Origin: Bacteroidetes bacterium UBA2322
Lineage (GTDB): Bacteria; Bacteroidota; Bacteroidia; Chitinophagales; UBA2359
Length of the DNA: 64,000 nt
Assembly (NCBI GenBank): GCA_002345145.1
Contig: DDVC01000073.1
Location: forward strand, 17,809 to 81,808
Direction of reading: 5' to 3'
Part shown: positions 1 through 64,000 of the stretch, in pieces
How positions within the stretch are numbered: position 1 is the stretch's first letter
Layout of the letters: each line of letters starts with the position of its first letter
Position numbers and translations under genes: made by a program
The notes under the pieces: model-generated
Databases searched by the model: none
What the model saw: only the letters and a program-made list of their open reading frames with translations
Told to the model about the DNA's origin: nothing

Positions 1-1
1 T

Positions 2-313
2 CCTCTTAGTTATGCCTACTGTTCAGACACAGCCTACTCCGAGCCGCTTATACCGCTGGTAAAAGGGGTAGATGTGCTTTATCACGAAAGCACGTATTTA
101 TCTGATATGCAAGAGGTTGCGCCGCTTCGCGGACATTCTACCAGTATTGATGCCGCCAAAATTGCTCGGGCTGCCGGTGTGGGCAAGTTGTTTTTAGGAC
201 ATTTTTCGCCTCGGTATGACCGCCTCCACCATTATTTGCACGAAGCTCGTCCGTTTTTTCCCGATACCTATCTTGCCACAGAGGGCTTGGTGATAAATAT
301 AGCCGGTAATTAA
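2..313 (+). CDS. rnz: Ribonuclease Z, C-terminal part (5' end outside window)
   Basis: Open frame from base 2 reads YAYCSDTAY...VLYHEST...GHST...LFLGHFSPRY, the RNase Z C-terminal motifs. Confidence 0.92.
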   Translation, partial: PLSYAYCSDTAYSEPLIPLVKGVDVLYHESTYLSDMQEVAPLRGHSTSIDAAKIARAAGVGKLFLGHFSPRYDRLHHYLHEARPFFPDTYLATEGLVINIAGN

Positions 314-331
314 TACTTTCCTTGCACCCAA

Positions 332-1219
332 TTAGGCTTGCAGTGCATTGATATGATGCAAAATGTCTTCTGCTTTTCTGAAAAGATGTAAGTTAAGCGC
401 GGGTGTACTGTTGTAGGAAGCCAATCTGTTCCCCGAAATAAAAACAGGGGTATTAGCAAACTGTTCACCAAGGGCTTGCAAGTAAGCATCTATGTCTTCA
501 TCTGTTGGTGTGGAGGTGAAAATGGTGTAAATGGCATCGGGTTTCTTAAACTGTACTACTTCTACCACATCATTTAGCGGTACACTCATGCCTAAGTAAG
601 TAATGCGGTGGTTTCGGCTTTTGAGTAGATAAGAAAGAAACAAGAGGCTTATTTCATGCAGCTCGCCTTCGGGCAGGAAAAGCAGGCAATGTTTAGTGTT
701 TTCGTTGTATTTAACCACCTGCCCGTCTATGGCAACAATAATTTTTTGCCTGATAAGGTTGGTAATAAAGTGTTCCTGCGCCGGATTTACCCCGCCCGTA
801 GTCCACATAACCCCAATTTTGATGAGAAAAGGGTAAACTACACATAACATAGTTTGCTGAAGTCCGTATTGTAAAATGCAGGTGGCAATTATTTTTTCAA
901 ACCGGTCTTCGTCAACATCTATCATTGACTGTGTTAGTTCGTTGATGTGAACTTCGTATTTGAGGTCGGTTGTAGTGAGGTTGCTAACGCTTTTTTTAAT
1001 TTGGTCATTGCTCATTTTAGCAATAGCGCCTATCCTATACCCCTGCTTGCTCAGCAAAACAATGTTTAAGATGAGTTTAAGGTCATTGTCGGAGTAGTAA
1101 CGAATATTTGTATCGGTACGATGCGGCTGCACTAAATTATAACGCTGCTCCCATATTCGCAGGGTATGGGCTTTTATACCCGATAAGTTTTCAATATCTT
1201 TGATAGAATACTGAGCCAT
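332..1219 (-). CDS. MerR-family regulator with B12-binding domain (CarH/LitR-like)
   Basis: N-terminal MerR HTH (YSIKDIENLSGIKAHTLRIWEQRY), W-x9-EH motif (WTTGGVNPAQEH) and ExH (PEGELHEIS). Confidence 0.85.
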   Translation of the reverse strand: MAQYSIKDIENLSGIKAHTLRIWEQRYNLVQPHRTDTNIRYYSDNDLKLILNIVLLSKQGYRIGAIAKMSNDQIKKSVSNLTTTDLKYEVHINELTQSMIDVDEDRFEKIIATCILQYGLQQTMLCVVYPFLIKIGVMWTTGGVNPAQEHFITNLIRQKIIVAIDGQVVKYNENTKHCLLFLPEGELHEISLLFLSYLLKSRNHRITYLGMSVPLNDVVEVVQFKKPDAIYTIFTSTPTDEDIDAYLQALGEQFANTPVFISGNRLASYNSTPALNLHLFRKAEDILHHINALQA

Positions 1220-1232
1220 AGTTTCCCATTTT

Positions 1233-1284
1233 GTTTAGCTTCTGAACTAAACGGTTAAACAAAACTCAAACAAAAAGGTTTAAC
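1233..1284. promoter_or_regulatory. Candidate autoregulatory operator of the MerR/CarH-like gene
   Basis: Imperfect palindrome GTTTAG..CTAAAC (1233-1252), 11-bp-spaced TTAAACAAAAC/TCAAACAAAAA (1255-1276) and inverted GGTTTAAC (1277-1284), just upstream of the start at 1219. Confidence 0.3.
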
Positions 1285-1383
1285 CTATTTTTTGCGGAAC
1301 AAAAAAAAAGACCAAAAAGCGGCGGGTTAATGTTATAGTAAGCGTAGGTGATGCGGTAACCGATAAAAAAGCAGACGAGGCAG

Positions 1384-3150
1384 TTACTCCACTAAAGCAG
1401 CAAACTGGGTATCGTATAATTTGCGGTAAACGCCGTTGTGTTCGAGTAGTTCAAGGTGGGTACCCATTTCTGCTATTTGTCCTTTATCAAGCACCATAAT
1501 TTGGTTAGCGTGCAAAATGGTACTGAGGCGGTGTGCTATGATGATAGCTGTGCGGTTTTGTACCAGTTTATCCATGGCATACTGCACCATTTGTTCGGTT
1601 TCGGTATCTATGGAGGAGGTAGCCTCGTCTAAAATGAGGATTTGCGGGTCAAAAACCAAGGCGCGGATGAAAGAAATTAGTTGTCTTTGCCCCATAGATA
1701 AGGTAGCGCCCCGCTCCATTACATTGTAATGGTACTGCCCGGGCAGTTTGCAGATAAACTCATGCGCGCCCATTAGTTTGGCGGCGTTTTCAACTTGTTG
1801 TTGGGTGATATTGGGGTTTCGGAGGGTTATGTTTTCAAAAATAGTGCCCGAAAACAGGAACACATCTTGTAAAACCAAACCTATATTATTTCGCAGCGCA
1901 TTTAGGGTGTACTCCTTTATATTATGCCCATCAATTTCAATGCTGCCTTGTTGTATGTCATAAAACCTATTGAGGAGGTTAATGATAGAAGATTTACCTG
2001 CTCCGGTAGCGCCCACAATGGCAAGAGTTTGACCGGCTTTTACCGTAAAGTTTACATTGCGCAACACCCAGTCTTTATCGTTGTAGGCAAACCAAACATT
2101 ATTAAAAGTTATGTCGCCCTTAAATCGGGCTTGTTTTGTGCCGGTATCGGGTATATGGTCGTTTCGGTCAAGAACATGAAATACCCGCTCCGATGCCACC
2201 ATACCCATTTGCAGGGTGTTAAATTTATCTGCCAACATGCGCATGGGGTAAAACAGCATATTAAGGTATAAAATAAAGGCAATAAGTGTGCCTATGGTAG
2301 TATAATCGCTTACTACCGCATGAGCGCCATACCAAACCATAAGCCCCAAAGCTATGGCAATAATGATTTCGACTGCCGGAAAAAAAACAGAATAGTACCA
2401 AATAGACTTAATATGTGCATCGGTTTGCCGCCGGTTAATGGCATTAAATTTATCCATTTCTTGTTTTTCGGCAGCAAAAATTTGTACTACGCTCATGCCC
2501 GATATGTGCTCCTGCAAAAAAGCGTTCATGGCGGCTACCTGTGTGCGCACTTCCTGAAACGTTTTTTTTATGCCTTCTTTAAATAAGTAAGTGGCATAAA
2601 TAAGAAGCGGAAAAGTGGTTAAACAAACTAAGGTAAGTTTCCAATCGGTATAAAGCATAATAGAGAGCACCACTATTATGGTAAATAAATCAGCAATAAT
2701 AGTTATCATGCCTTCCGAAAAAATATCGTTTACCGTTTCCACATCATTAATGGCGCGGGTGGTAGAAGTACCGATTGGTGTGGTGTCAAAATACCGCAAA
2801 CGAAAATGCAGCATGTGGTTAAATACCTTTACCCGAAGATTTTTAATAACCGACTGCCCCAGCCATGAGGTTAAGTACCCAAAATTATACCTACAAATGC
2901 TTTCTACTATGAGCAGCCCTATCAACAGCATGGTCATATTTACAAGTCCGGTAGCATGAGGTATTAACACGTAGTTATCTACCGTTTGCTGTATGAGGTA
3001 TGGGCGAAGAGGGCTCAATGCTGCAAGCGCTAATGCTAACAGCGTGGCAACAACAAACTGTGTTTTAAACGGACTTGCTAAGTGCAATACCCGTTTTAGC
3101 AAATGCCAATCTAATATATTGCTGCCTTTAGACTTAGGAGGCTGACTCAT
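1384..3150 (-). CDS. ABC transporter, fused permease/ATP-binding (MsbA/MdlB-like)
   Basis: N-terminal TM helices; Walker A GATGAGKS, signature LSMGQRQL, Walker B ILILDEATS. Confidence 0.95.
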   Translation of the reverse strand: MSQPPKSKGSNILDWHLLKRVLHLASPFKTQFVVATLLALALAALSPLRPYLIQQTVDNYVLIPHATGLVNMTMLLIGLLIVESICRYNFGYLTSWLGQSVIKNLRVKVFNHMLHFRLRYFDTTPIGTSTTRAINDVETVNDIFSEGMITIIADLFTIIVVLSIMLYTDWKLTLVCLTTFPLLIYATYLFKEGIKKTFQEVRTQVAAMNAFLQEHISGMSVVQIFAAEKQEMDKFNAINRRQTDAHIKSIWYYSVFFPAVEIIIAIALGLMVWYGAHAVVSDYTTIGTLIAFILYLNMLFYPMRMLADKFNTLQMGMVASERVFHVLDRNDHIPDTGTKQARFKGDITFNNVWFAYNDKDWVLRNVNFTVKAGQTLAIVGATGAGKSSIINLLNRFYDIQQGSIEIDGHNIKEYTLNALRNNIGLVLQDVFLFSGTIFENITLRNPNITQQQVENAAKLMGAHEFICKLPGQYHYNVMERGATLSMGQRQLISFIRALVFDPQILILDEATSSIDTETEQMVQYAMDKLVQNRTAIIIAHRLSTILHANQIMVLDKGQIAEMGTHLELLEHNGVYRKLYDTQFAALVE

Positions 3151-3463
3151 GCTGTAATGTAGTGTAAATTAAAAATACATAGGCTTTAATAAGGTAGTGT
3201 GATGAAGCTATCCTGTAAATATTGCCACAGCTAATTAAAACCGATAAAGGAGGCTTAATGTTTAACTGCCCTGCCCGATAAAATTAATAGAGCTTTCTGT
3301 AATTTTTTGCCGTTAGCAATCGTTACATATTTGTATTTGCTTCGTCTTACTTGGGTTAAATGTGTTGTTATAAGACTCCAATCTGTTTTTGCGGAAACGC
3401 GAGCTTCTTCTAACCTCCTGCCACTTAAATTATGAACCTATTGTTTGACCTTCACTTTTTGTT

Positions 3464-4045
3464 ATGACTTTTAAAGTAAAACTTAAAAACGCCGATAAGT
3501 ATGCTTTGCTCGATGTATCTGTTTATGAGCACCTATTAAACAATGAGTATATGAAGGGGCTTGGTTTTTTAGAAAACTTGCGGCTCCACTCTAACGGATA
3601 CGTTTTTTTTCAGAAAAATCACCCACAAAAAGATGGTTCATATAAAAATGAAACCATTTACTTACACAAATACGTGGCAGAACGTTTTGTGCAAAAATCT
3701 GATACCGGTGATGGCAGAAAGTTATACGTAAGTATTACCAACGGCGATAAATTAGACTGCCGGGTGGCTAATTTGGATTGGGTACCTCGTTCTATTGCGG
3801 TGCGCAATACCAAGCGAACAATCAATAAAACCGGTTACAGGGGGGTAAGTTTAGAAAGAAACAAATATCGGGCGGTTATTTACCAAGGTAAGCAAAAAAT
3901 AGACCTTGGTTTTTACCCCACTGCCGAGGCTGCTGCCGAAGCGTACAACAAAAAATCGGAAGAGCTCTTTGGTAAAACCCGAAACCTAAATGTAATAGGC
4001 ATGCCCCGATTATTGAAAAAGAAAAAAAAGGGCAGGGATCAGTAG
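3464..4045 (+). CDS. HNH-like (degenerate) plus AP2 DNA-binding domain protein
   Basis: IYLHKYV...VSITNGDKLDCRVANL resembles HNH_3; TGYRGVS...KYRAVI...LGFYPTAEAAAEAYN is an AP2 domain. Confidence 0.75.
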   Translation: MTFKVKLKNADKYALLDVSVYEHLLNNEYMKGLGFLENLRLHSNGYVFFQKNHPQKDGSYKNETIYLHKYVAERFVQKSDTGDGRKLYVSITNGDKLDCRVANLDWVPRSIAVRNTKRTINKTGYRGVSLERNKYRAVIYQGKQKIDLGFYPTAEAAAEAYNKKSEELFGKTRNLNVIGMPRLLKKKKKGRDQ

Positions 4046-4067
4046 TTTGTGGTGTATTTATTTGGAT

Positions 4068-5912
4068 TTATATAATACCATGTAACGAGCCGCCTTTTGC
4101 GCCAAGGGCATCTACCCGTTTTTCTATAGCAGGGTCTTCTACCAAGGGCGGGGCATGGTGGGGTTTAATGCGTGCATCAATAATGAGCGACCCTCTACAA
4201 CCCCAGTGTTTGTGTTCGGTAAAACTGTTTATGCCATGAATATCGTGTGAGGGGTTGCTACGGGTAAAGGTAACCCATAAGAAATTGCGCAGATTTCGGG
4301 CAGTAAATTCACCATCATCGCACAAAACAAGGAGCGGAAAACCGGCAAGGGCATCAGCGCCTAAACCTTGCAGGTGTTGGCTGAGTTGTTCAATCTGTTG
4401 CAGAGCGGTTGTTTCGGTGGTGTAAGGTGGGGCGGTTATAGCTATAGCGCCGGGCAAGGCTATGCAGGGATTGACAAACCCATAGGGCAGAGTTAGGTTG
4501 GGGGGCAAATGGGTGTTTAAGGTGCGTTTTACCTCGCCCGCGGCAGCCATTACCACCTTTGACCCACTGTTTAAGCCGGTGCCGCTGTAATCGAGCGTAT
4601 CTATACTGGTTTTGGTTTGGAAGTGGAGGTCGCGCGTCCAATCTATGCGTTCCAGCAAGTGGGTAAAAAACGCTTCTATGTTGTGCGTATGCAACTGCGG
4701 GTTGTCTTCTTTGGCTACAATAAGCAGGTATTTAGCCAGCGACATTTGCCCAAAACCCAAAATATGGTTGGCAATAGTAAGTATTTCCTGTGGTTTTCGG
4801 TGGGTGTAGTAGGGAGTGTAGCGCTCGCTGCCAATGGCAAGCAGCAGGGGGTGAACGCCGGCGGCATCTACGGCGTTTACCTCGTGTAATCCGGGTAGTT
4901 CTGAGGGTATTACGGCTCCGGTAATTTCATGTATAAGCGCTCCAAAACTGGTGTCTTCTTGTGGCGGGCGACCAACTACGGTAAAACTCCAAACGGCATT
5001 TTTGCGGTGCCACACTTTGTGTACCTGCATAACAGGAAAATCATGTTGAAGGCTGTAATAACCAAGGTGGTCGCCAAACGGACCTTCGGGTTTGTTTTGG
5101 TGCGGATATACGTAGCCTGTTATAACAAAATCGGCATCGGAAGAAAGGCAGAATCCATCTTGATACGTGTATCGGAAACGCCTACCCGATAATGCGCCGG
5201 CAAAAATCAGTTCCGATAGTCCTTCGGGCAGAGGCATTACCGCCGATAGGATATGCGCCGGTGGTCCGCCTACAAAAATGCTCACTTTTAATGGTTCGCC
5301 TTTGGCATTGGCTTTGGTTTGGTGTACGCCTATGCCACGGTGGAGTTGGTAGTGTAGCCCTATTTCTTTGTTGGGGATATAATTGTTTCCGCTGAGTTGA
5401 ATGCGGTACATGCCTAAATTTGAGCCCATTACGCCGGGTTTGTCTATGTCTTCAGTATAAACAAGGGGTAGGGTAACAAAAGCTCCTCCATCAAGTGGCC
5501 ACGATTTAATTTGGGGCAGTTGGTTTATGGTGGTTTGCCCAAAGGTAACCGGGCTGCCAAACAAGCTGCGCATGGGCAGTGAGTTAATGCCTGTAAAGGG
5601 TACGCTTAGGTATTGCCATGGTTTTTTTAGGGCGGCTTCGGGGTTGGCTTTTAGGGCTACTACTTTTTGCACCCGCTCAAGGGTGTGGCGGAACATAAAT
5701 TTGCTTCGCTCTAATGACCCAAAAAGGTTGGAGGCGCAAGTAAAACGGCTGTCTTTTACGTTGGTAAACCAAAGCGCCGGACCACCGGCTTCGTACACGC
5801 GGCGGTGTATGGCAGCCATTTCTAAATTGGGGTCAACTTGTTCGGTTATGCGAACTAAATGACCGTGTTTTTCTAAATCGATGAGGCAATCAAAGGTGCT
5901 TTTATATGGCAT
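4068..5912 (-). CDS. UbiD-family (prFMN-dependent) decarboxylase
   Basis: NLFGS, NLGMYR, EGPFGDHLGYYS, VVGRPPQED motifs; start moved to MPYKST (5912). Confidence 0.9.
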   Translation of the reverse strand: MPYKSTFDCLIDLEKHGHLVRITEQVDPNLEMAAIHRRVYEAGGPALWFTNVKDSRFTCASNLFGSLERSKFMFRHTLERVQKVVALKANPEAALKKPWQYLSVPFTGINSLPMRSLFGSPVTFGQTTINQLPQIKSWPLDGGAFVTLPLVYTEDIDKPGVMGSNLGMYRIQLSGNNYIPNKEIGLHYQLHRGIGVHQTKANAKGEPLKVSIFVGGPPAHILSAVMPLPEGLSELIFAGALSGRRFRYTYQDGFCLSSDADFVITGYVYPHQNKPEGPFGDHLGYYSLQHDFPVMQVHKVWHRKNAVWSFTVVGRPPQEDTSFGALIHEITGAVIPSELPGLHEVNAVDAAGVHPLLLAIGSERYTPYYTHRKPQEILTIANHILGFGQMSLAKYLLIVAKEDNPQLHTHNIEAFFTHLLERIDWTRDLHFQTKTSIDTLDYSGTGLNSGSKVVMAAAGEVKRTLNTHLPPNLTLPYGFVNPCIALPGAIAITAPPYTTETTALQQIEQLSQHLQGLGADALAGFPLLVLCDDGEFTARNLRNFLWVTFTRSNPSHDIHGINSFTEHKHWGCRGSLIIDARIKPHHAPPLVEDPAIEKRVDALGAKGGSLHGII

Positions 5913-6161
5913 ACTATAAAGTGTTTGTTGGTTAGTAGTGGTTAATGGCAGTAAAACGCTTGCCAGAACGCACACTTTTGTAAAACAGACTTTATGGTGT
6001 TTGGTTTTATAGCAGTGCTCAATAAGGGGTAAAAGCGTGTATTGATTGAGTGCAAGTTGTTATGAATTTTACCGGCAAATGCCGTTGTATTAGGCTTGTT
6101 TTCGGCGTTTAAGTGAGAGGTAATCTAAAAAGTAAAGGATTTTAATAGAGAGGTTGTTGTT

Positions 6162-8591
6162 TTAGTCGCTGGCAAGGGTGTTGCCAAAGTTGTTTAAGTA
6201 GGTATCGCCGGTGGTGCGGGTAAAACGGTAAATGGCGTTTTTCCATACTACACTCATTTCGCTGCCGGGGGCAAACTGCCATGTGTAAACACAATCTATA
6301 TTGAAGGCGTTGAAATTGGCATTGTGTTTTAGACTGCCATCGGGATTAGTACCTGAGTAATCGGTATTGCTGAGCATTCCATCGGGCGTTAGCAAATAGT
6401 ATTGGGCATAATCGGCTTCTGAAAAATAATGTCTTAGGCGGAAAGTAATGCCCATTCGGTTGGTAAAGATGTAGTTTGTTGAAAATACATTTTCTATGGT
6501 TTGCACGTCTCTCCTACCAAAAATGATGTTGTTTTTGTTGTTGTCGGAAAAGTTTACAAATCCTACGTCTTGCAGTTGGTTGGTATAACTGAAATCGAGG
6601 CGGAAGCGGAGTTTGTTGGAGGCGCGCAAAATGGGGCTGATGCCAAAGTTGTAGGTGTGGCGGTTTTGGTCATTAAAAACCCGATAATTTAAGTTGGCAT
6701 CTATGGCAAGTATTTTATCGTAATTACTTGAAAGCCAAAACCCTGCTTGATGATTGGTAGGAAAGGTGTAATACCTGCCTTGCACACGGGGTTCAAAGTA
6801 ATCGTATGTAGTGATGGGTTCGTGGTAAGACCATACGCCTAAACTGAGTTGCTTTTTAGTGGTAGTCCAAACATCGGCGCTTAATGAGAAGTTTTGGAAT
6901 GCATTTGGCTTATAAATGCGCGAGTATTCAACTCGGGCAGATGTGTATAAGTTTAAAAACCTGCCAAATGGTTTGTAGATATTATATCGGGCTTGAGCGC
7001 CAAAGTTCATGATGTTGTTGAAGCGCAAAAATCCTAAGTCGTTGTGGTCATAAGTATTGCTGATTACGCTGTTCCATGCGGTTAGCTGGGTGTTGCCGCT
7101 TATTTTACCTCCTTGTATGTTGTATCGGTAGCCTATATCTGGATTGGTAAAATTGTTGTGGTATTTTTGGCTTATTGCTCCCGACCCGTTTATGGCGTAG
7201 GTGTTTTGTTTGTCGGCAAATCTAAACTCGGTGCCGGTTACGTTGGCATCGGTAGCTGTGCCTCCTCGGTAAACATTGGTATTGATTAGGGTTAGGTAGG
7301 AATTGTTTTTGAAGTTTTGGTCTAAGACAAAAATGTTGTAATTGGTAAGGGGTTCTGTTTGGATACGGCGGGTTTGGTTTTCGGTATTTTTAATTTCGGC
7401 AAAGGCGGGCGCTGTTACGGAGTTTAGCAGCCCAATGCCCAACCCGCCGGTGGTTCTGCCCGATATTTTGGTGGAGTTGAGCAGTTGCACTACGGAGGGG
7501 TTTGCCTGTATGGTTTCGCCTTCTTGCAATTGGTTCTGAACTTCCCAAAACCCCGATGGAGTTCCTCCAATGCGGCGCGAGTAAAATAAATCGGCTTTAC
7601 CAAATAACTCGGTGCCTTCGGTAAAAAACTGGCGGTTTTCGTTAAAACGCACTTCAAACGGGCTAAGGTTCAGCACTTGGTTATCAGATTGTACCTGACC
7701 AAAATCGGGCACTAAGGTCATATCAAGGGTAAAAGCATCGTTTATACCATATTTAATATCCATACCTGCATTAAAACCTTTGAGCAATTCATTGTCGGCT
7801 TCGGGTTTGTAGTAGTGGTCTAAATTACCCGATATATAGGGGTAAAAAAATAATCTTACAGGGGCTTTTATGCCATCTAAACCGGTAAGTTTACCCGATT
7901 GATTGAGGAATCCGCTAATTTCGGGGCGAACTTCGTTCCAAACCGATAATTGCCTTGAACGGCGCACCTGACGCAAAAAATTGATGTTCCAGGTTTGTTT
8001 TTCGGCATTGGCAAACCGGAGCGCTGAAAAGGGGATGCGCATTTCTACCGTCCAGCCGTGTTTATTGAGCGATACTTCGCTTTGCCAAACGGCGTTCCAT
8101 GTACTTTCTTCGCCTAAAATGGTGTATTTTATGTCGGTTTGCACACCGGTTGCACTCACTAAAAATCCCAGTCCGTTTAACCCATCTTGGTAGGCATCTA
8201 TGATAACACCAAACCAATCGGCATTACCGGTATTATCTCTTTGCGAGAGCTGGGTTAAAATACTATCGGGGTGTCTATCATACAAGTGTGCGCCTATGTA
8301 TAAAGCGTCATCGTCATAAAGTACTAATACTTCGGTTTGCTGATGGGGTGGTTTACCCGGATTGGGTTCAAACAAAATGAAATTATCTGCTTTTTGCACA
8401 TTGGCATTTGTCCAAGCCTCATCGGTTAAAATGCCGTCTATTTTGGGCGGATTGGATAGCCTTTTAACCGTTAGTTGCCTTGGAGCTATTTTATCTTTAT
8501 CGTTTGTAGTGGGTGTGGAGGCGGTTAAAGGCAAGGGTAATAACCAAGTTACAATATACACCAATAGGGCTACAATAAGGGTGTTTTTCAT
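6162..8591 (-). CDS. Outer-membrane protein, CBM9-like/DUF5916 family
   Basis: Signal peptide; PKIDGILTDEAW, YDDDALYIGA, WTVEMRIPFSALRF, PDFGQVQSD, ENRQFFTEG. Confidence 0.8.
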   Translation of the reverse strand: MKNTLIVALLVYIVTWLLPLPLTASTPTTNDKDKIAPRQLTVKRLSNPPKIDGILTDEAWTNANVQKADNFILFEPNPGKPPHQQTEVLVLYDDDALYIGAHLYDRHPDSILTQLSQRDNTGNADWFGVIIDAYQDGLNGLGFLVSATGVQTDIKYTILGEESTWNAVWQSEVSLNKHGWTVEMRIPFSALRFANAEKQTWNINFLRQVRRSRQLSVWNEVRPEISGFLNQSGKLTGLDGIKAPVRLFFYPYISGNLDHYYKPEADNELLKGFNAGMDIKYGINDAFTLDMTLVPDFGQVQSDNQVLNLSPFEVRFNENRQFFTEGTELFGKADLFYSRRIGGTPSGFWEVQNQLQEGETIQANPSVVQLLNSTKISGRTTGGLGIGLLNSVTAPAFAEIKNTENQTRRIQTEPLTNYNIFVLDQNFKNNSYLTLINTNVYRGGTATDANVTGTEFRFADKQNTYAINGSGAISQKYHNNFTNPDIGYRYNIQGGKISGNTQLTAWNSVISNTYDHNDLGFLRFNNIMNFGAQARYNIYKPFGRFLNLYTSARVEYSRIYKPNAFQNFSLSADVWTTTKKQLSLGVWSYHEPITTYDYFEPRVQGRYYTFPTNHQAGFWLSSNYDKILAIDANLNYRVFNDQNRHTYNFGISPILRASNKLRFRLDFSYTNQLQDVGFVNFSDNNKNNIIFGRRDVQTIENVFSTNYIFTNRMGITFRLRHYFSEADYAQYYLLTPDGMLSNTDYSGTNPDGSLKHNANFNAFNIDCVYTWQFAPGSEMSVVWKNAIYRFTRTTGDTYLNNFGNTLASD

Positions 8592-8792
8592 AGGGAGTAG
8601 TTTGCGGTGGTGAGTGGTTGCCCAATTGGTACTTGGTGGGTAGGTAGTTGTTACGTTTTGGTTCAGCGTTTAACTTTGTTTAACTTAACTTTGTTGTAAA
8701 CCGTTTTTTTTAAACGGCACAGAATTTAGGCAAAATGTACGCCAATTGCATAAATTTACCTTTTTATTGGCACGCAGGCAACCATTTACCCT

Positions 8793-8800
8793 TACTTTTG
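8793..8800 (+). promoter_or_regulatory. Bacteroidota sigma70 -7 element (TACTTTTG)
   Basis: Matches TAnnTTTG, about 40 nt upstream of the ATG at 8842. Confidence 0.45.
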
Positions 8801-8841
8801 CGTTTAGGGGATTATTTTTAACAAACTTACTGCAATTTTTT

Positions 8842-9585
8842 ATGCGTTTTACAATTCTTTGCCTCATTTTTTGTTTGGTGAGTGTAGCCGGTTATGCTCA
8901 AACAAAGACCGAATCGGTGGTGTATTTAAAAAATGGGTCTGTTTTGCGTGGGGAATTGGTTAATCCCGAAAGTTCAGGAAAAATATCTATAAAAATTGTT
9001 GGCAATAATTTATTTGTTTTTGACCTTGCAGAGGTTGAAAAAATAACCACCGAAAGCAAATACAAGCCCAATTTTGCTCCTAAAAAAGGGTACTCGGCTA
9101 TGAACGAGGTGGGTATGCTGGTTAGTACCGGCAATGAAAGCGCCGGTTTGGTGTTGCAAACTATTCATGGTTATTCGGTAAATCCATACCTTACAATGGG
9201 TGCCGGGGTGGGGTTACATGTTTACTACAACCTGCCTATGAGTTATTATTACTATTACACTAACAGCACTAAGGTAATACCGGTTTTTGCCAATGTAAGT
9301 GGCGAGCTATTGCCTGCCTACCGTGTAAGCCCCTATTACTATGGAAGAGTGGGTTATGGCATAGATGCAACTGATAGAGAAGCGTTTGCAGACAGCCGCG
9401 GCGGGCTTATGTTTGGTGTGGGTGTGGGCATGAAGGTAAAAGGAAATAACCAACTTAGCTGGATATTAGGCGTGGGTTACCAGTTTCAGAAATACTATGC
9501 CGAGTTTCAGCAATGGGAGGGCAGCACGGTTACCAATAACTTATCTATAAGAAGATTGGCAATTACTACGGGCATAGCTTTTTAG
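8842..9585 (+). CDS. Exported hypothetical protein, probable small outer-membrane beta-barrel
   Basis: Signal peptide from MRFTIL, VVYLKNGSVLRG N-terminal module, alternating beta-strand pattern, terminal Phe. Confidence 0.65.
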   Translation: MRFTILCLIFCLVSVAGYAQTKTESVVYLKNGSVLRGELVNPESSGKISIKIVGNNLFVFDLAEVEKITTESKYKPNFAPKKGYSAMNEVGMLVSTGNESAGLVLQTIHGYSVNPYLTMGAGVGLHVYYNLPMSYYYYYTNSTKVIPVFANVSGELLPAYRVSPYYYGRVGYGIDATDREAFADSRGGLMFGVGVGMKVKGNNQLSWILGVGYQFQKYYAEFQQWEGSTVTNNLSIRRLAITTGIAF

Positions 9586-9587
9586 TT

Positions 9588-10103
9588 TTATGCTAAAATA
9601 TGCGATTTTGACCCGCGCCCGTAACCAAACGGATAGGTTTTAGCCTCTGTTTTTGCTTGTTCTACTTTTTGGCTGATTTCGGCGGCAAATAGGTTCAGCT
9701 CTTCTATTACCGCTGCAATAGCTTCATCAGATTGGGTTGATTTACTGCGCAAAACATCATACAACTTGTAATAGGAGGAGTTGTTTTTTTGTGCAGCCTT
9801 ACTAAGCAATGGTTTCATATTGAGCATGTCATGATGCAAAATCAGCAAGGGCGAAATTTCTTTTTTACTCTTGTCTGCATTTGCCGCTTTTTCAAACTTG
9901 GCAGCTAATTTGCCAACCTGTGTGGCAATTTTTGCAAATAGCTTTATCAGCGCTTGTGCTTCTTGCTCCTGAAACCGATGCCTGCCCGATGCCCGGCTGC
10001 GCAAACGCGAATAACCTGCCGGCGTGTAGTATTCATATAACTGTGCCGATACCTTGCTTACCACTACGCAAGGGTGATTTAAAAGATATTGTAAACTTTC
10101 CAT
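9588..10103 (-). CDS. Hypothetical protein, two weakly repeated helical (HTH-like) modules
   Basis: 171-aa ORF co-oriented 18 nt downstream of cas6; the two halves align weakly. Confidence 0.55.
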   Translation of the reverse strand: MESLQYLLNHPCVVVSKVSAQLYEYYTPAGYSRLRSRASGRHRFQEQEAQALIKLFAKIATQVGKLAAKFEKAANADKSKKEISPLLILHHDMLNMKPLLSKAAQKNNSSYYKLYDVLRSKSTQSDEAIAAVIEELNLFAAEISQKVEQAKTEAKTYPFGYGRGSKSHILA

Positions 10104-10121
10104 GCAAGTATAAATTGAGGG

Positions 10122-10841
10122 TTAAAAAGTTTCGGGATTGGTGGTTTGTTCATTGGTTTTTCGGTGTTGATTAGGATAAATAGTGCCTAATCCTCGGCTT
10201 GCGCCTTTACCTATGCCAATGTGCGATGGAATAAACAGGTTTGATTTAAATGTTAAATCAAAAGTAGAAACCGGTATGCCCTTATATTTAGCTATTTTAC
10301 TTTCGGTTAAATCGGTAATACTTACATCAAATCGTTTTTCTATTTGCCACCCTACACCCTTGGCAAACCAAAGTAAATGCGAAGCTAATAATTGTTCCAA
10401 AAACTGTATGCGCTGTGCCAGCGAGTCTATGCCCAAATACTCTTTGTAATTATGTTGGTTTAAAGCCTGCCAGCTTTGCACCCTAAACGGCATTGTGCGG
10501 TCTTTTACCTCTAAATGATACTGCTCCATTTTTAGGTGTGCAATTTTAAGCGTTATGGGTTCGCCGTGTAGTTTTATTTCCCAACTTCGTTTTGAAAAAA
10601 GGTGGTATATATTATCTACACCTTCTTGCAAACACAGTACACCGGGCTGCTGCTGCTTAAATACCTTATACTGTATAAGCGGATACCTGTATATAAATTT
10701 GCCATCGGGTTGGTGGTTGTGAAACATATCGTTTTCAAAACCTACTTTTTCGGCTACTGCCGCCCTAAATGCCGGAATTTCTCTCCTTGATATATTGGGT
10801 ACGCTAAATGAAACCGATAAATACCTTAATAAGTGCGACAT
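10122..10841 (-). CDS. cas6: CRISPR-associated endoribonuclease Cas6 (Cas6b type), orphan
   Basis: FHNH...YRYPLIQYK N-terminal motif and C-terminal Gly-rich loop GIGKGASRGLG; start MSHLL (10841). Confidence 0.88.
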   Translation of the reverse strand: MSHLLRYLSVSFSVPNISRREIPAFRAAVAEKVGFENDMFHNHQPDGKFIYRYPLIQYKVFKQQQPGVLCLQEGVDNIYHLFSKRSWEIKLHGEPITLKIAHLKMEQYHLEVKDRTMPFRVQSWQALNQHNYKEYLGIDSLAQRIQFLEQLLASHLLWFAKGVGWQIEKRFDVSITDLTESKIAKYKGIPVSTFDLTFKSNLFIPSHIGIGKGASRGLGTIYPNQHRKTNEQTTNPETF

Positions 10842-10882
10842 GGTTTGGAATGAATAAATAGGGTAATCACCTTTTGTTTCCA

Positions 10883-10890
10883 CAAATGTA
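10883..10890 (-). promoter_or_regulatory. -7 promoter element (TACATTTG) for cas6
   Basis: TAnnTTTG on the minus strand about 40 nt upstream of the cas6 ATG. Confidence 0.5.
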
Positions 10891-11148
10891 AGCAAAGTTT
10901 GTAAAAAAACGCTACCGTCTGTTTATTTCTCTTTAAATTTTACATGGTTGTTCCTTTTAGGGTAATTGATGCGGTTGTGAGGGAGGAGTTTTTTGATGAG
11001 AGTTTAGTTTATATTTTTACTTTTCATTACTAAACACCCGCCAATAAGTAATTACAACCCAAAGCACAATAATAGGGAATACAAACCCTTTCGCATTTTG
11101 GAAATTTTATATTTTTTGGTGCAAAAAACAATAAAAAAATACACAAAC

Positions 11149-11727
11149 TTACTTCTTCAATCTATCCGGATTGTCTGCCAAAAACGATTTCCAGTCTTTT
11201 GCGCCACCGCCCGATTTACCCGAGCTGCTGCTTTTACGGATTACCGAACCCATTTGCAGGTGATGGCAAAAAGCTACGCCAAGTGCATCGGTAGCATCAA
11301 AATACTTGGGCAGCGTATCTAAATGCAGCATACTTTTAAGCATTGCCGAAACCTGCTCCTTTGAACTGCTGCCGTTACCGGTAATAGCTTGTTTTACTTT
11401 TCGGGGCGAGTACTCCGTTACGGGCAGGTTTTTGAGCATAGCGGCGGTAATGGCTACTCCCTGCGCCCTGCCTAATTTGAGCATAGATTGTACGTTGTTG
11501 CCAAAAAAAGGAGCTTCAATAGCCATTTCATCGGGCAGGTAGGTATCAATTATAAAGGTAATTTTCTCAAAAATCCGCTTCAATTTTTGGTAATGCCCCG
11601 CACATTTGTTCAAATGTACTACGCCAAGGCTTAATAATTGTATATTTTTGCCCTCCAGTTCTATAATGGCATAACCAAATACAGTGGTGCCGGGATCGAT
11701 ACCCAAAATTTTAACCGATTTGCTCAA
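11149..11727 (-). CDS. ruvC: Holliday junction resolvase RuvC
   Basis: ILGIDPG, EMAIEAPF, KLGRAQG, EYSPRKVKQAITGNG, DATDALGVA; probable TTG start at 11727. Confidence 0.95.
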   Translation of the reverse strand: MSKSVKILGIDPGTTVFGYAIIELEGKNIQLLSLGVVHLNKCAGHYQKLKRIFEKITFIIDTYLPDEMAIEAPFFGNNVQSMLKLGRAQGVAITAAMLKNLPVTEYSPRKVKQAITGNGSSSKEQVSAMLKSMLHLDTLPKYFDATDALGVAFCHHLQMGSVIRKSSSSGKSGGGAKDWKSFLADNPDRLKK

Positions 11728-11833
11728 AAGTATGGTGTTAAAACGCCCAAAAAATGTGTGTAAAAAGTGATTGGTAAACACATTCAGGAGTGGTGTAGTT
11801 GATTGAGTGTATCTAATTTGTTTGTTTATCTGC

Positions 11834-12850
11834 ATGGACAAGAAAAAAATAGCCTATACGGGGGTTCTTTGGATATTTAAATTGCTTTTTACCGTGGCAA
11901 TAGGCTACTTGCTTTATATGCAAATAAGCGGAAAAACAGCAATAAGCGGATTAACCACCCTATTAAAAACGGTAAACAGCGTTCCTCAATTGCTGTATTT
12001 GCTGGCAGCCGCCTTGCTGGTATGGGTAAACTGGGGTTTAGAGGCTCTTAAATGGCAGCGGTTAATGCACCCCATAGAGCGCATGAGTTGGTTAGAAAGC
12101 CTGCGCAGCGTATTGTGCGGCGTGGCAGTATCTATGCTCACTCCCAACCGAACCGGCGAGTATGGCGGACGCATTTTAACCCTCCAAACATCGGGCAGCT
12201 TAGAAGCCATAGCTATGGCATTGGTAGGCAGTTACGCACAGCTATTAGCCAATATCAGCTTAGGTTTATCGGGCTTTGCCGCCTTTTGTTTTGTTTTTGC
12301 GCCGGTGGCAGCATTTACGTGGCTGCTGCCTGTTATGGGTATTATGGTGGTTTTGGGCGTTTTGGGGTGGTTATATGGCAGGGTAAACCGGCTGCCGGTG
12401 AGTTTAGCCCAAATTTCATGGTTACAAAAATGGCAACACCTAACACGCCCACTTGCAAATGCCAATAAAAGCGCCTTATGGGCAGTGTTGTGCTGGTCTT
12501 TTTTGCGTTATCCGGTATATGTTTTACAATTTTACCTCCTGTTAAAAGGTTTTGGCATACAGCTTAGTCTTACCAATGGCTGGATACTCATCAGCAGCAT
12601 ATTTTTTGTGCAAACTTTTATGCCTACCGTAGCCATAGCCGAGTTAGGCATTAAAGGCAATTTGGCTCTATACTTTATTGGGTTTGCTACATCATTGCAG
12701 GCATCAATATTGGCAGCCGTTTTTGGGCTTTGGTTGCTCAATTTGCTGTTACCCGCACTGGCAGGCTTATTTTTTATAGTAGTATCGGGCAATATGCGCA
12801 GCCTGTTCAGGCAATCGTCAAAATATACCCCCCTTATACCACAGAGCTAA
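11834..12850 (+). CDS. Lysylphosphatidylglycerol synthase TM / flippase-like membrane protein
   Basis: Multi-TM protein; NWGLEALKWQRL, TPNRTGEYGGR, ELGIKG. Confidence 0.75.
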   Translation: MDKKKIAYTGVLWIFKLLFTVAIGYLLYMQISGKTAISGLTTLLKTVNSVPQLLYLLAAALLVWVNWGLEALKWQRLMHPIERMSWLESLRSVLCGVAVSMLTPNRTGEYGGRILTLQTSGSLEAIAMALVGSYAQLLANISLGLSGFAAFCFVFAPVAAFTWLLPVMGIMVVLGVLGWLYGRVNRLPVSLAQISWLQKWQHLTRPLANANKSALWAVLCWSFLRYPVYVLQFYLLLKGFGIQLSLTNGWILISSIFFVQTFMPTVAIAELGIKGNLALYFIGFATSLQASILAAVFGLWLLNLLLPALAGLFFIVVSGNMRSLFRQSSKYTPLIPQS

Positions 12851-12966
12851 ACCATTAAACGGCAAATAGTGTTATCTTTTGATTAACACAAACGCCCTTT
12901 ATTGCAGGGTAGCACGGCTTACAGATAACTCATTTTACCCACCTTTTTCTACAAATTACCGCATTT

Positions 12967-14661
12967 ATGAAGTTTGAACAGTATCGCTATGAGCGACCCA
13001 ACATGCCCGTTTTTCAGAAAGAGTTTGACCACTTGCTCAATGAATTTGACCATGCCGAAAGCGCCGATGAGCAAAACCTCCACATTGAAATGATTAACCG
13101 CCTCAGAGCCGATTTTGACTCTATGGTTAACATTGCCAGCATACGCTACAGCATTGATGCCACTAACCCCGATTACGAAAAAGAACAAGAATTTTATGAC
13201 AACCAACGCCCTATTTTTGCCGGTTATGAAGCCCGATTTTACAGCGCTCTGCTAAAATCAAGGTTCCGCAAACAATTAGAACAGCGCTGGGGTAAACACC
13301 TTTTTGAAATAGCAGAGGTAAAAACCCTTACTTTTCACCCCAGTATTATTGAAGACCTCCAAAAAGAAAACCACCTCATTAGTGAGTACGACAAACTCCG
13401 CGCCTCAGCAAAAATTAAGTTCGACGGTAAAGAGCTGAACCTCTCCGATATTGTTGCCTACGAGTTATCGCCCGACCGCCAAGTGCGCAAGCAGGCATCG
13501 GAAGCTAAATGGCAGTTTTTTGCCGATAATGCCAAAGAATTTGATGAAATTTTTGACCAGTTAGTTGCCCTGCGCCATGATATGGCTAAGCGCCTTGGCT
13601 TTAAGAACTTTGTGCAATTGGGCTATAAACGCATGTTGCGTACCGACTATAACCCCTACATGGTGGCAGATTACCGCAAACAGGTACTTGATGTGGTAGT
13701 GCCACTGGCTGCACAACTAAGGCAACGACAAGCAAAACGCTTAGGCATAGACCATATGAAGTACTACGACCTAAACTCTGTGTTTAAATCCGGCAATCCC
13801 ACACCTAAAGGCAGCCCCGATTGGATTGTGGACAACGGTGTTAAAATGTACGAAGAACTATCGCACGAAACAGCCGAATTTTTCAACTTTATGCTCAACA
13901 GCAACCTTATGGACCTGGTGAGCAAAAAAGGTAAGGTGCCCGGAGGGTATTGTACTTATATAGAAAACTACAAAGCGCCTTTTATCTTCTCTAATTTTAA
14001 CGGTACCTCGCATGATATTACCGTGCTTACGCACGAAGTAGGTCATGCTTTTCAGGTTTATATGAGCCGCGATATTGAAACACCCGAATACCGCTGGCCT
14101 ACCTTTGAAGCCTGCGAAATCCACTCTATGAGCATGGAATTCCTTACCTGGCCCTGGATGCAAATGTTTTTTGGCGAGGATACCGAAAAATTCAAGTTTG
14201 AGCATCTCAGCGGCTCCGTGCTTTTCTTACCCTACGGTGTTACGGTAGATGAGTTCCAGCACTATGTATATGAAAACCCCACCGCTACTCCCGAACAACG
14301 TAATAAAGCATGGCGACAAATTGAACAAAAATACCAGCCATGGTTAGATTATGACGGCAACGCCTACCTAAACGGCGGCGGTTTGTGGCAAAAACAAGCC
14401 CATATTTACCATACTCCCTTTTACTACATAGATTACACCTTAGCACAGGTATGCGCTTTCCAGTTTTGGCAAAAATCATTGCAAAACAGAAACAAAGCCC
14501 TTGCCGATTATATTGACCTGTGCAAAATGGGCGGCAGCAAATCGTTCCTCCAATTGGTAAATGCCGTTAACCTTCACTCCCCCTTTGAAGAAGGCACCTT
14601 AGAAAAAGTGATTCAGCCCGTTACCCACTACTTAACGGAAGTAAACGATATGGCGCTTTAG
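12967..14661 (+). CDS. M3-family oligoendopeptidase (PepF-like)
   Basis: HEVGH zinc motif, CEIHSMSMEF, HIYHTPFYYIDY. Confidence 0.93.
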   Translation: MKFEQYRYERPNMPVFQKEFDHLLNEFDHAESADEQNLHIEMINRLRADFDSMVNIASIRYSIDATNPDYEKEQEFYDNQRPIFAGYEARFYSALLKSRFRKQLEQRWGKHLFEIAEVKTLTFHPSIIEDLQKENHLISEYDKLRASAKIKFDGKELNLSDIVAYELSPDRQVRKQASEAKWQFFADNAKEFDEIFDQLVALRHDMAKRLGFKNFVQLGYKRMLRTDYNPYMVADYRKQVLDVVVPLAAQLRQRQAKRLGIDHMKYYDLNSVFKSGNPTPKGSPDWIVDNGVKMYEELSHETAEFFNFMLNSNLMDLVSKKGKVPGGYCTYIENYKAPFIFSNFNGTSHDITVLTHEVGHAFQVYMSRDIETPEYRWPTFEACEIHSMSMEFLTWPWMQMFFGEDTEKFKFEHLSGSVLFLPYGVTVDEFQHYVYENPTATPEQRNKAWRQIEQKYQPWLDYDGNAYLNGGGLWQKQAHIYHTPFYYIDYTLAQVCAFQFWQKSLQNRNKALADYIDLCKMGGSKSFLQLVNAVNLHSPFEEGTLEKVIQPVTHYLTEVNDMAL

Positions 14662-14708
14662 CCGGTTGTCTGTTTTACCCAACTTGTATCTTTTGTGTTA
14701 ATTTGCCT

Positions 14709-14753
14709 TAAATTTGCAATACTATTGCCCGCTTACCGGTTTAAGCGGGCAAT
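14709..14753 (+). promoter_or_regulatory. -7 element TAAATTTG followed by a 12-bp perfect stem-loop
   Basis: TAAATTTG 14709-14716; ATTGCCCGCTTA/TAAGCGGGCAAT at 14724-14753. Confidence 0.5.
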
Positions 14754-14791
14754 TTAACCTAATTTAGCGCCCACTTCAACTTTATTCTGCC

Positions 14792-16444
14792 ATGTTTAAC
14801 AAAAAACGCTTTTCGGCATTTGCCCTGCTGCTGGTTTTAGGCATTTCGGCTAACTCCTTTATCCTACACAACAACTCCTTTGAAATAGCCAAAAATTTAG
14901 AGCTGTTTGCCAATATATTTCGCGAATTAGACGGCTATTATGTAGATGAACTCTCTGCGCAAAAATTAGTGCGCAGTGGCATAGATGGCATGATGAGTTC
15001 ATTAGACCCCTACACCACTTTCATATCGGAAGAGGAAATAGGCGTTTATGATTTGCAAACCACCGGTAAATATGGCGGCATTGGCGCTACTATCCGAAAA
15101 TCGGGAGATTATGTACAAATTGCCGAACCCTATGAAGGAAGTCCGGCTGCAAAATTCGACCTCCGTCCGGGCGATAAAATCCTCAAAATTGACGGCGTTT
15201 CGGCAAAGGGTAAATCTACCGAAGAAGTGAGCAAACAGCTAAAAGGCGAGCCCAATACACAGGTTAAAATAACCATAGAACGACCCGGTGAACCCAAACC
15301 CATAGAAAAATTGCTCGTAAGAGAAGAAATTGTTATTAAAAATGTGCCTTATTATGGTGTACTCCCCAATACCAACATAGGTTACATTAAACTTGCCGGT
15401 TTTACCGAAAAATGCAGCCATGAAGTGAGCGCCGCTTTACAGGAAATGAAAACCACAGGTAAAATCCAATCACTCATCTTAGACCTTCGGGATAATCCGG
15501 GCGGACTGTTAAACGAAGCCATTGATGTAGCCAACATCTTTGTTGAAAAAGATGTAGAAATTGTTAGCACTAAAAGCCGAAAACGCGAATGGGATAAGAG
15601 TTATAAAACCCGAAAACAACCTATAGACACTCAACTTGCAGTGGTCATTCTTATTGACCGAGGCTCTGCCTCGGCTGCCGAAATTGTATCGGGCGCTATG
15701 CAAGATTTAGACCGCGCCGTAGTGCTTGGAACTCGTAGTTTTGGCAAGGGATTGGTACAAAGCACCAAAGAAATGCCCTACAATACCCGCATAAAACTCA
15801 CCACTGCTAAGTACTTCTTACCCAGTGGCAGAGGCATTCAGGCGGTGGACTACTCCGGCGGGTATAGCGATAGATTAGAAAAAGTGCCCGATTCTTTGCG
15901 CACTGCCTTTAAAACCAAAAACAAACGCACCGTGTATGATGCCGGCGGCGTTGACCCCGATGTGAAGGTAGAAAGCCCTAAATTTGCCAATATCACTCAA
16001 AGCCTTTACGAAAAATACTTGTTTTTTGACTATGCCAACCTCTACCGCAATAAAACCAACCAAATACCGCAACCAACAACCTTTGAATTGACCGACCCCG
16101 ATATGGAAGCTTTTTTTGCCTTCCTTACCAACAAAGATTACGATTACACCTCGCAAAGCGAAGAACTGCTTACTAATTTAAAGTCGGCCACAGAAAAAGA
16201 AAAATACTTTGCCTCGCTAAAAACCGATATTGCCCAATTGGAAAGCAGTATTAAACACGATAAACAACAAGACCTCCAAAAACATAAACCCGAAATTAAA
16301 CAACTCCTTGAATACGAAATTGTATCGCGCTATTTTTATCAACGAGGGCAAATTATGGAATCATTAGAAGATGACCAAGCCCTATCCGCCGCCATCGGTA
16401 TTTTGCAAAACCCAACGCAATACAATCAATTGCTGGGTAAATAA
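14792..16444 (+). CDS. S41 carboxyl-terminal protease, paralog 1
   Basis: LDPYT, PDZ domain, ILDLRDNPGG, SASAAEIVSG, SFGKG. Confidence 0.93.
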   Translation: MFNKKRFSAFALLLVLGISANSFILHNNSFEIAKNLELFANIFRELDGYYVDELSAQKLVRSGIDGMMSSLDPYTTFISEEEIGVYDLQTTGKYGGIGATIRKSGDYVQIAEPYEGSPAAKFDLRPGDKILKIDGVSAKGKSTEEVSKQLKGEPNTQVKITIERPGEPKPIEKLLVREEIVIKNVPYYGVLPNTNIGYIKLAGFTEKCSHEVSAALQEMKTTGKIQSLILDLRDNPGGLLNEAIDVANIFVEKDVEIVSTKSRKREWDKSYKTRKQPIDTQLAVVILIDRGSASAAEIVSGAMQDLDRAVVLGTRSFGKGLVQSTKEMPYNTRIKLTTAKYFLPSGRGIQAVDYSGGYSDRLEKVPDSLRTAFKTKNKRTVYDAGGVDPDVKVESPKFANITQSLYEKYLFFDYANLYRNKTNQIPQPTTFELTDPDMEAFFAFLTNKDYDYTSQSEELLTNLKSATEKEKYFASLKTDIAQLESSIKHDKQQDLQKHKPEIKQLLEYEIVSRYFYQRGQIMESLEDDQALSAAIGILQNPTQYNQLLGK

Positions 16445-16497
16445 TTTACCCTTACAACCACTTCATTACAATACACCTTTAAGCCAAAAGGCATACT

Positions 16498-18174
16498 ATG
16501 AAACTGAAAAAATATATCACCCTTTTTGCCGCACTGATAGCCCTGCTGGGCACCGCCACCCTTTCTTACTCATTTTGGGATAACGGAAGTAAATATTTTG
16601 AAATTGCCAAAAATATGAGCTTATATGCCGATTTATACCGTACCCTCGACGAAAATTACGTGGACAAAATAGAACCCGCCGGGCTAATGCGAAAAGGCAT
16701 TGACTCTATGCTAAAAACCCTTGACCCTTATACCAACTACATTACCGAAGCACAAATAGAGGGTTTCCGTATGCAGCGAACCGGCGCTGCCGGCAATATA
16801 GGGGCAGAACTGCTGCTTCGAGATAACTACGTTTACCTTGCCGCTATTTCGCAAAATCAGGCAGCTTTTAAAGCCGGACTCATGGCAGGCGATAAAATTG
16901 TGGCCATTAACGGCACCTCTGCCCAAAACCGCACCATTGAAGAAGTACAGCAAATACTGCAAGGACAGCCCGGCTCTGAGGTAAAAATTACCTACCTCCG
17001 CCCGGGTGCTGCCGAAGAAAAAACCGTTTCGGTAATCAGAGATAAAGAAGAGGGTAACAGTGTGCCTCATTTTGATATGGTTGATGCCAATACTGCTTAT
17101 ATTAAACATACCACCTTTACCCAAAATTGCAGCGGCGAGGTGGCGCAGGCATTAAAAGAACTCCAAAGCAAAAACGAGGTAAAAAACCTCATTTTAGATT
17201 TAAGGCAAAACGGAGGCGGTTTACTTACTGAATCCATCAACATGGTCAATCTGTTTGTGCCTTCCGGTCAGTTAGTGGTAAAAACCGCCGGTAAAACCGA
17301 AGAATGGCGCAAAGATTACAAAACCCAATCTGAGCCTATTGCACCCGGTTTGCCGTTGGTAATACTCATTGATGAGCGCTCTGCCTCCGCTTCCGAAATT
17401 GTATCGGGCACTATTCAGGATTTAGACCGAGGTGTAATTGTGGGCAAACAAAGTTTTGGCAAAGGATTGGTGCAGCAAACCAAAGACATAGGTTATAATG
17501 CCAAACTAAAACTAACGGTTTCTAAGTATTACATTCCCAGCGGACGCTGTGTGCAGGCAATAGATTACTCCGGAAAATACTTTGACGGAAAGTCTAACTT
17601 GCCCGATTCTTTGCGAAAAGCCTTTAAAACCCGAAATGGCAGAACCGTTTACGATGGCAGCGGCGTAGCGCCCGATGTAACGGTAGATAAACCCGAGCTA
17701 TCAAATATAACCAAAAGTTTGCAAGAAAATTTCCTGATTTTTGACTATGCCACACTATACCGACAAAAGCATGATAGCATTGCCCCGCCTACCAAGTTTG
17801 TTTTTACCGATGCCGATTTTGCCGACTTTGTACAGTTTATCTCCGATAAACAATACGAATATACTACCGAAAGCGAAAAACTGTTAGCCGAGCTGCTCAA
17901 AAGTGTAAAAGAGGAAAAGTATAGCGATAAAGTGGCAGAAGTAATCAGCAGGCTTAAAACAAAAATAAAGGAGGAAAAACAAAAAGACCTCCAAAAATTT
18001 AAGCCCGAAATTACAGAACTGCTCAAATTAGAAATCATTTCTCGATACTACTATCAAAAAGGCAAGGTACAAGCTACCTTAAACAACGACGAAAACATTA
18101 AAAAAGCCCTCGCCCTATTCAAAAACCCTGCCGAGTACGAAAAGATTCTAAAAGGCAGCGCCGGCGGCAAGTAA
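16498..18174 (+). CDS. S41 carboxyl-terminal protease, paralog 2
   Basis: LDPYT, ILDLRQNGGG, SASASEIVSG, SFGKG; collinear with paralog 1. Confidence 0.93.
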   Translation: MKLKKYITLFAALIALLGTATLSYSFWDNGSKYFEIAKNMSLYADLYRTLDENYVDKIEPAGLMRKGIDSMLKTLDPYTNYITEAQIEGFRMQRTGAAGNIGAELLLRDNYVYLAAISQNQAAFKAGLMAGDKIVAINGTSAQNRTIEEVQQILQGQPGSEVKITYLRPGAAEEKTVSVIRDKEEGNSVPHFDMVDANTAYIKHTTFTQNCSGEVAQALKELQSKNEVKNLILDLRQNGGGLLTESINMVNLFVPSGQLVVKTAGKTEEWRKDYKTQSEPIAPGLPLVILIDERSASASEIVSGTIQDLDRGVIVGKQSFGKGLVQQTKDIGYNAKLKLTVSKYYIPSGRCVQAIDYSGKYFDGKSNLPDSLRKAFKTRNGRTVYDGSGVAPDVTVDKPELSNITKSLQENFLIFDYATLYRQKHDSIAPPTKFVFTDADFADFVQFISDKQYEYTTESEKLLAELLKSVKEEKYSDKVAEVISRLKTKIKEEKQKDLQKFKPEITELLKLEIISRYYYQKGKVQATLNNDENIKKALALFKNPAEYEKILKGSAGGK

Positions 18175-18181
18175 AACACAC

Positions 18182-21100
18182 CTAAAACAAAGCCTGCACC
18201 GATGCTCTGCCGGTATGGTTCATGGGGCTGTTGCCGGCTTTGCGCCCATCGTACCCAAAGTTGAGCTGCATGTTATTGGCAAGCCTTGTGCTGAGGTTAA
18301 TGCTCCACAGGTAATTGCTGCCGGGTAATAAACCGTCGAGCAGGTTGTAGGCGGCGGCGGTATTGGGTGCGCCTTTATAGCTGATGTGGGCATAACTCAA
18401 TCGGGCGGTTATATTGCTTTTTATGGCATTGCCTAATTGAGTTTCGGCAGTTAGTTTTTGTTGCCGGGCAGGAAAAAGTGACTCGGTAAGGTAGTCAGCG
18501 CTAAATTTATAGGTATAAGAACCGGTAAATCTTATGCGTTTGTTCAGCACTAAATCGGCAGCGGGGTCTATGCTCCAGTAGCGGATACGGTAATTTTGGG
18601 TGGCAAACGCCTGCGATATTCCCCCCAGTTTACCTATGCTCGATGCCATACGAAGCATTGTTTTGGTACTTGGCGCTACCCTAAACCCGGGTTTCCACTC
18701 GGTTTTCAAACGGCGGTCGGCTCCATTTACTAAAAAATTGGTTACCGATAGGTACAACTGTTGCACACTTACCTCCCAGTTGGGGCTGTTACGGTTAATA
18801 AACAAGGCGTTTTGTATGTTAGCGCTTTCGGCAACCAATTGGGCAAAATCGGGCGTATCGCCCAGCGGCAAGTAGGCTTGCCATGTACGCAGCGTTGTTT
18901 CTCGCCTTATGCTCAAACTGCTTTGGGTAGAAAAAAGGCTTATTATCTTTTTTATGCCTTTTTGGTTAAACCAAACGGCTTTTGGGGTAATAAACAGGGC
19001 TTGGTTAAACTGCACTATATTGGTAGGTTGGTATTTACCGGTTGGCAGTACTATTCTGATGTATCGGGCTTCAACCAGATTGTTTTCGTTAGCCGGAAAA
19101 AACTCGTCTAATTCTTCTAAACCGTTGTTATTGTTATCTAACCAAACAAAGTTACCCATACCGTTGCTCACTTTTTCGTAGTAAAACTCGGTTTGCTGTC
19201 GTTGTCCGGAGCCTATTTGGTACTGGGTGGTGGTTCGCAACCAGCCTTTACCTACGGTTTCGGTAAAATTTACCTCGCCCAATACGCTGTTCAGTTCAAC
19301 GGCTTTTAGCACGGTGGAGTCTATAACTTGCAGGTTTCGGTAGGTAAAATTGTAAGAAAACTGGTGTCGGGGATTTTTGGTAAGTGCGCCGTTTAGGTTG
19401 AGCGTATTACCGGTGTTGGCAAGGGCAAAATCATTAGTTTGGCTCATGGGGGCATAATCCCAGCGTTTAATAAGGTTTAGGGCAAATCGGTTGGCGCTGG
19501 TATCGGGCGTTTTTACAAACACCTCAGTTTGGTTGTAGTAAAAACTTCGGGCGGGCAAAATAGCATCGGCTTGGGTAAATCGGTTTTGTTCTTGTTCGGC
19601 ACGCGCGCCCATTTGCCATTGTTTTTTCCCTATTGTTCTACTTACCTCGCCATTGGGGCGCAAAAAGCGGCTACCCGATTGGGCATTATCCATAGCAGAG
19701 GTAAGGAAACTTAGGTTTACCCTTGCCGCCCAGCCTTTTTTGTTTTGGTATCGGGCGGCGGCGGTGTGCATAAACCCGCTATATACCCCCTTTTGGCGCA
19801 CAAGCAAGTTTACTCGGTATTGCACATCGGTATTGGTGCCTATTTTCAGATTAGCGCCTGCATAAGCAAGGTGTTCATTGGTTTGGGTAAGGGTGGCAGG
19901 CAGGCTCCAGTTTCGGGTAAATTCTATTTCGCGGTAAGGCTCTAAAATTTTAAATTGTTGCTGTAAAAATTCGTAATGTGCAGTAGTGAGCAGGGTTATT
20001 TTGCGCTGTTTAGAAAGGGTAAACAAGTTTTGGTAACCCAATCGGGCGGCAAAACCTTTGTTTTGTTGGTTGTCAATATCGGAAACCGAATTGGGGTCAA
20101 AATTGCTCACGGCAAACTCGGCGCTCCATTTTTGCCGGGCAGTGGGGGTAAAATCAGCGCCCATGCTCATCATGTTGTTCCGTTTTGGGGTAATCATTTT
20201 TAGCAGCGGCTCAAAACTGCCCCTTGGCGCACCGGTAAGGCTATCGGGGGTTATCCAAGTATAAGCACGTCCGTTTATATTACCGTCTGCAAGCCGATAG
20301 TTTCCATTGCCCTCGCCCACAAAACTAAAAGTTACCGCATACAAAGCCTTTGCCGGATTTACCGAATACACAAAAACCGAGTCATACACCATGCCGTTTA
20401 CTACGGTATCTATCAGTTGGTACATCACCCTATCGGGGTTAAAGCCCGTATTTTGCCAGCCGGGCAGCACTGCCTGTTCAATGTTATTGCCTATATTTTG
20501 CAATACCGACAAATAATTATCGGGCAGTGTAACATCGGTTAGGAGTTGGCTTTTTGCATCTTGTTCCGAAAAATAATTGACCCGATAGGTTATTTTTTCC
20601 TGTTTTGCGACAGCATTTGCCTGCACAAGTGAGCGCAGGTAAGTTTGGTTGGTGTATTGAAACTCAATGGTAATGCGTTTGTCTTTGTTAATAATTTGGC
20701 GGGGAGTAAAGGTAATTTCGGCAGTATTGTAGTCAATAATGTAATCAAGCGTAGCTCCGCGTTCTAATAACTTCCCATCTATAAACACCCGTTCGCTACC
20801 CGAAAGCACAATGATAAAAACCTCGCCATTAGCGCCGGTTAGCCTATACGGACCCTGGTTGCCCTCTAAACCGTCAAAACTGAGGCGATGATACGAACCT
20901 CTTGCCATAGCGCCGGCTGCCGAACCGGTTAGCTCTACCCCGTTTTTACCCGATGTTTTAAAACCCGACCCCATATTTATACCCTGCAAACGCCGCACAT
21001 ACTGCATAAAATAGCTGTTTAGGGGCGTTCGCAGGTCATAATCGCCCAGCAGCAGCGAGTGCCGGTTTTTTCGCAGTTGAATGTAAATGCGGTCAAACTC

Positions 21101-21862
21101 CTGAATCTGTTGGGTATTACCTTCGGGCTGAAAAGGCACATTATTATCTTGCAGGGCGGCGGTAATTTCAATATCGCCCGGCAATTTACCATTCATTTGC
21201 AGGTTAAAATTGGCATTTACCGTTGCATCTTGGTTGCTGCCTACGGTAATACCTCTGCCAAAACTGCCGCTGTAATCCAAGCCGTTCATGTTAAAAAAAT
21301 CTAACTCGGTTTGTTGGTTGCGGAGTTGGTATTGGTAGTACCCCGCCGGAAGTTGGGCAATAGGGGTTATGTTAGTGGTATCTTTATTAGTTTTAACACT
21401 AACAGGCTGAAATGGCAGCGCCCGATAGGTAATTGTTACCGAGTCGGCATTGGGTATATTTACCCACTCCAACATGGCTTTGCCGTAGTGTATGGTAAAA
21501 TGGGTGTTATCAATGGTGTTTCCGTCAGTAGTAGCCATTATTACCACCGATCCCGGCGCTATGGCAAGGCTGTCTATTTGCACGGGTTTGGCAGTAGAAG
21601 GCAGCGTTTTTGTGCGCAGGTTGCTGAGGTTGCCTGTTAAATGAACGGTTTGACCCGCCAGTATAGTCCAGCCAAGCCACAAACTAACAACAATAAAGCA
21701 TTTCCAAACTCGTAGTTTGAAAAGCCTCCTAAAAGCATCAATTAAAAAAACCGAAAATACCAAACAGCAGTAAAATAATGAGCCAAACAAGTAAAAGAAC
21801 CCTGCATAGATGCTTTTATTGCGCCAAAGGTTGTACCCCAAAAGTAAAACCCCGTTCTGCAA
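18182..21862 (-). CDS. Large hypothetical outer-membrane (beta-barrel-like) protein
   Basis: 1226-aa open frame rich in amphipathic strands with terminal Phe. The true start is probably downstream of 21862, which lies inside a terminator hairpin. Confidence 0.65.
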   Translation of the reverse strand: MQNGVLLLGYNLWRNKSIYAGFFYLFGSLFYCCLVFSVFLIDAFRRLFKLRVWKCFIVVSLWLGWTILAGQTVHLTGNLSNLRTKTLPSTAKPVQIDSLAIAPGSVVIMATTDGNTIDNTHFTIHYGKAMLEWVNIPNADSVTITYRALPFQPVSVKTNKDTTNITPIAQLPAGYYQYQLRNQQTELDFFNMNGLDYSGSFGRGITVGSNQDATVNANFNLQMNGKLPGDIEITAALQDNNVPFQPEGNTQQIQEFDRIYIQLRKNRHSLLLGDYDLRTPLNSYFMQYVRRLQGINMGSGFKTSGKNGVELTGSAAGAMARGSYHRLSFDGLEGNQGPYRLTGANGEVFIIVLSGSERVFIDGKLLERGATLDYIIDYNTAEITFTPRQIINKDKRITIEFQYTNQTYLRSLVQANAVAKQEKITYRVNYFSEQDAKSQLLTDVTLPDNYLSVLQNIGNNIEQAVLPGWQNTGFNPDRVMYQLIDTVVNGMVYDSVFVYSVNPAKALYAVTFSFVGEGNGNYRLADGNINGRAYTWITPDSLTGAPRGSFEPLLKMITPKRNNMMSMGADFTPTARQKWSAEFAVSNFDPNSVSDIDNQQNKGFAARLGYQNLFTLSKQRKITLLTTAHYEFLQQQFKILEPYREIEFTRNWSLPATLTQTNEHLAYAGANLKIGTNTDVQYRVNLLVRQKGVYSGFMHTAAARYQNKKGWAARVNLSFLTSAMDNAQSGSRFLRPNGEVSRTIGKKQWQMGARAEQEQNRFTQADAILPARSFYYNQTEVFVKTPDTSANRFALNLIKRWDYAPMSQTNDFALANTGNTLNLNGALTKNPRHQFSYNFTYRNLQVIDSTVLKAVELNSVLGEVNFTETVGKGWLRTTTQYQIGSGQRQQTEFYYEKVSNGMGNFVWLDNNNNGLEELDEFFPANENNLVEARYIRIVLPTGKYQPTNIVQFNQALFITPKAVWFNQKGIKKIISLFSTQSSLSIRRETTLRTWQAYLPLGDTPDFAQLVAESANIQNALFINRNSPNWEVSVQQLYLSVTNFLVNGADRRLKTEWKPGFRVAPSTKTMLRMASSIGKLGGISQAFATQNYRIRYWSIDPAADLVLNKRIRFTGSYTYKFSADYLTESLFPARQQKLTAETQLGNAIKSNITARLSYAHISYKGAPNTAAAYNLLDGLLPGSNYLWSINLSTRLANNMQLNFGYDGRKAGNSPMNHTGRASVQALF

Positions 21863-21883
21863 GGTAGTAAAGAACGGGGTTTT
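21846..21883 (-). terminator. Intrinsic terminator after the DUF2147 gene
   Basis: 13-bp perfect stem AAAACCCCGTTCT/AGAACGGGGTTTT. Confidence 0.7.
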
Positions 21884-21910
21884 GAAGAATATATTAGGTA
21901 CAAATGATTT

Positions 21911-22375
21911 TTAATTAGCCGGATGACCTTTGTCTGGTCGAGTCCATACGGTAGTGCGCCCCAGCATAGAAAACCCGATGTAACCCCTTATAGAAAGTGA
22001 GCCATCGGCATTGAGCCACATTTTACAACTATACGTTTTACCCGATTTGGGGTCATAAATGGTGCCGTTTTGCCATTGTTTGCTACCGCTGTCGTAGGAA
22101 AACTTTTGTAAAATTTCTTTACCCAGCAGTTTGTCATTTTTTCGGGCAGCATCGGGATTTTTTTCGTCTAAGGTATTGGGTCCTTTTTTGAGCCAAACTA
22201 ATTTACCGTAGTAATTGTTGCCTTTTTTAAATACCTCTACTGCGCCGTCTTTTTCTTCATTTAGCCATTTACCCAGCACCACATCGGCGGTGTTAGGGGT
22301 AAAAGCATAATTTACGGCTGCCAGCAATAACACGGCTATAAACAAAAACGAGAAAAGGGGAAATGTTTTTTTCAT
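21911..22375 (-). CDS. DUF2147 domain protein
   Basis: Signal peptide; GKWLNEE, YYGKLVW, DEKNPD, WQNGTIYDPKSGKTY, LSIRGYIG. Confidence 0.88.
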   Translation of the reverse strand: MKKTFPLFSFLFIAVLLLAAVNYAFTPNTADVVLGKWLNEEKDGAVEVFKKGNNYYGKLVWLKKGPNTLDEKNPDAARKNDKLLGKEILQKFSYDSGSKQWQNGTIYDPKSGKTYSCKMWLNADGSLSIRGYIGFSMLGRTTVWTRPDKGHPAN

Positions 22376-22482
22376 GCAGTAACAAGTTTATCGTTAGGTT
22401 AAATAATTTGAGGCAACAGCATTAACACCCACAAAACGATTTTGTTTGCTTTTTATTTTATTTTACCCGCACAACCCCTTTG

Positions 22483-23184
22483 TTAGTGGCACTTTACTTT
22501 TTCGGTAGGATTTTTACCCATTTTGGGGCTAAGGTAGGGTATGCCCAAGTTTAAACCGCGCAAAATAAACAAAGCGGCAAAAAATATCATAATAACCGGC
22601 AAGGCAGATTGAATTTTACGGCGCACTGGCAAGCTCATTAAATTGCCGGCAAGCGATACCGACAGCATTACGGGTATAGTACCCAAACCAAACAAAGCCA
22701 TAAACAAAGCTCCTTGCAGTATGCCCGATGTAGTGAGCGCACCGGCAAGTCCTATGTAAACAAATCCACAGGGTAAAAAACCATTTAATACGCCTATACC
22801 CAGCATAGTTGCCATGCCATTTTGCCTGAGCAGCCTTGCCAATTGGGTGTTTACCCAGCCACTAAAACGCCGTATAAAACCTACTTTTTGTACCCATTTG
22901 TCAATGTTTATAGTAAACACCGCCATTAGTAGCAGCATAATGCCCAATGCAATAGACAACCCCTGCTGATAACCCGATAAGGCTATGCCCTTGCCCACTA
23001 TGCCCAACAATGCGCCCAAAAAACTGTAAGTAAGCGCACGCCCAAAGTTGTACAGCAGCACATTGGCTATGGTGGTAAATTTTGATTCGGTGCGAAAAGG
23101 CAATGCCAGCGCAATAGGTCCACACATGCCTATGCAGTGGAAACTACCCAAAAGCCCGATGGTAAAAGCCGTCCAAAGAAACAT
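22483..23184 (-). CDS. cbb3 oxidase biogenesis membrane protein (DsbD_2/TauE-like)
   Basis: GSFHCIGMCGP and NGFLPCGFVY motifs; last gene of the cco operon. Confidence 0.85.
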   Translation of the reverse strand: MFLWTAFTIGLLGSFHCIGMCGPIALALPFRTESKFTTIANVLLYNFGRALTYSFLGALLGIVGKGIALSGYQQGLSIALGIMLLLMAVFTINIDKWVQKVGFIRRFSGWVNTQLARLLRQNGMATMLGIGVLNGFLPCGFVYIGLAGALTTSGILQGALFMALFGLGTIPVMLSVSLAGNLMSLPVRRKIQSALPVIMIFFAALFILRGLNLGIPYLSPKMGKNPTEKVKCH

Positions 23185-23301
23185 GTATAATTATTATTTA
23201 TTAATTATTTATTTTCAAATTACGAGTTACGAATACCATATACCGATTACCAGCTACTAAATACTGACTACCATATACTATCTACCAAAACTACCCACCA
23301 C

Positions 23302-23754
23302 CTATTCCACAAAAACGGTATGTTCGGTATAAAAAGGCGTTTTACCTATGTTCCAGTCAATTTTTACGCGCCATAAACCGGCTTTCATTTTATCGGTTGA
23401 AATGGTTTGGGTATTGGCGATATCGGGTTCAATAGATGCCGAAAAATCGAGGCTCTGTTCCGAAGGGCGGTAAAAATTAAGCGTTCCCCTTACCGGTTCA
23501 GTTCCCGATGTTGAAACAGGGTAGTGAAAAGTAAGTTGATTTTGTGGGGCATTATACTGCATAATAATATCTTGCCCCAATTGTTTTACGTTGCGCTGTT
23601 TTTGTATTTCTTGCTCGTAGAGCAAGTCTTTTTGGTAATAATCTTCGGCAATGAGACCTATATCTTCTCTTACCGAAAGGTAAACCATAAAAAGCATAAA
23701 AACAACAAAAGAGCAGTATAAAATGGCAATACGCCAGCCCCAGGATATATTCAT
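23302..23754 (-). CDS. ccoH: FixH/CcoH family protein
   Basis: ISWGWRI TM segment, EDYYQKDL, FYRPS; cco operon position. Confidence 0.85.
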   Translation of the reverse strand: MNISWGWRIAILYCSFVVFMLFMVYLSVREDIGLIAEDYYQKDLLYEQEIQKQRNVKQLGQDIIMQYNAPQNQLTFHYPVSTSGTEPVRGTLNFYRPSEQSLDFSASIEPDIANTQTISTDKMKAGLWRVKIDWNIGKTPFYTEHTVFVE

Positions 23755-23833
23755 GTGATTAAAACGTAAGAGTTAAAAAAAAGAGAAAGCATCGGCAGCA
23801 GTTGGCAAAACTCACTGCCAATGCCTGTAGGGG

Positions 23834-25378
23834 TTATTTTATAACAAATGGCCCGATGAAATTGGTTTTAATGCGGTCAACTTTTTTGTTGTTGGCATAT
23901 ACTTCTACCACTACCGGGGTGTTTCGTTTGCTAAGGTTAGCTTTTGGCAGGTCTATAAACAACACGTGGTCATTTGTACTTTGTTTGGGCAGGTTAAATA
24001 CAGCGGCAGCGGTAGCGCCGGCATTAGCATCAGAGGCGCTGCCTTGGTTAATACCCACAGCACGTAATTTAGCGCCATCGGGTTCTACTATTTTTACCTC
24101 TACCGGCAGCTCATTAACCGTTTTATTTACCAATTGCAGGTTATACATGTTGCTTATGGTAGTTTCGTTTACCTCCTGAAACAAGGAGCCGGCAGTACGA
24201 AGCAGGGTAGCCTCTACATCGCCGCGGCTAAGCAGCAAATAACCCACCAAAACCACCATTAAGGTAAGCACACCACTGTAAGCAGCAATACGCGGCGTTA
24301 CATGAAATTTCACCTTGTTTACAATGCCATTGTAAGAGGCATACCGTATAAGTCCTGTTGGGCGGTTTACCTTTTCCATAATAGAGTCGCAGGCATCAAT
24401 GCAGGCAGTACAATTGATACACTCCAATTGTGTGCCATTTCTGATATCTATACCGGTGGGGCAAACGCGCACACATAAACCGCAGTCAATACAATCGCCC
24501 AATTGCGGCTCTGCAATGGCTACGTTGCCATCATTAGCTATAGCAATGGCAGTTTCGGCAGGGGCAGTTGTTTTTTGGGGAGCCGTTTGTTTTTTGATTT
24601 TACCTCTGGGTTCGCCTCGTACAAAATCATAAGCCACTACTATGGAGTCTTTATCTAAGAGTACGCCTTGCAGCCTACCATAAGGACAAACTACCAAACA
24701 AACCTGCTCGCGGAGGTAGGTAAATACAAAGAAAAACACACCCGAAAAGATGAGCATACCCATAAAACCGGCAAGATGTTCAGAAGGTGGGGAGGTGATA
24801 ATGTCCGTCAGTTTGTCTATCCCGATGATATAGGCTAAAAAAGTGTTGCCTATTAAAAAGGAAATGGCATAAAAAATAGATAGTTTAGCCGCTTTTTTTC
24901 TGATTTTTTCACCGTTCCAAGGCAAGGCGTTCAGTTTTTTCTGCTCATTGGCATCACCTTCAATCCAGTACTCAATTTTGCGGAAAATCATTTCCATAAA
25001 AATGGTTTGGGGGCAAGCCCAGCCACAAAACAAACGCCCAAATGCTACGGTAAACAGCACAATAAAAAGCATGAGCGTGAGCATTGTTAGCCCAAACAGG
25101 TGGAAATCTTGCGGAAAAAACGTAAGCCCGAAGATGATAAATTTGCGCTCTAATATGTTAAAGAGCAAAAGTGGTTCGCCGTTTACCTTAATAAATGGCA
25201 ACCCAAACAGCAACCCCAGCAGCAAAAAACTGACATAAGTACGCCATTTGTAGAAAAAGCCGGTTTGTTTTTTAGGGTATATCCAAACTCGCTTACCTTT
25301 TTGGTCAATGGTACTGACCGAGTCTCTGAATGACTCATCTACGTGTTCGTAGAGAGCTTTTTCGTCAATTTCGTTCAT
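23834..25378 (-). CDS. ccoG: Cytochrome c oxidase accessory protein CcoG
   Basis: FCGWACPQT, CPYGRLQ, CIDCGLCVRVCP and CINCTACIDAC ferredoxin motifs. Confidence 0.95.
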   Translation of the reverse strand: MNEIDEKALYEHVDESFRDSVSTIDQKGKRVWIYPKKQTGFFYKWRTYVSFLLLGLLFGLPFIKVNGEPLLLFNILERKFIIFGLTFFPQDFHLFGLTMLTLMLFIVLFTVAFGRLFCGWACPQTIFMEMIFRKIEYWIEGDANEQKKLNALPWNGEKIRKKAAKLSIFYAISFLIGNTFLAYIIGIDKLTDIITSPPSEHLAGFMGMLIFSGVFFFVFTYLREQVCLVVCPYGRLQGVLLDKDSIVVAYDFVRGEPRGKIKKQTAPQKTTAPAETAIAIANDGNVAIAEPQLGDCIDCGLCVRVCPTGIDIRNGTQLECINCTACIDACDSIMEKVNRPTGLIRYASYNGIVNKVKFHVTPRIAAYSGVLTLMVVLVGYLLLSRGDVEATLLRTAGSLFQEVNETTISNMYNLQLVNKTVNELPVEVKIVEPDGAKLRAVGINQGSASDANAGATAAAVFNLPKQSTNDHVLFIDLPKANLSKRNTPVVVEVYANNKKVDRIKTNFIGPFVIK

Positions 25379-25582
25379 AATGAACTCAATTTTGTTGGAA
25401 TAAAGTAATGTTTTGGGGTGGTAAGTCGGTTAGTTTTGTTGTTGTATAAAAAAGGTAGCCATTTTTCAGGCTACCTAAGTATAAGGGGGAAAATAATCCC
25501 ACACTCACTACCTGAACTATTTTTGGAATAAAATATAAAAAGCAATGTTAAATAACCCTTAAAGTACCGTAGTCTGTCTTTT

Positions 25583-26578
25583 TTAGTTGCCCTTAGGCTG
25601 TTGTGTGGCAGAGGTATCGGCAGGAGCGGTTTTTGTGGTATCGGTAGCGGCAGGCGCATTACCGGCAGCAGCATTGGCAGGCTGATACAATTGCCCTTCT
25701 TGCTGTTTGGCATTGGGCGGATTGGTGCCTCGTAAGGTTTCTAAATAACTGGCTACTTCCTGCATTTTTTGGGGTTTGAGCATGGTTTTCCATGCAATCA
25801 TACCTTTTGCTACTACCCCATTAGCAATGGTGTTGTAAATACTGGCAAAATCTCCGCCATGAATCCAATAACTATCGGTAAGGTTAGGACCTACGCCGCC
25901 TTCGCCGGCAGCGCCATGGCAACTGGCACAGTTGGCAGCATAAATGCTTTTACCACTTGCAATACTCCCCCCATCGGTAAGAGGCGCTAACTTAGAAAGG
26001 TCAAAACCTTGTCCTTTTGCTTCTAAGGCTTTTTGATGGGCAATTTGGGCTATGCGGGCTTCTTCTACTTCGTTGTTATATTCGGCAGCCTGCGAAGGAC
26101 CAGTTCCTAATACGTGGTAGTGTAGCAGGTAAACCACGCTAAAGAAAATGGTAACATAAAACATATATACCCACCAAGGCGGCAAACTGTTATCCAATTC
26201 TTTAATGCCGTCATAGTCATGGTCAAGTAGTACATCTTTTTCGCGCTCAACCGGTACGGCATCGGTAAGAGCGTGCATCATGTTTTGCCACCACGTTTTT
26301 TGGTTGGCAGCCATTTTTTCCTCTACTGCGCCAATGTCTATGCCTTTTTCGGCAAAGTACATTTTGTGCAACTCCCCGCTGAGCAGTTTAATAATGCGGT
26401 AAAGGGTAAACATGACCAGCAAAATAGCCGCACCAGCCACTAAAAGAATAACCAAAGCTATCTTTTCGGCGCTCAACATAGCGGGCGCTGCCGTTGCTGC
26501 TGTATCTTGAGCCCAAGCAGGCATGCCTGCCCCTATAACTGCAAACAGTAAAAACAGAATATGATTGATGTGTTTCAT
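25583..26578 (-). CDS. ccoP: cbb3-type cytochrome c oxidase subunit III
   Basis: HDYDGIKELDNSLPPWW, CASCH heme motif, GPNLTD. Confidence 0.93.
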   Translation of the reverse strand: MKHINHILFLLFAVIGAGMPAWAQDTAATAAPAMLSAEKIALVILLVAGAAILLVMFTLYRIIKLLSGELHKMYFAEKGIDIGAVEEKMAANQKTWWQNMMHALTDAVPVEREKDVLLDHDYDGIKELDNSLPPWWVYMFYVTIFFSVVYLLHYHVLGTGPSQAAEYNNEVEEARIAQIAHQKALEAKGQGFDLSKLAPLTDGGSIASGKSIYAANCASCHGAAGEGGVGPNLTDSYWIHGGDFASIYNTIANGVVAKGMIAWKTMLKPQKMQEVASYLETLRGTNPPNAKQQEGQLYQPANAAAGNAPAATDTTKTAPADTSATQQPKGN

Positions 26579-26620
26579 TGTGTTAATGGTTGGTTAAATT
26601 GTAAAGTTCCTTAATTGCTT

Positions 26621-26842
26621 TTAGGCGTTTTTTCGGTTTGCTTGTTTTCTGAGCTCGCCACTCAGCGTGGTAACTGCTTTTAATACAATGTAAACGGCTG
26701 CAATAACTACAATACCTGTAACAATGGTGAGTAGCAATAACATGTTTTCTTGGGTTGCAGCTCCTTGTGCAGCATCTTGTGCCAACAAAGGCAGCGTAAG
26801 AAAAAGCGCTAATATGCCGGTTAAAATTTTATGGTGGTTCAT
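26621..26842 (-). CDS. Small membrane protein resembling the CcoP N-terminus
   Basis: Signal peptide-AQD, one TM helix and LSGELRK, paralleling CcoP AQD...TM...LSGELHK. Confidence 0.6.
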   Translation of the reverse strand: MNHHKILTGILALFLTLPLLAQDAAQGAATQENMLLLLTIVTGIVVIAAVYIVLKAVTTLSGELRKQANRKNA

Positions 26843-26882
26843 GATTGTTAGTACTTAAAAAGGTGAGAGAAACGAAAAATAT

Positions 26883-27077
26883 CTATGACTGTTCGGGAGA
26901 GTCGGAAACAGCAGGTACACCGTCGTTTAAAGGTAAATCAGACATGTGCTGAATGTAACTGTCGTTTCTTTTTTTAATCCAAATAGCCATCAGTACAAAG
27001 AAAGTAATAAATACAATCAAGGCAAAAACAGCTAACGGAGCTACACTTTCAAGTGATTGAAGTATTTGCTTGTACAT
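26883..27077 (-). CDS. ccoQ: cbb3 oxidase subunit CcoQ-like
   Basis: MYKQIL start, a single TM helix, YIQHMSDLPL; lies between ccoO and ccoP. Confidence 0.85.
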   Translation of the reverse strand: MYKQILQSLESVAPLAVFALIVFITFFVLMAIWIKKRNDSYIQHMSDLPLNDGVPAVSDSPEQS

Positions 27078-27240
27078 AAACGTTTGTTTTAAAGTTGGGC
27101 AGGGTGCAATGATGAAAACAGATAAGTAACGGGTTTTTCCTTTTCTCTTTTGTAAAGAGTTTGAAGAAACAAACCCGTTACTGTTATACACACATCACAC
27201 TCCACATTATTGTACTATGGTTGTTAAACGTTTAGTTAAA

Positions 27241-29424
27241 TTAAGGTTGGGGAGAACCTGCATTACCGGTGTTGCCGCCGGCATTATTCTGCCCTGTTTG
27301 GGTTTCGTCTTTTACCTTAATATCAGTACCCATGCGTTGCAAGTAAGCTATTAAAGCTATGATTTCTTTATTGCTGGGCGTTTCAATTTTGTTAGCCTTT
27401 AGGTCGGCAGCTATTTGGTCGGCTTGTTTTTGCAAATCGGTAACAGCTATTTGGTCATAACCTTCGCTGTAAGGAACGCCCAAGAGTTGCATAACTCGTA
27501 TTTTTTTAGGAGTGAGCGATACATCAAGGTCGTTATCAAGCAGCCACGGATACGCAGGCATGAGTGAACCGGGCGACATGCTTTGGGGCTCATACATGTG
27601 GTTGTAATGCCAAGCATTGGGATACTTGCCGCCTATGCGATGCAAATCGGGACCGGTACGCTTAGAACCCCACTGGAACGGGTGGTCATATACAAACTCG
27701 CCCGATTTAGAGTACTCGCCATATCTTTCGGTTTCGGAACGGAACGGACGAATCATTTGCGAGTGGCAGGTATAACAACCCTCGCGCACATAAATATCGC
27801 GTCCTTCTAATTCAAGCGGCGTATAGGGTTTTACCGATGCAATGGTAGGAATGTTTGATTTAATCATAAACATAGGCACCATTTCAATAATGCCGCCAAT
27901 GGCTACCATAATTAAGCTAAGCACCAGCATTTGTATAGGGCGACGTTCAATCCAGCGGTGCCAGTGTCCTGTAGGTACTACTTCGTTTTTATCTAAGGCG
28001 GGCGCTTCGGCAGCTTCATTGGCAATAAAACTGCCGGCAGCTACCGTTTTATACATATTGTAAGCCATAATAAGTACGCCTACAAGGTAAATGCCGCCGC
28101 CAAATGAACGCATGGCATACATAGGCACAATTTGGATTACGGTTTCAAGAAAGTTGGGGTAAAGCAGCGTACCTTCGGCGGTAAACTGTTTCCACATAAG
28201 GCTTTGGGTAAAACCCGCCCAATACATGGGAACGGCATAAAAAATGATGCCTAAGGTGCCAATCCAAAAGTGAATGTTTGCCAACTTTTGGGAGTAAAGT
28301 TTGGTGTTGAACATTTTTGGGAACAGCCAGTAAAACATACCAAAGGTAAGGAAACCGTTCCAACCCAGTGCGCCTACGTGTACGTGTGCAATAGTCCAGT
28401 CAGTAAAATGGCTGATGGCATTTACATTTTTGAGCGACAGCATCGGGCCTTCAAAGGTGGACATACCATAAGCGGTAATGGCTACCACAAAAAATTTAAG
28501 CACCGGCTCGTTGCGCACCCTATCCCAAGCGCCGCGCAGGGTAAGCAAACCATTTATCATACCCCCCCAAGATGGGGCAATAAGCATTACCGAGAATACG
28601 GTACCCAAAGACTGTGCCCAATCGGGTAAAGAGCTATAGAGCAAGTGGTGCGGTCCAGCCCAAATATATATAAAAATCAATGCCCAAAAGTGAATGATAG
28701 ATAACCGATAGGAGTAAACCGGACGGTTGATGGCTTTGGGCACAAAGTAGTACATTAGCCCCAGATAAGGTGTGGTAAGAAAAAATGCTACGGCATTATG
28801 CCCATACCACCACTGTACCAACGCATCTTGTACGCCGGCGTAAATGGGATAACTTTTTAGGAATGAAACCGGAATGGCAAGGCTGTTTACTATATGTAAC
28901 ATAGCAACCGTAATCCATGTGGCTATAAAAAACCAAATGGCTACATACAAGTGCCTCTCGCGGCGTTTTAATATAGTACCTATCATATTTACCCCAAAAA
29001 TAACCCACACAAGGGCAATGGCAATATCAATAGGCCACTCTAACTCGGCGTATTCTTTACTTACCGTATAACCCAAAGCAAGCGTTACTGCGGCAGCCAC
29101 AATAATTAACTGCCAACCCCAAAAGTGGATTTTAGAGAGTGTATCGCTAAAAATTCGGGTTTTGAGCAGTCGTTGTAAAGAATAATATACGCCGGCAAAA
29201 ATACCGTTACCTACAAATGCAAATATCACCGCATTGGTGTGAATGGGGCGAATGTGACTAAATGTAAGTAAATGCGTATAATTGCTGAAATTCAGCGCCG
29301 GGATAATCATCTGCAAGGTAAGCAGAAACCCGACTGTCATGCCTATTATGCCCCAAAACATGGTGGCATACGCAAAGTTGCGGACATGCACATTGTCGTA
29401 ATGAAATTGTTCAATTTGACCCAT
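27241..29424 (-). CDS. ccoN: Fused cbb3 oxidase subunits I/II (CcoNO)
   Basis: WWYGHNAV, WAGPHHL; CcoO part GCYTCHSQMIRP, WGSKRTGPDL. Confidence 0.97.
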   Translation of the reverse strand: MGQIEQFHYDNVHVRNFAYATMFWGIIGMTVGFLLTLQMIIPALNFSNYTHLLTFSHIRPIHTNAVIFAFVGNGIFAGVYYSLQRLLKTRIFSDTLSKIHFWGWQLIIVAAAVTLALGYTVSKEYAELEWPIDIAIALVWVIFGVNMIGTILKRRERHLYVAIWFFIATWITVAMLHIVNSLAIPVSFLKSYPIYAGVQDALVQWWYGHNAVAFFLTTPYLGLMYYFVPKAINRPVYSYRLSIIHFWALIFIYIWAGPHHLLYSSLPDWAQSLGTVFSVMLIAPSWGGMINGLLTLRGAWDRVRNEPVLKFFVVAITAYGMSTFEGPMLSLKNVNAISHFTDWTIAHVHVGALGWNGFLTFGMFYWLFPKMFNTKLYSQKLANIHFWIGTLGIIFYAVPMYWAGFTQSLMWKQFTAEGTLLYPNFLETVIQIVPMYAMRSFGGGIYLVGVLIMAYNMYKTVAAGSFIANEAAEAPALDKNEVVPTGHWHRWIERRPIQMLVLSLIMVAIGGIIEMVPMFMIKSNIPTIASVKPYTPLELEGRDIYVREGCYTCHSQMIRPFRSETERYGEYSKSGEFVYDHPFQWGSKRTGPDLHRIGGKYPNAWHYNHMYEPQSMSPGSLMPAYPWLLDNDLDVSLTPKKIRVMQLLGVPYSEGYDQIAVTDLQKQADQIAADLKANKIETPSNKEIIALIAYLQRMGTDIKVKDETQTGQNNAGGNTGNAGSPQP

Positions 29425-29472
29425 AATTCAACTCGTTGGTTGTGAGTTACTAAATATGTAATGGTGCGTAAG

Positions 29473-29646
29473 TTATGGTTTGGTTTTTTCGTTTTTCTCT
29501 TTTTTAGTTCCGTCATCAAAAAGCATGCGCACCGAAGGGGTGTAATCGTCATCGTACTGCCCATTGCGCACTGCCCAAATAAAAGCGCCCAAAAAACAAG
29601 CCGCCACTACAATACTGGCAATGATTAAGAAAAAAATGGCGCTCAT
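29473..29646 (-). CDS. ccoS: cbb3 oxidase maturation protein CcoS (57 aa, below the ORF-track cutoff)
   Basis: Hand translation MSAIFFLIIASIVVAACFLGAFIWAVRNGQYDDDYTPSVRMLFDD...; GQYDD motif. Confidence 0.93.
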   Translation of the reverse strand: MSAIFFLIIASIVVAACFLGAFIWAVRNGQYDDDYTPSVRMLFDDGTKKEKNEKTKP

Positions 29647-29675
29647 GTGTTTGCTTTTAAATTAAAATAACGGTG

Positions 29676-29718
29676 CAAAGTTATTGGGGTTGGTTTGATT
29701 GGTAAATGACTTTTGTCA
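29676..29718 (-). promoter_or_regulatory. cco operon promoter with Crp/Fnr-like palindrome
   Basis: TAACTTTG (-7) at 29676-29683, TTTA at 29703-29706, TGAC-N4-GTCA at 29707-29718. Confidence 0.55.
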
Positions 29719-29954
29719 CTTTGGCTGTTTATTTTCTCAAAAAAGTGAAAAAATGTTAAAAAAGGGGGCTGTTGTTTACCAAGCCAATGAAAAAACATAA
29801 AATTTACATGCTTTATCTGACTTCCCTATATGCAGGTATTTTGTTAAACGTTAATCGTAAGGTATGTAGGCGCTAAACACTGTTGTTTTTTTGGGTAATT
29901 TGGAAGCGCTAAAGCAGTTGCTTATGGTTCGTATTGGGGTATAGCTCAGAGCTA

Positions 29955-29993
29955 AAAAAGCGCAACTCTCCTTTGCAGAAAGTTGCGCTTTTT
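29955..29993 (-). terminator. Intrinsic terminator after acyl-CoA dehydrogenase
   Basis: AAAAAGCGCAACT/AGTTGCGCTTTTT stem with A/T tracts on both sides. Confidence 0.75.
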
Positions 29994-30023
29994 ATGATTC
30001 AGGCTTTAACAGCCATGGTGTTC

Positions 30024-31829
30024 TTAGAAACAGTATTTTTCGGCGGCTATTACCTTATCGGCAATGCGGCGGCGGGCAGCTACGGTGTTGTAAGGCTGGT
30101 ATTTGGTAAAGCGTTTTAAGCCCATGAGCATCATTTGCTGTTCGTCGCCTTCGGTAAAGGCACAAATAGCATGTTTGCCGTGTAGGTTTATACGCTCCAT
30201 GCCGTCTGAAAACAGGGTGCGCACCATGTCTAATTGCGTTTCGCAAGCCTGTTCGCCTTGTAGGTTAATGAGTTTTTCGGTGCGCAGCATTGCTGATTCG
30301 CAGGCTAAAATTTCAATCAACATATCGGTAACGCTCATGATAATTTCCTGCTCTTTGGCTAATTTTTGCATAAACTTTTGCACAGCAAAACCGGCAATCA
30401 TCAGCACCGCTTTTTTGGCGTTGCGAAGCGCTTTTTTCTCGGCAGCAAAAACAGTGTCATCATCATCAGCGCCAAAATCGGGAATAGACATGAGTTCTTT
30501 TTGAACTGCCATAGCCGGTGTCATCAGGTCAAGTTCGCCGCGCATGGCTTTTTTGAGCAGCATATCTACCGTAAGGAGGCGGTTAATTTCGTTAGTACCT
30601 TCAAAAATGCGGTTAATACGGCTATCGCGGTAGGCGCGCGCTATGGGATACTCTTCGGAGAAACCATTACCGCCGTAAATTTGCACGGCTTCGTCCACCA
30701 CAAAATCCAGCACTTCAGAACCAAATACTTTTAAAATAGAACACTCAATGGCGTACTCTTCGGCAGCAATGAGTTTTGCCTGGATTTCATCGGTTCCTTG
30801 TGTCACTAAGGAGGCAATTTTTTGATGCAGTAAATCAGAAACCCGATAATTTACCGATTCTAACGCAAAAATCCGAATGGCTTGTTCTGCTAATTTATGC
30901 TTAATAGCTCCAAAATTTGAAATTGATTGTCCAAACTGTTGGCGTTCGTTTGCATATTTAATAGCCATTTCAAAAGCGCGTTTAGCTCCGCCGCAAACCA
31001 TTACGCCTAATTTAAAGCGCCCAATGTTTAGCACGTTAAAAGCAATTTTATGCCCCTCTCCTATTTTACCCAGCACATTTTCTTTGGGCACTTTTACCCC
31101 TTCAAAAAACACTTGTCGGGTAGAGGAGCCTTTGATACCCATTTTGTCTTCCTCATTGCCCAAGCGGATATTGGGAGAGTTGGCATCAACTAAAAAGCCG
31201 GTAAACAGTTTGCCGTCTATTTTGGCAAAAACGGTAAACAAGTTGGCAAAACCGGAGTTGGTAATCCACATTTTTTGACCTTCCAACAGGTAGTATTCTT
31301 GACCGTTTTCATCGGTTTGGAGGGTAGCTTTGGTGCGCGCTGCCAGAGCATCAGAGCCTGAGCCGGGTTCGGTAAGGCAGTAGGCTGCTTTAATTTCGCC
31401 GGTAGCTAATTTGGGCAGATATTGTTGTTTTTGTTCGGCAGTACCAAAATACAGTACCGGCAATGTGCCAATACCGGTATGTGCCGCCAACGATACGCCA
31501 AATGAATGGCTTGCACCCAACACTTCGGTAAGCAGGGTTTCTGTATTGAGGTCTATGCCCATACCTCCGTATTCTTCGGGAATAGCGGCTCCAAGCAGCC
31601 CAAGTTCGCCGGCTATATCCATCAGTTGTACGGTTAAGCCGGGTTCTTGTTTGTCTATGCGTATTACATTTGGCCAGATGTGTTTTTCCAAATACTCCTT
31701 AGCCATGTTTGCAAACATGAGCTGCTCTTCATTCAGGTCTTCGGGGGTAAATACTTCTTGGGCAGCGCTCTCGCTAACAAGAAACTCGCCGCCATTAAGT
31801 ATCTTTTTTACTTTTTCTGCTACTTCCAT
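30024..31829 (-). CDS. Acyl-CoA dehydrogenase (FadE/ACAD9-like)
   Basis: YCLTEPGSGSDA, GQKMWITN, KMGIKGSST, RIFEGTNEINR. Confidence 0.95.
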   Translation of the reverse strand: MEVAEKVKKILNGGEFLVSESAAQEVFTPEDLNEEQLMFANMAKEYLEKHIWPNVIRIDKQEPGLTVQLMDIAGELGLLGAAIPEEYGGMGIDLNTETLLTEVLGASHSFGVSLAAHTGIGTLPVLYFGTAEQKQQYLPKLATGEIKAAYCLTEPGSGSDALAARTKATLQTDENGQEYYLLEGQKMWITNSGFANLFTVFAKIDGKLFTGFLVDANSPNIRLGNEEDKMGIKGSSTRQVFFEGVKVPKENVLGKIGEGHKIAFNVLNIGRFKLGVMVCGGAKRAFEMAIKYANERQQFGQSISNFGAIKHKLAEQAIRIFALESVNYRVSDLLHQKIASLVTQGTDEIQAKLIAAEEYAIECSILKVFGSEVLDFVVDEAVQIYGGNGFSEEYPIARAYRDSRINRIFEGTNEINRLLTVDMLLKKAMRGELDLMTPAMAVQKELMSIPDFGADDDDTVFAAEKKALRNAKKAVLMIAGFAVQKFMQKLAKEQEIIMSVTDMLIEILACESAMLRTEKLINLQGEQACETQLDMVRTLFSDGMERINLHGKHAICAFTEGDEQQMMLMGLKRFTKYQPYNTVAARRRIADKVIAAEKYCF

Positions 31830-31972
31830 AAACAAAGATATTGATTGGTTAATGAATAATTTGCGATGTAGGGAGAATAATTCAAAACGAAGGTTTGGTT
31901 AAAACGGTTAAAAGCTCGATTTTGTTTACCCTTTTTCTACCCAAAAACTACCTGTCGTTTGATATTGCCCTT

Positions 31973-31980
31973 CAAAGTTA
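31973..31980 (-). promoter_or_regulatory. -7 element TAACTTTG upstream of acyl-CoA dehydrogenase
   Basis: Matches TAnnTTTG on the minus strand. Confidence 0.4.
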
Positions 31981-32389
31981 GGGCGAATTTTTCAGTAGTA
32001 CTACTTTTAAACCTCCTTTTTTTAGAAAAATTGTACTTTTTTGTACAAAAATCTCCTAAAACAAGCGTTTTTACCCCATTTTTTGCGTTCTGCGGTCATT
32101 TTACCCGCAAACTTTACCAAACAAACGTTTGGTTTATTAAAAAATGGGTAGTCAGTAGTGGGTACTAAATCCATTCGTAATTCTTAATCATTTACCCAAT
32201 TGAGTAGAAACAGGGTATGCCCTGTTATACGTTATGTTTTAAAAATCGGCGCTAATCAGCCGCATCAGTGTTATCTTTGTGCTAATGCATGCCAGTTTTT
32301 ACGTTGCCTTCTTTGCGCAAAATGTTACCAATTAGCCGAAAAATAAGCTATAAATTTATATTAAAGTATGTGTCCGCTTAAATACCCGA

Positions 32390-34042
32390 TTAGGAAAGGT
32401 ATTTACCCACAATGGGCATACGCCTACCTACCCCAAAAGCCTTTGCCGATAGGCGTAAAATAGGCGGCGTTTGGTGGCGTTTGTACTCATTGGTATTCAC
32501 TAATTTGAGGGTTCGGGCTACTAATTTGGGGTCAAAACCCATAGCTATCAGTTCCTTGGGTCCTTGTCTGTTTTCTATGTATTGAAACAATACCTGGTCA
32601 AGTTCGTGGTATTCGGGCAGCGAGTCACTGTCTTTTTGGTTGGGTCTAAGCTCAGCAGAGGGGGCTTTGGTAAGGATATTATCGGGAATAATTTTCTGCT
32701 CTCGGTTCAGGTATCGGCACAGGTCATACACTTCGGTTTTATACAAATCACCTATTACCGAAAGTCCGCCGCACATATCGCCATACAAAGTGCCATAACC
32801 TACTGCTGCCTCGCTTTTGTTGGAGGTATTGAGCAATATATAGCCAAACTTATTAGATAGAGCCATGAGTATGGTTGCTCTAATTCGGGCTTGAATGTTT
32901 TCTTCGGTAACGTCAAAGGGTTTGCCTTCAAACAGCGGCTCAAGGTTTTGCAGATAACTTTCATACATGGGCTGAATGGGCACAATATCATAAGGGCAAC
33001 CCAAGTTTTGGGCTAATTGTACGGCATCGTCAATAGAATGGTCTGATGAAAATTGCGAAGGCATCAGTACGGCGCGCACATTTTGGCTGCCAAGTGCTTG
33101 CGCAGCAAGGGCAATAACCAGAGCAGAATCTACCCCGCCCGATAAGCCTAAAATAGCCTTTTTAAAACCCAATTTACCAAAATAGTCTTTAATGCCTACC
33201 AATAAAGCCCGATGCAATAGGTCGGTTTTGTCTTTGGTTTGTTCGCCACTGCCCCATGTAGCAAGGGGTATGGGTTGGTTATGCTCATTTAGGTAGTAGT
33301 AGCGCATGGTTTCTTCAAAATAGGGGAGTTCGTCCATTACATTTGCCTCAGCATCTACCACCAACGACCCGCCATCAAAAATTAACTCGGTTTGTGCGCC
33401 TACACAGTTGGTATAAAAAATGGGCACTTTGTATCGGTTGGCATTGGCTTTAAGCGTGTGAATCCGTTCTTTTGCATGGTGGTGGTGAAAAGGTGAGGCA
33501 GAAAGATTTATCATCACATCGGGGTCTTGTTTTATGAGTTCGTCCATCGGGCTAATAGTGTAGAGCGGGTTTTCGTTGCCTACATTCCAAATATCTTCGC
33601 AAATGGTAAGGGCAATTCGTTTACCTTTATAATAGAAGGTTTCAAACTCCTTAGCCGGTTCAAAATACCGATACTCGTCAAAAATATCGTAAGTGGGCAA
33701 TAATGCTTTGTGGGCAACATGCAAAATTTCGCCATTGGCTATAAAATAGGCAGAATTGAACAGGTCTTTACCCTCCACCATTGGGTTTACCGATGGCGCA
33801 CCTACTACCACCGCTATGCCCATGCTGTGCGCTTGAATGTGTTCAATAACCTCATGACAACGGCGAATAAAATCGGGAAATTCTAAAAAATCTCTTGGCG
33901 GATAACCGCATACTGCCAGTTCGCTAAAAATAATAAGGTCGGCTTTTTCAACTTTTGCCTCAGCTATGGCGGCTAAAATTTTGGCTTCATTGGCTTCAAA
34001 GTTGCCAATATGGTAATTTTGTTGTGCAATGGCAATTTTCAT
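32390..34042 (-). CDS. nadE: Glutamine-dependent NAD+ synthetase
   Basis: Nitrilase domain (E, K, ICED) plus synthetase LGLSGGVDS, ENIQARIR, NKSE, APSAELRP. Confidence 0.96.
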   Translation of the reverse strand: MKIAIAQQNYHIGNFEANEAKILAAIAEAKVEKADLIIFSELAVCGYPPRDFLEFPDFIRRCHEVIEHIQAHSMGIAVVVGAPSVNPMVEGKDLFNSAYFIANGEILHVAHKALLPTYDIFDEYRYFEPAKEFETFYYKGKRIALTICEDIWNVGNENPLYTISPMDELIKQDPDVMINLSASPFHHHHAKERIHTLKANANRYKVPIFYTNCVGAQTELIFDGGSLVVDAEANVMDELPYFEETMRYYYLNEHNQPIPLATWGSGEQTKDKTDLLHRALLVGIKDYFGKLGFKKAILGLSGGVDSALVIALAAQALGSQNVRAVLMPSQFSSDHSIDDAVQLAQNLGCPYDIVPIQPMYESYLQNLEPLFEGKPFDVTEENIQARIRATILMALSNKFGYILLNTSNKSEAAVGYGTLYGDMCGGLSVIGDLYKTEVYDLCRYLNREQKIIPDNILTKAPSAELRPNQKDSDSLPEYHELDQVLFQYIENRQGPKELIAMGFDPKLVARTLKLVNTNEYKRHQTPPILRLSAKAFGVGRRMPIVGKYLS

Positions 34043-34058
34043 AATGTGCAAATTGGGT

Positions 34059-34066
34059 CAAAGGTA
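34059..34066 (-). promoter_or_regulatory. -7 element TACCTTTG for nadE
   Basis: TAnnTTTG about 16 nt upstream of the ATG at 34042. Confidence 0.45.
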
Positions 34067-34314
34067 AAAGAAATGTGGTTAATGATGTGAAAATAAGAAA
34101 AGTCTTAAAACGGTTACTTTGTGAAATGGTAATCGGAGAGTTTTTACAAGGTGTAATTATTACACTTACCTTGTTGTACTAAATACACTATTTGTATCTC
34201 AATAGTTCATTTTTAGGCAGTTTTTTTACCAAATTTTAGTTGTTAGTAGATAGTTTAGGCAGATAATGGTATTGGGTAGCCGCTTTTCAGTTTTCCTCAT
34301 TCACCAAATCTGCT

Positions 34315-34322
34315 TACCTTTG
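34315..34322 (+). promoter_or_regulatory. -7 element TACCTTTG for nucleoside phosphorylase
   Basis: TAnnTTTG about 120 nt upstream of 34444. Confidence 0.4.
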
Positions 34323-34443
34323 TAACCGTATCGGTCAATACAGAAATGCTAATAGGAATACACTAACTTTTCTTTTCATTAGTGAAAACCGGTAGTCAGT
34401 TCAACCCAATACAACTTATAACCATCCATTTAAACCTACCTTT

Positions 34444-35310
34444 ATGATAGCTCCCTCCGAACTTGTTTTAAATGCCGATGGCAGCATCTATCACTTACAT
34501 TTACTGCCGCATCAGATAGCAAAAACTATTATTACCGTGGGTGACCCCGACCGCGTAGCCATGGTTTCGCTCTATTTTGATGAACTGGAACATAGGGTGC
34601 AAAAACGGGAGTTTGTTACCCATACCGGACGCATAGGCAACAAACGGCTTACCGTTATTTCTACCGGCATAGGAACCGATAACATAGATATTGTGCTGAA
34701 TGAAATAGATGCTTTGGTTAATATAGATTTGCCAGCCCGATTAGTAAAGCCAAACCTAACCTCCTTAAACATCATTAGGTTAGGCACATCGGGAAGTTTG
34801 CAGCCCGATGTGGCAGTAGAAAGTTTAGTGGCTTCCTCTTTTGGATTGGGTTTAGAAGGATTGTTGCATTACTACCGGTTTACCCCCAACCCCATTGAGC
34901 AACAGCTTTTGCAACAACTACCTGCTTTTAGCCCTATGGTAGCCCCCTATATTGCACAAGGCAGCCCGTTTTTACTGCAACAGTTAGCTAACGATATTAC
35001 CACCGGCATTACCGCCACCTGCGGCGGATTTTACGGACCACAAGGCAGGCAACTTAGGCTGCTGCCCGCCATTGCAGACCTACCCGCCCAACTGCAAAAT
35101 TTTTCCTACAATCAACATAGGGTAACTAATTTTGAAATGGAAACGGCCGCCATTTACGGTTTGTGCCGGCTATTGGGGCATAGAGCCCTGTCGGTAAATG
35201 TAATTTTAGCCAACAGACCCAAAGGGCTTTTCAGCCAAAATCCTAAAGAAGCAGTAGGTAAAATGATTCAATCTATGCTGGCACGCATTATTACCCTGCC
35301 CGATGACTGA
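34444..35310 (+). CDS. Nucleoside (uridine-type) phosphorylase
   Basis: IYHLHL, VGDPDRV, STGIGTDNID, IIRLGTSG, NFEMET. Confidence 0.9.
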   Translation: MIAPSELVLNADGSIYHLHLLPHQIAKTIITVGDPDRVAMVSLYFDELEHRVQKREFVTHTGRIGNKRLTVISTGIGTDNIDIVLNEIDALVNIDLPARLVKPNLTSLNIIRLGTSGSLQPDVAVESLVASSFGLGLEGLLHYYRFTPNPIEQQLLQQLPAFSPMVAPYIAQGSPFLLQQLANDITTGITATCGGFYGPQGRQLRLLPAIADLPAQLQNFSYNQHRVTNFEMETAAIYGLCRLLGHRALSVNVILANRPKGLFSQNPKEAVGKMIQSMLARIITLPDD

Positions 35311-35509
35311 ACCAGCCCGTAGTTTTACTTAACCACGCCATAACGCTTTATTTACAAGCACTTATAGCAAATGTACTGTGCAAGGTATCAGTAAAAGAAG
35401 CAGAAAAAAAACAGAAAATACAAACAAAAACTTGTTTTGGACAAAAAAAACCGTACCTTTACTCTGTTTTTGCCGCAGCAATACTCCTTTCTCTTTTAAC
35501 CCTGCCATA

Positions 35510-35555
35510 TAACTTTGCAAATGCAACTCACATCGGGTTTTAGATGCCCGATGTG
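35510..35555 (+). promoter_or_regulatory. -7 element TAACTTTG plus 9-bp stem-loop upstream of fabD
   Basis: TAACTTTG 35510-35517; CACATCGGG/CCCGATGTG at 35529-35555. Confidence 0.45.
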
Positions 35556-35642
35556 TTCTTGTTTTGTAAGCCCGTAAATTAGGTATGCAGGAAAAGCAGC
35601 GCCCAATATTGATCTTAATAAGCACTTCAAATACATACTTCA

Positions 35643-36521
35643 ATGAAAGCATACATATTTACCGGACAGGGTTCGCAAAAACCGGGCATGGCTCAAGAGC
35701 TGTATAATACTGCAAAGGCAGCAAGAGAGTACCTTGAAATAGCAGACAAAATACTGGGCTTTAACATCAGCGCCATTATGACCACCGGCAGCGCCGAGGA
35801 ACTTAAACAAACCAGTGTAACACAGCCATCGGTATTTCTATACTCTGTGGTAAAAGCCCGTATTATTCAAGATTTTAAACCTGCCATGGTTGCCGGTCAT
35901 TCATTGGGCGAAATTTCGGCATTAGTAGCAGCCCGCGCCCTCAGCTTTGGCGATGGTTTGCGCTTAGTTTACAAACGTGCTATGGCAATGCAAGCCGCCT
36001 GCGATGCGCAGCCATCGGGCATGGCTGCTGTTTTAGGTTTGGAAGATGATGCTTTGGTAGCTGCTATTTGTAACAGCATTGAAGAAGAAGTAATAGTAGC
36101 GGCAAATTTTAATTGTCCGGGTCAATTAGTTATTTCGGGTACACTAAAAGGTATAGAAATTGCCAAACTAAAACTGACCGAAGCCGGTGCCCGCCGAGTG
36201 CTGCCCTTACCGGTAAACGGCGCTTTTCACTCACCGCTCATGGAGCCTGCAAGGGCAGAACTTGCCAAAGCCATTGAAGAAACCGAGTTTAAAACGCCCG
36301 TATGCCCGGTTTACCAAAACGTAGATGCCCGCCCCACCCTTGATGCCGAAGAAATTAAAGAAAAACTGATAGCCCAACTTACCGCCCCCGTGCTGTGGAC
36401 TGCTACCATTGAAAACATGATAGCCGATGGCGCTACCCAGTTTATAGAAGTAGGTCCACAACAAGTACTTACCGGAATGGTAAAAAAAATAAATAACAGA
36501 GCAATTGCTACTTCCCTTTAA
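35643..36521 (+). CDS. fabD: Malonyl-CoA:ACP transacylase
   Basis: FTGQGSQ, GHSLGE, ANFNCPGQ, GAFHSPLM. Confidence 0.96.
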   Translation: MKAYIFTGQGSQKPGMAQELYNTAKAAREYLEIADKILGFNISAIMTTGSAEELKQTSVTQPSVFLYSVVKARIIQDFKPAMVAGHSLGEISALVAARALSFGDGLRLVYKRAMAMQAACDAQPSGMAAVLGLEDDALVAAICNSIEEEVIVAANFNCPGQLVISGTLKGIEIAKLKLTEAGARRVLPLPVNGAFHSPLMEPARAELAKAIEETEFKTPVCPVYQNVDARPTLDAEEIKEKLIAQLTAPVLWTATIENMIADGATQFIEVGPQQVLTGMVKKINNRAIATSL

Positions 36522-36573
36522 TAACTGATTGAGGTTTTTTTTAACCCAAGTTCATTTTAAACCATGGCTGCTC

Positions 36574-36876
36574 ATGCTGGTACGAATTGTTAAAATGCAG
36601 TTTAGGCAAGAAGAAGTGCCCACCTTTATGCGTTTGTTTGAAGAAAGTAAAACCACCATTGCAGCATTTGACGGTTGTATGCACTTAGAACTTTGGCAAG
36701 ACCACCACAATCCTACTATCTTTTTTACCCATAGCCGTTGGCAATCGGCAGAGTATTTAGACCAGTACCGCCGGTCGGCTTTTTTCAAGTCCACTTGGGC
36801 TGCCACCAAAGCATTGTTCAGCGCTCCGCCGGCAGCATGGTCGGTAGCTTTGGTTAGTAATATAAATAGAATATAA
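36574..36876 (+). CDS. Antibiotic-biosynthesis-monooxygenase (ABM) family protein
   Basis: MLVRIVKMQF, FDGCMHLEL, FFTHSRW, YRRSAFF. Confidence 0.8.
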   Translation: MLVRIVKMQFRQEEVPTFMRLFEESKTTIAAFDGCMHLELWQDHHNPTIFFTHSRWQSAEYLDQYRRSAFFKSTWAATKALFSAPPAAWSVALVSNINRI

Positions 36877-37024
36877 ATATATACCAAGTTTTAGCAAAAA
36901 AGGTACAGCACTTGGTTAGCCTTTTCCTTTTTCTCACAAAAAAACACAAAATTGTTGTGTTTTTGTAAAAGCCTTATTTATCATATACAAAAAAATGCCA
37001 ACACAAAGATTGTCTAAAAAGTAG

Positions 37025-37032
37025 TACCTTTG
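37025..37032 (+). promoter_or_regulatory. -7 element TACCTTTG for rfaD
   Basis: TAnnTTTG; the ORF-track TTG start at 37030 lies inside it. Confidence 0.5.
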
Positions 37033-37056
37033 CCCAAACAACCAACAGGGCATACC

Positions 37057-38025
37057 ATGATTATTATTACCGGTGCAGCAGGGTTTATTGGCAGTGGGCT
37101 AACCGCACTTTTTAACCAACAAAACCGAACCGACCTCATTTTGGTAGATGACTTTACCAATTACGACAAGCGTAAAAACCTGCTCAATAAACACTATCTC
37201 GGCTGGGTACACCGAGGCGCATTTTTAAGTTGGATTCATTCCAATTATCAAAATGTAGAAATGATTTTTCACTTAGGCGCCCGAACCGATACCACCGATT
37301 TTAGTACCGAAATTTTTGACCGGCTCAACCTCCACTACTCGCAAGAGGTATGGAATATATGCTCGCTTTACCAAATTCCATTAGTGTATGCCTCCTCTGC
37401 CGCCACTTATGGCAAGGGCGAACAGGGTTATAAGGATAGCCACCAACTGCCCCAAACCCTACATCCGCTAAACCCTTATGCCGTTTCAAAAAATGAGTTT
37501 GATAAGTGGGCGCTTGGTCAGCAAAAAAGCCCGCCGGTTTGGTACGGACTCAAATTTTTTAATGTTTACGGTCCTAATGAGTACCACAAAAAACGCATGG
37601 CATCGGTAGTATTTCATGCTTTTAACCAAATACAACAAACCGGCAAGGTAAAACTCTTTAAATCGCACAGACCCGATTTTGAAGACGGAAAACAACTGCG
37701 CGATTTTATTTACGTTAAAGATATAGCCGATGTTTGCTACTGGCTTTATCGCTACAAACTGCCCGCAAGTGGTTTATATAATTTAGGCACCGGTAATGCC
37801 CGCACTTTTATAGACCTTGCCCATGTAGTGTTCAGCGCCATGAACCTAAACCCGAATATAGAGTTTACTGATATGCCCGCCGATATTAGGGAAAGTTACC
37901 AGTATTTTACCGAAGCCGATATAACCAAACTCCTCCATGCCGGTTATTATACTCCCCTTACCACGCTTGAAGAAGGCGTTACCAATTATGTACAGCAATA
38001 TCTGACTCCCGGCGAGTATTGGTAA
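37057..38025 (+). CDS. rfaD: ADP-L-glycero-D-manno-heptose 6-epimerase
   Basis: IITGAAGFIGS, YASSAATYG, PLNPYAVSK, FNVYGPNEYHK, RDFIYVKD. Confidence 0.93.
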   Translation: MIIITGAAGFIGSGLTALFNQQNRTDLILVDDFTNYDKRKNLLNKHYLGWVHRGAFLSWIHSNYQNVEMIFHLGARTDTTDFSTEIFDRLNLHYSQEVWNICSLYQIPLVYASSAATYGKGEQGYKDSHQLPQTLHPLNPYAVSKNEFDKWALGQQKSPPVWYGLKFFNVYGPNEYHKKRMASVVFHAFNQIQQTGKVKLFKSHRPDFEDGKQLRDFIYVKDIADVCYWLYRYKLPASGLYNLGTGNARTFIDLAHVVFSAMNLNPNIEFTDMPADIRESYQYFTEADITKLLHAGYYTPLTTLEEGVTNYVQQYLTPGEYW

Positions 38026-38117
38026 GCCTTGTTGTTTGACGGCACATCGGGTAAAAAACAACCCAATAAACCCCCAACAATCAAAACGCACGCTAACATC
38101 AAACAATATAACCCGAA

Positions 38118-38759
38118 ATGGCTTTTGAGCATTATACCTTAGTAACCGTAGAAGGCAATACCGGCGCAGGTAAAACTACCTTAGCGCAAATGCTGGCGCA
38201 TGACTATAAAGCCAACCTCATACTGGAAGAATTTGCCGATAACCCATTTTTGCCCAAATTTTATGCCGAACCCGAAAAATATGCTTTTCATACCGAAATG
38301 CACTTTATGCTCAATCGTTACCACCAATTGAGCCGGTTTTTGCACCAATATAACACCGAACCAATCCTTACCATTTCGGATTATATTTTCAGAAAATCAC
38401 TCCTTTATGCAGCGGTAAACCTCCAACCCGATGAATACCACCTATTTGAACGCATGTTTAACACCGTTTACCCCAATCTGCCACAGCCACAACTCATCAT
38501 TTATGTACATGCCACCATACCCCGCCTGCTTGCCAATATCCAAAAACGCGGCAGAGATTTTGAACAACAGGTAAGAACCTCTTATTTAAAAAGAGTAGAA
38601 GATATTTACTTCAACTACTTTAAAAACAACCCGATGCTGACTGTACTAATCATACATGCCGATGACCTTGATTTTGTAAAACACCCGCACCATTACCAAC
38701 AAATAGTGGAATGGGTAAACCAAACCTACCCGCCCGGATTGCACCAAGTTAAAATGTAA
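38118..38759 (+). CDS. Deoxynucleoside kinase
   Basis: VEGNTGAGKTT, NPFLPKFY, SDY, IQKRGRDFE. Confidence 0.92.
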   Translation: MAFEHYTLVTVEGNTGAGKTTLAQMLAHDYKANLILEEFADNPFLPKFYAEPEKYAFHTEMHFMLNRYHQLSRFLHQYNTEPILTISDYIFRKSLLYAAVNLQPDEYHLFERMFNTVYPNLPQPQLIIYVHATIPRLLANIQKRGRDFEQQVRTSYLKRVEDIYFNYFKNNPMLTVLIIHADDLDFVKHPHHYQQIVEWVNQTYPPGLHQVKM

Positions 38760-38947
38760 CCTTTCTGCCACAACTCCTACCAACGCCACCCCGGCACTCT
38801 CTCACCCCCACCCCGCTAATTTTACCGGCAATCACAATTTTTTAACCACAATTTGTATCCGTTTTACCACAAAATACTACCTTTACACACATTCAGCAAT
38901 AACCATTATTACACCATTTTTTACCACCCTATACTTGTAAACTGCCC

Positions 38948-40969
38948 ATGAAATACACACCACACCTTATCGTTTTAATTATCAGCATCATGTTATCAGC
39001 CTGTACATCGCAACGAAAAACCGAAAAACCGGCAGAACTGCCCGCTAATTTTGACCTATACCCATTTTATGGCGGTAAAGACTTAGGGCTAACCTACTCC
39101 ACCAAACAATCGGTATTTAAAATTTGGGCTCCCAATGCCACACAAGTAAAATTAAAGTTGTACGATGCCGGTATTAACGGCAACCTGCTCAAAGAAGCTG
39201 TGATGGCTAAATCGGGCAACGGCACATGGGCGGTTACGCTTGACGGCAACCAAAAAGGTAAGTTTTACACATTTCAGGTATTACATCAGGGTAAGTGGCT
39301 AACCGAAGTACCCGACCCCTATGCCAAAGCAGTAGGGGTTAATGGTCTTAGAGCTATGGTGGTTGATTTAAAAAGTACGAACCCAAAAGACTGGGACAAA
39401 GACAAAAGACCCCCGCTAAAAAGTTTTGCCGATATTCTTATCTATGAAATTCACCTGCGCGACATTTCGGTCAGCCCAACATCGGGCATTAAAAACAAAG
39501 GTAAATACTTGGGTTTGACCGAAAAAGGCACAACAAGTCCCCAAGGTGAAAAAACCGGATTAGACCATATAGCACAGTTAGGCGTTACACATGCACACAT
39601 ACTACCTTGTTTTGACCATAACTCCATAGATGAAACCCGACTGAACGAGCCGCAATATAACTGGGGATATGACCCGCTAAATTACAATGCCCCCGAAGGC
39701 TCTTATGCTACCGACCCCTATGACGGCAGTGTGCGCATACGCGAGTTTAAAGAAATGGTGAAAGCCCTGCACAACGCAGGCATAAGGGTTATTATGGACG
39801 TGGTGTATAACCATACCGGACTTACTCAAGATTCTTACTTTGAACAGTTGGTACCCGGTTACTACTACCGCCAGCGGGCAGACGGCAGTTTTTCTGATGC
39901 CTCAGCCTGTGGCAATGAAACCGCATCAGAGCGGGCTATGGTGCGCAAATTTATTGTAGAATCGGTAAAATACTGGGCTACCGAATACCATATAGACGGT
40001 TTTAGGTTTGACCTTATGGCAATTCATGATATTGAAACCATGAACCAAGTGCGCGCCGCCTTAGACGAAATTGACCCCACTATTTTTGTGTATGGCGAAG
40101 GCTGGACTCCCGGCAACTCGCCCCTGCCCGAAGATAAACGACCGGTTAAAAAGAGCATTTACAAACTTCCGCGCATTGCCGCTTTTAGCGATGACCTGCG
40201 AGACGGTCTGAAAGGCAGCGTGTTTATTCACGAAGAAAAAGGGTTTGTGAGCGGCGCATCGGGTAAGGAAGAAACCATTAAGTTTGGCATTGTGGCAGCT
40301 ACCCAACACCCACAAATAGACTACAGCAAAATAAACTATTCTACTGCCTACTGGGCAGGTGCACCTATACAGTGCATCAACTACGTATCGTGCCACGATA
40401 ACCATACCCTATACGACCGCTTACGCATTTCAAACGCCGCCGACACCGAAGAAAAACGCCTGCTTATGCACCGTTTAGCCAATACCATTGTGCTTACCTC
40501 ACAGGGTATTCCTTTCTTACATGCCGGCGAAGAAATGACCAGAACCAAAAATGGCGAAGAAAACTCCTATAAATCGCCCGATGCCATTAACCAAATTGAC
40601 TGGCTCCGAAAATCGGAACACAAAAACCTGTTTGAATACCACGTTGCACTCATTGCGCTCCGAAAAGCGCACCCGGCTTTTAGAATGACTACTACCGAAC
40701 AACTGCTTCAACATTTAGAATTTTTACCCATTCAAGAGCCTAATGTAGTAGGCTACCTGCTTAAAAATAATGCAAACGGCGATTCGTGGAAAAACATACT
40801 GGTACTTTTTAACGGTAACCAAGATAAGGAAGTAACCATAAAACTACCCGATGGCAACTGGAAAACCGTAGTGGACGACTGGACAGTGGACCTAAAAGCC
40901 AAAAAGAAGTACAAAGACAAAAAAGCGGAACTCAGCCCTATTTCGGCTCTCATTTTGGCTGATGATTAA
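38948..40969 (+). CDS. pulA: Type I pullulanase (GH13), lipoprotein
   Basis: LSAC lipobox, YNWGYDP, DVVYNH, GFRFDLM, YGEGW, YVSCHDN. Confidence 0.95.
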   Translation: MKYTPHLIVLIISIMLSACTSQRKTEKPAELPANFDLYPFYGGKDLGLTYSTKQSVFKIWAPNATQVKLKLYDAGINGNLLKEAVMAKSGNGTWAVTLDGNQKGKFYTFQVLHQGKWLTEVPDPYAKAVGVNGLRAMVVDLKSTNPKDWDKDKRPPLKSFADILIYEIHLRDISVSPTSGIKNKGKYLGLTEKGTTSPQGEKTGLDHIAQLGVTHAHILPCFDHNSIDETRLNEPQYNWGYDPLNYNAPEGSYATDPYDGSVRIREFKEMVKALHNAGIRVIMDVVYNHTGLTQDSYFEQLVPGYYYRQRADGSFSDASACGNETASERAMVRKFIVESVKYWATEYHIDGFRFDLMAIHDIETMNQVRAALDEIDPTIFVYGEGWTPGNSPLPEDKRPVKKSIYKLPRIAAFSDDLRDGLKGSVFIHEEKGFVSGASGKEETIKFGIVAATQHPQIDYSKINYSTAYWAGAPIQCINYVSCHDNHTLYDRLRISNAADTEEKRLLMHRLANTIVLTSQGIPFLHAGEEMTRTKNGEENSYKSPDAINQIDWLRKSEHKNLFEYHVALIALRKAHPAFRMTTTEQLLQHLEFLPIQEPNVVGYLLKNNANGDSWKNILVLFNGNQDKEVTIKLPDGNWKTVVDDWTVDLKAKKKYKDKKAELSPISALILADD

Positions 40970-41042
40970 TGTATTTACAATTGATTACCTATACTATAGG
41001 GGTGTAGCTTGTAAACAAGCTGCCCCTTTACGCTATTGAAAT

Positions 41043-42008
41043 ATGCTGCAAGAAGAAAAAATACAGTTTCGCAAAGTGCGCAATATGGGCGAAACCATAG
41101 CCGCTGCTACCGCTTTTGTGAGGCAAAACGGCTCTATCTTGTTTAAAAGTATTTTGTATATAGCCATGCCTTTTATTCTGCTGGCAGTGGGCGCTTATAT
41201 TACCATGTTTTACTGGGTTTTTGCAGATTCCTCTACTTTTGACAGTGCCTTTGATGAACTGGGAACTTACACCGGCTTATCGTCATTGTTTTCTTTGCTT
41301 GCCATGCTGGGTTCGGTTATGTTAATAGCGGTGGTGCATGAGTTTATGTTTCTTTACATACGGCGCTCCGATTTTAACCAAATAAGTGTAGCAGAAGTGC
41401 GCAAAAAGGCATTTGATAACTTTGGGTTATACCTCGGCACCACTTTTTTGCTCATCATTGCCTTTACCATTGTTTTTTTTGTTGTAATAATGGTTATGGC
41501 AATCTTCATGGGGTCATTTGTTTTTATGGCAGACCAATCGGATTTTTCTGAAGGTATGGTGGTGTTTTTTATCCTTGCCTTTATTGCATTATCCGTTTTA
41601 GCTACTTATCCGTTTATCGCTCTTTCATTTACTTACGTTGTTAGGGCGGTAGAGGGTAAAGGGTTTGCCGGTGCATTGGGCAGGTGTTTTGAACTCACAA
41701 GCAATAATTGGTTTGCTACTTTTTGGCTATATGTAGTTACTGTGTTTATTACCGCTTCGGTAATAGGATTAATACCGGTACTATTTACCGGAGCAGTAGG
41801 TTTAGTAGTTTACCTGTTTTCGTGGGAACAAGTGGGCATTATTTTATTTTCATTTGCTTATATCCTTTACCTCATAATGGGCATGGTGGTAAACATTATG
41901 GCGCTGATAGTGGTAACATTTAGGTATTTCAGTTTAGTAGAACTGAAAGAAGGGATTGGGCTAAAACGAAAAATTTTGCTGATAGGCGCAGATACAACAG
42001 TTCAGTAA
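41043..42008 (+). CDS. Conserved multi-pass membrane protein, unknown function
   Basis: IQFRKVRNMGE N-terminus, about 6 TM helices, YFSLVELKEG. Confidence 0.7.
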   Translation: MLQEEKIQFRKVRNMGETIAAATAFVRQNGSILFKSILYIAMPFILLAVGAYITMFYWVFADSSTFDSAFDELGTYTGLSSLFSLLAMLGSVMLIAVVHEFMFLYIRRSDFNQISVAEVRKKAFDNFGLYLGTTFLLIIAFTIVFFVVIMVMAIFMGSFVFMADQSDFSEGMVVFFILAFIALSVLATYPFIALSFTYVVRAVEGKGFAGALGRCFELTSNNWFATFWLYVVTVFITASVIGLIPVLFTGAVGLVVYLFSWEQVGIILFSFAYILYLIMGMVVNIMALIVVTFRYFSLVELKEGIGLKRKILLIGADTTVQ

Positions 42009-42055
42009 ATAAAAGCGGTATTACCCAGCCTATCACCTGCTTCCTTATAAGACAA

Positions 42056-42094
42056 GAATCCCCGCCAATGTGCAGAGGCACTTGGCAGGGATTC
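42056..42094. terminator. Hairpin between convergent genes
   Basis: GAATCCC-CGCCAA...TTGGC-AGGGATTC imperfect stem. Confidence 0.45.
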
Positions 42095-42136
42095 AGGTGG
42101 GTGTACCTGTTTTTTACGCTTCGGGAAGTAGTTAGG

Positions 42137-43864
42137 TTATTTAACCATTAGTTTACCCGTGGTAAAAGAGCCGTTGTTGGAAGAGAGGAGGTACAGGTAC
42201 ATACCTCGTGCCAGTCCGCTAAGGTGTAGCGGAAACTCTTGTGGTGCAGAGCCGGCATCAAGGTTTAGGGCAGATATTTGTAAAACGGCTTCGCCCATGA
42301 GGTTGTATAAGGTAAAAGTAGCGTCTTGAACCGGCTTTTTAGTACCAATGCTGAGGGTAGCCTGCTGCGCCGCCGGATTAGGAACAATGTTTACAGAAAA
42401 CGCCTCAGTAGGGTTATAGGTATTGGGCTGTGGCAAAACCGTAGCAATTTCCTCAGCAAAACAAACTGAGCCATCGGGCAGGGTTACACCGTTTAGGCTT
42501 TCGAGGTAAAATATGCCCGTAATCATCATTTCATCGTTTACCGTGTTCCCCCAAGTAATAAAAGGCTGTATCTCATTGTTGAGGTAGGTAGCTTCTTGTA
42601 TCATACCTACCGAGTTTTGCACTTGCAGGTAGCCGTCAAAAATGCGGTTTGGTGGGTGCTGATAATCGTACCCTATTTCTTCGCACTCCGGAATACCGTT
42701 GTATTTGTTGGCATTATAGAGGTGTTCTCCTTTTGTACCATCAGTATTGCGCCGCCATACGTTAAAACTTTGCCCGAAACGATGCGTGTGCGAACTCATT
42801 TGCCAAACATAATAAGTAGAAGGCAAGGAGGCGTTATTTCTAATATCGGCGGTAAAGGTTTGCAGCCCTGCACCATAGGGAATAAACAAAGCAGGGTTTA
42901 TGAGCAAAGTAGTTTTCATTTCCTGAGCTGCTGTGTTAAATGGTTGTGTATAAACATTTACATACACATCGGTAGCCAAAACGGCGGTAGTTGAATAATT
43001 AACCACATGGGTATTGAGGTCTAAAAAACTGTTAGCGTACCACCTAAAAGCGGTACCTTGGGGCAGGCTAACTGTTGCCGATTGCCCAAAGGCGGCTATC
43101 ATGGAGCGCCCTCCGCCCATTTCGTTTTGTTGCAAACCCCATGGGATACTATTAGCATTATTGGTATTGTTGTAGCGGAACATAATCATGTGGTGCGAAC
43201 TGCCTATATTACCCTCTAACCGATGAATTTCTATGTTTTGCGGCAGCAGGGTGGCATATTTGTAGTGGTATTCTTCATCGGGTTGGGCAGCGCCCTGCCA
43301 CGGGGGCAGAAAAATAGGACCCAAATGGATTTGAAAACCCTCGCCCGGGGCGGGTTTAGCGGGCGGGTTGGCGGGGTCTGTTGCCCAAATACCGTTGCCG
43401 CTGTAAAACTCCTCCAACATACTGTGCGAAACAGCCTGTCCGGTGGTGGGGCAGTTAAACAAAATCCACTGTCGTATCAGTTCTTTGTGCAGGTTGCTGA
43501 TATTTATCCCTGCATGTATATTGCCGGGGTCTTCTTCGGGCAGCAGGGTTTCGTGCGGTGATAAACCGTTGTTTACCAGCATAAACAACTTGCTGCGGTA
43601 GGGGTGCCCCGGAAAAACACGTTTATTGTTTGCCGCTTGTGATACGGCATTGGTAGCATTAACATCATACAAGGCAGCCCTTATTTGGGCGGGCGTACCC
43701 TCTAAGCTAAGCCCGCCGGCGGCGCTTGCTGCGGCATGGCAACCGGCATTGTTGCACTGTGCATTAAAAACTTGTGTAATAATGCGGTCAAAAGTGCCTT
43801 GCTGGGCAGATGCTGCCAAATTCAAAAACAACAAACAGGCATAGTAGAAATAGCTTTTTTGCAT
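42137..43864 (-). CDS. T9SS-secreted copper type II (PHM/DBH-like) monooxygenase with N-terminal heme-c-like motif
   Basis: Signal peptide; CNNAGCH; SHH, SHTH and DEMM Cu ligands; T9SS CTD (VPNPA...YNLMG...GMYLY...GKLMVK). Confidence 0.7.
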   Translation of the reverse strand: MQKSYFYYACLLFLNLAASAQQGTFDRIITQVFNAQCNNAGCHAAASAAGGLSLEGTPAQIRAALYDVNATNAVSQAANNKRVFPGHPYRSKLFMLVNNGLSPHETLLPEEDPGNIHAGINISNLHKELIRQWILFNCPTTGQAVSHSMLEEFYSGNGIWATDPANPPAKPAPGEGFQIHLGPIFLPPWQGAAQPDEEYHYKYATLLPQNIEIHRLEGNIGSSHHMIMFRYNNTNNANSIPWGLQQNEMGGGRSMIAAFGQSATVSLPQGTAFRWYANSFLDLNTHVVNYSTTAVLATDVYVNVYTQPFNTAAQEMKTTLLINPALFIPYGAGLQTFTADIRNNASLPSTYYVWQMSSHTHRFGQSFNVWRRNTDGTKGEHLYNANKYNGIPECEEIGYDYQHPPNRIFDGYLQVQNSVGMIQEATYLNNEIQPFITWGNTVNDEMMITGIFYLESLNGVTLPDGSVCFAEEIATVLPQPNTYNPTEAFSVNIVPNPAAQQATLSIGTKKPVQDATFTLYNLMGEAVLQISALNLDAGSAPQEFPLHLSGLARGMYLYLLSSNNGSFTTGKLMVK

Positions 43865-43984
43865 AGCAACTGAAAATTTGAGGAGTTAAATTGCCGGTTC
43901 AAAAGTAATTTTTTTCTCCAAATTTTCCGCTATCGCTTGGCATTTTTTTTACCCAATGCAATAAATATCTAAATTTTGCCATCA

Positions 43985-44620
43985 CTACTCTTCATCGGGC
44001 AACAACTCTAACGGTTGAATATCGGCAGCCTTAAACTGTTTGTTAATTTTGGCTATATAATCTAAAAGTTCCTCTTTACCCAATCTTTTTTCTGCCGATG
44101 TGCGGAGCATATCGGGCAGGGCTTCCCAAGTTTGGAGCATTGCTTTTTTAAACACTTCTATGTTTTGGGGCTTGTATTTTTTATCGTCAATTTTGGTAAA
44201 AACGATGACAAACGGAATTTGCCGCTCGCCAAGCCAGTTGGCAAATTCAAGGTCAAGGGTTTGTGGCGGTATTCTGCTGTCTATGAGCAGAAAAACGCAT
44301 TGCAGGTTGGGGCGTTTTACAAGGTAGTTCTGAATAAACTTTTCCCAATCTCGGCGCTGCGTTTTGGATACTTTGGCATAACCATAGCCCGGCAAATCAA
44401 CCAAATACCAGTTATTATTGATGATAAAATGGTTTATGGTTTGCGTTTTACCCGGCGTTATAGATACTTTTGCCAATGATTTTCGTCCGGTAAGCATGTT
44501 AATGAGCGATGACTTACCCACGTTAGACCTGCCCACAAACGCATATTCAGGCTTATCGGGCGGCGGGCACTGGCTCACTTTTACAAAACTGCCTATAAAG
44601 TGCGATGCGGTAATTTCCAT
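43985..44620 (-). CDS. yihA: Ribosome biogenesis GTPase YihA/YsxC (EngB)
   Basis: GRSNVGKSS, PGKTQ, DLPGYG, TKID. Confidence 0.96.
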   Translation of the reverse strand: MEITASHFIGSFVKVSQCPPPDKPEYAFVGRSNVGKSSLINMLTGRKSLAKVSITPGKTQTINHFIINNNWYLVDLPGYGYAKVSKTQRRDWEKFIQNYLVKRPNLQCVFLLIDSRIPPQTLDLEFANWLGERQIPFVIVFTKIDDKKYKPQNIEVFKKAMLQTWEALPDMLRTSAEKRLGKEELLDYIAKINKQFKAADIQPLELLPDEE

Positions 44621-44623
44621 AAA

Positions 44624-45385
44624 TTAAAGAGACGTTTTGATGCTTTTGCGCCGGAGGTTAAAATTTTGAATAACCCAAACCGTAGCGCCATGTTTAAAAT
44701 TAAAGCCCGATGTAGCAAGCGGAATCATGCGGTGGTGGTAGCCCGCCATTACCGATATGTGTTTGTGGTTAATGCCGGCAAGGGCAAAAATGCGGTTTTG
44801 GTCTAAGCGTTTACCGGTGTATTGCTGCCCAAAGTTAAGCAAAATTTCGTTCATGAGGGTAAATGTTAGCCTACTTTGGGGCGAAAGGTTGGTTATATGA
44901 AAGTTTAGGCTGTTCATAAACCGGAGGCGGTGGTAAAAAAGGAACTCATCGGTTGGTTGGGCGGCAACCATTTTTTGCCTGAATCGGGCATCATAACGTA
45001 TCCTAAAGCGGTAGGTTGTTTTGTAAATCAAGGGCAGCCTCAGCTCTAACTGCCCCCAGGGGCGATGCTCCTGCCTTACCAATTTAGCTGATGCAGCAGT
45101 AGCAGTAACCAAAAAAGCATAACCCGATGTAAGGGCAGTTTTTTCGGTAATATGCCAGGTAAGCCCGTGGCGGTTAATGAAAAACGCAGTAGGCACTAAG
45201 TGAAAATCGTTCCACACCGAAAAGTGTTTGCTTACTCGGGCAGAGGTAATGTAACCCGCCCAAAACTCGGCATTGTGTGTGTTCTGAGCCAAGGCAGCCG
45301 TTGTTATTATTAGGCAGGTAAGCCACAAAATGGTTTTAGCGGCAACATTTAGCAGTAACAATTTATTCGCCTTTAACTTGTTCAT
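44624..45385 (-). CDS. DUF2490-like outer-membrane beta-barrel protein
   Basis: Signal peptide; EHRPWGQ, RFRIRYDARF, NEILLNF, DQNRIF. Confidence 0.8.
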   Translation of the reverse strand: MNKLKANKLLLLNVAAKTILWLTCLIITTAALAQNTHNAEFWAGYITSARVSKHFSVWNDFHLVPTAFFINRHGLTWHITEKTALTSGYAFLVTATAASAKLVRQEHRPWGQLELRLPLIYKTTYRFRIRYDARFRQKMVAAQPTDEFLFYHRLRFMNSLNFHITNLSPQSRLTFTLMNEILLNFGQQYTGKRLDQNRIFALAGINHKHISVMAGYHHRMIPLATSGFNFKHGATVWVIQNFNLRRKSIKTSL

Positions 45386-45438
45386 CTTTACCGGTAACCC
45401 GTTTTGCTATATTTATACATGTTCAAAATTATCGGCTT

Positions 45439-46209
45439 TTATGTTATGTACTTTTCAAATGGTTTCACAAATCGGGTAACCATATCATCGGCTCTTCTTC
45501 GGGCTTGTGCCACAAAATGAACTAAGTAAGATTTAGCCCAATCTTCCATACTACCTGTGTAATTCTGGTCTAAGTCGGAAACATGAAACTGAATTTGCAT
45601 AGCTGCTGCCCAATTAATGTATAGGTTGGCTGGGTTACATTTAAACAAGTACGCAACGTGAGCATCATTGTATATTAACTTATCGTGGTCAAGTTTCCAG
45701 TCAATTTGAAGATAATTGATGGTGAAACTATCAAATTCCTGATTATCAAACATTTTTGCACAAACCTGCGCTAATTTAAATGCGGATATGATATTAGGCG
45801 GCTGTGCCGATTTTGCTAAATTTCGAGTTTTAATATCTATAATTTCATAAAAATTGCCTTTCACAACCAAAATATCGGCTGTATCATTTTGCTTTTCATC
45901 AAATGGGTTTTCAATACTCCACTTGTCGGTAGCATTTTTGCCCCTACTCAATAAAAATAAAACAGTTGGGGAGTTAAATAATGCCTGCCTTGCCTCGTAA
46001 CCAATTATAGCCGGGTGTTTGCTATATAAATCGTTTAGATATTCATACTGCCTAAAAGTATATTGAGGCAACTGTTTTTTAATTTCCCGATAAACATATT
46101 TATCGAACGGCTCACCTGCCGCATGTCCCGATAAAGTACCCGATATAGGTTTGGGTATAGACGTTCCTTTAATACTGTTAATTAATTCAGTATAATTTAC
46201 TATATTCAT
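45439..46209 (-). CDS. HincII-like type II restriction endonuclease
   Basis: GTLSGHAAGEPF, QNDTADIL, DIKTRN..SAQPPNIISA, LYINWAAAMQIQFHV, all as in HincII; ATGA overlap with the MTase stop. Confidence 0.92.
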   Translation of the reverse strand: MNIVNYTELINSIKGTSIPKPISGTLSGHAAGEPFDKYVYREIKKQLPQYTFRQYEYLNDLYSKHPAIIGYEARQALFNSPTVLFLLSRGKNATDKWSIENPFDEKQNDTADILVVKGNFYEIIDIKTRNLAKSAQPPNIISAFKLAQVCAKMFDNQEFDSFTINYLQIDWKLDHDKLIYNDAHVAYLFKCNPANLYINWAAAMQIQFHVSDLDQNYTGSMEDWAKSYLVHFVAQARRRADDMVTRFVKPFEKYIT

Positions 46210-47804
46210 GGCATATTGAGCAAATGGTTAAATGTTTGATTTATCAGGTTCAGCAGTTCCCTATCTTTGGAGCAGAGGTATTGCCGGGTTAGTTCTGATA
46301 TAGTATCATGTACAGCAACCTCTTTTGGGTTAGCCCAATCTATTGCCCTAAAAGGAATACTGGAAATAGGTTTTTCAGAAAACTCAACGATATTTCCTTT
46401 CACAATTCCATTACATTTTAACCAATCGAAAACAATTGGCAGGTTTAGGTACGACAAAATATATTCTATACTTTCCTTAGTGGTTGGTTTTTTAAAAATT
46501 GCCGTTACATCTTGTGTTGGAAAAAAGCCCTTCTCAACTAAGGCAAACCGGAAATGATTTTTATTGGAAATCCGCTCTTTGCAAGGCACAAAGATTCGCT
46601 TTTCGGGCTTATTAAATAGGTTTAAGTTTCTCAGAAAAACCCACTCCCAATAATTTATTTTCCTGTTATACTGGTATCTTTTTTCTAAATCAGCTTTATA
46701 GGGTTTAAAGTGTTGGTAAAAATGGGGGTATTTTTCTTTAAAAGTTGCTTCGGTTAGTCCTTCTTCTACATAAATATAGGTAGTAGCATTTTCGGCATAA
46801 AAGGGTTTTAGGTCTTTGGCTTTTACCACCTTCATTGTTGCAGCAAGTTCACGGTTGGTTAATACAGCGCCATTTACCTGAAATGCTTTGTCTAAACCAC
46901 TCACCAACCCATTACCAATATCGCAAATATCTCCAATGGTATAAAGCTCTACATTTCCCTCATCAAACAAGGATAGCGGAGCATTTGCATTAAACTTGCT
47001 GCAACTGTTTTCAAAAATCTTTAACCTCTCTTGTACTTCATCGGCATGTAAAATCCACCTTTCGTTTAGTTTAAATTGAGAAACCGATAGGTATTCGACA
47101 TCTTTACATGGCGTTTGATTTTTGAGGGCTGTAAGTGTTTTCTTAGTAAGTTTTTGGTTGGCATAAAATTTTGCAACCTTAATAGAAGGTTTTTTTTCTT
47201 TTGATTTTATGTACTTAAAAACAACAATAGACACTGTTACCTTATCAAAAACAGGGGTTTCATTAAAATGGTATATTTCTTCAAAATAACCATTCTCTAC
47301 CATATAATTCCGAAGTGAAATAGAGTGGGTAGTGTTCATCCAGTATTCGGGACAAACAAAAATGAGCTGCCCATTTTGGTTCAACAACTCAATAGACTTT
47401 AAGATGAAGATGTAGAGATAATCGCAAAGAGAGTTGAAGTATTTATTCCAAATTACACTTTTGGCAAGCTCCTGTTTTAGCTCGGTTTCAAGGTTTTTCC
47501 AACGTATATAAGGCGGATTTCCGATAACAAGGTCAAACTTGTTTTCAATTTTTGCCGAAACAAAACTCTCATACTTCACGCATGAAAATTCGTTCGCCAA
47601 ATGGGGATCTATTTCATAAGCGGTTAAGTTGTTGAAGCCTTTTTGTTGTAATAATTTCAAAAAAATGCCCTCACCGCAAGAAGGCTCTAAAATTGTAGAA
47701 GATGGAAAAATATCAGCCAACTCAATCATAAATTCGGCCACTACTTTAGGGGTAAAGTATTGACCGAATTTATTCTTGGTGTTTTGTTTAACGGAAATTT
47801 CCAT
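46206..47804 (-). CDS. N6-adenine DNA methyltransferase (M.HincII-like)
   Basis: GQYFTP, LEPSCGEG, IGNPPY; cognate partner of the REase. Confidence 0.93.
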   Translation of the reverse strand: MEISVKQNTKNKFGQYFTPKVVAEFMIELADIFPSSTILEPSCGEGIFLKLLQQKGFNNLTAYEIDPHLANEFSCVKYESFVSAKIENKFDLVIGNPPYIRWKNLETELKQELAKSVIWNKYFNSLCDYLYIFILKSIELLNQNGQLIFVCPEYWMNTTHSISLRNYMVENGYFEEIYHFNETPVFDKVTVSIVVFKYIKSKEKKPSIKVAKFYANQKLTKKTLTALKNQTPCKDVEYLSVSQFKLNERWILHADEVQERLKIFENSCSKFNANAPLSLFDEGNVELYTIGDICDIGNGLVSGLDKAFQVNGAVLTNRELAATMKVVKAKDLKPFYAENATTYIYVEEGLTEATFKEKYPHFYQHFKPYKADLEKRYQYNRKINYWEWVFLRNLNLFNKPEKRIFVPCKERISNKNHFRFALVEKGFFPTQDVTAIFKKPTTKESIEYILSYLNLPIVFDWLKCNGIVKGNIVEFSEKPISSIPFRAIDWANPKEVAVHDTISELTRQYLCSKDRELLNLINQTFNHLLNMP

Positions 47805-47827
47805 TCTCTTGTCTTTTCTACTTTTAA

Positions 47828-47835
47828 CAAAGATA
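47828..47835 (-). promoter_or_regulatory. -7 element TATCTTTG for the RM operon
   Basis: TAnnTTTG about 23 nt upstream of the MTase ATG. Confidence 0.5.
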
Positions 47836-47931
47836 GAAAACTTGGGCGGTTTTTATTTGTTTATGAACCTTGCTGCAATTTAGAAGCGGCTTACCCCAAA
47901 CCAAACGGATACAACTTTATAGTTTAAGCAA

Positions 47932-49755
47932 TTAAACCGAAGCACTTTCTGCCTGTTTTTCCATACGGCGGCGGTCGTTTTCGTCTAAGTATATTTTGCG
48001 CAGCCTGATGCTTTGGGGGGTAATTTCTACATACTCGCCGTCTTCTATGTATTCCATAGCTTCTTCTAACGAGAACTTAATAGCGGGTGGCAGTTTTACC
48101 TTCTCATCGGTGCCCGATGCGCGCACGTTGCTTAGTTTTTTGGTTTTGGTAAGGTTAACCACCAAGTCGTTTGAACGGGTGTGTTCGCCCACTATTTGCC
48201 CTTCGTAAATGGCATCGCCGGGTTCAACAAAAAACATACCTCGGTCTTGTAGTTTATCAAGGGTGTAAGCAATGGCAGTGCCGGTTTCCATAGAAATAAG
48301 GGTGCCGTTTATGCGCGAGGGCAACTCACCTTTCCATGGGCGGTACTCGGTAAAGCGGTGTGCCATAATAGCTTCGCCGGCGGTGGTATTAAGTATTATG
48401 GTACGCAAACCAATCAATCCGCGCGAGGGGATGTTAAATTCTAAGTGCATTACATCGCTTTTGGGAGTCATAATAGCCAGCTCGCCCCCGCGTTGTGTAG
48501 CCAGTTCTATTACCTTACCCGCTTTTCCTTCGGGCGTATCTATGGTAAGTATTTCATAGGGCTCGCATTTTTGTCCGTTTATGGTGCGAATAATTACCTT
48601 AGGTTTGCCCACTTGCAGTTCATATCCTTCGCGGCGCATGGTTTCTATAAGGATAGACAAGTGTAAAACGCCCCTGCCATAAACTATGTAAGCATCGGGC
48701 GAGTCGGTTTCTTCTACTTTCAGGGCAAGATTTTTTTCGGTTTCCTTAAAAAGGCGGTCGCGCAGGTGTCGGGAGGTAACAAATTTACCCTCTTTGCCAA
48801 AAAACGGCGAGTTGTTAATGGTAAAAAACATGCCCATTGTAGGCTCGTCAATGGCAATGGCAGGCAGCGCTTCGGGGTTTTCAAAATCGGCAATGGTATC
48901 GCCTATTTCAAAGCCCTCTACGCCGGTAATGGCGCACAAATCGCCGCAAACTACCTTATCGGTTTTTACTTTACCTAAACCCTCAAAGGCATATACCTCT
49001 TTTATGCGCGATTTTACGATACTGCCATCGCGTTTTACCAAACTTACCGGCGTGTTTTCGGTAATAGTGCCGCGCGCAACTCGCCCAACGGCAATTCTCC
49101 CTATATAAGCAGAGTAGTCAATATTGGTAACTTGCATTTGCACAGTACCCTCTATAAAAGGCGGTGCGGGTATGGCTTCTAAAATTACATCAAGCAGGTG
49201 GGTAACATCGGTAGAGGTTGTTTTCCAGTCGCCGCTCATCCAACCTTGTTTGGCAGAGCCGTAAACAGTAGGAAAATCTAACTGCTCTTCGGTGGCATCG
49301 AGGTTAAACATGAGGTCAAAAATTTCTTCGTGCACCTCATCGGGACGGCAGTTTTCCTTGTCCACTTTATTTATAACCACAATAGGTTTTAGGCGTTTGG
49401 CAAGCGCTTTTTGCAGCACATAACGGGTTTGCGGCATAGCGCCCTCAAAAGCATCAACTAACAGCAGCACACCGTCTGCCATGTTTAGTACGCGCTCCAC
49501 TTCGCCACCAAAATCGGCGTGCCCGGGCGTATCAATGATGTTAATTTTTACCCCTTTATAGGTTACCGATACATTTTTAGACAAGATGGTAATGCCGCGC
49601 TCGCGTTCCAGTTCGTTGTTGTCTAAGATAAGTTCGCCGGTTTTTTGGTGGTCGGCAAAGAGTTTGCACTGGTGCAGAATTTTGTCAACCAAGGTAGTTT
49701 TACCGTGGTCAACGTGGGCAATAATGGCGATATTGCGGATGGCTTGATTTTGCAT
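47932..49755 (-). CDS. typA: Translational GTPase TypA/BipA
   Basis: [28 protein letters not shown]; start MQNQAIRN (49755). Confidence 0.97.
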
Positions 49756-49797
49756 GAGAATATAAAATAAAATGCAGTAATGTTCCGATTCGGGGTG

Positions 49798-49805
49798 CAA
49801 AGGTA
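49798..49805 (-). promoter_or_regulatory. -7 element TACCTTTG for typA
   Basis: TAnnTTTG about 40 nt upstream of the ATG. Confidence 0.5.
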
Positions 49806-50015
49806 CGCAAAATAATCGGCAAATTGGTTGCATGGGTATAATCCCGATGAAAAGTTTAAAGATTTGGTCATAATTTGTGTTAAAGTAATTAAGGCAATTA
49901 TTTCCATTGTTCGTTCTAACGGAAAAATAGGGCTTGTTTATACAAACTTACACTGCTGCAACTTGCAAAAGGGCAAGCTAAACCAAATGACAACCGGTTT
50001 ATGACATGGAGCAAC

Positions 50016-51206
50016 TTAGTTTGCCCGATGCTGCTTTACAAATTCTGTTGTAATTGGCGGCACATAATTAACCGAGCCAAAAACAACCCAAAATCGGGTT
50101 TTAAAACTGCGGTTTGCTTTCAGTTCATATAGTATTTTTGCCAATCCGCCGTATAAAATTCTAAGCGGGTTCATCACAATAGGCGGGTTATGGGTAAGCC
50201 CCACTTGTGGTGTTTGCGCAGGTGGCTCGGCATAGGTGCCAAAAATGCGGTCCCACAGGCAAAAAGGTCCGCCGGTTAGGTTTGCCATTTGATGCTCTTG
50301 TGCCGATGAGTGGTGCAAAAAGTGGTAAATGCCGCCGCCGGTAATATCGCACAAAAAGCGCAAAACCCGATTTTTATAGGCGGTGGTGTAATGAACGCCG
50401 CTATGGTTAAAAATTTCGATAAAATAACTCAGCAAAAAATACATGCTGCCCTCAAACAGCATAGGCTGGGTGTAAACTATTTTCCCGATGATAATAAAAA
50501 CCACCCCTCTGGGCAATGCCAAAAAGAAATCAAACAAATAAGCGGGCGCATTTGCCATAGGGTGTAAAATTTCGGCAGCATGATGCGGCTGGTGAAACAC
50601 ATACCAAACAAACCGAGAGGTATGTGCCAGCCGATGTACAAAATACTCGGGCAGCGAGCTCAAAACCAAGGCAAGCAGTAAGGCAAGGGGGTAAAACTTT
50701 ACGTTAAACAACGTTGGGATATGGTTGTTTACCCAATGATATAACCCCTGCACTACCCTCTCGGCAAAATGAAATCCGTGGGCAAAGGTGTATCCGGCAC
50801 TCCAAAACATGCCGCCGGCTATTGCCAACACCAGCAAATTAACCGCAAGGGCAGTGACAATGGCAGTGAAATAAACCACAAAATCGCGCCTAAATTTATC
50901 GGGGTTATGGGTTTTGAGTGTTTTAAAATACGAGTCCACAATTATGCCATACCTAAAAATAATACACAAAGCCGCCACCACCAACCAAATATGCACATAA
51001 TACCCAAACCCCACATCGGGGTTGTTGCCTTTAATGGCTTGCAAATAATGTGGTAGGTTAAATTCGCTGTGCATGGTAAACAATACCTCTACTACCGGAT
51101 ACCACAATCCTACCACCAATACCACCAGTAGTGCAAACACAGCATAATAGGGTTTACCTATTTCAAACTCTGTGTTCCAAAGCCGGCTCAACCACTTTTT
51201 TACCAT
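50016..51206 (-). CDS. Sterol desaturase / fatty acid hydroxylase family membrane protein
   Basis: His boxes HRLAH, HQPHH, NHSG, HFLHH; WDRIFGT. Confidence 0.85.
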   Translation of the reverse strand: MVKKWLSRLWNTEFEIGKPYYAVFALLVVLVVGLWYPVVEVLFTMHSEFNLPHYLQAIKGNNPDVGFGYYVHIWLVVAALCIIFRYGIIVDSYFKTLKTHNPDKFRRDFVVYFTAIVTALAVNLLVLAIAGGMFWSAGYTFAHGFHFAERVVQGLYHWVNNHIPTLFNVKFYPLALLLALVLSSLPEYFVHRLAHTSRFVWYVFHQPHHAAEILHPMANAPAYLFDFFLALPRGVVFIIIGKIVYTQPMLFEGSMYFLLSYFIEIFNHSGVHYTTAYKNRVLRFLCDITGGGIYHFLHHSSAQEHQMANLTGGPFCLWDRIFGTYAEPPAQTPQVGLTHNPPIVMNPLRILYGGLAKILYELKANRSFKTRFWVVFGSVNYVPPITTEFVKQHRAN

Positions 51207-51272
51207 TTCTGCCTAATTATTATTGGGGAAACGCAGGCTGGGCGGTGTGTGGTGTGTAAAACAGCAAAAATA

Positions 51273-52460
51273 TTACCCTCGCATATACCCATACCCGATG
51301 GCTGTTTTTGCGCCTATGCCGTGCAAAGTAAGGGCAGACTGTAGCCAGTAGGTGGCAAGCTCCAATACTGTACTTTTATTACTGAGCCTGCTGCCCGATG
51401 GCAGGAAAACGCCCATATCGCCCATTTTTTGTAACCCGATAGCCTCTAATGACGGATTATCTCTAACGCCTACAATGGTTTGGAAGTAAAAATCGTTGCC
51501 CGATAAAGATTTATTGCCTACCGTTAAAAACACAATGGGATTGGGGCTTTGTGTATCGGTAGGGGCTTCATTGCCACCGTAGTAATTGGGGTAGTGAACG
51601 TTCATAATATCGGGTTCTATGGCGGGTGCGGCATTGGGGAAACTGTCAAAAAACAGGAGCTGCCCTTCGTGTTGTTCTTTATCGTAGCTCTTATCATCGG
51701 AGCCAAGTAAGTAAACAAACAGCTCATTTTGCAGGGCAATGGTTTCCTGATTATTAAAACAGCAGGCTATAACCCAACTGCGCACTACGCCTTTTATACT
51801 GCTGGCAGGCAGGTAGGGTATGCCATAGATGTGGTGTAGGGTAATGGCGGTTTCATAAACACTTTCTAAGCCTAAGCCCACAATGAGCCTCCAATCGGGC
51901 TGAAACCGCAGGGTGTGGTAGTTGCCGTGTGGGTGCGTAAGGGAGCGGGCACAGCGCTCTTGCCGGGCGGCAAGAGCGGTAAAATCGGTACTGCCGTAAT
52001 TGGGGCGGATTTGATATTCTATCTGTCCTCGGTAGGTGCGGAAAAAATAAAATTCATGCCTGCCTCTTGCCGTATTCCATTCACATCGGGTGGCTTTGTA
52101 GAGTTTCAAGGAAAAATTGTCTATATCGGTAAAACCGTTCAGGTTGCGCAGTATGGGGTGCAGTATTTTGGTTTTATCAAAGCTGTCGGGGTGTTTAAAT
52201 GTATTGCCGCCGGTGGGTTGTTTGGCAGTTTGCCGGGTTAAATCGAGCAGTACCGTACCATTTGTCAGCACAATTTTTTTGACTGCGCCGCCTTCGGAGT
52301 AAAAAGTGCAGGCTGCGCCGTTTAAATCGGCATTGGTAAATATGTACTGCGGCGGAACGTTAATTTGTTTGGTTTTACCGTCTTTTTCATATTGCAAGTA
52401 CCCCACAAACCTGCCTTTTTGTGTGGGCAGTATTACCAATCGGGCATCTGTTTGTTGCAT
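51273..52460 (-). CDS. cmr6: Type III-B CRISPR RAMP Cmr6
   Basis: RLIVGLG, LHHIYGIPYLPASSIKG, FFDSFP, DIMNVHY, GIGAKTAIGYG. Confidence 0.95.
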   Translation of the reverse strand: MQQTDARLVILPTQKGRFVGYLQYEKDGKTKQINVPPQYIFTNADLNGAACTFYSEGGAVKKIVLTNGTVLLDLTRQTAKQPTGGNTFKHPDSFDKTKILHPILRNLNGFTDIDNFSLKLYKATRCEWNTARGRHEFYFFRTYRGQIEYQIRPNYGSTDFTALAARQERCARSLTHPHGNYHTLRFQPDWRLIVGLGLESVYETAITLHHIYGIPYLPASSIKGVVRSWVIACCFNNQETIALQNELFVYLLGSDDKSYDKEQHEGQLLFFDSFPNAAPAIEPDIMNVHYPNYYGGNEAPTDTQSPNPIVFLTVGNKSLSGNDFYFQTIVGVRDNPSLEAIGLQKMGDMGVFLPSGSRLSNKSTVLELATYWLQSALTLHGIGAKTAIGYGYMRG

Positions 52461-52471
52461 AAGGTTGAGAT

Positions 52472-52855
52472 TTAAGCGGTGATTGCTTCAGCAAAGCGGC
52501 GGTACCAGTTTAAAAAAGCAAGCACTTCATTAGTAATGGCGCGGTAAACGGCGGGGTCTTCCAAATTGATGAGGTAATCTATAAAGCCGGTATCGGTATT
52601 GGTGGTTACCTTAGTGTGAATATCGGGAGCTACTTTCTTAATATCGTCTTTCAGCCATTTTATTATATCGGCATAAATGGTGTTGTATGCCTGCCTGTTT
52701 TTTGATTTTATGAAAGCCAATGCCGGCGCTAAGCCATGACTTTTAATCATCATGGGCACTTTTTTGGCGTAAGATTTAAACTCGTCGGTTTTTGGTGCCT
52801 CTTGCACGTATTTTAATGCTTTGGCGGCTCTGCCTTGTTCTACTTTACTACGCAT
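52472..52855 (-). CDS. cmr5: Type III-B small subunit Cmr5 (Cas11)
   Basis: EQGRA..A, FKSYAKKVPMMIKSHGL, YRAITNEVLAFLNWYRRFA. Confidence 0.92.
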   Translation of the reverse strand: MRSKVEQGRAAKALKYVQEAPKTDEFKSYAKKVPMMIKSHGLAPALAFIKSKNRQAYNTIYADIIKWLKDDIKKVAPDIHTKVTTNTDTGFIDYLINLEDPAVYRAITNEVLAFLNWYRRFAEAITA

Positions 52856-52877
52856 GGTATAGTGATTTTTGGATGGG

Positions 52878-53972
52878 TTAGAGTAAATGGGTTCTTAGTA
52901 CGCCTTTACCCAATGTGGTATTAGCGCCCAATTGAAAAACGTGGTTGAGTTGTTTGGCAAGGGTATCGGTTACAAACTCCTGCACTTCATTTGCGCTGAG
53001 GGTGGCTTTTTTACCGCGCTCATCGGTAAACATGGCAAGGCTGTATAAGATGCTCTCGGTAGGGAGGTATTCTTCGGTAAACAATGCGCCGGTGGCTACG
53101 GTACCGGTTTGGTTGTCTATTTTGGTACGGGTTACTACTTCGGTGCTGAGTTTTACAAAGTCTCTAAAATCGTCGTCGGACAGAATGACGAGGCGGTTTT
53201 TGAGCAGTAATTGCCAGTAGTTTTGTTCGGGTTGGGTAAATAGCATTTTGGCTAATGCACCGGCAAATTTATAGGCAAGGTCTTCGGTATCGGTTTTTAC
53301 CTCAAAAGCGTATTCCTCCAATACTATCGTTTTGTCGTTTATACCTATTTCGTTGGCATTGCTTGCCCTACATGCCTGCTGCCCAATGGCTAATTTAGGT
53401 ACTAAGGCGCTAAGGGTTTGTTTGAGTTCGTTATTAATGTTTGCAATTTTGAGTTCGTGTTCTAATTTTGCCAATACCGATTTGCAGGTTATCCACACAA
53501 AAACGCCTTTCATGCTCTTAACCGGAAACAGCAGCAAGCGCGCATCGGTAAGGGCAAGGCAGCCGGCAAATTCGTGTCCGTCTTTTGCCTTGTCATCACC
53601 GTCTTCTTTGTATTCTTTGTATTTGAAAAGTTTTTTCAGCCTGTTGGCGGTAGCTTTTTTCATACTGCCGTCGTCAAACCCAAAAACCCGATGCACTTTT
53701 ACATCGTTGGCTTCCCAAGAAGCAAAGGCTTTTGCTTTATTTTCATGCTCTTCTTCGGGTAATGCTTCATCGGTTCTTACGTTTTTAAACGTTTCGTAGG
53801 CGTGTTCAAAGGCTTCGCGCAGGGCGCCTTTTAGCGAGGAGCTTTCAATTTTGGGGAAATCGGTATGCCGCTCGCGCTGGATAGGGAGGTCAACAAACCC
53901 TAAGTCATCGCCGGTGCCGGCGTGCAGGGGTGTTTCGCAAATAAGAAACAGGGGGCGTGTAATTTGGTACAT
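52878..53972 (-). CDS. cmr4: Type III-B RAMP Cmr4 (intact, catalytic D28)
   Basis: [52 protein letters not shown]. Confidence 0.96.
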   Translation of the reverse strand: MYQITRPLFLICETPLHAGTGDDLGFVDLPIQRERHTDFPKIESSSLKGALREAFEHAYETFKNVRTDEALPEEEHENKAKAFASWEANDVKVHRVFGFDDGSMKKATANRLKKLFKYKEYKEDGDDKAKDGHEFAGCLALTDARLLLFPVKSMKGVFVWITCKSVLAKLEHELKIANINNELKQTLSALVPKLAIGQQACRASNANEIGINDKTIVLEEYAFEVKTDTEDLAYKFAGALAKMLFTQPEQNYWQLLLKNRLVILSDDDFRDFVKLSTEVVTRTKIDNQTGTVATGALFTEEYLPTESILYSLAMFTDERGKKATLSANEVQEFVTDTLAKQLNHVFQLGANTTLGKGVLRTHLL

Positions 53973-53995
53973 AGTGTATGTAGATTTTACGGTTT
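53849..53995. repeat. 147-bp direct repeat, copy 1 (cmr4 5' end plus 23 nt upstream)
   Basis: Aligns to 54916-55062 with 6 mismatches and no gaps. Confidence 0.97.
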
Positions 53996-54053
53996 AACTA
54001 AAATGAAGAGATTGAAACTAAAGAGTGGTTTATATAGGATTGCATAGTGGTGT

Positions 54054-54651
54054 TTATTCTTGTTTTTGAGGTGGGTTAATACTCTCGTAAATTGGTAAAG
54101 CCCATTCGTTAATAGGCGCATAAGTTTTTTGAAGTAACCCATTACTTGCTCTGAAAAGTAGTGTTGCATCTGCATACTCAATGGAATTATCATACACATA
54201 TAATCTATCCACAAAAGAGGAAGCAAGGCAACAGTTAACAATAGATTTAGAAAAGCGACTAACAATTTTGGTTATTGGCACATCATGCCCACCCTCCATA
54301 ACTCTATGGGCAATACGGCTTGCATTAATAGATGGGTGATTAGTACCAACAAAAAATAAACGTATAAAAAAACCTGCTTCTTTTGCTCGGAGCATATACT
54401 CAACTTTATCAATTGCTGATAGCACAGTTTCAAAAATAAGGCTTTGTTTCAGTAAAAGACATTCTTCCCTTTGTTGTGCAGCAAGATTAGCCGCTTTTAG
54501 TACTGCCTCCGGAGAATTCCAATCGCCAAATTGCTCTTGCGCTATATTATCGGGATTTATATAAATACAGCCTTGTATCCATTCGTGTTTCAGGATTTGG
54601 GTGGTTATAGACGTTTTTCCCGAACCATTTGGACCTGCAATAACCAACAAC

Positions 54652-54671
<20 letters not shown>
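54054..54671 (-). CDS. Zeta-toxin-like P-loop kinase/ATPase
   Basis: IAGPNGSGKTS, YINPDNIA, FETVLS, RIAHRVMEGGHDVP, YVYDNS. Confidence 0.85.
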
Positions 54672-55111
<440 letters not shown>

Positions 55112-55125
55112 TTAATTTAAAAGCA

Positions 55126-55731
55126 TTAAATTATGTTTTTGTATTCGTTTATAATGGTTTGTAAAGCGCCTAAAACCATGTCTAATTGATTGATGAAATA
55201 CTTTTGTGTATCTATGGTAAAAGCGGAGTCTTCAAATTTAAGAAACATCCATTCATCGGCAGTGGTAACGCAGCCATACACAAAGGGAACCGGCTGGTTA
55301 TGCTTTTGGTTAAACAACCATGCACCATACATTTGTGCGGCGCATTGGTCAATACCCAATTCAAAGTCATTTTTTTTAGCTTCTATGAGGGTAAAAATTG
55401 GATAGCTGATGGTAAATGACTGGGTGTTTTTGGCTAAAATAAAATCACATTCTCCGGTTAGTCCGGCGTTTTTGTCTGCTTCAAGCATATCGCCGGAGTA
55501 GATGGTGAAAAAATCATCATTTTGCTGTTTGAGTTCTAATAAAACAGGAGCTACAATCATTTCTGATTTTGCTTTTTCGCTTTTAATAGGATTTTTTCTG
55601 CTCATGGCAAGCGTATCTTTTAGCCAGTTGCTGTATGGCAGTGGCGCTACATGGGTAAAAAGGGGTTTATAGTAGGCTGCTAAGCCAAATTGCTCTTTTA
55701 GGCGCAGCAGGGTAAATTGTTTGTAAGACAT
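55126..55731 (-). CDS. PD-(D/E)xK-fold protein, HsdR-N-like family
   Basis: E..I.P.L, GECDFIL, IEAKK, QCAAQM, YGCVTT..W.FL. Confidence 0.65.
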   Translation of the reverse strand: MSYKQFTLLRLKEQFGLAAYYKPLFTHVAPLPYSNWLKDTLAMSRKNPIKSEKAKSEMIVAPVLLELKQQNDDFFTIYSGDMLEADKNAGLTGECDFILAKNTQSFTISYPIFTLIEAKKNDFELGIDQCAAQMYGAWLFNQKHNQPVPFVYGCVTTADEWMFLKFEDSAFTIDTQKYFINQLDMVLGALQTIINEYKNII

Positions 55732-55747
55732 GGGATTAAACTGAGTT

Positions 55748-57211
55748 TTATCGGGTTAAACGCTCCCAAGTGAAATCATTCCATTGTATAGTTTCGAAAT
55801 CAAATTGTTTTACTCTATCCGGGGTTATTTGCCAGTTTACATTATGTTTGTAATTATCGGGCGGTTGTACCCATAGCCAAACTAAATGTGAACAGGCAGA
55901 AATGTTAATTTGTTTCAATTCTTTAAATGCTGCCTCTTGGAATCGGTTAGGTTGGCGGTGGTGGTACATTGCCACAATACATTTTATTGCCCTTTGCCGC
56001 TCGTTGGCGTATGCCAGCGATGCTTGAAAAGCGCCTTGCCTGCATTTTCTCTCAATAGTATCACCATTTCCAAGTATTTTTACCTTCTCAGGCTTTACTT
56101 CTATGGATAGAATAAATTGGTCATTTTCTACCCACACATCGGCATCGTAAGCATCTCCTTGGGGTGATATACCAATTGGTTTTTCCAATATTGTTTTATC
56201 GGGAAATTTATTGGCAAAGAACTGAAATACTTTTAGCTCCATTACCTTGCCTACTAAATTGCCTATATCAATATCGTTGCTTCGGATGTTATTGTGGTAG
56301 GCAGCAAACAATAATTTACCTAATGCAGATAGGCTTATGCGCTTGGTATTTTCGCTGCCCGTTTCAATTTCAATGATTAAACCAGAATTGTCAATACTCC
56401 CAAAATCTGCTTGTTCTGCTAAATTATCTTTGAATACCTCGGGTGTAGGGAGGTTGTATAATGCCTTCTCGGGTTTAAGTAATTCAAATGCTAAGTAGTT
56501 ATCCTCAAAAATACTATAATCAAACGCCACCGGCAGTTTTTCTAAGCCTATAATTTGTCCTTCTTTGTTATCTTGGTGGGTGTAGCGGAGGGGGTAGTCG
56601 TAAATTTGCCCCATAATGGTGAGGATAGGAATGGTGGCTTTATAACCGCCCGATATGTTTAGTAGGGGTTTATCGGTACCGGCTATGGCGTTTATGGCGG
56701 TAAGCAGGTTAGAGAAGCCGGTGGTTTGGAATTTTTGAGGGTCTTTTACCTGTAAATCGGGTATGGGCAATATAAACGCATCGGGATATGCCGATTGATA
56801 TATGCTGCGTTGTTGCCAAATTGTGCCTAATTCGCCGGTATTGACCGCAGCGGCTATTTGTATTCGTTTGGCGGTTTCATCGCCGTCTTCTTTCTTAAAA
56901 TTGAGCCATGCTATAATGAGTTCGCAGGCTATAACGGCGGTAACGGTATCGGTGGCAAGGAGGTACACTTGCAGCGTTTCGGCAGGTTTTTCTTTGGCTA
57001 TTTCATAAAGGGTGTGAATTTCGGCACATACTTCTTGGTCGGTTTTGGGAAAAAGTTGGTTGCTTTGATTGTCTTGATTGCGAAATCTTTCAATTTCTGG
57101 CTGAATGCGCTCATTATCCCAATCAGACAGCAATGCATCTTTGCTGTTTGGAAACTGACCTTGATAATTTTGTGTTAAGATGGAAATGCCTACTGTGGTA
57201 ATCACTTTCAT
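55748..57211 (-). CDS. CARF (APE2256-type) fused to a PD-(D/E)xK nuclease; putative cOA effector
   Basis: TTVGIS, CAEI, ATDT, LQVKDPQKF, NISGGYK; C-terminal E...DAD...EVK. Confidence 0.8.
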   Translation of the reverse strand: MKVITTVGISILTQNYQGQFPNSKDALLSDWDNERIQPEIERFRNQDNQSNQLFPKTDQEVCAEIHTLYEIAKEKPAETLQVYLLATDTVTAVIACELIIAWLNFKKEDGDETAKRIQIAAAVNTGELGTIWQQRSIYQSAYPDAFILPIPDLQVKDPQKFQTTGFSNLLTAINAIAGTDKPLLNISGGYKATIPILTIMGQIYDYPLRYTHQDNKEGQIIGLEKLPVAFDYSIFEDNYLAFELLKPEKALYNLPTPEVFKDNLAEQADFGSIDNSGLIIEIETGSENTKRISLSALGKLLFAAYHNNIRSNDIDIGNLVGKVMELKVFQFFANKFPDKTILEKPIGISPQGDAYDADVWVENDQFILSIEVKPEKVKILGNGDTIERKCRQGAFQASLAYANERQRAIKCIVAMYHHRQPNRFQEAAFKELKQINISACSHLVWLWVQPPDNYKHNVNWQITPDRVKQFDFETIQWNDFTWERLTR

Positions 57212-57224
57212 AACTGCCCGATGT

Positions 57225-58301
57225 TTAAATTTTACCCACCATTGCCAAGCCGTAACCCTCGTTTGGCAGGTAGTCTGATATGGTTTTACAATGCAATAAC
57301 TCCTTTACCGCTTCAATAGTTCCGGCTACCAAGCGGAAGTAATAAACCGACCCGGCAGGCACTGTGCGGCACATGGTTTTGGGTTGTTGCTCTTTAAGGT
57401 CAAAACCACCTATGGGCAGGGGTTTACCCAGCGCTGTGCCGGTGAGTTGCAAGGTTATTTTGCGGTCGCCGTTTCCTATTTCGCCAATGTAGTCATTTTC
57501 GGGTTTAATCCATGCGGGCAGCCAGCCTTGTGCAAAAATGGCGGGTGTAGCAAGGTAGAGTTTAAACAGGGTATCGGTTGGGGCAAGCGTAAAGGGTATT
57601 TGTGCGCTTACTGTTTTGTTGGGTTCTACGCTGAAATGGGCTAATTTGCTATCGGCGCCCAGTTTGGCAATGCTAAGCCATTTGTGAGGAAAATCGGGCA
57701 GTTCTACTACAATTTGGGTTTTATTACTGAGGCGCTTCATATCCACCCGATAGAGTTTACCCTCATCGGTGGCAAAGGTGAGGTTATCTCTGCCAATGCC
57801 AATTTTAGGTTCCGAAACAAAGTACTTAGCGTTGGGCGATATTTTTGCTACATCGGTGGCTTTTAAATAGTCTTCAAGGTCAAACAGGGTAATGATGCCT
57901 TTGCTTTTTTCATTGTCCACCACAAAATCGGGGTAGGTTATTTGGGTAAGCGGTTTATTGCTCACTATGCCGGCTGCGGCAGCGTTGCGAGGCTGGAGTA
58001 TGGTTTTCTGGGGATTGTTTTCCGTTTTTTCTATTGCAAAGTCATTGGGGGCGGTTACACAATAACCGCTTTCTGTTTGAAGGTATATGCCCGATATGGT
58101 GATGTGTTTGGTTGCTTCTTCCAAAGCCAATTTATCGGCAGTGGCAAAATTGGTATTGCCCAAAAACAGGGTGCGGATAGCGCCGTAAATAACGGAGGGC
58201 GAAGGCGGAAAAAGGCTGTCTGCCCACGAGTCGTCGCCCATAGAAAAGGGTTTGCCATCGCGAAAAAAGAGGGTATCAAAAGGGTTAATTTTAATAAGCA
58301 T
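57225..58301 (-). CDS. cmr3: Type III-B RAMP Cmr3 (Cas5 group)
   Basis: PFDTLFFRDGKPF, PPSPSVIYGAIR, KIGIGR, LYLATP, IGGFD, VPAGSVY, EGYG. Confidence 0.95.
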   Translation of the reverse strand: MLIKINPFDTLFFRDGKPFSMGDDSWADSLFPPSPSVIYGAIRTLFLGNTNFATADKLALEEATKHITISGIYLQTESGYCVTAPNDFAIEKTENNPQKTILQPRNAAAAGIVSNKPLTQITYPDFVVDNEKSKGIITLFDLEDYLKATDVAKISPNAKYFVSEPKIGIGRDNLTFATDEGKLYRVDMKRLSNKTQIVVELPDFPHKWLSIAKLGADSKLAHFSVEPNKTVSAQIPFTLAPTDTLFKLYLATPAIFAQGWLPAWIKPENDYIGEIGNGDRKITLQLTGTALGKPLPIGGFDLKEQQPKTMCRTVPAGSVYYFRLVAGTIEAVKELLHCKTISDYLPNEGYGLAMVGKI

Positions 58302-60141
58302 GGGCGGCAGTTTTTTCGGGTTGATTGGTTTGGCGTTTGATGTAGTTGGCTATGTTGAGGGCTTCTAAGAAAAATTCCAAAGTTTGGGCGTTGGTTAAAA
58401 GTTTATTGAGTGCGTTAAACATGGCATCAAAATCGGCATTTTTGAGGTCGGATTTTTTAGAACGTTCTAATAGGCGTTGCATTTCTAATCGGATAAAATT
58501 GGAATTTTCAATTTGGTTAATAAAATCTTTCACTTCTATAAACAGCGCCAGCTCCCGATTTAAAGACCGGATAAAAGTATCGGAAAAGTTATCTTGCTGC
58601 AATTGCTGTGTTATGGTTTGCAGGTGGGGTAGTTGTTCCCATTTAAAGCAGGTTTGGTGCGTTTCGCCCGATTTTTTGAGTACGCCTATGGCAAAAGCGT
58701 TTCTATCGCCATCTTCTTTGGCTTTGTCTTGCAGGCGGCGGGCTTCGTTGAGGGCAATACCCATAGGCGAGCCGTAATGGGCAATGGCAATGCCGGCAGA
58801 AAAGGTAAAGTTGAAACCGGGTTTGAGTACATCGGTAAAGGTTTGTTGGAGTGGGCTGTTTACGGTGCGGTGAAACTCGCCCTGCACCTGTAAAAGTACG
58901 TCGTACAGGTGATTGAGGTTGATGAGGGCAAGGCAATCATCGCCGCCGGCATAAATAACTCTACCCTTGGGGAAGGTGATGATTTTTTCTACCGATTTGG
59001 CAAATTGGGTAAGCAATCGGGAGGTTTCCTTTTGAAAATTGTGGAGGTATTGGTTGCACTTATCGGGTTTAAGGAAGTTGCCGGTCATGATTTTACCCAT
59101 GCTATCGCCGTCAAAGGTTAAAACGGCATAGTATTTTTTTAGCCTGCTTGCGGGCAGTTTCTGCACATGCTGGCGCACACAGCTTAGCGCTCCTTCGGGC
59201 AATCCTTGTTGTTCAAAAAACTTGGGGGTGAGGTTTTCTTCGTAAAAAACTTGCCCGTTAATTTCATCGGCAAAACGCAAAAGATTGTTGTTCACCTCTG
59301 CTTTTTCTCCAAGACACAGTCCAATAGGTTGTAAGTGAGATATAAACTTACCGGTATCATCGCACCAGTTAAACAAATCGTACAAAGCTATATTGGCAGT
59401 GGATGGGAATATCAGATTTTTATGCTTATACCAGCGTTTAAGGAAGGAAACAGTGCTAAGCCCTTCGCCGGCTTGGAGGAGTTTGTGGGTGCGGTCGTCG
59501 TTGTCTTTGGGTTGGTTATCCCAGAGACAAACTTGGTTGGGTTGGGTAAACAGTTTTTTATCCAGCAGTCGGGCGGTATCGGTTTCATCTTTGGTTTTCC
59601 GATATACTTTTACATTTCGCTCGCCGTCTAAGTTGCATTTTCGCCCTTTTTCGGGCAGTTGGGTAAAGGTGCGTATGTTTTTAAGTCCGCCAAAAATTCT
59701 TTCGGCGGTTTGGTAGTTGTGGGCGTAAGTTTCGGGCGTATAGGGTTTAAAGAACCAGGTAATTTCTAAATGGCTGTTGATTTGGTCAAAGTAGGCTTTT
59801 TGGTCAAAATTGGGCGGGGCTTGCATGAATTTGAGGGCATCATGGGCAAGGTTGGTAAAGAGGTTGCGCACGGCATTTTCTATGGTTTGCCCTATGGTGG
59901 CAAGGTCTTCATTTCCGTTATAGATACCGGCAAATTGGTTGGGTATGTTTTGCCCGTTGTTGTTGTCGGTTTGTTGGGGGTAAGTGATGTCTATACCTTG
60001 CGCTTTGGCGGCTTGAATGGCTTTGTCTGCCAACGCCGATAATAAACGACTGCCTCCAAAAAGGTCTTGGGCTTTTCGGGCTTGGGCTATAAAGGTTTGT
60101 ACCGGACCTACCGAGAATATGAAAATGTGGTTAGAACTCAT
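58291..60141 (-). CDS. cas10: Type III-B Cas10/Cmr2, HD-less, intact Palm cyclase
   Basis: SVGPVQTFIAQARK.QDL..GS.LLS, IPNQF, FDGDSMG, YAGGDD, FSAGIAIAH; start MSSNH (60141). Confidence 0.96.
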   Translation of the reverse strand: MSSNHIFIFSVGPVQTFIAQARKAQDLFGGSRLLSALADKAIQAAKAQGIDITYPQQTDNNNGQNIPNQFAGIYNGNEDLATIGQTIENAVRNLFTNLAHDALKFMQAPPNFDQKAYFDQINSHLEITWFFKPYTPETYAHNYQTAERIFGGLKNIRTFTQLPEKGRKCNLDGERNVKVYRKTKDETDTARLLDKKLFTQPNQVCLWDNQPKDNDDRTHKLLQAGEGLSTVSFLKRWYKHKNLIFPSTANIALYDLFNWCDDTGKFISHLQPIGLCLGEKAEVNNNLLRFADEINGQVFYEENLTPKFFEQQGLPEGALSCVRQHVQKLPASRLKKYYAVLTFDGDSMGKIMTGNFLKPDKCNQYLHNFQKETSRLLTQFAKSVEKIITFPKGRVIYAGGDDCLALINLNHLYDVLLQVQGEFHRTVNSPLQQTFTDVLKPGFNFTFSAGIAIAHYGSPMGIALNEARRLQDKAKEDGDRNAFAIGVLKKSGETHQTCFKWEQLPHLQTITQQLQQDNFSDTFIRSLNRELALFIEVKDFINQIENSNFIRLEMQRLLERSKKSDLKNADFDAMFNALNKLLTNAQTLEFFLEALNIANYIKRQTNQPEKTAAHAY

Positions 60142-60202
60142 ATTAGCTAATGATTTCTTGTATTTATTGATGTAAGGTTGATATTGAAATAAATATAACC
60201 GT

Positions 60203-60838
60203 TCAAATGAGGTTTTTGATGTTTTGTAAGATGGTAAAAACAAGGGCGAGTTTGTCAAACTCGGTTACGTTGTAGTTGGTGGTATTTTGGTATTGTTTAC
60301 CCTGCAAAGCTACAAAATACCAGTCTTTACCTACTATATAACAACCATACAATACCCTGTTTTTGTTGGTATTGAGGTGTTGTGCGGTAATCATGGCAGC
60401 CAGCAGTTGCCCAAGCGGGTCGGCATCGGTGCCTTGTTCTTTTTTGTACTCATGTAAAAAGAAGAAAGGCTCGCGCGGTATTTGTTTACCCGATGCCAGC
60501 ATCCACTCCACCACGCCCGAAAGTTCTATTTCGGGGGTTTGGAGTTGCATGATGCGCTGCGAAAAAGGTTGGTACCTATCGCTTTCATAATAATCTACCA
60601 AAAATAGAAAGGGCGAAATAAACTGCATTTTCAATTCATCTTCGTTCCAGTCTAAGAATTTGCGGCTAATGAGTTTGTGTAGTTTTTCCAACTCTTCTTG
60701 TACCGATGCGGGTACATGGGGTTGTACTTGGGTTAAGGTTTGCAAGGGTGTAAAATAAGGCTGTGCGGTTTCCAATCTTTCTAAGCCAAACCAAATGGTG
60801 AGGTCTTCCCAAAGGCATTTTTCAAAGGTTTTTTTCAT
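60203..60838 (-). CDS. PD-(D/E)xK-fold protein, HsdR-N-like family (second, divergent)
   Basis: WNEDELKMQFISP, LSGVVEW, HEYKK, GQLLAAM..AQ.LN, YGCYIVGKDWYF. Confidence 0.6.
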   Translation of the reverse strand: MKKTFEKCLWEDLTIWFGLERLETAQPYFTPLQTLTQVQPHVPASVQEELEKLHKLISRKFLDWNEDELKMQFISPFLFLVDYYESDRYQPFSQRIMQLQTPEIELSGVVEWMLASGKQIPREPFFFLHEYKKEQGTDADPLGQLLAAMITAQHLNTNKNRVLYGCYIVGKDWYFVALQGKQYQNTTNYNVTEFDKLALVFTILQNIKNLI

Positions 60839-60877
60839 AGATTAGGTTTTGGCGGGTGCAGGAAAAGGAAACAGGGG

Positions 60878-61222
60878 TTATTGCGAGTTGGGGGTTGTTA
60901 TATTTTTATCGGGATAAAGCCATTTTACCTGCGCAAGTTTGTCTTTAAACATTTGCATAATAGCTTCTTCCCAATCGTTGGTAGTGGGCAGGTAGGGAAT
61001 AATGGCTTTTAGCATTTCTTTTCGGTATTCGTTGGCGCGGAGGCGGTCTATGTTTATTTGCGGAAGGTAAGTTTTCACCTCTTCAAAATCGTAGTTAATT
61101 AAATCCGGAAAACTGGCATACTCAATCAGCCGCTTCAGCCTAAAAGTGGGCGAAAGCGTATCGGGGTCAATGCCTGTGGAGGCTCCGGTATCCCAAAAGT
61201 ATTTAAGAAATCGTTTTTGCAT
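60878..61222 (-). CDS. Small protein, DUF6922-like
   Basis: KYFWD...D...RL.EY...D pattern; overlaps the HNH stop by 20 nt. Confidence 0.45.
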   Translation of the reverse strand: MQKRFLKYFWDTGASTGIDPDTLSPTFRLKRLIEYASFPDLINYDFEEVKTYLPQINIDRLRANEYRKEMLKAIIPYLPTTNDWEEAIMQMFKDKLAQVKWLYPDKNITTPNSQ

Positions 61223-62003
61223 GGTGGAGGATGAATTTTAAAAAGAAAATAACTATATTGCAAAATGGTTCAAATTTCAACTCACTATCCTCATCATCGC
61301 GGTGCAACTGCATGTAGTGGTCTAAATATAATTTGGCTTCATCTCTATCCAAATCTATTATGCCTGTTTCTGTGATGCCCGGAAATGCCTCTTCCAGAAC
61401 AAGCGCTCTTGATTTTATCAATTGTTGATGATTTAAGCGCAATTGTTTTATGGTAAATGCTGCGTTTTGATTGCCATTTGATTCAAATATATTCCCTGAA
61501 AAATCATAAACAAATGATTTTTCACATGTAAATACCTCTTCACTTTCCTTTTCAAGTGGGTCAATAATTCTGACAAATATTCCGTTTTCCTCAATTATTT
61601 CTAATATATCATCTTTTGCATCACCGCAATGCTTCGGTTTTATTTGCTCTCCGTCATCACCCACCTCTATTCCGCTACAACAAACAAATAAGTTATTGTA
61701 ATCAAACATATTTTCGGGGGATTTGCTTCTAGGGTTATAATGCTCAATAATAACACTTTTATCATTTGTTAGTGGTTTGCAACAATAACAACATATAAAG
61801 CCCTGTTCTTGTAGCAGCGCTAAACGCAAATTCTTTTTCTCAAAGCAATACCCAAACTCATTTATGATGCGAGTTCTGGTATCTTCATCGTTAATGTCTC
61901 TTAACCTATTCCATGAGTAAGAGGTAGTGCCGGTAAGTTTTTCATAGTCCGCTACCCAGCGGATAAAATTGGGTGGTGGTTGGTTTTTGATTATTCCTTT
62001 CAT
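61203..62003 (-). CDS. HNH endonuclease, PtuB/retron-associated (TIGR02646-like)
   Basis: LLQEQGFICCYC, IEHYNP, YNNLFVCC, HCGDAK. Confidence 0.85.
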   Translation of the reverse strand: MKGIIKNQPPPNFIRWVADYEKLTGTTSYSWNRLRDINDEDTRTRIINEFGYCFEKKNLRLALLQEQGFICCYCCKPLTNDKSVIIEHYNPRSKSPENMFDYNNLFVCCSGIEVGDDGEQIKPKHCGDAKDDILEIIEENGIFVRIIDPLEKESEEVFTCEKSFVYDFSGNIFESNGNQNAAFTIKQLRLNHQQLIKSRALVLEEAFPGITETGIIDLDRDEAKLYLDHYMQLHRDDEDSELKFEPFCNIVIFFLKFILHHAKTIS

Positions 62004-62006
62004 CTT

Positions 62007-63680
62007 TTACCTTCCAATTAGCTGTTTGCGCTTAATAAGCCCATCGGCACGTGCAAAAACGATTTCTTCTTTGCCTATTTTCCTTTCTAATACTTCTCTC
62101 AGTAGTGCAGCCTCTTTCCACCGCTCTTGTGCAATTAATCTGGAATAAGTAAGAAGATTTGTTTCTATTTCTTTGTTTCGTGTTGGTGTATTCATTAGTG
62201 GTAAAATATCACTAATGTCTTTGCCGTAGGTATATTGTTCAACTGTTTTTATAACACCAGCATCAAGTATTTTTATCTGCCTATTATGTACTTCTCCTAA
62301 AATGTGTGGACTATGCGTAGTTACCACAAACTGTAATTTCGGGAAGATTTCTTTTAATTTAGATAATACTTTTCGCTGCCATAGTGGGTGCAGGTGTTGG
62401 TCTATTTCGTCAATCAATACAATGCCCTTACCCTCTTTGAGTGGGTTAATTTCATAATTAGGATTAGCTGCAATAATACGGCGAACAAGGTCGGCAACTA
62501 AGGCAAAAAGGGCTTTTTCGCCCGATGACATCTGAGAGAAGGAGATGGTTTCCGTTTTGTTGTCGTAGGTCAGTTTGTCAAAGGCAAACTCTTTTGATTT
62601 GTAATCAAGCCTAAAATTGCTGTAGCGTTTGTCGTCGTCATTCAGCATGTCAAGCACGGCATTGTTTAACAGGTCAAGTTCTTCATCTAAAGATTTTCCT
62701 TGTACCACTAAATCAAGTTTATTTTTGTGGGTTTCTTGTTCTGTTTTTACATTTTCGAATGTAGCAGAACTTTCTACAAAGGCGGCTTCGGCATTTTGTA
62801 TTCTCTGCTTCAGTGTTTTTAACTCGTTAGTTAGGTCTTTAAATTCTACAGTGCCGGTTTGTTTGTTTTTTCTGAGTTGCGCTATTTTATCCGTTACTAT
62901 TTCTTCATCAAGCTTTAGCGCTGTTACCTCACCTTCTTGTTTGGCTTTTTGGGCTCCTATGTTTTTTAGTTCCTGTTCCAATGCTGCTATATCGTCTTGA
63001 AACTTTTTTATTTTTGTATCTTTTTCTTGCAAGGCTAATCTTTGTTTTTCATCGTACCATTGGTAAAGTTGGTTAAAACTAAATCTTTCGGGTTCTAAGG
63101 CATTGGCATAAACAGCATCTATTCGGGATTTTACCTTTGCATTGCCGGCTGCTTGTGGTCTATTAAAAGCATTTCTGCCGTAATACACCAAGATAGGTAG
63201 GTTTTCTTTCTTTCTGAGAACATTGGTTGCTATTCTATATCCTTCTATGGTAATGCTATCGGCAATGTTGCCTTGCGCATATTTAACTTCTGTTCCACCA
63301 TTGTCATTAAGGTTTAACTCCCAAAAACAATTTGCATTGTGAATTGGTCTATCATCTTCCTCCTCGACTTCATCGGTATTGTTAGTTTTGGATTTATTCA
63401 ATTCGGTATATGGATACTCCATATTTACCACAAGCCGGCAAGATGCCGCATGTAGCCCATTTTTAACATCGGTTGATTTGAATTTAGTTTCATATTTTTG
63501 CCTAACGAGGGCATATTGGTAAAAAAAGCGCAAACACTCGGCAGTAGCATCTAATATGGTAGATTTTCCGCCGCCGTTTTCCGAAATAAAGATGGTGATA
63601 TCGGGGTCAAACGTTACTTCCAAATTGCCAAATCCTCTGAAGTTTTCTAAGTGCAGCGCTTCTAATCTGAGGTCGAACAT
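62007..63680 (-). CDS. ABC/AAA ATPase, PtuA-like, with coiled-coil insertion
   Basis: LENFRGF, SENGGGKST, MSSGEK, VLIDEIDQHLHPLWQ, TTHSPH. Confidence 0.88.
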   Translation of the reverse strand: MFDLRLEALHLENFRGFGNLEVTFDPDITIFISENGGGKSTILDATAECLRFFYQYALVRQKYETKFKSTDVKNGLHAASCRLVVNMEYPYTELNKSKTNNTDEVEEEDDRPIHNANCFWELNLNDNGGTEVKYAQGNIADSITIEGYRIATNVLRKKENLPILVYYGRNAFNRPQAAGNAKVKSRIDAVYANALEPERFSFNQLYQWYDEKQRLALQEKDTKIKKFQDDIAALEQELKNIGAQKAKQEGEVTALKLDEEIVTDKIAQLRKNKQTGTVEFKDLTNELKTLKQRIQNAEAAFVESSATFENVKTEQETHKNKLDLVVQGKSLDEELDLLNNAVLDMLNDDDKRYSNFRLDYKSKEFAFDKLTYDNKTETISFSQMSSGEKALFALVADLVRRIIAANPNYEINPLKEGKGIVLIDEIDQHLHPLWQRKVLSKLKEIFPKLQFVVTTHSPHILGEVHNRQIKILDAGVIKTVEQYTYGKDISDILPLMNTPTRNKEIETNLLTYSRLIAQERWKEAALLREVLERKIGKEEIVFARADGLIKRKQLIGR

Positions 63681-63685
63681 GGTGT

Positions 63686-64000
63686 TTAATTTAAAACATT
63701 ATTCCTAAAATCCTCTTGCAAGGAGAGGCTGATTTTATTGCGGTCTCTATCGGGTATGGTGTTGAGGGTGGCGGTGATGATGCGGTTTTGGTTGCCCACT
63801 TGGGTAAGCGAGGCAATTACCGGCGAGGCAAACCGCCCTCTGTTGGCATGACCAAGGCTGGGTTCATAAGTTGAGCCATTTTTCTGTTTCAGTTGGTGGG
63901 TAACCCTGCCTATTTTTTTGGTCAAAACTTCCCAATTGGTATTACCCGTTTGGCTTAGGTGCAGCAAGCGCAAATAAGGGTAACTTGCCGTGCCGCCGCT
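63686..64000 (-). CDS. cmr1: Probable Cmr1 C-terminus (5' part outside window)
   Basis: Open to the window edge; LGHANRGRFASPV motif; position upstream of cmr2 in the same operon. Confidence 0.7.
   Translation of the reverse strand, partial: SGGTASYPYLRLLHLSQTGNTNWEVLTKKIGRVTHQLKQKNGSTYEPSLGHANRGRFASPVIASLTQVGNQNRIITATLNTIPDRDRNKISLSLQEDFRNNVLN

Follow-up and report, generated by a model that had tools for sequence, protein, structure and literature searches.

The cas6b gene of the window (the whole 64-kb stretch of DNA that was analysed) and the gene that follows it, p171, probably form a 5' module that has become detached from a Bacteroidota type III-B (Cmr) system, for which the Cas6b protein would process crRNA in trans. 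This reading was built on what could be observed of the protein family, the conservation of catalytic residues, the order of the genes and their distribution among genomes. A preliminary description of the same DNA had presented the gene as an orphan, and part of that label stands, since no array lies nearby and the gene is detached from the Cmr genes; its relatives, however, head type III operons. Because its downstream neighbour p171 is a III-B-linked gene, cas6b is not fully isolated, and gene order argues that it is not a true orphan. The features of the region are as follows.

10122..10841, minus strand: cas6b of a type-III-linked Bacteroidota clade, 239 aa, with Pfam, PDB 4z7k and PADLOC matches
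9588..10103, minus strand: p171, encoding a 171-aa helical protein, 18 nt downstream of cas6b
10883..10890, minus strand: TACATTTG, a TAnnTTTG match and putative promoter motif of the Bacteroidota -7 type, 42 nt 5' of the cas6b ATG
11149-11841, minus strand: ruvC, upstream of cas6b

The open reading frame was found on the minus strand at 10122-10895 of the window. All orthologues open with an MSHLLRYL-like sequence, so that the true start is the ATG at 10841 (239 aa) and not the TTG at 10895. The protein contains Cas6b_N (PF17955; 1.1e-25, 90.2 bits) and Cas6b_C (PF17262; 2.3e-29, 102.3 bits) in that order, both above the Pfam gathering cut-offs of 25 and 39.4 bits, respectively. PADLOC recognised it as Cas6 (7e-45) and Cas6b (7e-42), and the Methanococcus maripaludis Cas6b (MmCas6b; 4z7k) could be aligned over the full length (3e-20). 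Counted from the ATG at 10841, the H-x-H motif noted earlier corresponds to H41-N-H43, which falls on H38/H40 of MmCas6b; together with the retained Y51/Y53, it aligns to VHNHR...YKYP of 4z7k. In MmCas6b, H38 and H40 are catalytic, and the H38A/H40A double mutant is inactive (PMC3479195). In an alignment of 27 Cas6b sequences H43 is invariant and H41 at least 90% conserved, and the window protein retains all the invariant columns, including G211, G217 and G219 of the C-terminal Gly-rich loop (GIGKGASRGLG, residues 209-219), which had rightly been described as intact. The likeness to MmCas6b (4z7k/4z7l) thus extends to the two-domain fold family, the catalytic pair, an equivalent of Tyr47 and the C-terminal Gly-rich loop. 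On these grounds the window gene is judged to be an intact Cas6b, a member of the CRISPR-RNA-cutting family. Under a strict definition of the subtype, a I-B Cas6b belongs to a cas8b-cas7-cas5-cas3 operon; the window copy does not lie in one.

The gene lies beside ruvC, as had been noted, and its remaining neighbours are housekeeping genes, both in this genome (G000) and in the closed genome G001 of the same genus. No CRISPR array or other set of spaced repeats was detected on the whole 104-kb contig of the window. The TAnnTTTG element proposed earlier was located at the position given above; we take this sequence to be the Bacteroidota -7 promoter motif. Its occurrence alone is weak evidence, because 119 copies were counted in the 64 kb for 91 expected. 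In the cas6b orthologues of G001 and G002, TAnnTTTG followed by TGG is found 48-51 nt 5' of the ATG, and the upstream genes differ; since the position of the motif is kept despite unrelated upstream genes, it is plausible that cas6b has its own promoter. The gap of 18 nt suggests that p171 is probably co-transcribed with cas6b.

The Cmr genes of the window (51273-60258, minus strand) are located 40 kb from cas6b. Their order is cmr6, cmr5, cmr4, three associated genes, cmr3 and cmr2, after which come a further PD-(D/E)xK gene, the PtuB/PtuA pair and cmr1.

51273..52460, minus strand: cmr6 (RAMP), 39% identity to the cmr6 of G001
52472..52855, minus strand: cmr5, Pfam Cas_Cmr5 4.7e-28
52878..53972, minus strand: cmr4 (RAMP)
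54054-54701, minus strand: zeta-toxin-like P-loop protein
55126-55731, minus strand: PD-(D/E)xK protein, cas-associated
55748..57211, minus strand: CARF-domain effector, CARF7-RelE-like, Pfam Cas_APE2256, PADLOC CARF7--CARF_RelE 1e-42
57225..58301, minus strand: cmr3, Pfam Cas_Cmr3 3.7e-47
58291..60258, minus strand: cmr2/cas10, GGDD intact at residue 438, no HD domain
60203-60838, minus strand: second PD-(D/E)xK protein, cas-associated
61203-62003, minus strand: Septu-like PtuB, HNH nuclease, PADLOC 1.5e-39
62007-63680, minus strand: Septu-like PtuA, ATPase, PADLOC 4e-91
63686..64000, minus strand: 3' part of cmr1, the gene continuing past the window to contig C49:82381; RAMP 1.1e-16 (L015:2495-3382)

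The true start of cmr2 is probably an internal ATG (MSSNHIF...). The Cmr operons of two other loci, L096 and L120, carry the same PtuA/PtuB insertion between cmr1 and cmr2, so that in this III-B lineage the pair is conserved, as a passenger or an accessory. The preliminary description had reported an operon without cas6 about 40 kb away and had named a cas6 upstream of cmr1 as a finding that would speak against a role in trans; that position is occupied by a lipase gene, and no cas6 was found there.

Relatives of the window protein were sought in 185,579 species genomes; this gave 80 loci whose Cas6b shares 35-47% identity with it, almost all of them from Bacteroidota. A type III crRNA-processing component is expected to have homologues inside type III effector operons, and in 50 of these 80 loci (39 Csm and 11 Cmr) cas6b adjoins type III genes, mostly heading the operon; at least one locus scored as solo (L067) also has Cas10 immediately downstream of cas6b. 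MmCas6b differs in this respect, being encoded in a type I-B operon, whereas the clade of the window protein heads type III Csm/Cmr operons. In a maximum-likelihood tree the window Cas6b groups with the orthologues from its genus in a clade (SH-aLRT 100) nested among type-III-linked Cas6b proteins, and the Cas6b of a type I-B operon of this same genome is a long-branched distant outgroup; the deeper nodes of this tree are poorly supported. The arrays beside clade members (L075/G017, L090, L083 and L140) have repeats ending in GGATTGCGAC or near variants. The locus L096, from a Phaeodactylibacter MAG, has the order cas6b-cmr1-PtuA-PtuB-cmr2-cmr3-CARF-cmr4-cmr5-cmr6, which is the Cmr gene order of the window, PtuA/PtuB insertion included, with cas6b attached.

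The downstream gene points to the same type of system. Four other genomes of the genus were searched; three of them (G001, G002 and G004) have an intact cas6b orthologue with 65-69% identity, and in each of these a p171 orthologue follows cas6b. In none of them is ruvC adjacent, and since p171 follows cas6b there too, the two genes are interpreted as a conserved two-gene module of variable location. In the locus L123, from Bacteroidetes J049, p171 lies directly between cas6b and cmr1 (cas6b-p171-cmr1-cmr2), and in L120 cas6b is followed by p171 about 2.6 kb upstream of cmr1; the homology of these two p171 proteins was confirmed by hhalign (4e-44 and 2e-52). Thus, the cas6b of L096 and the cas6b-p171 pair directly before cmr1 in L123 are attached to the operon, unlike in this genus, where cas6b-p171 is separated from cmr1 by about 53 kb (G000) or about 0.83 Mb (G001).

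The p171 family is represented by 29 clusters among 1.84 billion representatives, with lengths of 127-199 aa except for one weak match to a 1079-aa protein. A profile search did not find it outside its own genus in 400 sampled Bacteroidota genomes, and a degenerate motif scan of metagenome contigs recovered one true p171, located beside cas6b, and eight chance matches. Profile searches of Pfam, NCBIfam, PHROGs and PDB gave no match, PADLOC nothing better than an E-value of 0.002, and the ESM Atlas no useful lead. The AlphaFold model (pLDDT 92, pTM 0.86) is all-helical with two long helices; Foldseek found nothing specific for it (best E-value 0.45), and a wide VIA-align search gave a best Z of 6.3, to generic helical bundles. 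Two motifs are conserved, an Arg-rich RLRSRxxGRHRF and a C-terminal GRGxxSH. It is tentatively suggested, at somewhat less than even likelihood, that p171 is the founder of a rare CRISPR-associated family that works with type-III-linked Cas6b and stays with cas6b outside the effector operon. Possible roles of the protein are those of a cofactor that binds RNA or of a factor that passes crRNA from Cas6b to Cmr; if it is involved in crRNA maturation or loading, type III-B systems would have an accessory component not described before.

The preliminary description had also raised the alternative of a non-CRISPR RNA substrate. According to this explanation Cas6b would have been recruited to another task, such as the processing of a host transcript, and the placement of cas6b among housekeeping genes in G000 and G001, apart from every array and cas operon, could be read in that way. 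The partner p171, however, occurs inside III-B operons, the window protein falls in the tree among Cas6b proteins linked to arrays and effectors, and the assembled genome contains no repeat-like site elsewhere: the full repeat of its only assembled array, described below, had no stray match with up to nine mismatches allowed, and the 10-nt 3' end of that repeat had only two matches, both unrelated. Nothing emerged in support of such a substrate, and the explanation is considered very improbable.

The strongest single piece of evidence for Cas6b acting in trans on crRNA for Cmr is the closed genome G001. Its single Cas6b gene, at 4.834 Mb, is the orthologue accompanied by p171, and since no PF01881 Cas6 was found in this genome, the window type is the only Cas6 detected. 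The genome has one cmr1-6 operon, at 3.99 Mb and without cas6, a single cas1 at 2.77 Mb and an array of 170 repeats (G001:C1:3950006-3962600) whose flanks are free of cas genes for 18-20 kb in both directions. The distances of this array are about 29 kb to the Cmr operon, 0.87 Mb to cas6b-p171 and 1.2 Mb to the only cas1. A common repeat 3' end, of the ATTGCGAC type, is found in the G001 array, in the array of G000 (contig C175) and in the arrays of G004; the G001 repeat also matches the arrays beside the clade members L075/G017, L090, L083 and L140. In G000 as well as in G001, a stand-alone cas6b is therefore accompanied by a type III operon that lacks cas6 and by a compatible array, and processing in trans for Cmr, as put forward in the preliminary description, is consistent with all the comparative evidence, from the homologues in type III operons to G001.

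The genome of the window offers more than one candidate for this task. Its assembly, with a completeness of 99.7%, consists of 254 contigs of about 2.6 kb or more. The genome-wide look for arrays and other cas6 genes that had been called for brought to light one array and two further Cas6 genes, a I-B Cas6b on contig C137, which shares only 29% identity with the window protein, and, on contig C198, a classical Cas6 that heads a I-D operon.

Contig C137, L003:12563-19997: complete-looking type I-B operon, cas8b-cas7-cas5-cas3-cas6b-cas1, cut by the contig end
Contig C198, L014:9240-19652: type I-D locus with a divergent WYL regulator, cas6, cas10d, csc2, csc1, cas3, cas4, cas1 and cas2

The only assembled array stands at the start of contig C175, where nine copies of a 37-nt repeat ending in GGATTGCGAC are cut by the contig end; this contig carries no cas genes. 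The repeat RNA forms no stable hairpin, a property shared with the 37-nt substrate repeat of MmCas6b. A search for overlaps between contig ends that might link the C175 array with the I-B or the I-D locus found none. The cas1 of contig C137 is cut by the contig end just past the GLDPY motif, where the resemblance to Cas1 stops, a break that may reflect an insertion or a repeat; the I-D locus stops at a contig break in the expected leader, with no array assembled for it.

Most simply, the C175 array is the native type III array of the genus, and the enzyme native to its processing is the stand-alone Cas6b. This array could also be a substrate of the I-B enzyme, because the repeats of I-B-linked arrays from other genera have a similar, though not identical, end (GGATTGAAAC). 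This similarity, together with the fact that the I-B and I-D Cas6 genes both lie within complete-looking operons, leads to another explanation, that the window cas6b is a redundant leftover, dispensable or decaying, and that the Cas6b of C137 or the Cas6 of C198 carries out all the processing. Several observations argue against this: all invariant Cas6b residues are kept in the window copy, the orthologues in three other genomes of the genus are intact, the I-B type of Cas6b was not found in the four other genomes of the genus, and in G001 the sole Cas6 is of the window type and stands alongside the 170-repeat array. We consider redundancy unlikely, with a probability well under that of a native processing role.

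A further proposal takes the coexistence of the two enzymes as its starting point. The Cas6-2 of Thermus thermophilus HB27 has been reported to compete with the I-B Cas6 for crRNA or Cas5 (PMC12102369), and by analogy the type-III-linked Cas6b might also modulate the co-resident I-B system by competing with its Cas6b for the same partners. As in that precedent, a I-B Cas6 and a type-III-linked Cas6 are found in one genome with similar repeat families. The analogy is, however, the sole basis of the proposal, and the I-B locus, present only in this one genome of the genus, cannot explain the genus-wide conservation of the gene; such modulation seems improbable, if slightly less so than redundancy.

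For the preferred reading, a detached III-B module acting in trans, we infer cleavage, the cut position, the delivery to Cmr and any role of p171 from the comparisons above, and the following sequence of events can be proposed. The cas6b and p171 genes would probably be transcribed together from their own promoter, and Cas6b would bind the largely unstructured 37-nt repeats of the ATTGCGAC-type array on contig C175. The H41/H43 pair is predicted to cleave every repeat at a distance of 8 nt from the 3' end, as Cas6 enzymes do as a rule (PMC3479195), and the predicted crRNAs would carry the 8-nt 5' tag AUUGCGAC. The tagged crRNAs would then be passed to the Cmr1-6 complex, whose operon lies at a distance of 40 kb and lacks its own cas6, and the Cas10 cyclase of this complex would signal to the CARF effector.

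A stand-alone Cas6 that serves type III systems is an already established and ordinary arrangement, an example being TtCas6A (TTHA0078) of Thermus thermophilus HB8, which likewise stands alone in a genome where a second Cas6 is embedded in a type I operon. The two enzymes differ in that TtCas6A belongs to a different Cas6 subfamily, has hairpin-forming repeats and has no conserved p171-like partner described; moreover, the activity of TtCas6A has been demonstrated, whereas that of the window Cas6b is predicted. The linkage of p171 to cas6b is thus the sole new, non-routine element of the finding. The cas6b-p171 pair would explain how crRNA is supplied to a Cmr operon that lacks cas6, and the III-B system of this Sphingobacteriales genus is dispersed over the chromosome, where effector operon, array, cas1 and cas6b-p171 each have a location of their own. 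A system of this kind should therefore not be annotated as incomplete.

Some minor observations were also made. The window encodes a type II restriction-modification pair (45439-47804, minus strand), formed by a HincII-type endonuclease (Pfam 4e-138) and an Eco57I/N6 DNA methylase. In the same assembly, long tandem arrays are found at ends of contigs C41, C161, C88, C138 and C162, with units of 21-22 nt, and of C81, with a 7-nt unit; these arrays are non-CRISPR, and such contig ends are a recurrent cause of assembly breaks.

What the first reader, a model, noticed from the sequence alone, without database searches (positions are those of the whole stretch)
51273..64000. Type III-B Cmr operon with other defence modules inserted in-line
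The core order cmr1-2-3-4-5-6 is intact, but eight accessory ORFs plus a cmr4 fragment sit at two junctions. The cmr1/cmr2 junction holds PtuA-like, PtuB-like, DUF6922-like and PD-(D/E)xK genes. The cmr3/cmr4 junction holds CARF-nuclease, PD-(D/E)xK, cmr4', antitoxin and zeta-like genes. All are co-oriented with short gaps or overlaps, and I saw no terminators. Several inserts are about 34-38% GC against about 45-47% in sampled cmr4. The locus could be one co-expressed, layered defence system (RNA sensing, cOA nuclease, ATPase-HNH, toxin), or a cas operon acting as a cassette-capture site.
Basis: partly seen in the sequence, partly recalled or inferred. Interest (0 to 1): 0.85.

Follow-up and report, generated by a model that had tools for sequence, protein, structure and literature searches.

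The report
Cmr operon carrying Septu and toxin cargo
A CRISPR type III-B (Cmr) operon in a Saprospiraceae-like bacterium has a second defence system (Septu, PtuA-PtuB) built in directly behind cmr1, an arrangement that recurs in related loci, and it also collects fast-changing nuclease and toxin-antitoxin genes just upstream of cmr2 and cmr4.

Summary
On the minus strand the order is cmr1, PtuA, PtuB, a 114-aa gene, PD-DExK#1, cmr2 (cas10), cmr3, a CARF effector, PD-DExK#2, a cmr4 5' fragment, antitoxin, zeta-like kinase, cmr4, cmr5, cmr6. Gaps are at most 86 nt, and terminator-like sites are not enriched.

The inserts fall into three classes:
- **CARF gene.** It fills the slot between cmr3 and cmr4 in every related locus where that junction could be read. 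It is part of the ground plan, not an insert.
- **PtuA-PtuB.** The pair sits directly after cmr1 in at least 10 distinct loci (4 genera plus metagenomes). These PtuAs fall in one clade (99/95) and their Cmr1s cluster together. None of 29 PtuA loci sampled from other Bacteroidota genomes has a cmr gene beside it.
- **Everything else.** This is fast-turnover cargo, absent or reduced to remnants in close relatives. The 147-nt cmr4 fragment marks where a "PD-DExK" arrangement and a "toxin-antitoxin" arrangement were joined. Similar 5'-fragment duplications flank cargo in two other loci.

The "DUF6922-like" gene has no Pfam match. It is the conserved partner of an AbiEii nucleotidyltransferase whose own gene is missing here.

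Co-transcription and any Cmr-Septu interaction are untested. I class this as a new variant of a known kind.

The parts
63686..64000 (-). cmr1 (full gene 63686-64573; its 5' end lies 573 nt beyond the window). First gene of the operon. It belongs to the Cmr1 lineage that always precedes PtuA.
   Evidence: RAMPs 1.1e-16; PADLOC Cmr1 1.9e-29; Cmr1 tree.
62007..63680 (-). PtuA, the Septu ABC/SMC-type ATPase. It starts 5 nt after the cmr1 stop and carries a long coiled-coil insert. The C-terminal ~96 aa belong to a swappable allele that travels with PtuB.
   Evidence: PADLOC PtuA 4.4e-91; AAA_21/AAA_15; clade of cmr-embedded PtuAs 99/95; allele swap.
61203..62003 (-). PtuB, the Septu HNH nuclease, 3 nt after PtuA. 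Only 25% identical to the PtuB of the same-genus orthologous locus, but 71% identical to that of metagenome locus L030.
   Evidence: PADLOC PtuB 1.5e-39; TIGR02646 1.7e-16; conserved CxxC / EH / N motifs.
60878..61222 (-). 114-aa all-helical protein. It is the orphan partner of an AbiEii-type nucleotidyltransferase whose own gene is absent here. Most conserved protein of the locus (86% to L030).
   Evidence: No family hit. Homologues overlap the 3' end of a 226-aa AbiEii gene by 20 nt in G029 and in unrelated genomes. AF2 pLDDT 84.6 with no PDB fold match.
60203..60838 (-). PD-DExK#1, a cas-associated PD-(D/E)xK family protein. Variable cargo just upstream of cmr2: absent from G029 and L030, present in L032-34 and (51% identity) in this genome's C136 locus.
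   Evidence: PADLOC PDLC01472 1.9e-13.
58291..60141 (-). cmr2/cas10, probably starting at Met40 of the 655-codon ORF. GGDD cyclase motif present; no HD domain detected.
   Evidence: Cas10-Cmr2_palm2 1.5e-30, Cmr2_N 1.2e-10; PADLOC Cas10 8e-74; orthologue alignment starts at residue 41.
57225..58301 (-). cmr3.
   Evidence: Cas_Cmr3 3.7e-47.
55748..57211 (-). CARF7 (APE2256/Cami1-type) sensor fused to an uncharacterised C-terminal domain with a D...D...ExK motif. It occupies the conserved effector slot between cmr3 and cmr4. The C-terminal domain is an allele swapped among near relatives.
   Evidence: PDB 8phb CARF match 1.1e-05. Only 2 relatives of the C-terminus were found. AF2 model poor; no Pfam hit. 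Slot conservation.
55126..55731 (-). PD-DExK#2, variable cargo. G029 keeps only its first ~105 nt; L030 lacks it.
   Evidence: PADLOC PDLC01472 3.4e-46.
54916..55062 (-). cmr4' fragment: 23 nt of leader plus the first 124 nt of cmr4, a direct repeat of 53849-53995. It marks the join between a 'PD-DExK#2' arrangement and a 'TA' arrangement. Carries D28N.
   Evidence: Five of the 6 differences match the G029 allele.
54652..54855 (-). 67-aa helical putative antitoxin, overlapping the start of the zeta-like gene.
   Evidence: ORF and overlap. L030 has its pseudogene plus only the first 9 zeta codons. No family hit.
54054..54701 (-). Zeta-toxin-family P-loop kinase, the putative toxin (likely start is ATG at 54671).
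   Evidence: Pfam Zeta_toxin 1.2e-10, 41.6 bits against a cut-off of 22.3. No PDB relative by sequence.
52878..53972 (-). cmr4, full length, with Asp28 intact.
   Evidence: RAMPs 2.5e-24; PADLOC Cmr4 1e-70.
52472..52855 (-). cmr5.
   Evidence: Cas_Cmr5 4.7e-28.
51273..52460 (-). cmr6, last gene of the operon. Similarity to the G029 locus stops 7 nt past its stop codon.
   Evidence: RAMPs 6.5e-15.

Best explanation
This is a chromosomal type III-B (Cmr) interference operon of a Saprospiraceae-like Bacteroidota lineage. Its lineage-specific ground plan is cmr1, [PtuA-PtuB], cmr2, cmr3, [CARF effector], cmr4, cmr5, cmr6.

**Shown**
1. The effector slot between cmr3 and cmr4 is filled in every related locus where that junction is readable. 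The effector's C-terminal domain, or the whole effector type, is exchanged between loci.
2. Septu (PtuAB) sits immediately after cmr1 in at least 10 distinct loci. These PtuAs form one clade, and the Cmr1s that precede them cluster together. The pair is therefore a long-standing, co-inherited part of this Cmr lineage.
3. The two PD-DExK genes, the orphan AbiEii partner and the zeta-type TA are fast-turnover cargo. They accumulate directly upstream of cmr2 and cmr4 through recombination between alternative alleles. This leaves duplicated 5' gene fragments and remnants of lost cargo.

**Inferred mechanism**
- The whole string is transcribed as one operon.
- crRNAs come in trans: cas6 and cas1 are on contig C198, and the only array found is on C175.
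- The Cmr complex binds target RNA and Cmr4 cuts it.
- The HD-less Cas10 makes cyclic oligoadenylate, probably cA4.
- cA4 switches on the CARF7 effector, whose C-terminus probably acts as a PD-(D/E)xK-like nuclease.
- PtuAB adds an ATPase-HNH nuclease arm, expressed in step with Cmr1.
- The TA pair mainly stabilises the locus against deletion. Recombination between the two 147-nt repeats would remove it.
For: **Gene identities:**

**Survey of relatives**
- Twelve Cmr3-bearing loci were found in 8 of 33 genomes of the family.
- A CARF gene follows cmr3 in all of them where that junction is readable, and in 6 further loci.
- Effector types in the slot vary: CARF7-X, CARF7-RelE and CARF4-PDDEXK.

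**Septu directly behind cmr1**
- Seen in own C49, own C136, G029, G008 (two loci), G006, G027, and metagenome loci L030/31, L032-34, L070/71, L073 and L074.
- The gap or overlap between cmr1 and PtuA is 14 nt or less.
- None of 29 PtuA loci taken from the 38 PtuA-positive genomes, among 400 other Bacteroidota genomes sampled, has cmr1 or cmr2 within about 1.5 kb.
- The embedded PtuAs fall in one clade: 100/97, 99/95 with 9 members.
- PtuA-linked Cmr1s cluster at 83/84. The second cmr1 of locus C136 clusters elsewhere at 100/99.
- This genome has no standalone Septu.

**Cargo turnover**
- G029 lacks PD#1 and the TA, and keeps 113 nt of PD#2.
- L030 keeps an antitoxin pseudogene plus 9 zeta codons.
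- AbiEii is intact in G029, internally deleted in L070, and absent here.

**Duplication scars** occur in three loci.

**Operon layout:** no enrichment of terminators and short gaps.

**crRNA supply:**
Against:
- Cmr3 and Cmr4 trees interleave loci with and without PtuAB. PtuAB has therefore been lost or moved several times without other visible change, so Cmr does not need it.
- The PtuA clade also holds a standalone tandem Septu locus, L075.
- Support for the Cmr1 cluster is only 83/84, and several branches are long.
- PtuAB has GC3 of 0.30-0.37 against 0.47-0.54 for the cmr genes in this sub-lineage. That argues against long co-residence in one genome.
- The CARF C-terminal nuclease is a motif-level guess: AF2 pLDDT 43 and no family hit.
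- Toxicity of the zeta-like kinase and the antitoxin role of the 67-aa ORF are untested.
- No CRISPR array adjoins the operon.
Confidence: 0.65

Rival explanations
1. The operon is only a permissive landing site. Its inter-gene junctions tolerate insertions, and every non-cmr gene except the CARF effector, PtuAB included, is an autonomous defence or selfish module. These modules ride on the operon's transcription and have no functional tie to Cmr. PtuAB's fixed position would then reflect one old insertion that was inherited and then repeatedly lost.
For: - PtuAB-negative loci interleave with PtuAB-positive ones in the Cmr3 and Cmr4 trees.
- The PtuA clade includes a standalone Septu locus, whose PtuB is 42.5% identical to the G029 allele.
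- PtuA C-terminus plus PtuB alleles are exchanged freely.
- PtuAB differs in composition from its cmr neighbours.
- TA pairs and nucleases of many families occupy the same junctions.
- vapBC pairs interspersed in archaeal cas cassettes are a published precedent (PMC4390879).
Against: - PtuAB is always directly after cmr1, coupled within 14 nt. It is never at the junctions that collect the other cargo, across PtuA divergence of more than 1 substitution per site.
- The Cmr1s in front of PtuA cluster together. In locus C136 a cmr1-PtuA-PtuB unit, with its own composition, sits upstream of a complete second cmr1-6 set.
- No cmr-adjacent PtuA was found among 29 PtuA loci from other Bacteroidota.
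Confidence: 0.35
2. Septu has been co-opted as a Cmr effector. PtuAB is held or controlled by the crRNA-Cmr complex through the dedicated Cmr1, much as retron RT-msDNA sequesters PtuAB. It is released or activated when target RNA binds, or when a phage disables the complex. This would supply the DNA or tRNA nuclease activity that the HD-less Cas10 lacks.
For: - Positional constancy and tight coupling to cmr1.
- Joint clustering of the PtuA and Cmr1 lineages.
- A cmr1-PtuAB unit appears to have moved as a block in locus C136.
- No HD domain was detected in this Cas10 (616 aa); the Cas10s of the related loci are similarly short (573-717 aa), though only this one was scanned.
- Retrons are published to have co-opted PtuAB as a sequestered effector (PMC12819146, PMC12673091; listed).
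Against: - No direct evidence of any interaction.
- Cas10 is about equally short in loci without PtuAB, so PtuAB does not track the short form.
- PtuAB has been lost repeatedly from otherwise intact loci.
- PtuB alleles are interchangeable with those of standalone Septu.
Confidence: 0.3
3. The locus is decaying or misassembled. On this reading, the cmr4 fragment, the orphan AbiEii partner and the crowded inserts are signs of a dying operon or of a repeat-induced assembly error.
For: - A gene fragment and an orphan TA partner are present.
- Related loci L023 and L024 have many split genes.
- No array adjoins the operon.
Against: - All six cmr genes, PtuA, PtuB, both PD-DExK genes, the CARF gene and the TA are full-length open frames with their motifs intact.
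- The two repeat copies differ at 6 positions and sit inside a 103-kb contig.
- Near-identical architecture appears in independent metagenome assemblies L032-34.
- cas6, cas1 and an array exist elsewhere in the genome.
Confidence: 0.05

Closest known systems
Type III-B (Cmr) CRISPR-Cas with in-operon CARF ancillary effectors (Cami1, Can1/Can2-Card1, Csx1)
   Same: - All six cmr genes are present in canonical order.
- Cas10 carries GGDD.
- The CARF domain is of the APE2256/CARF7 type found in Cami1 (PDB 8phb).
- In related loci the same slot holds CARF7-RelE and CARF4-PDDEXK effectors.
   Different: - The C-terminal domain of this CARF protein matches no family. Only two relatives were found among 5.8 billion proteins.
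- The operon is interrupted at two junctions by non-cas defence genes.
Septu (PtuA-PtuB), standalone or as the effector of type I-A retrons (Ec78/Eco7, Ec83)
   Same: - ATPase plus HNH gene pair with strong profile matches, including the retron-type PtuA and PtuB models.
- Tight gene coupling.
- As in retrons, the pair is attached to a nucleic-acid-based sensor system.
   Different: - It is embedded inside a cmr operon directly behind cmr1. No reverse transcriptase was seen among the genes flanking it.
- NCBIfam PtuA and PtuB equivalog scores are below cut-off (266 against 500; 80 against 150), so it is a divergent subfamily.
- This context was not mentioned in the two type III accessory-gene surveys I read (PMC6546367, PMC11229360), nor in the papers returned by two Septu full-text searches.
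Cas_RecF / 'SMC ATPase' accessory genes with small RFas partners next to crenarchaeal type III modules (Shah et al. 2018, PMC6546367)
   Same: An ABC/SMC-type ATPase and a partner gene sit inside or beside type III interference cassettes. Their function has not been tested.
   Different: - That group is archaeal and its partners have no recognised domain. Here the partner is a clear HNH PtuB and the ATPase scores as PtuA.
- I did not test homology between the two ATPase groups.
PD-DExK type III accessory family (Marme_0670 cluster 45 of Shah et al. 2018; PADLOC PDLC01472)
   Same: Both PD genes match the cas-associated PD_DExK profile. That family is already listed as a type III accessory 'possible nuclease'.
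   Different: - There are two diverged paralogues (25% identity) in one operon.
- Both are dispensable in near relatives.
- A third paralogue lies outside any cmr locus, on contig C223.
Toxin-antitoxin pairs interspersed in cas cassettes (vapBC in Sulfolobales type III-D; Garrett et al. 2015, PMC4390879) and CreTA addiction modules
   Same: TA modules sit inside cas gene strings, and the proposed role is maintenance of the CRISPR-Cas locus.
   Different: - These loci are bacterial and the toxins are protein families zeta, AbiEii, HEPN-MNT and Fic rather than vapBC or RNA toxins.
- Insertions recur immediately upstream of cmr2 and cmr4, flanked by duplicated 5' ends of those genes.

Membership tests
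Type III-B CRISPR-Cas interference module (Cmr) | Cmr1, Cas10/Cmr2, Cmr3, Cmr4, Cmr5 and Cmr6 all present | tested here: met
   Pfam and PADLOC hits for all six.
Type III-B CRISPR-Cas interference module (Cmr) | Cas10 cyclase (GGDD) motif and Cmr4 catalytic Asp intact | tested here: met
   YAGGDDCLAL in cmr2. D28 in full-length cmr4; the equivalence to P. furiosus D26 is from my own knowledge.
Type III-B CRISPR-Cas interference module (Cmr) | Cas10 HD nuclease domain | tested here: not met
   No HD hit. The protein starts at the Cmr2_N region and is 616 aa. HD-less Cas10s are known, so this does not exclude membership.
Type III-B CRISPR-Cas interference module (Cmr) | Associated CRISPR array and Cas6 for crRNA supply | tested here: inconclusive
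   No array in the window or within 17 kb upstream of cmr1. One array lies at the end of contig C175, and cas6 and cas1 are on C198. Linkage could not be determined in a 254-contig assembly.
Septu (PtuAB) | PtuA ABC-type ATPase with Walker A and B motifs | tested here: met
   PADLOC PtuA 4.4e-91. GGGKST and VLIDEID motifs are present. The NCBIfam equivalog score is below cut-off (266 against 500).
Septu (PtuAB) | Adjacent PtuB HNH nuclease | tested here: met
   PADLOC PtuB 1.5e-39. TIGR02646 scores 60.6 bits against a cut-off of 52.15. Conserved Cys, His and Asn positions.
Septu (PtuAB) | Two-gene system that confers phage defence on its own | not testable with these tools
   Needs expression and phage challenge.
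cOA-activated CARF-nuclease effector (Can1/Can2-Card1-like) | CARF sensor domain | tested here: met
   Cas_APE2256 1.8e-14, PADLOC CARF7 1e-42, PDB 8phb 1.1e-05. It is CARF7, not the CARF4 of Can2/Card1.
cOA-activated CARF-nuclease effector (Can1/Can2-Card1-like) | Recognisable PD-(D/E)xK nuclease domain | tested here: inconclusive
   Only a D356/D358...E371-x-K373 motif and an alpha/beta pattern. No Pfam hit at E<=10. The AF2 model was too poor for a fold search (pLDDT 43).
Epsilon/zeta-type toxin-antitoxin | Zeta-family P-loop kinase | tested here: met
   Pfam Zeta_toxin 41.6 bits against a cut-off of 22.3; Walker A GPNGSGKT.
Epsilon/zeta-type toxin-antitoxin | Small upstream overlapping antitoxin that neutralises the toxin | tested here: inconclusive
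   A 67-aa helical ORF overlaps the kinase start but matches no family. Indirect support: in L030 the kinase is deleted and the small ORF has a stop codon.
   No Pfam hit at E<=1 other than a chance 0.2 hit.
AbiEii-type nucleotidyltransferase two-gene module | AbiEii NTase gene present with the small partner overlapping its 3' end | tested here: not met
   The partner is present but the NTase gene is absent from this locus. The pair is intact in G029 and in standalone loci L068 and L072.

The most novel reading that the evidence does not exclude
A 'Cmr-Septu' hybrid system. A dedicated Cmr1 lineage would dock or regulate the PtuA-PtuB ATPase-HNH complex. crRNA-guided recognition of target RNA, or a phage attack on the Cmr complex, would then release a Septu nuclease. 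Septu would be a portable effector that both retrons and type III CRISPR have recruited independently. In addition, TA cassettes would enter cmr operons by a duplicative recombination route that copies the 5' end of the downstream gene, and would serve as addiction modules for the locus.
Probability: 0.3. Interest if true: 0.85.

Novelty: new variant of a known kind. Interest (0 to 1): 0.62.

Why it matters
Type III CRISPR loci are already known to be intertwined with accessory genes, and TA pairs inside cas cassettes have been described in archaea. That part of the finding is ordinary.

Two things look new:
- **A recognised, self-contained defence system (Septu) sits as a conserved in-operon component, tied to one Cmr1 lineage.** I found no mention of this context in the two type III accessory-gene surveys I read, nor in the papers returned by two Septu full-text searches. 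It closely parallels the recently solved retron-Septu systems, where a nucleic-acid sensor holds PtuAB in check. If Cmr does the same, PtuAB would be a general plug-in effector. It would also give HD-less type III systems a previously unrecognised nuclease arm.
- **The locus family shows cargo turnover inside an operon unusually clearly.** It contains alternative cargo alleles, remnants of lost toxins, retained partner genes and duplicated 5' gene ends. These can be used to study how defence genes are shuffled without breaking the host operon.

Tried and rejected
1. **Close relatives in genome contigs.** A scan with Cas10 returned only two distant loci, at 33-34% identity. The family-level genome search was needed instead.
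2. **AlphaFold2 of the CARF protein.** A 3-sequence alignment gave pLDDT 43, unusable for fold search. Pfam at E<=10 on the C-terminus found nothing. 'Nuclease' therefore stays an inference.
3. **Fold search of the 114-aa protein.** The model was good (pLDDT 84.6), but no PDB match was better than E = 3.6.
4. **PDB sequence search with the zeta-like kinase.** It matched only generic P-loops.
6. **Rfam and CRISPR-repeat searches of the region.** Nothing found. Tandem-repeat and short-range direct-repeat scans found no array upstream of cmr1.
7. **Does PtuAB presence track loss of the Cas10 HD domain?** Rejected as far as gene length can show. Cas10 is about equally short (573-717 aa) in loci with and without PtuAB. 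Only this locus was scanned for HD.
8. **Is the upstream lipase-like 468-aa gene part of the system?** It has no PADLOC hit and is absent from G029 and L030. I left it out.
9. **Is the L024 cmr4 fragment foreign?** Rejected. It is 98% identical to that locus's own cmr4 5' end.
10. **Sigma-70 promoter scan.** 32 sites against 27.8 +/- 5.0 expected, which is not informative. Bacteroidota promoters also differ from this consensus.

Full report
**1. What is in the sequence**

The window is G000:C49:17809-81808 of a 4.9-Mb, 254-contig Bacteroidota genome. T9SS sorting domains occur nearby. The closest public relative is named 'Sphingobacteriales bacterium UPWRP_1', and more distant relatives are named Saprospiraceae.

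All genes of the finding lie on the minus strand. In transcription order they are:

| Gene | Coordinates | Evidence |
|---|---|---|
| cmr1 | 63686-64573 (ends outside the window) | |
| PtuA | 62007-63680 | PADLOC 4.4e-91 |
| PtuB | 61203-62003 | PADLOC 1.5e-39 |
| 114-aa ORF | 60878-61222 | no family hit |
| PD-DExK#1 | 60203-60838 | PADLOC PD_DExK 1.9e-13 |
| cmr2/cas10 | 58291-60141 | GGDD present, no HD hit |
| cmr3 | 57225-58301 | Cas_Cmr3 3.7e-47 |
| CARF protein (487 aa) | 55748-57211 | Cas_APE2256 1.8e-14 |
| PD-DExK#2 | 55126-55731 | PADLOC PD_DExK 3.4e-46 |
| cmr4 5' fragment | 54916-55062 | 147-nt direct repeat |
| 67-aa helical ORF | 54652-54855 | no family hit |
| Zeta-family kinase | 54054-54701 | Zeta_toxin 1.2e-10 |
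| cmr4, cmr5, cmr6 | 51273-53972 | |

- Gene spacing runs from a 20-nt overlap to 86 nt.
- Terminator-like hairpins are not enriched: 24 found against 18.2 +/- 4.0 in shuffles.
It does not hold for PD#1 or the 114-aa gene, both at 42%.

The one wrong label is 'DUF6922-like', which no profile search supports.

**2. Comparison with relatives: three kinds of insert**

A search of the 33 genomes of the same family with Cmr3 found 12 loci in 8 genomes. Three of them are in this genome, on C49, C136 and C194. Further loci came from a genome-collection scan and from metagenome contigs that encode PtuA homologues or homologues of the 114-aa protein. I mapped all of them with the proteins of this locus.

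*(a) The CARF gene.* A CARF gene follows cmr3 and precedes cmr4 in every locus where that junction is readable.
- The slot is constant but its occupant changes. It holds CARF7 with the C-terminus found here, CARF7 with a different C-terminus (G029), CARF7-RelE (Cami1-like, L073), or CARF4-PDDEXK (Can2/Card1-like, L070 and L074).
- Among near-identical strains the C-terminal domain switches at a sharp breakpoint at 56519.
- The CARF gene is therefore part of the ground plan, not an inserted foreign module.

*(b) PtuA-PtuB.* The pair lies immediately after cmr1 (gap or overlap of 14 nt or less) in these loci:
- own C49 and own C136;
- G029 (same genus);
- G008 (two loci, one cut by a contig end);
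- G006;
- G027 (PtuA C-terminus only);
- metagenome loci L030/31, L032-34, L070/71, L073 and L074.

It was never seen at another position in a cmr operon. Other tests point the same way:
- I took 29 PtuA loci from the 38 PtuA-positive genomes among 400 other Bacteroidota genomes sampled. None has cmr1 or cmr2 within the roughly 1.5-kb flanks, and about half have a recognisable PtuB beside them, as in standalone Septu.
- In a PtuA tree, six embedded copies formed a clade with 100/97 support. With nine embedded copies, all fall in one clade of 11 (99/95). That clade also contains a standalone tandem Septu locus next to recQ (L075).
- An AU test does not reject strict monophyly, p = 0.12.
- The Cmr1 proteins that precede PtuA cluster together (83/84).
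- In locus C136 the order is cmr1a, PtuA, PtuB, cmr1b, cmr2', PD#1-like, cmr2 and onward. The second cmr1 groups with a PtuAB-free locus at 100/99.
- The cmr1a-PtuAB block there is compositionally distinct from the rest of that operon.
- Cmr3 and Cmr4 trees interleave PtuAB-positive and PtuAB-negative loci.

Together this says cmr1-PtuA-PtuB behaves as a co-inherited unit of single origin that has been moved or lost repeatedly. This genome has no standalone Septu.

Inside the unit, the last ~96 residues of PtuA plus all of PtuB form a swappable cassette with two alleles:
- this locus and L030 share one allele (70% identity);
- G029 and L032-34 share the other (94-100% identity);
- identity between the two alleles is 25%.

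PtuA is the least conserved protein between this locus and L030, at 58%.

*(c) Everything else is fast-turnover cargo.*
- **PD#1** is absent from G029 and L030, where only 28 nt separate the flanking similarity.
- **PD#2** is reduced to its first ~105 nt in G029 and is absent from L030.
- **The zeta TA** is absent from G029. In L030 it survives as an antitoxin pseudogene with an internal stop, plus the first nine codons of the kinase joined directly to the cmr4 leader.
- **The 114-aa gene** belongs to a family whose members overlap, by 20 nt, the 3' end of a 226-aa AbiEii nucleotidyltransferase gene.
  - This holds in G029, in L074, and in standalone two-gene modules of unrelated genomes such as a Leptospiraceae MAG. 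The NTases are 41-46% identical to one another.
  - Here, and in L030 and L032-34, the NTase gene is gone and PtuB is joined to the conserved overlap. In L070 the NTase is internally deleted.
  - The small partner is nevertheless the best conserved protein of the locus, at 86% to L030.
  - It folds confidently as a six-helix protein with no solved structural relative.
- **Other loci** carry other cargo at the same places:
  - AbiEii plus partner (L020, L024, L073), HEPN-MNT (L070) or YhcG nuclease (L028) between the CARF gene and cmr4;
  - Fic, AbiEii plus partner, and MNT-HepT ahead of cmr2 (L074);
  - a DUF3368 PIN-like gene, or an AbiEii remnant, between cmr2 and cmr3 (L020, L070).

**3. 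The cmr4 fragment**

The 147-nt repeat covers 23 nt of leader plus codons 1-41 of cmr4. The two copies are identical over the first 104 nt, then differ at 6 sites.
- At five of those sites the fragment matches the G029 allele and the full-length gene does not.
- The sixth is the fragment-specific GAC to AAC change (D28N).

Just downstream of the fragment, similarity begins to the sequence that in L030 runs from the CARF stop codon to the antitoxin. The simplest reading is that this locus joins two alternative arrangements:
- CARF, PD#2, cmr4 (the G029-like state);
- CARF, antitoxin, zeta, cmr4 (the L030-ancestor state).

The join is an illegitimate crossover at cmr4 nucleotide 124, with homologous exchange further downstream. 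This resembles homology-facilitated illegitimate recombination, a comparison drawn from my own knowledge. Single-crossover integration of a circle carrying the 147-nt segment would give the same structure.

The same signature (resident 5' fragment, then cargo, then the full gene) occurs twice more:
- in own C136, cmr2' (about 25 codons), then PD#1-like, then cmr2;
- in G006, cmr4' (56 codons, fused in frame to an AbiE partner), then AbiEii, then cmr4.

In both, the fragment is 98-100% identical to the resident gene. A practical consequence follows. Recombination between the two 147-nt copies would delete the TA cleanly, and that is exactly the event an addiction module penalises.

**4. How it most likely works**

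*Shown:* the gene content, the conserved slots, the single-clade Septu unit, and the cargo turnover.

*Inferred:*
- The string is transcribed as one operon.
- crRNAs come from elsewhere. The only array found lies at the end of contig C175, with a 37-nt repeat ending ATTGCGAC. cas6 and cas1 are on C198.
- The Cmr complex recognises target RNA and Cmr4 cleaves it.
- Cas10, which lacks an HD domain, synthesises cOA. This is probably cA4, because the solved protein the CARF domain matches by sequence (8phb, APE2256 family) is, from my own knowledge, the cA4-binding Cami1.
- The CARF protein is then activated. Its C-terminus has a D...D...ExK motif but no profile or structural support.
- PtuAB is co-expressed with Cmr1 and adds an ATPase-HNH nuclease.

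Whether PtuAB is regulated by the Cmr complex, in the way retron-Septu is regulated, or acts on its own is open. I put the coupled model at about 0.3 and the fully autonomous model at about 0.35. The remaining weight goes to co-expression that is beneficial without physical coupling.

The TA and the orphan partner most likely serve locus maintenance or immunity to related toxins. The PD-DExK proteins belong to an already listed type III accessory family of unknown function.

**5. Relation to what is known**

- Type III cassettes 'intertwined' with accessory genes, the PD-DExK (Marme_0670) cluster, and ABC/SMC ATPases (Cas_RecF with small partners) beside crenarchaeal type III modules were catalogued by Shah et al. 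2018. That survey found no TA pairs (PMC6546367).
- vapBC pairs interspersed in Sulfolobales cas cassettes, with a proposed maintenance role, are described in PMC4390879.
- The 2024 survey of type III effectors does not mention Septu, HNH or ATPase partners (PMC11229360).
- Two full-text searches for Septu with type III or Cmr returned no paper whose listing or checked passages describe this arrangement.
- Retron co-option of PtuAB is well documented (for example PMC12819146 and PMC12673091).

The locus is a true member of type III-B and contains a true, if divergent, Septu pair. The combination, and its tie to one Cmr1 lineage, is the new element.

**6. Verdict**

- Novelty: a new variant of a known kind.
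- Interest is moderate to high. The main reason is the conserved Cmr1-Septu unit, which turns 'is Septu a portable effector for nucleic-acid sensors?' into a testable question. The second reason is the clear record of cargo exchange inside an operon.

Limits:
- several branches in the trees are long;
- part of the comparison set consists of unnamed metagenome contigs;
- the CARF effector domain remains unidentified.

Noticed in passing
G000 contigs C49 (window), C136:29000-46827 (L021), C194:5000-21173 (L020): The genome carries three separate type III-B cmr loci, with Cmr3 39-42% identical between them. C136 has two cmr1 genes flanking a PtuAB pair. C194 has no Septu but carries a DUF3368 PIN-like gene between cmr2 and cmr3, and a truncated YhcG plus an AbiEii pair ahead of cmr4.
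   Followed up: partly
Upstream of window end: C49:82674-84080, = L002:3675-5081, minus strand: A 468-aa alpha/beta-hydrolase/lipase with Lipase_C and AF_1763-like_C domains lies 293 nt upstream of cmr1 on the same strand. It is conserved in strains L032-34 but absent from G029 and not seen in L030, whose contig ends about 140 nt upstream of cmr1. It has no PADLOC hit. Whether it belongs to the defence locus is unknown.
   Followed up: partly
window 51280 and 64574 (edges of similarity to G029 locus L019): DNA similarity to the same-genus orthologous operon begins at the cmr1 start codon and ends 7 nt after the cmr6 stop codon. The flanking genes differ completely: fatty-acid hydroxylase and BipA here, against HADH, a decarboxylase and TyrRS in G029. 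The operon as a whole therefore sits in different chromosomal contexts.
   Followed up: partly
window 55748-56518 versus L019 7060-7800; L032 versus L033: The C-terminal ~150 residues of the CARF effector exist as two unrelated alleles. They are exchanged among strains that are otherwise 95-97% identical, with a sharp breakpoint at 56519.
   Followed up: partly
G000:C223:4237-4836: A third PD-DExK paralogue (40% identical to PD#2) lies outside any cmr locus, next to a 451-aa P-loop ATPase and a 545-aa TPR protein on the opposite strand. This may be another defence island.
   Followed up: no
G000:C175:1-600; C198:22214-31019; C137:21690-22373: The only CRISPR array found has at least 8 repeats of 37 nt (GTAAATCACCCAATTCCATTATAGCGAGGATTGCGAC) and is cut by a contig end. 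cas6 and cas1 are on C198 and a second cas1 is on C137. Which effector loci the array serves is unresolved.
   Followed up: partly
window 46206-47804 (minus), with low-GC stretch about 45400-47800: An Eco57I/MmeI-type N6 DNA methyltransferase gene sits in a 33-37% GC stretch about 3.5 kb downstream of the cmr operon. BipA and a fatty-acid hydroxylase gene lie in between. It may be part of a restriction-modification system.
   Followed up: no
L075 (metagenome contig, 7390 nt): Two Septu pairs in tandem (PtuA-PtuB-PtuA-PtuB) lie next to recQ. Both PtuAs fall inside the otherwise cmr-embedded clade, and the first PtuB is 42.5% identical to the G029 PtuB allele.
   Followed up: partly
G000 contig ends C66:1-1000, C88:1-300, C161:1-300, C162:41200-41570; C194:2900-3220: There are many short tandem arrays of 21-84-nt units at contig ends and near the C194 cmr locus. 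They are not CRISPR arrays. They probably break the assembly and may encode repeat proteins.
   Followed up: no

Follow-up and report, generated by a model that had tools for sequence, protein, structure and literature searches.

Septu modules, which pair an ABC ATPase (PtuA) with an HNH endonuclease (PtuB), have previously been described as free-standing defence systems and as effectors sequestered by retrons. Why such a pair should lie inside a type III CRISPR operon, and whether it is tied to the CRISPR complex or only carried along with it, is the question raised by a 64,000-nucleotide stretch of a contig from Bacteroidetes bacterium UBA2322 (the window; positions below are those of this stretch). 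A sequence-only reading of the window had placed a PtuAB-like ATPase-HNH pair directly behind cmr1, had seen no reverse transcriptase (RT), had raised the possibility that the Cmr complex, its crRNA, or cyclic oligoadenylate stands in for the retron as guard or trigger, and had proposed screening genomes for ptuAB in type III operons.

A Septu pair within a complete type III-B operon

All six type III-B genes (cmr1, cas10/cmr2, and cmr3 to cmr6) lie in one minus-strand operon, with NCBIfam or Pfam matches above cut-off. Upstream of it is an intergenic region of about 290 nt together with the terminator-like hairpin of a lipase-like gene. The first operon gene, cmr1 (3' part, 63686-64000; TIGR01894, Pfam RAMPs), is represented in the window by its last 104 codons, the open reading frame ending at 63686 with its stop codon; in full it encodes 295 aa from a start beyond the window, at the equivalent of 64573 (L002 2495-3382), and its product is Cmr1, with a TIGR01894 score of 56.7 bits where 28.65 is the cut-off. 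Five nucleotides after the cmr1 stop begins ptuA (62007-63680, minus strand; 557 aa, ATG start, ABC/SMC-type ATPase), with no promoter region of its own visible, and 3 nt after the ptuA stop begins ptuB (61203-62003, minus strand; 266 aa, ATG start, HNH endonuclease); both spacings are as first read. The pair is therefore not a stand-alone two-gene locus, being seated between cmr1 and cas10 on the minus strand.

Matches to PADLOC, Pfam, NCBIfam, and PDB agree with the earlier gene identification. PtuA matched the PADLOC PtuA profile (4.4e-91), Pfam AAA_15, AAA_21, AAA_23, and SMC_N, and the solved retron and Septu PtuA chains (1e-31 to 1e-37). Its Walker A (K39), Walker B (D424-E425), signature (S385-G387-E388), and H-loop (H456) motifs are intact, and the same residues are invariant across the clade alignment. 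PtuB matched the PADLOC PtuB profile (1.5e-39), TIGR02646 (60.6 bits against a cut-off of 52.15), and solved PtuB chains (e.g., PDB 8ee7 at 9e-5), and it keeps C71-x2-C74, IEH88, and N103. On domains and motifs, the two genes are confirmed as Septu ptuA and ptuB, and their activity is predicted. The likeness to Septu (two genes, for an ABC ATPase and an HNH nuclease, that share its domain order and motifs, with solved Septu PtuA 8ee4 and PtuB 8ee7 among the matches) does not extend to its surroundings, since the window pair follows cmr1 instead of standing free and belongs to a separate clade seen in type III operons only. The window PtuA also differs from Septu in a coiled-coil-like insertion of about 125 aa (about aa 215-340; 62661-63038, minus strand), recognized by alignment and by NCBIfam SMC coiled-coil matches at aa 217-341 and confined to the close clade of the window, with alignment residues only in the window, P0004, and P0001. 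The Pfam domains found in PtuA are all of the ABC ATPase kind and PtuB has none, so that neither protein shows a CARF, SAVED, or other known domain for sensing cyclic oligoadenylate (cOA).

The remainder of the operon, all on the minus strand, mixes cmr genes with variable inserts. Behind ptuB, and overlapping its end by 20 nt, is orfS (60878-61222; 114 aa), followed by a 211-aa PD-(D/E)xK family gene (60203-60838; PADLOC PD_DExK 1.9e-13), a variable insert found in L011 and in a second locus of the same genome (51% identity) and missing from L005 and L007. Next are cas10/cmr2 (58291-60141; TIGR02577 137.6 bits, Cas10-Cmr2_palm2, Cmr2_N), which likely starts at ATG 60141 (relatives begin MSSNHIF; the longest open reading frame runs from TTG 60258), and cmr3 (57225-58301; Pfam Cas_Cmr3 3.7e-47). 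A 487-aa CARF (APE2256-type) effector gene follows (55748-57211; Pfam Cas_APE2256 1.8e-14, PADLOC CARF7/CARF_RelE 1e-42), and in gene maps almost every related locus has it between cmr3 and cmr4. A block of variable inserts (54054-55731) holds a second PD-(D/E)xK gene (55731-55126; PADLOC PD_DExK 3.4e-46), a 5' fragment of cmr4 (55096-54827; an 89-aa open reading frame with 98% identity to the Cmr4 N-terminus), the variable insert orf103 (54963-54652), and a zeta-toxin-like kinase gene (54701-54054; Pfam Zeta_toxin 1.2e-10). The operon closes with cmr4 (53972-52878; TIGR02580 236.9 bits), cmr5 (52855-52472; TIGR01881 55.4 bits), and cmr6 (52460-51273; TIGR01898 134.3 bits). A scan for sigma-70 promoters and terminators gave counts at chance level, the consensus being ill-suited to this phylum.

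The product of orfS had no Pfam, NCBIfam, or PADLOC match and is 83-97% identical among close relatives; its AF2 model was of low confidence (pLDDT 58) and too poor for a fold search. Members of its family lie directly behind AbiEii genes in three independent loci (L005, L048, and L055) and are missing from most PtuAB-Cmr loci, on which grounds orfS was rejected as a third component of either Septu or Cmr. It is probably the orphan partner of an AbiEii-type cassette and part of neither system.

No retron partner, and a Cas10 without an HD domain

Type I-A retrons (Ec78/Ec83, Retron-Septu) are the obvious comparison, as they too hold PtuAB in one operon with another nucleic-acid-based immune module, and retron PtuA and PtuB are the best PDB and NCBIfam matches of the window pair. 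Here, however, the partners are cmr1 to cmr6, and both proteins score below the retron equivalog cut-offs (PtuA, NF041760, 266.3 against 500; PtuB, NF041761, 79.7 against 150). An RT was found neither in the 16 kb upstream nor anywhere on the contig (C49), in keeping with the first reading, and the sole RVT_1 match of the genome is located on a different contig (C106). An Rfam search returned no match, msr/msd was not found, and RT was likewise absent among the called genes of related PtuAB-Cmr loci. The lack of both an RT on the contig and an Rfam match rules out a nearby retron. No CRISPR array was found in the window or in 19 kb upstream; an array with a 37-nt repeat lies at the start of a separate contig (C175).

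The window Cas10 carries the GGDD cyclase motif (aa 438 of the long open reading frame) and has no HD domain or motif, the protein beginning at Cmr2_N. The same combination, GGDD present and HD absent, was seen in all Cas10 proteins examined from PtuAB-bearing loci. Since Cas10 proteins lacking HD are known, its absence does not take the module out of type III-B. The Cas10 HD domain is likewise missing from related Cmr loci that carry no PtuAB and presumably work, so PtuAB is optional, and the idea that PtuAB is a plain substitute for the lost HD domain is unsupported as the sole reason for its presence.

A PtuA lineage dedicated to type III operons

The proposed search for ptuAB in type III operons was clearly positive, yielding a dedicated clade in Cmr or Csm operons in every sampled context. 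The order cmr1-ptuA-ptuB-(variable inserts)-cas10-cmr3-CARF-cmr4-5-6 was found in about 17 divergent loci. Carriers include close relatives (L004-L013), the second locus of the same genome and three more from two further genomes of its family, L047-L050 and L052 (the last from cultured Rapidithrix thailandica), L054 and L055, L056, L075, L077, and L126, and L157; one carrier is a contig of a flagellated bacterium. The operons of L007 and L054 are compact and clean. There is also a type III-A case, L068, whose operon ends csm5-ptuA-ptuB. The gap between cmr1 (or csm5) and ptuA was -4 to +14 nt in 16 of 16 loci, and that between ptuA and ptuB was at most 10 nt in every locus except L045 (82 nt). 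The cmr1-ptuA-ptuB trio is never split by a cassette, and AbiEii, Fic, HEPN-MNT, and PD-DExK cassettes often lie directly behind ptuB. A genome-collection scan with the close-clade alignment recovered the genome of only one other species, its patterns being too specific. A literature search, with most subscription journals outside its scope, found no earlier report of Septu or PtuAB in type III operons.

In an IQ-TREE phylogeny that also held 17 PtuAs from restriction operons and 15 from other contexts, including stand-alone ones, the 18 type III-context PtuAs, that of the window among them, formed one bipartition (support 100/99; 100% of bootstraps). Within a 49-member PtuA clade, 13 of 13 sampled contexts were Cmr; the exclusivity of the type III clade is a statement about approximately 18 sampled contexts. 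Occurrence in type III operons only, in all sampled cases, points to a recruitment of this nuclease by CRISPR complexes that resembles its recruitment by retrons.

The Cmr1 proteins adjacent to PtuA form one bipartition (91/88) after omission of one long branch, and a single clade was not rejected (AU p=0.46), while extra downstream cmr1 copies cluster with Cmr1 from loci lacking PtuAB. In the Cas10 tree, in contrast, loci with and without PtuAB are intermixed, and a single clade was rejected (AU p=6e-5). Because the PtuA-adjacent Cmr1 proteins cluster together and their Cas10 proteins do not, cmr1 and ptuAB appear to be mobile as a unit, and cmr1-ptuA-ptuB appears to be one heritable module set on different cmr2-6 backbones. 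These comparisons indicate that Cmr1 is the partner to which PtuAB is linked, which the first reading had not anticipated. Distance correlations (mirror-tree/Mantel) of PtuA with Cmr1, Cmr2, and Cmr3 were alike (r 0.54-0.65) and add no support for Cmr1 specifically. With dN/dS of 0.07-0.41 for ptuA and 0.13-0.16 for ptuB within allele type, both genes are under purifying selection comparable to that on the cmr genes (0.11-0.27).

These observations bear on the possibility that PtuAB is an independent Septu passenger, autonomous and merely borrowing the cmr promoter, with its CRISPR-specific look reflecting one old co-inherited insertion. PtuAB is self-sufficient for defence elsewhere (PMC12819146), and further cassettes of an autonomous kind (AbiEii, HEPN-MNT, Fic, and zeta toxin) have gathered in these operons. 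Sister loci without PtuAB exist, and L045 retains intact ptuAB despite cmr1 and cmr2 genes that appear fragmented, a pattern that hints at either autonomous PtuAB function or assembly errors in a metagenome-assembled genome. Type I restriction operons of the order hsdM-hsdS-ptuA-ptuB-hsdR (L051, L053, L070, L076, L084, and others) similarly lodge PtuAB within another defence operon, although with different PtuA clades, host system, and insertion site; since these other clades nest there, PtuAB may simply tend to settle in defence operons. Against a passenger, the pair keeps an invariant place, always beside the gene for the cap subunit, both among PtuAs that are about 30-40% identical and across two type III subtypes, and the trio is uninterrupted where other cassettes differ in place and presence. 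Every clade member sampled is in a type III operon, and Cmr1 type tracks the presence of PtuAB rather than Cas10 phylogeny. We therefore regard the passenger explanation as somewhat unlikely, and a functional tie between PtuAB and the type III complex as likelier than co-location by chance.

Exchange of the nuclease arm

Comparison of the window with L011 revealed nucleotide identity of 93% up to 62307, none from 62306 to 61230, and 96% from 61229 onward, and comparison with L005 gave identical breakpoints. The exchanged segment (61230-62306, minus strand) covers the C-terminal PtuB-docking region of PtuA, from about codon 459, and nearly the whole of ptuB; at this region, dS rises from 0.15 to 2.7. 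The window PtuB is 28-31% identical to those of L005 and L011, yet 71% identical to that of the more distant L007. In the type I-A retron Ec78, the C-terminal part of PtuA docks PtuB, residues 457-550 forming the interface (PMC13376987). By these alignments, the PtuA docking tail and ptuB have been swapped as a cassette among close relatives, which suggests that the nuclease arm can be exchanged with the ATPase core untouched.

A candidate second effector arm for the Cmr complex

On balance, we lean toward a type III-dedicated PtuAB lineage that is coupled to the Cmr complex as a second effector arm and is not a stray stand-alone Septu. Its most likely role is that of an accessory nuclease arm coupled through Cmr1 to an HD-less Cmr complex, with a trigger that we infer. 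More tentatively, and short of an even chance, Septu may have been co-opted by type III complexes such that PtuA-PtuB is docked on Cmr1 or Csm5 under crRNA-guided control, whether by target-RNA activation or by release on attack. In this model, PtuA oligomers bearing PtuB would dock onto the subunit capping the crRNA 3' end (Cmr1 in III-B, Csm5 in III-A) and would be held inactive there, as retron PtuAB is under RT-msDNA; an event at the ribonucleoprotein would switch on or free PtuAB, and the active HNH nuclease would then cut DNA or tRNA. An HD-less, cyclase-competent Cas10 complex would thereby gain a cOA-independent effector arm beside its CARF effector. Two precedents are available: retrons co-opt and sequester PtuAB (PMC12819146, PMC12948488), and Csm5 brings in RNase R and PNPase, two nucleases that are not Cas proteins, and stimulates them (PMC9762709). 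As to the trigger in the coupled model, binding of target RNA is possible though doubtful, release upon attack or inhibition of the complex is unlikely, and ATP drain by Cas10 is improbable.

Release upon attack would make PtuAB a guard: the resting Cmr ribonucleoprotein would sequester it, and inhibition or degradation of the complex by phage would free it to cause cell death or arrest. Retrons Ec83 and Ec78 hold PtuAB in an inactive state and set it free when they disassemble (PMC12948488, PMC12819146). The PtuAB clades in restriction operons suggest that guarding may be a general habit, and the cassette-like exchange of the nuclease arm is consistent with an arms race. PrrC-EcoprrI is a classical example of a nuclease masked by its host type I restriction enzyme. 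On the other side, we know of no anti-CRISPR for these hosts, and the comparative data are equally consistent with activation by target binding, so that the guard explanation, too, seems unlikely.

A metabolic link would require no contact at all: massive consumption of ATP by the Cas10 cyclase upon target recognition would lower ATP and lift its inhibition of PtuAB. Nicking by stand-alone PtuAB drops as ATP rises, and the proposed activation of Septu involves reduced ATP (PMC12819146); GGDD is also kept in all linked Cas10 proteins. Such coupling leaves the strict adjacency to cmr1 or csm5 and the co-segregation with Cmr1 type unexplained, any Septu in the genome would respond equally, and it is doubtful that Cas10 could lower cellular ATP sufficiently, which together make it very improbable. 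Recruitment of PtuAB by the cap subunit for housekeeping trimming of crRNA 3' ends, by analogy with RNase R and PNPase, would fit the constant position of ptuA behind the cap subunit gene and the role of Csm5 in bringing in nucleases for crRNA maturation (PMC9762709), but it is highly improbable given that the reported activity of HNH PtuB is cleavage of DNA and tRNA rather than trimming of RNA 3' ends (PMC12819146, PMC13376987), that sister loci lacking PtuAB mature crRNA anyway, and that freed PtuAB is toxic in other systems.

The coupled PtuAB arm favoured here would resemble, without matching, other accessory proteins of type III systems. Archaeal ABC ATPases (Cas_RecF+RFas; Cas ABC ATPase+sRRM; cluster 17 of Shah et al. 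2018) are likewise ABC/SMC-type proteins with a small partner gene, with type III-specific linkage and co-evolution (PMC3973734, PMC6546367); they are, however, crenarchaeal, are not PtuA/PtuB, have a small partner of RRM or no known type instead of HNH, and have predicted functions only. The cOA-activated effectors (Csm6/Csx1, Can1/Can2, and Cami1-type CARF proteins) are also accessory nucleases within type III operons, and in L068 PtuAB holds the post-csm5 slot usual for csm6. Unlike them, neither PtuA nor PtuB carries a CARF or SAVED domain, and nearly all of these Cmr loci carry a separate CARF effector.

In sum, if the coupling is real, the CRISPR ribonucleoprotein would be a third partner for PtuAB, and this ATPase-nuclease module may be a general plug-in effector for nucleic-acid-based sensors, with the exchange of its nuclease arm illustrating how such modules diversify. 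It would add to the accessory nucleases of type III systems a new class that lacks a cyclic-oligoadenylate sensor. The link to the Cmr1/Csm5 cap subunit offers a concrete, testable interface, and reconstitution is feasible with cultured Rapidithrix thailandica and the operons of L007 and L054. HD-less Cas10 systems would thus possess an RNA-guided, cOA-independent ATPase-HNH effector arm.

Results

The genes of interest are all on the minus strand of the window (G000:C49:17809-81808). The first is cut by the window end; in full on the contig, it encodes a 295-amino-acid RAMP protein identified as Cmr1 by its match to TIGR01894 (56.7 bits; cut-off, 28.65). Because it is preceded by ~290 nt of noncoding DNA, a terminator-like hairpin belonging to a lipase-like gene unrelated to the operon, and, farther out, housekeeping genes, cmr1 is the first gene of the operon. 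It is followed after 5 nt by ptuA (63680–62007) and after another 3 nt by ptuB (62003–61203), exactly the spacing given in the sequence-only reading, and ptuB overlaps by 20 nt a 114-amino-acid open reading frame, orfS (61222–60878). Next in order are a PD-(D/E)xK gene, cas10/cmr2, cmr3, a CARF (APE2256-type) effector gene, a second PD-(D/E)xK gene, a cmr4 5′ fragment, and a small ORF with a zeta-toxin-like kinase gene, with cmr4, cmr5, and cmr6 making up the 3′ part of the operon. The fragment upstream of the zeta-toxin cassette is an 89-amino-acid ORF (54827–55096) that is 98% identical to the Cmr4 N terminus. The cassette is bracketed by duplicate cmr4 5′ ends (54827–55096 and 53849–53972), much as two copies of cmr1 flank ptuAB in C136, the second PtuAB-Cmr locus of this genome.

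PtuA (557 amino acids) matched the PADLOC PtuA profiles (best, 4.4e-91), the Pfam families AAA_15/AAA_21/AAA_23/SMC_N, and solved PtuA chains from retrons Ec78 and Ec83 and from Septu (1e-31 to 1e-37). PtuB (266 amino acids) matched PADLOC PtuB (1.5e-39), TIGR02646 above its cut-off, and solved PtuB chains. Catalytic and nucleotide-binding residues are kept, and both proteins score under the NCBI cut-offs for the retron Ec78 equivalogs; by sequence, the pair is thus classed as PtuAB but not as the retron type. The earlier remark that no reverse transcriptase was in view extends to the upstream DNA, as none is encoded near the PtuAB operon, and the sole RVT_1 match of the genome (G000:C106:6312-6896, a 343-amino-acid ORF) is on another contig and unlinked to either PtuAB locus. 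An Rfam search of the window and upstream DNA returned no match.

The nearest PtuA relatives were drawn from 5.8 billion proteins and traced to their contigs. The gene order cmr1-ptuA-ptuB-...-cmr2-cmr3-CARF-cmr4-5-6 was seen around the proteins at 89% identity, which come from two lineages (one with other chromosomal surroundings), and around a protein at 58% (locus L007); L007 is clean of the PD-(D/E)xK and zeta cassettes. In 401 genomes from the same order, a Cas10 search yielded 14 further Cmr loci, of which four carry PtuAB at the same site (C136 in the window's own genome, two in genome G185, and one in G268) and nine others run directly from cmr1 to cmr2. C136 (L041, 12602–16774, minus strand) is a second intact III-B locus, cmr1a-ptuA-ptuB-cmr1b-PD-DExK-cmr2, whose PtuA is 34% identical to that of the window; C194, the third Cmr locus of this genome, is without PtuAB. 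Among distant relatives sampled at 37 to 49% identity over the C-terminal third, P0009, P0012, P0024, P0072, P0008 (locus L052; Rapidithrix thailandica, a cultured organism), P0039, and P0023 are each encoded in the stretch from cmr1 to cmr2. Bacteroidota of the non-flagellated kind found here are not known to carry flagellar genes, and the flagellar rod genes on the P0023 contig therefore place it outside that group. P0028 and P0073, from another branch, lie in type I restriction operons (hsdM-hsdS-ptuA-ptuB-hsdR).

A metagenome scan added 80 PtuA loci, comprising four Cmr-embedded loci, one type III-A operon (L068, csm1-csm2-csm3-csm4-csm5-ptuA-ptuB), 15 restriction-embedded loci, and a remainder in other or unresolved contexts. 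One of the four, L056 (2629–9975), has two PtuAB pairs in tandem with cmr1 on one side and cmr2 on the other. In L068 (2–8048), ptuA-ptuB occupies the operon end, the usual place of csm6, and no CARF gene was recognized downstream. One more Cmr-embedded pair, L157, came from 401 sampled genomes of the phylum. The search across genomes proposed in the sequence-only reading therefore finds ptuAB recurring in type III operons, both Cmr and III-A, at a PtuAB-Cmr frequency of about 0.5 to 1% of genomes in these samples; many of the compared loci are metagenome derived and of unassigned taxonomy. Other PtuAB clades occupy type I restriction-modification operons on many unrelated contigs, mostly between hsdS and hsdR (L051, L053, L062, L070, L076, L084, L090, L096, L105, L117, L119, and L160), including one in a Burkholderia cepacia genome.

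In 16/16 loci, ptuA is spaced −4 to +14 nt from the preceding cmr1 (or csm5). The spacing of ptuA and ptuB never exceeds 10 nt except in L045 (82 nt), and no insertion within this trio was found in the loci compared. Two sites, one immediately behind ptuB and the other behind the CARF gene, carry varied cassettes encoding AbiEii with its small partner, Fic, HEPN-MNT, PD-(D/E)xK, or zeta toxin. OrfS and the small AbiEii partner are of one family, members of which directly follow AbiEii genes in L005, L048, and L055, and orfS thus falls outside the PtuAB-Cmr relationship; in the window it looks like a partner gene orphaned by loss of its AbiEii cassette. Among the proteins of the close clade, the orfS product (60878–61222) is the best conserved; its AF2 model is of low confidence (pLDDT, 58). 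In every PtuAB-bearing locus examined, Cas10 keeps GGDD and has no HD domain. PtuAB-less relatives also have no HD domain, so that replacement of HD does not by itself explain PtuAB.

In L045 (G268:C5, 8318–13390), cmr1 and cmr2 are in fragments and ptuA (476 amino acids) and ptuB (211 amino acids) are intact, which could reflect Cmr gene decay or errors in assembly of the metagenome-assembled genome. Either cas6b (L050, L052, and L054) or cas6 (L055) directly precedes cmr1 in several related loci; for the window's genome, the sequence-only reading noted an orphan cas6b at a distance of about 40 kb. That assembly contains a single clear CRISPR array (G000:C175, 1–600; L003), located at a contig end beside non-cas genes and with at least 8 copies of a 37-nt repeat, GTAAATCACCCAATTCCATTATAGCGAGGATTGCGAC; the three Cmr loci examined in this genome have no array nearby.

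A careful IQ-TREE phylogeny of 50 PtuAs of known context was built, along with FastTree versions. All type III-operon PtuAs (18/18) form one bipartition (support, 100/99), present in 100% of bootstrap trees, and PtuAs of restriction and other contexts fall outside it, an exclusivity that rests on about 18 contexts. On the Cas10 tree, PtuAB-bearing and PtuAB-less loci are intermixed; at least four changes are needed to account for the well-supported branches, and a tree constrained to unite the PtuAB loci is worse by 101 log-likelihood units (AU p = 6e-5). The 13 Cmr1 proteins whose genes immediately precede ptuA form one group, with support of 91/88 when one very long branch is left out, and a single clade that includes this branch is not rejected (AU p = 0.46). 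Cmr1 proteins from PtuAB-less loci mostly form another deep clade, and the extra downstream copies of C136-type loci group with PtuAB-less Cmr1. Because the Cmr1 tree behaves opposite to the Cas10 tree, we take these trees, which contain long branches, to mean that cmr1-ptuA-ptuB is a module that moves between cmr2-6 backbones; loci of the form cmr1-ptuAB-cmr1 would then be intermediate stages. PtuA distances correlate alike with those of Cmr1, Cmr2, and Cmr3 (r, 0.54 to 0.65), with Cmr1 not singled out.

Within an allele type, dN/dS is 0.07 to 0.41 for ptuA, 0.13 to 0.16 for ptuB, and 0.11 to 0.27 for the cmr genes. In a comparison with L011, the closest relative of the window (93 to 97% identity in Cmr proteins), similarity is lost over 62306–61230 and then returns, with the same breakpoints against L005, another close relative. 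For this stretch, the window shares 71% identity with the distant L007 and only 28 to 31% with L011 and L005. The genus contains two allele types. Since the diverged piece consists of the C-terminal ~100 residues of PtuA plus ptuB, and in Ec78 PtuA residues 457 to 550, past the ATPase core, form the PtuB-binding interface (PMC13376987), what passed as a cassette between near-identical operons was the whole nuclease arm, with the ATPase core staying with cmr1.

Discussion

The comparative data show that these operons have a PtuAB lineage dedicated to them, maintained by selection, embedded among their genes, and inherited together with the gene for the cap subunit, and we infer that it is functionally coupled to the type III ribonucleoprotein. 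The main rival, that an autonomous Septu system simply rides in the operon, draws on the nesting of PtuAB in restriction operons as well, the existence of sister loci without PtuAB, and one locus in which the cmr genes are broken and ptuAB is intact; we consider it rather unlikely.

For the functional coupling, the position of ptuA suggests a point of contact. The subunit capping the crRNA 3′ end is Cmr1 in III-B and Csm5 in III-A, and ptuA follows the cap-subunit gene in both subtypes. Csm5 recruits and stimulates non-Cas nucleases (PMC9762709), and in retrons PtuAB is sequestered on RT-msDNA and freed upon infection (PMC12948488; PMC12819146). In the model we favor, PtuAB would similarly dock on Cmr1, with an event at the Cmr complex activating or releasing it. 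This event would most plausibly be target RNA binding or, as a second choice, an attack on the complex, which PtuAB would then guard. A weaker option is that Cas10 activity might relieve ATP inhibition of PtuAB.

A full-text literature search covering few subscription journals returned no report tying Septu/PtuAB to type III, Cmr, or Cas10, and the PtuA/PtuB pair is absent from the type III accessory-gene catalogues checked. Entries in these catalogues include a Sulfolobales HNH protein, Csx26, and ABC ATPases from archaea that are paired with a small protein (Cas_RecF+RFas and ABC ATPase+sRRM). The type III operons thus present a known effector pair, PtuAB, in what appears to be a new and specific partnership.
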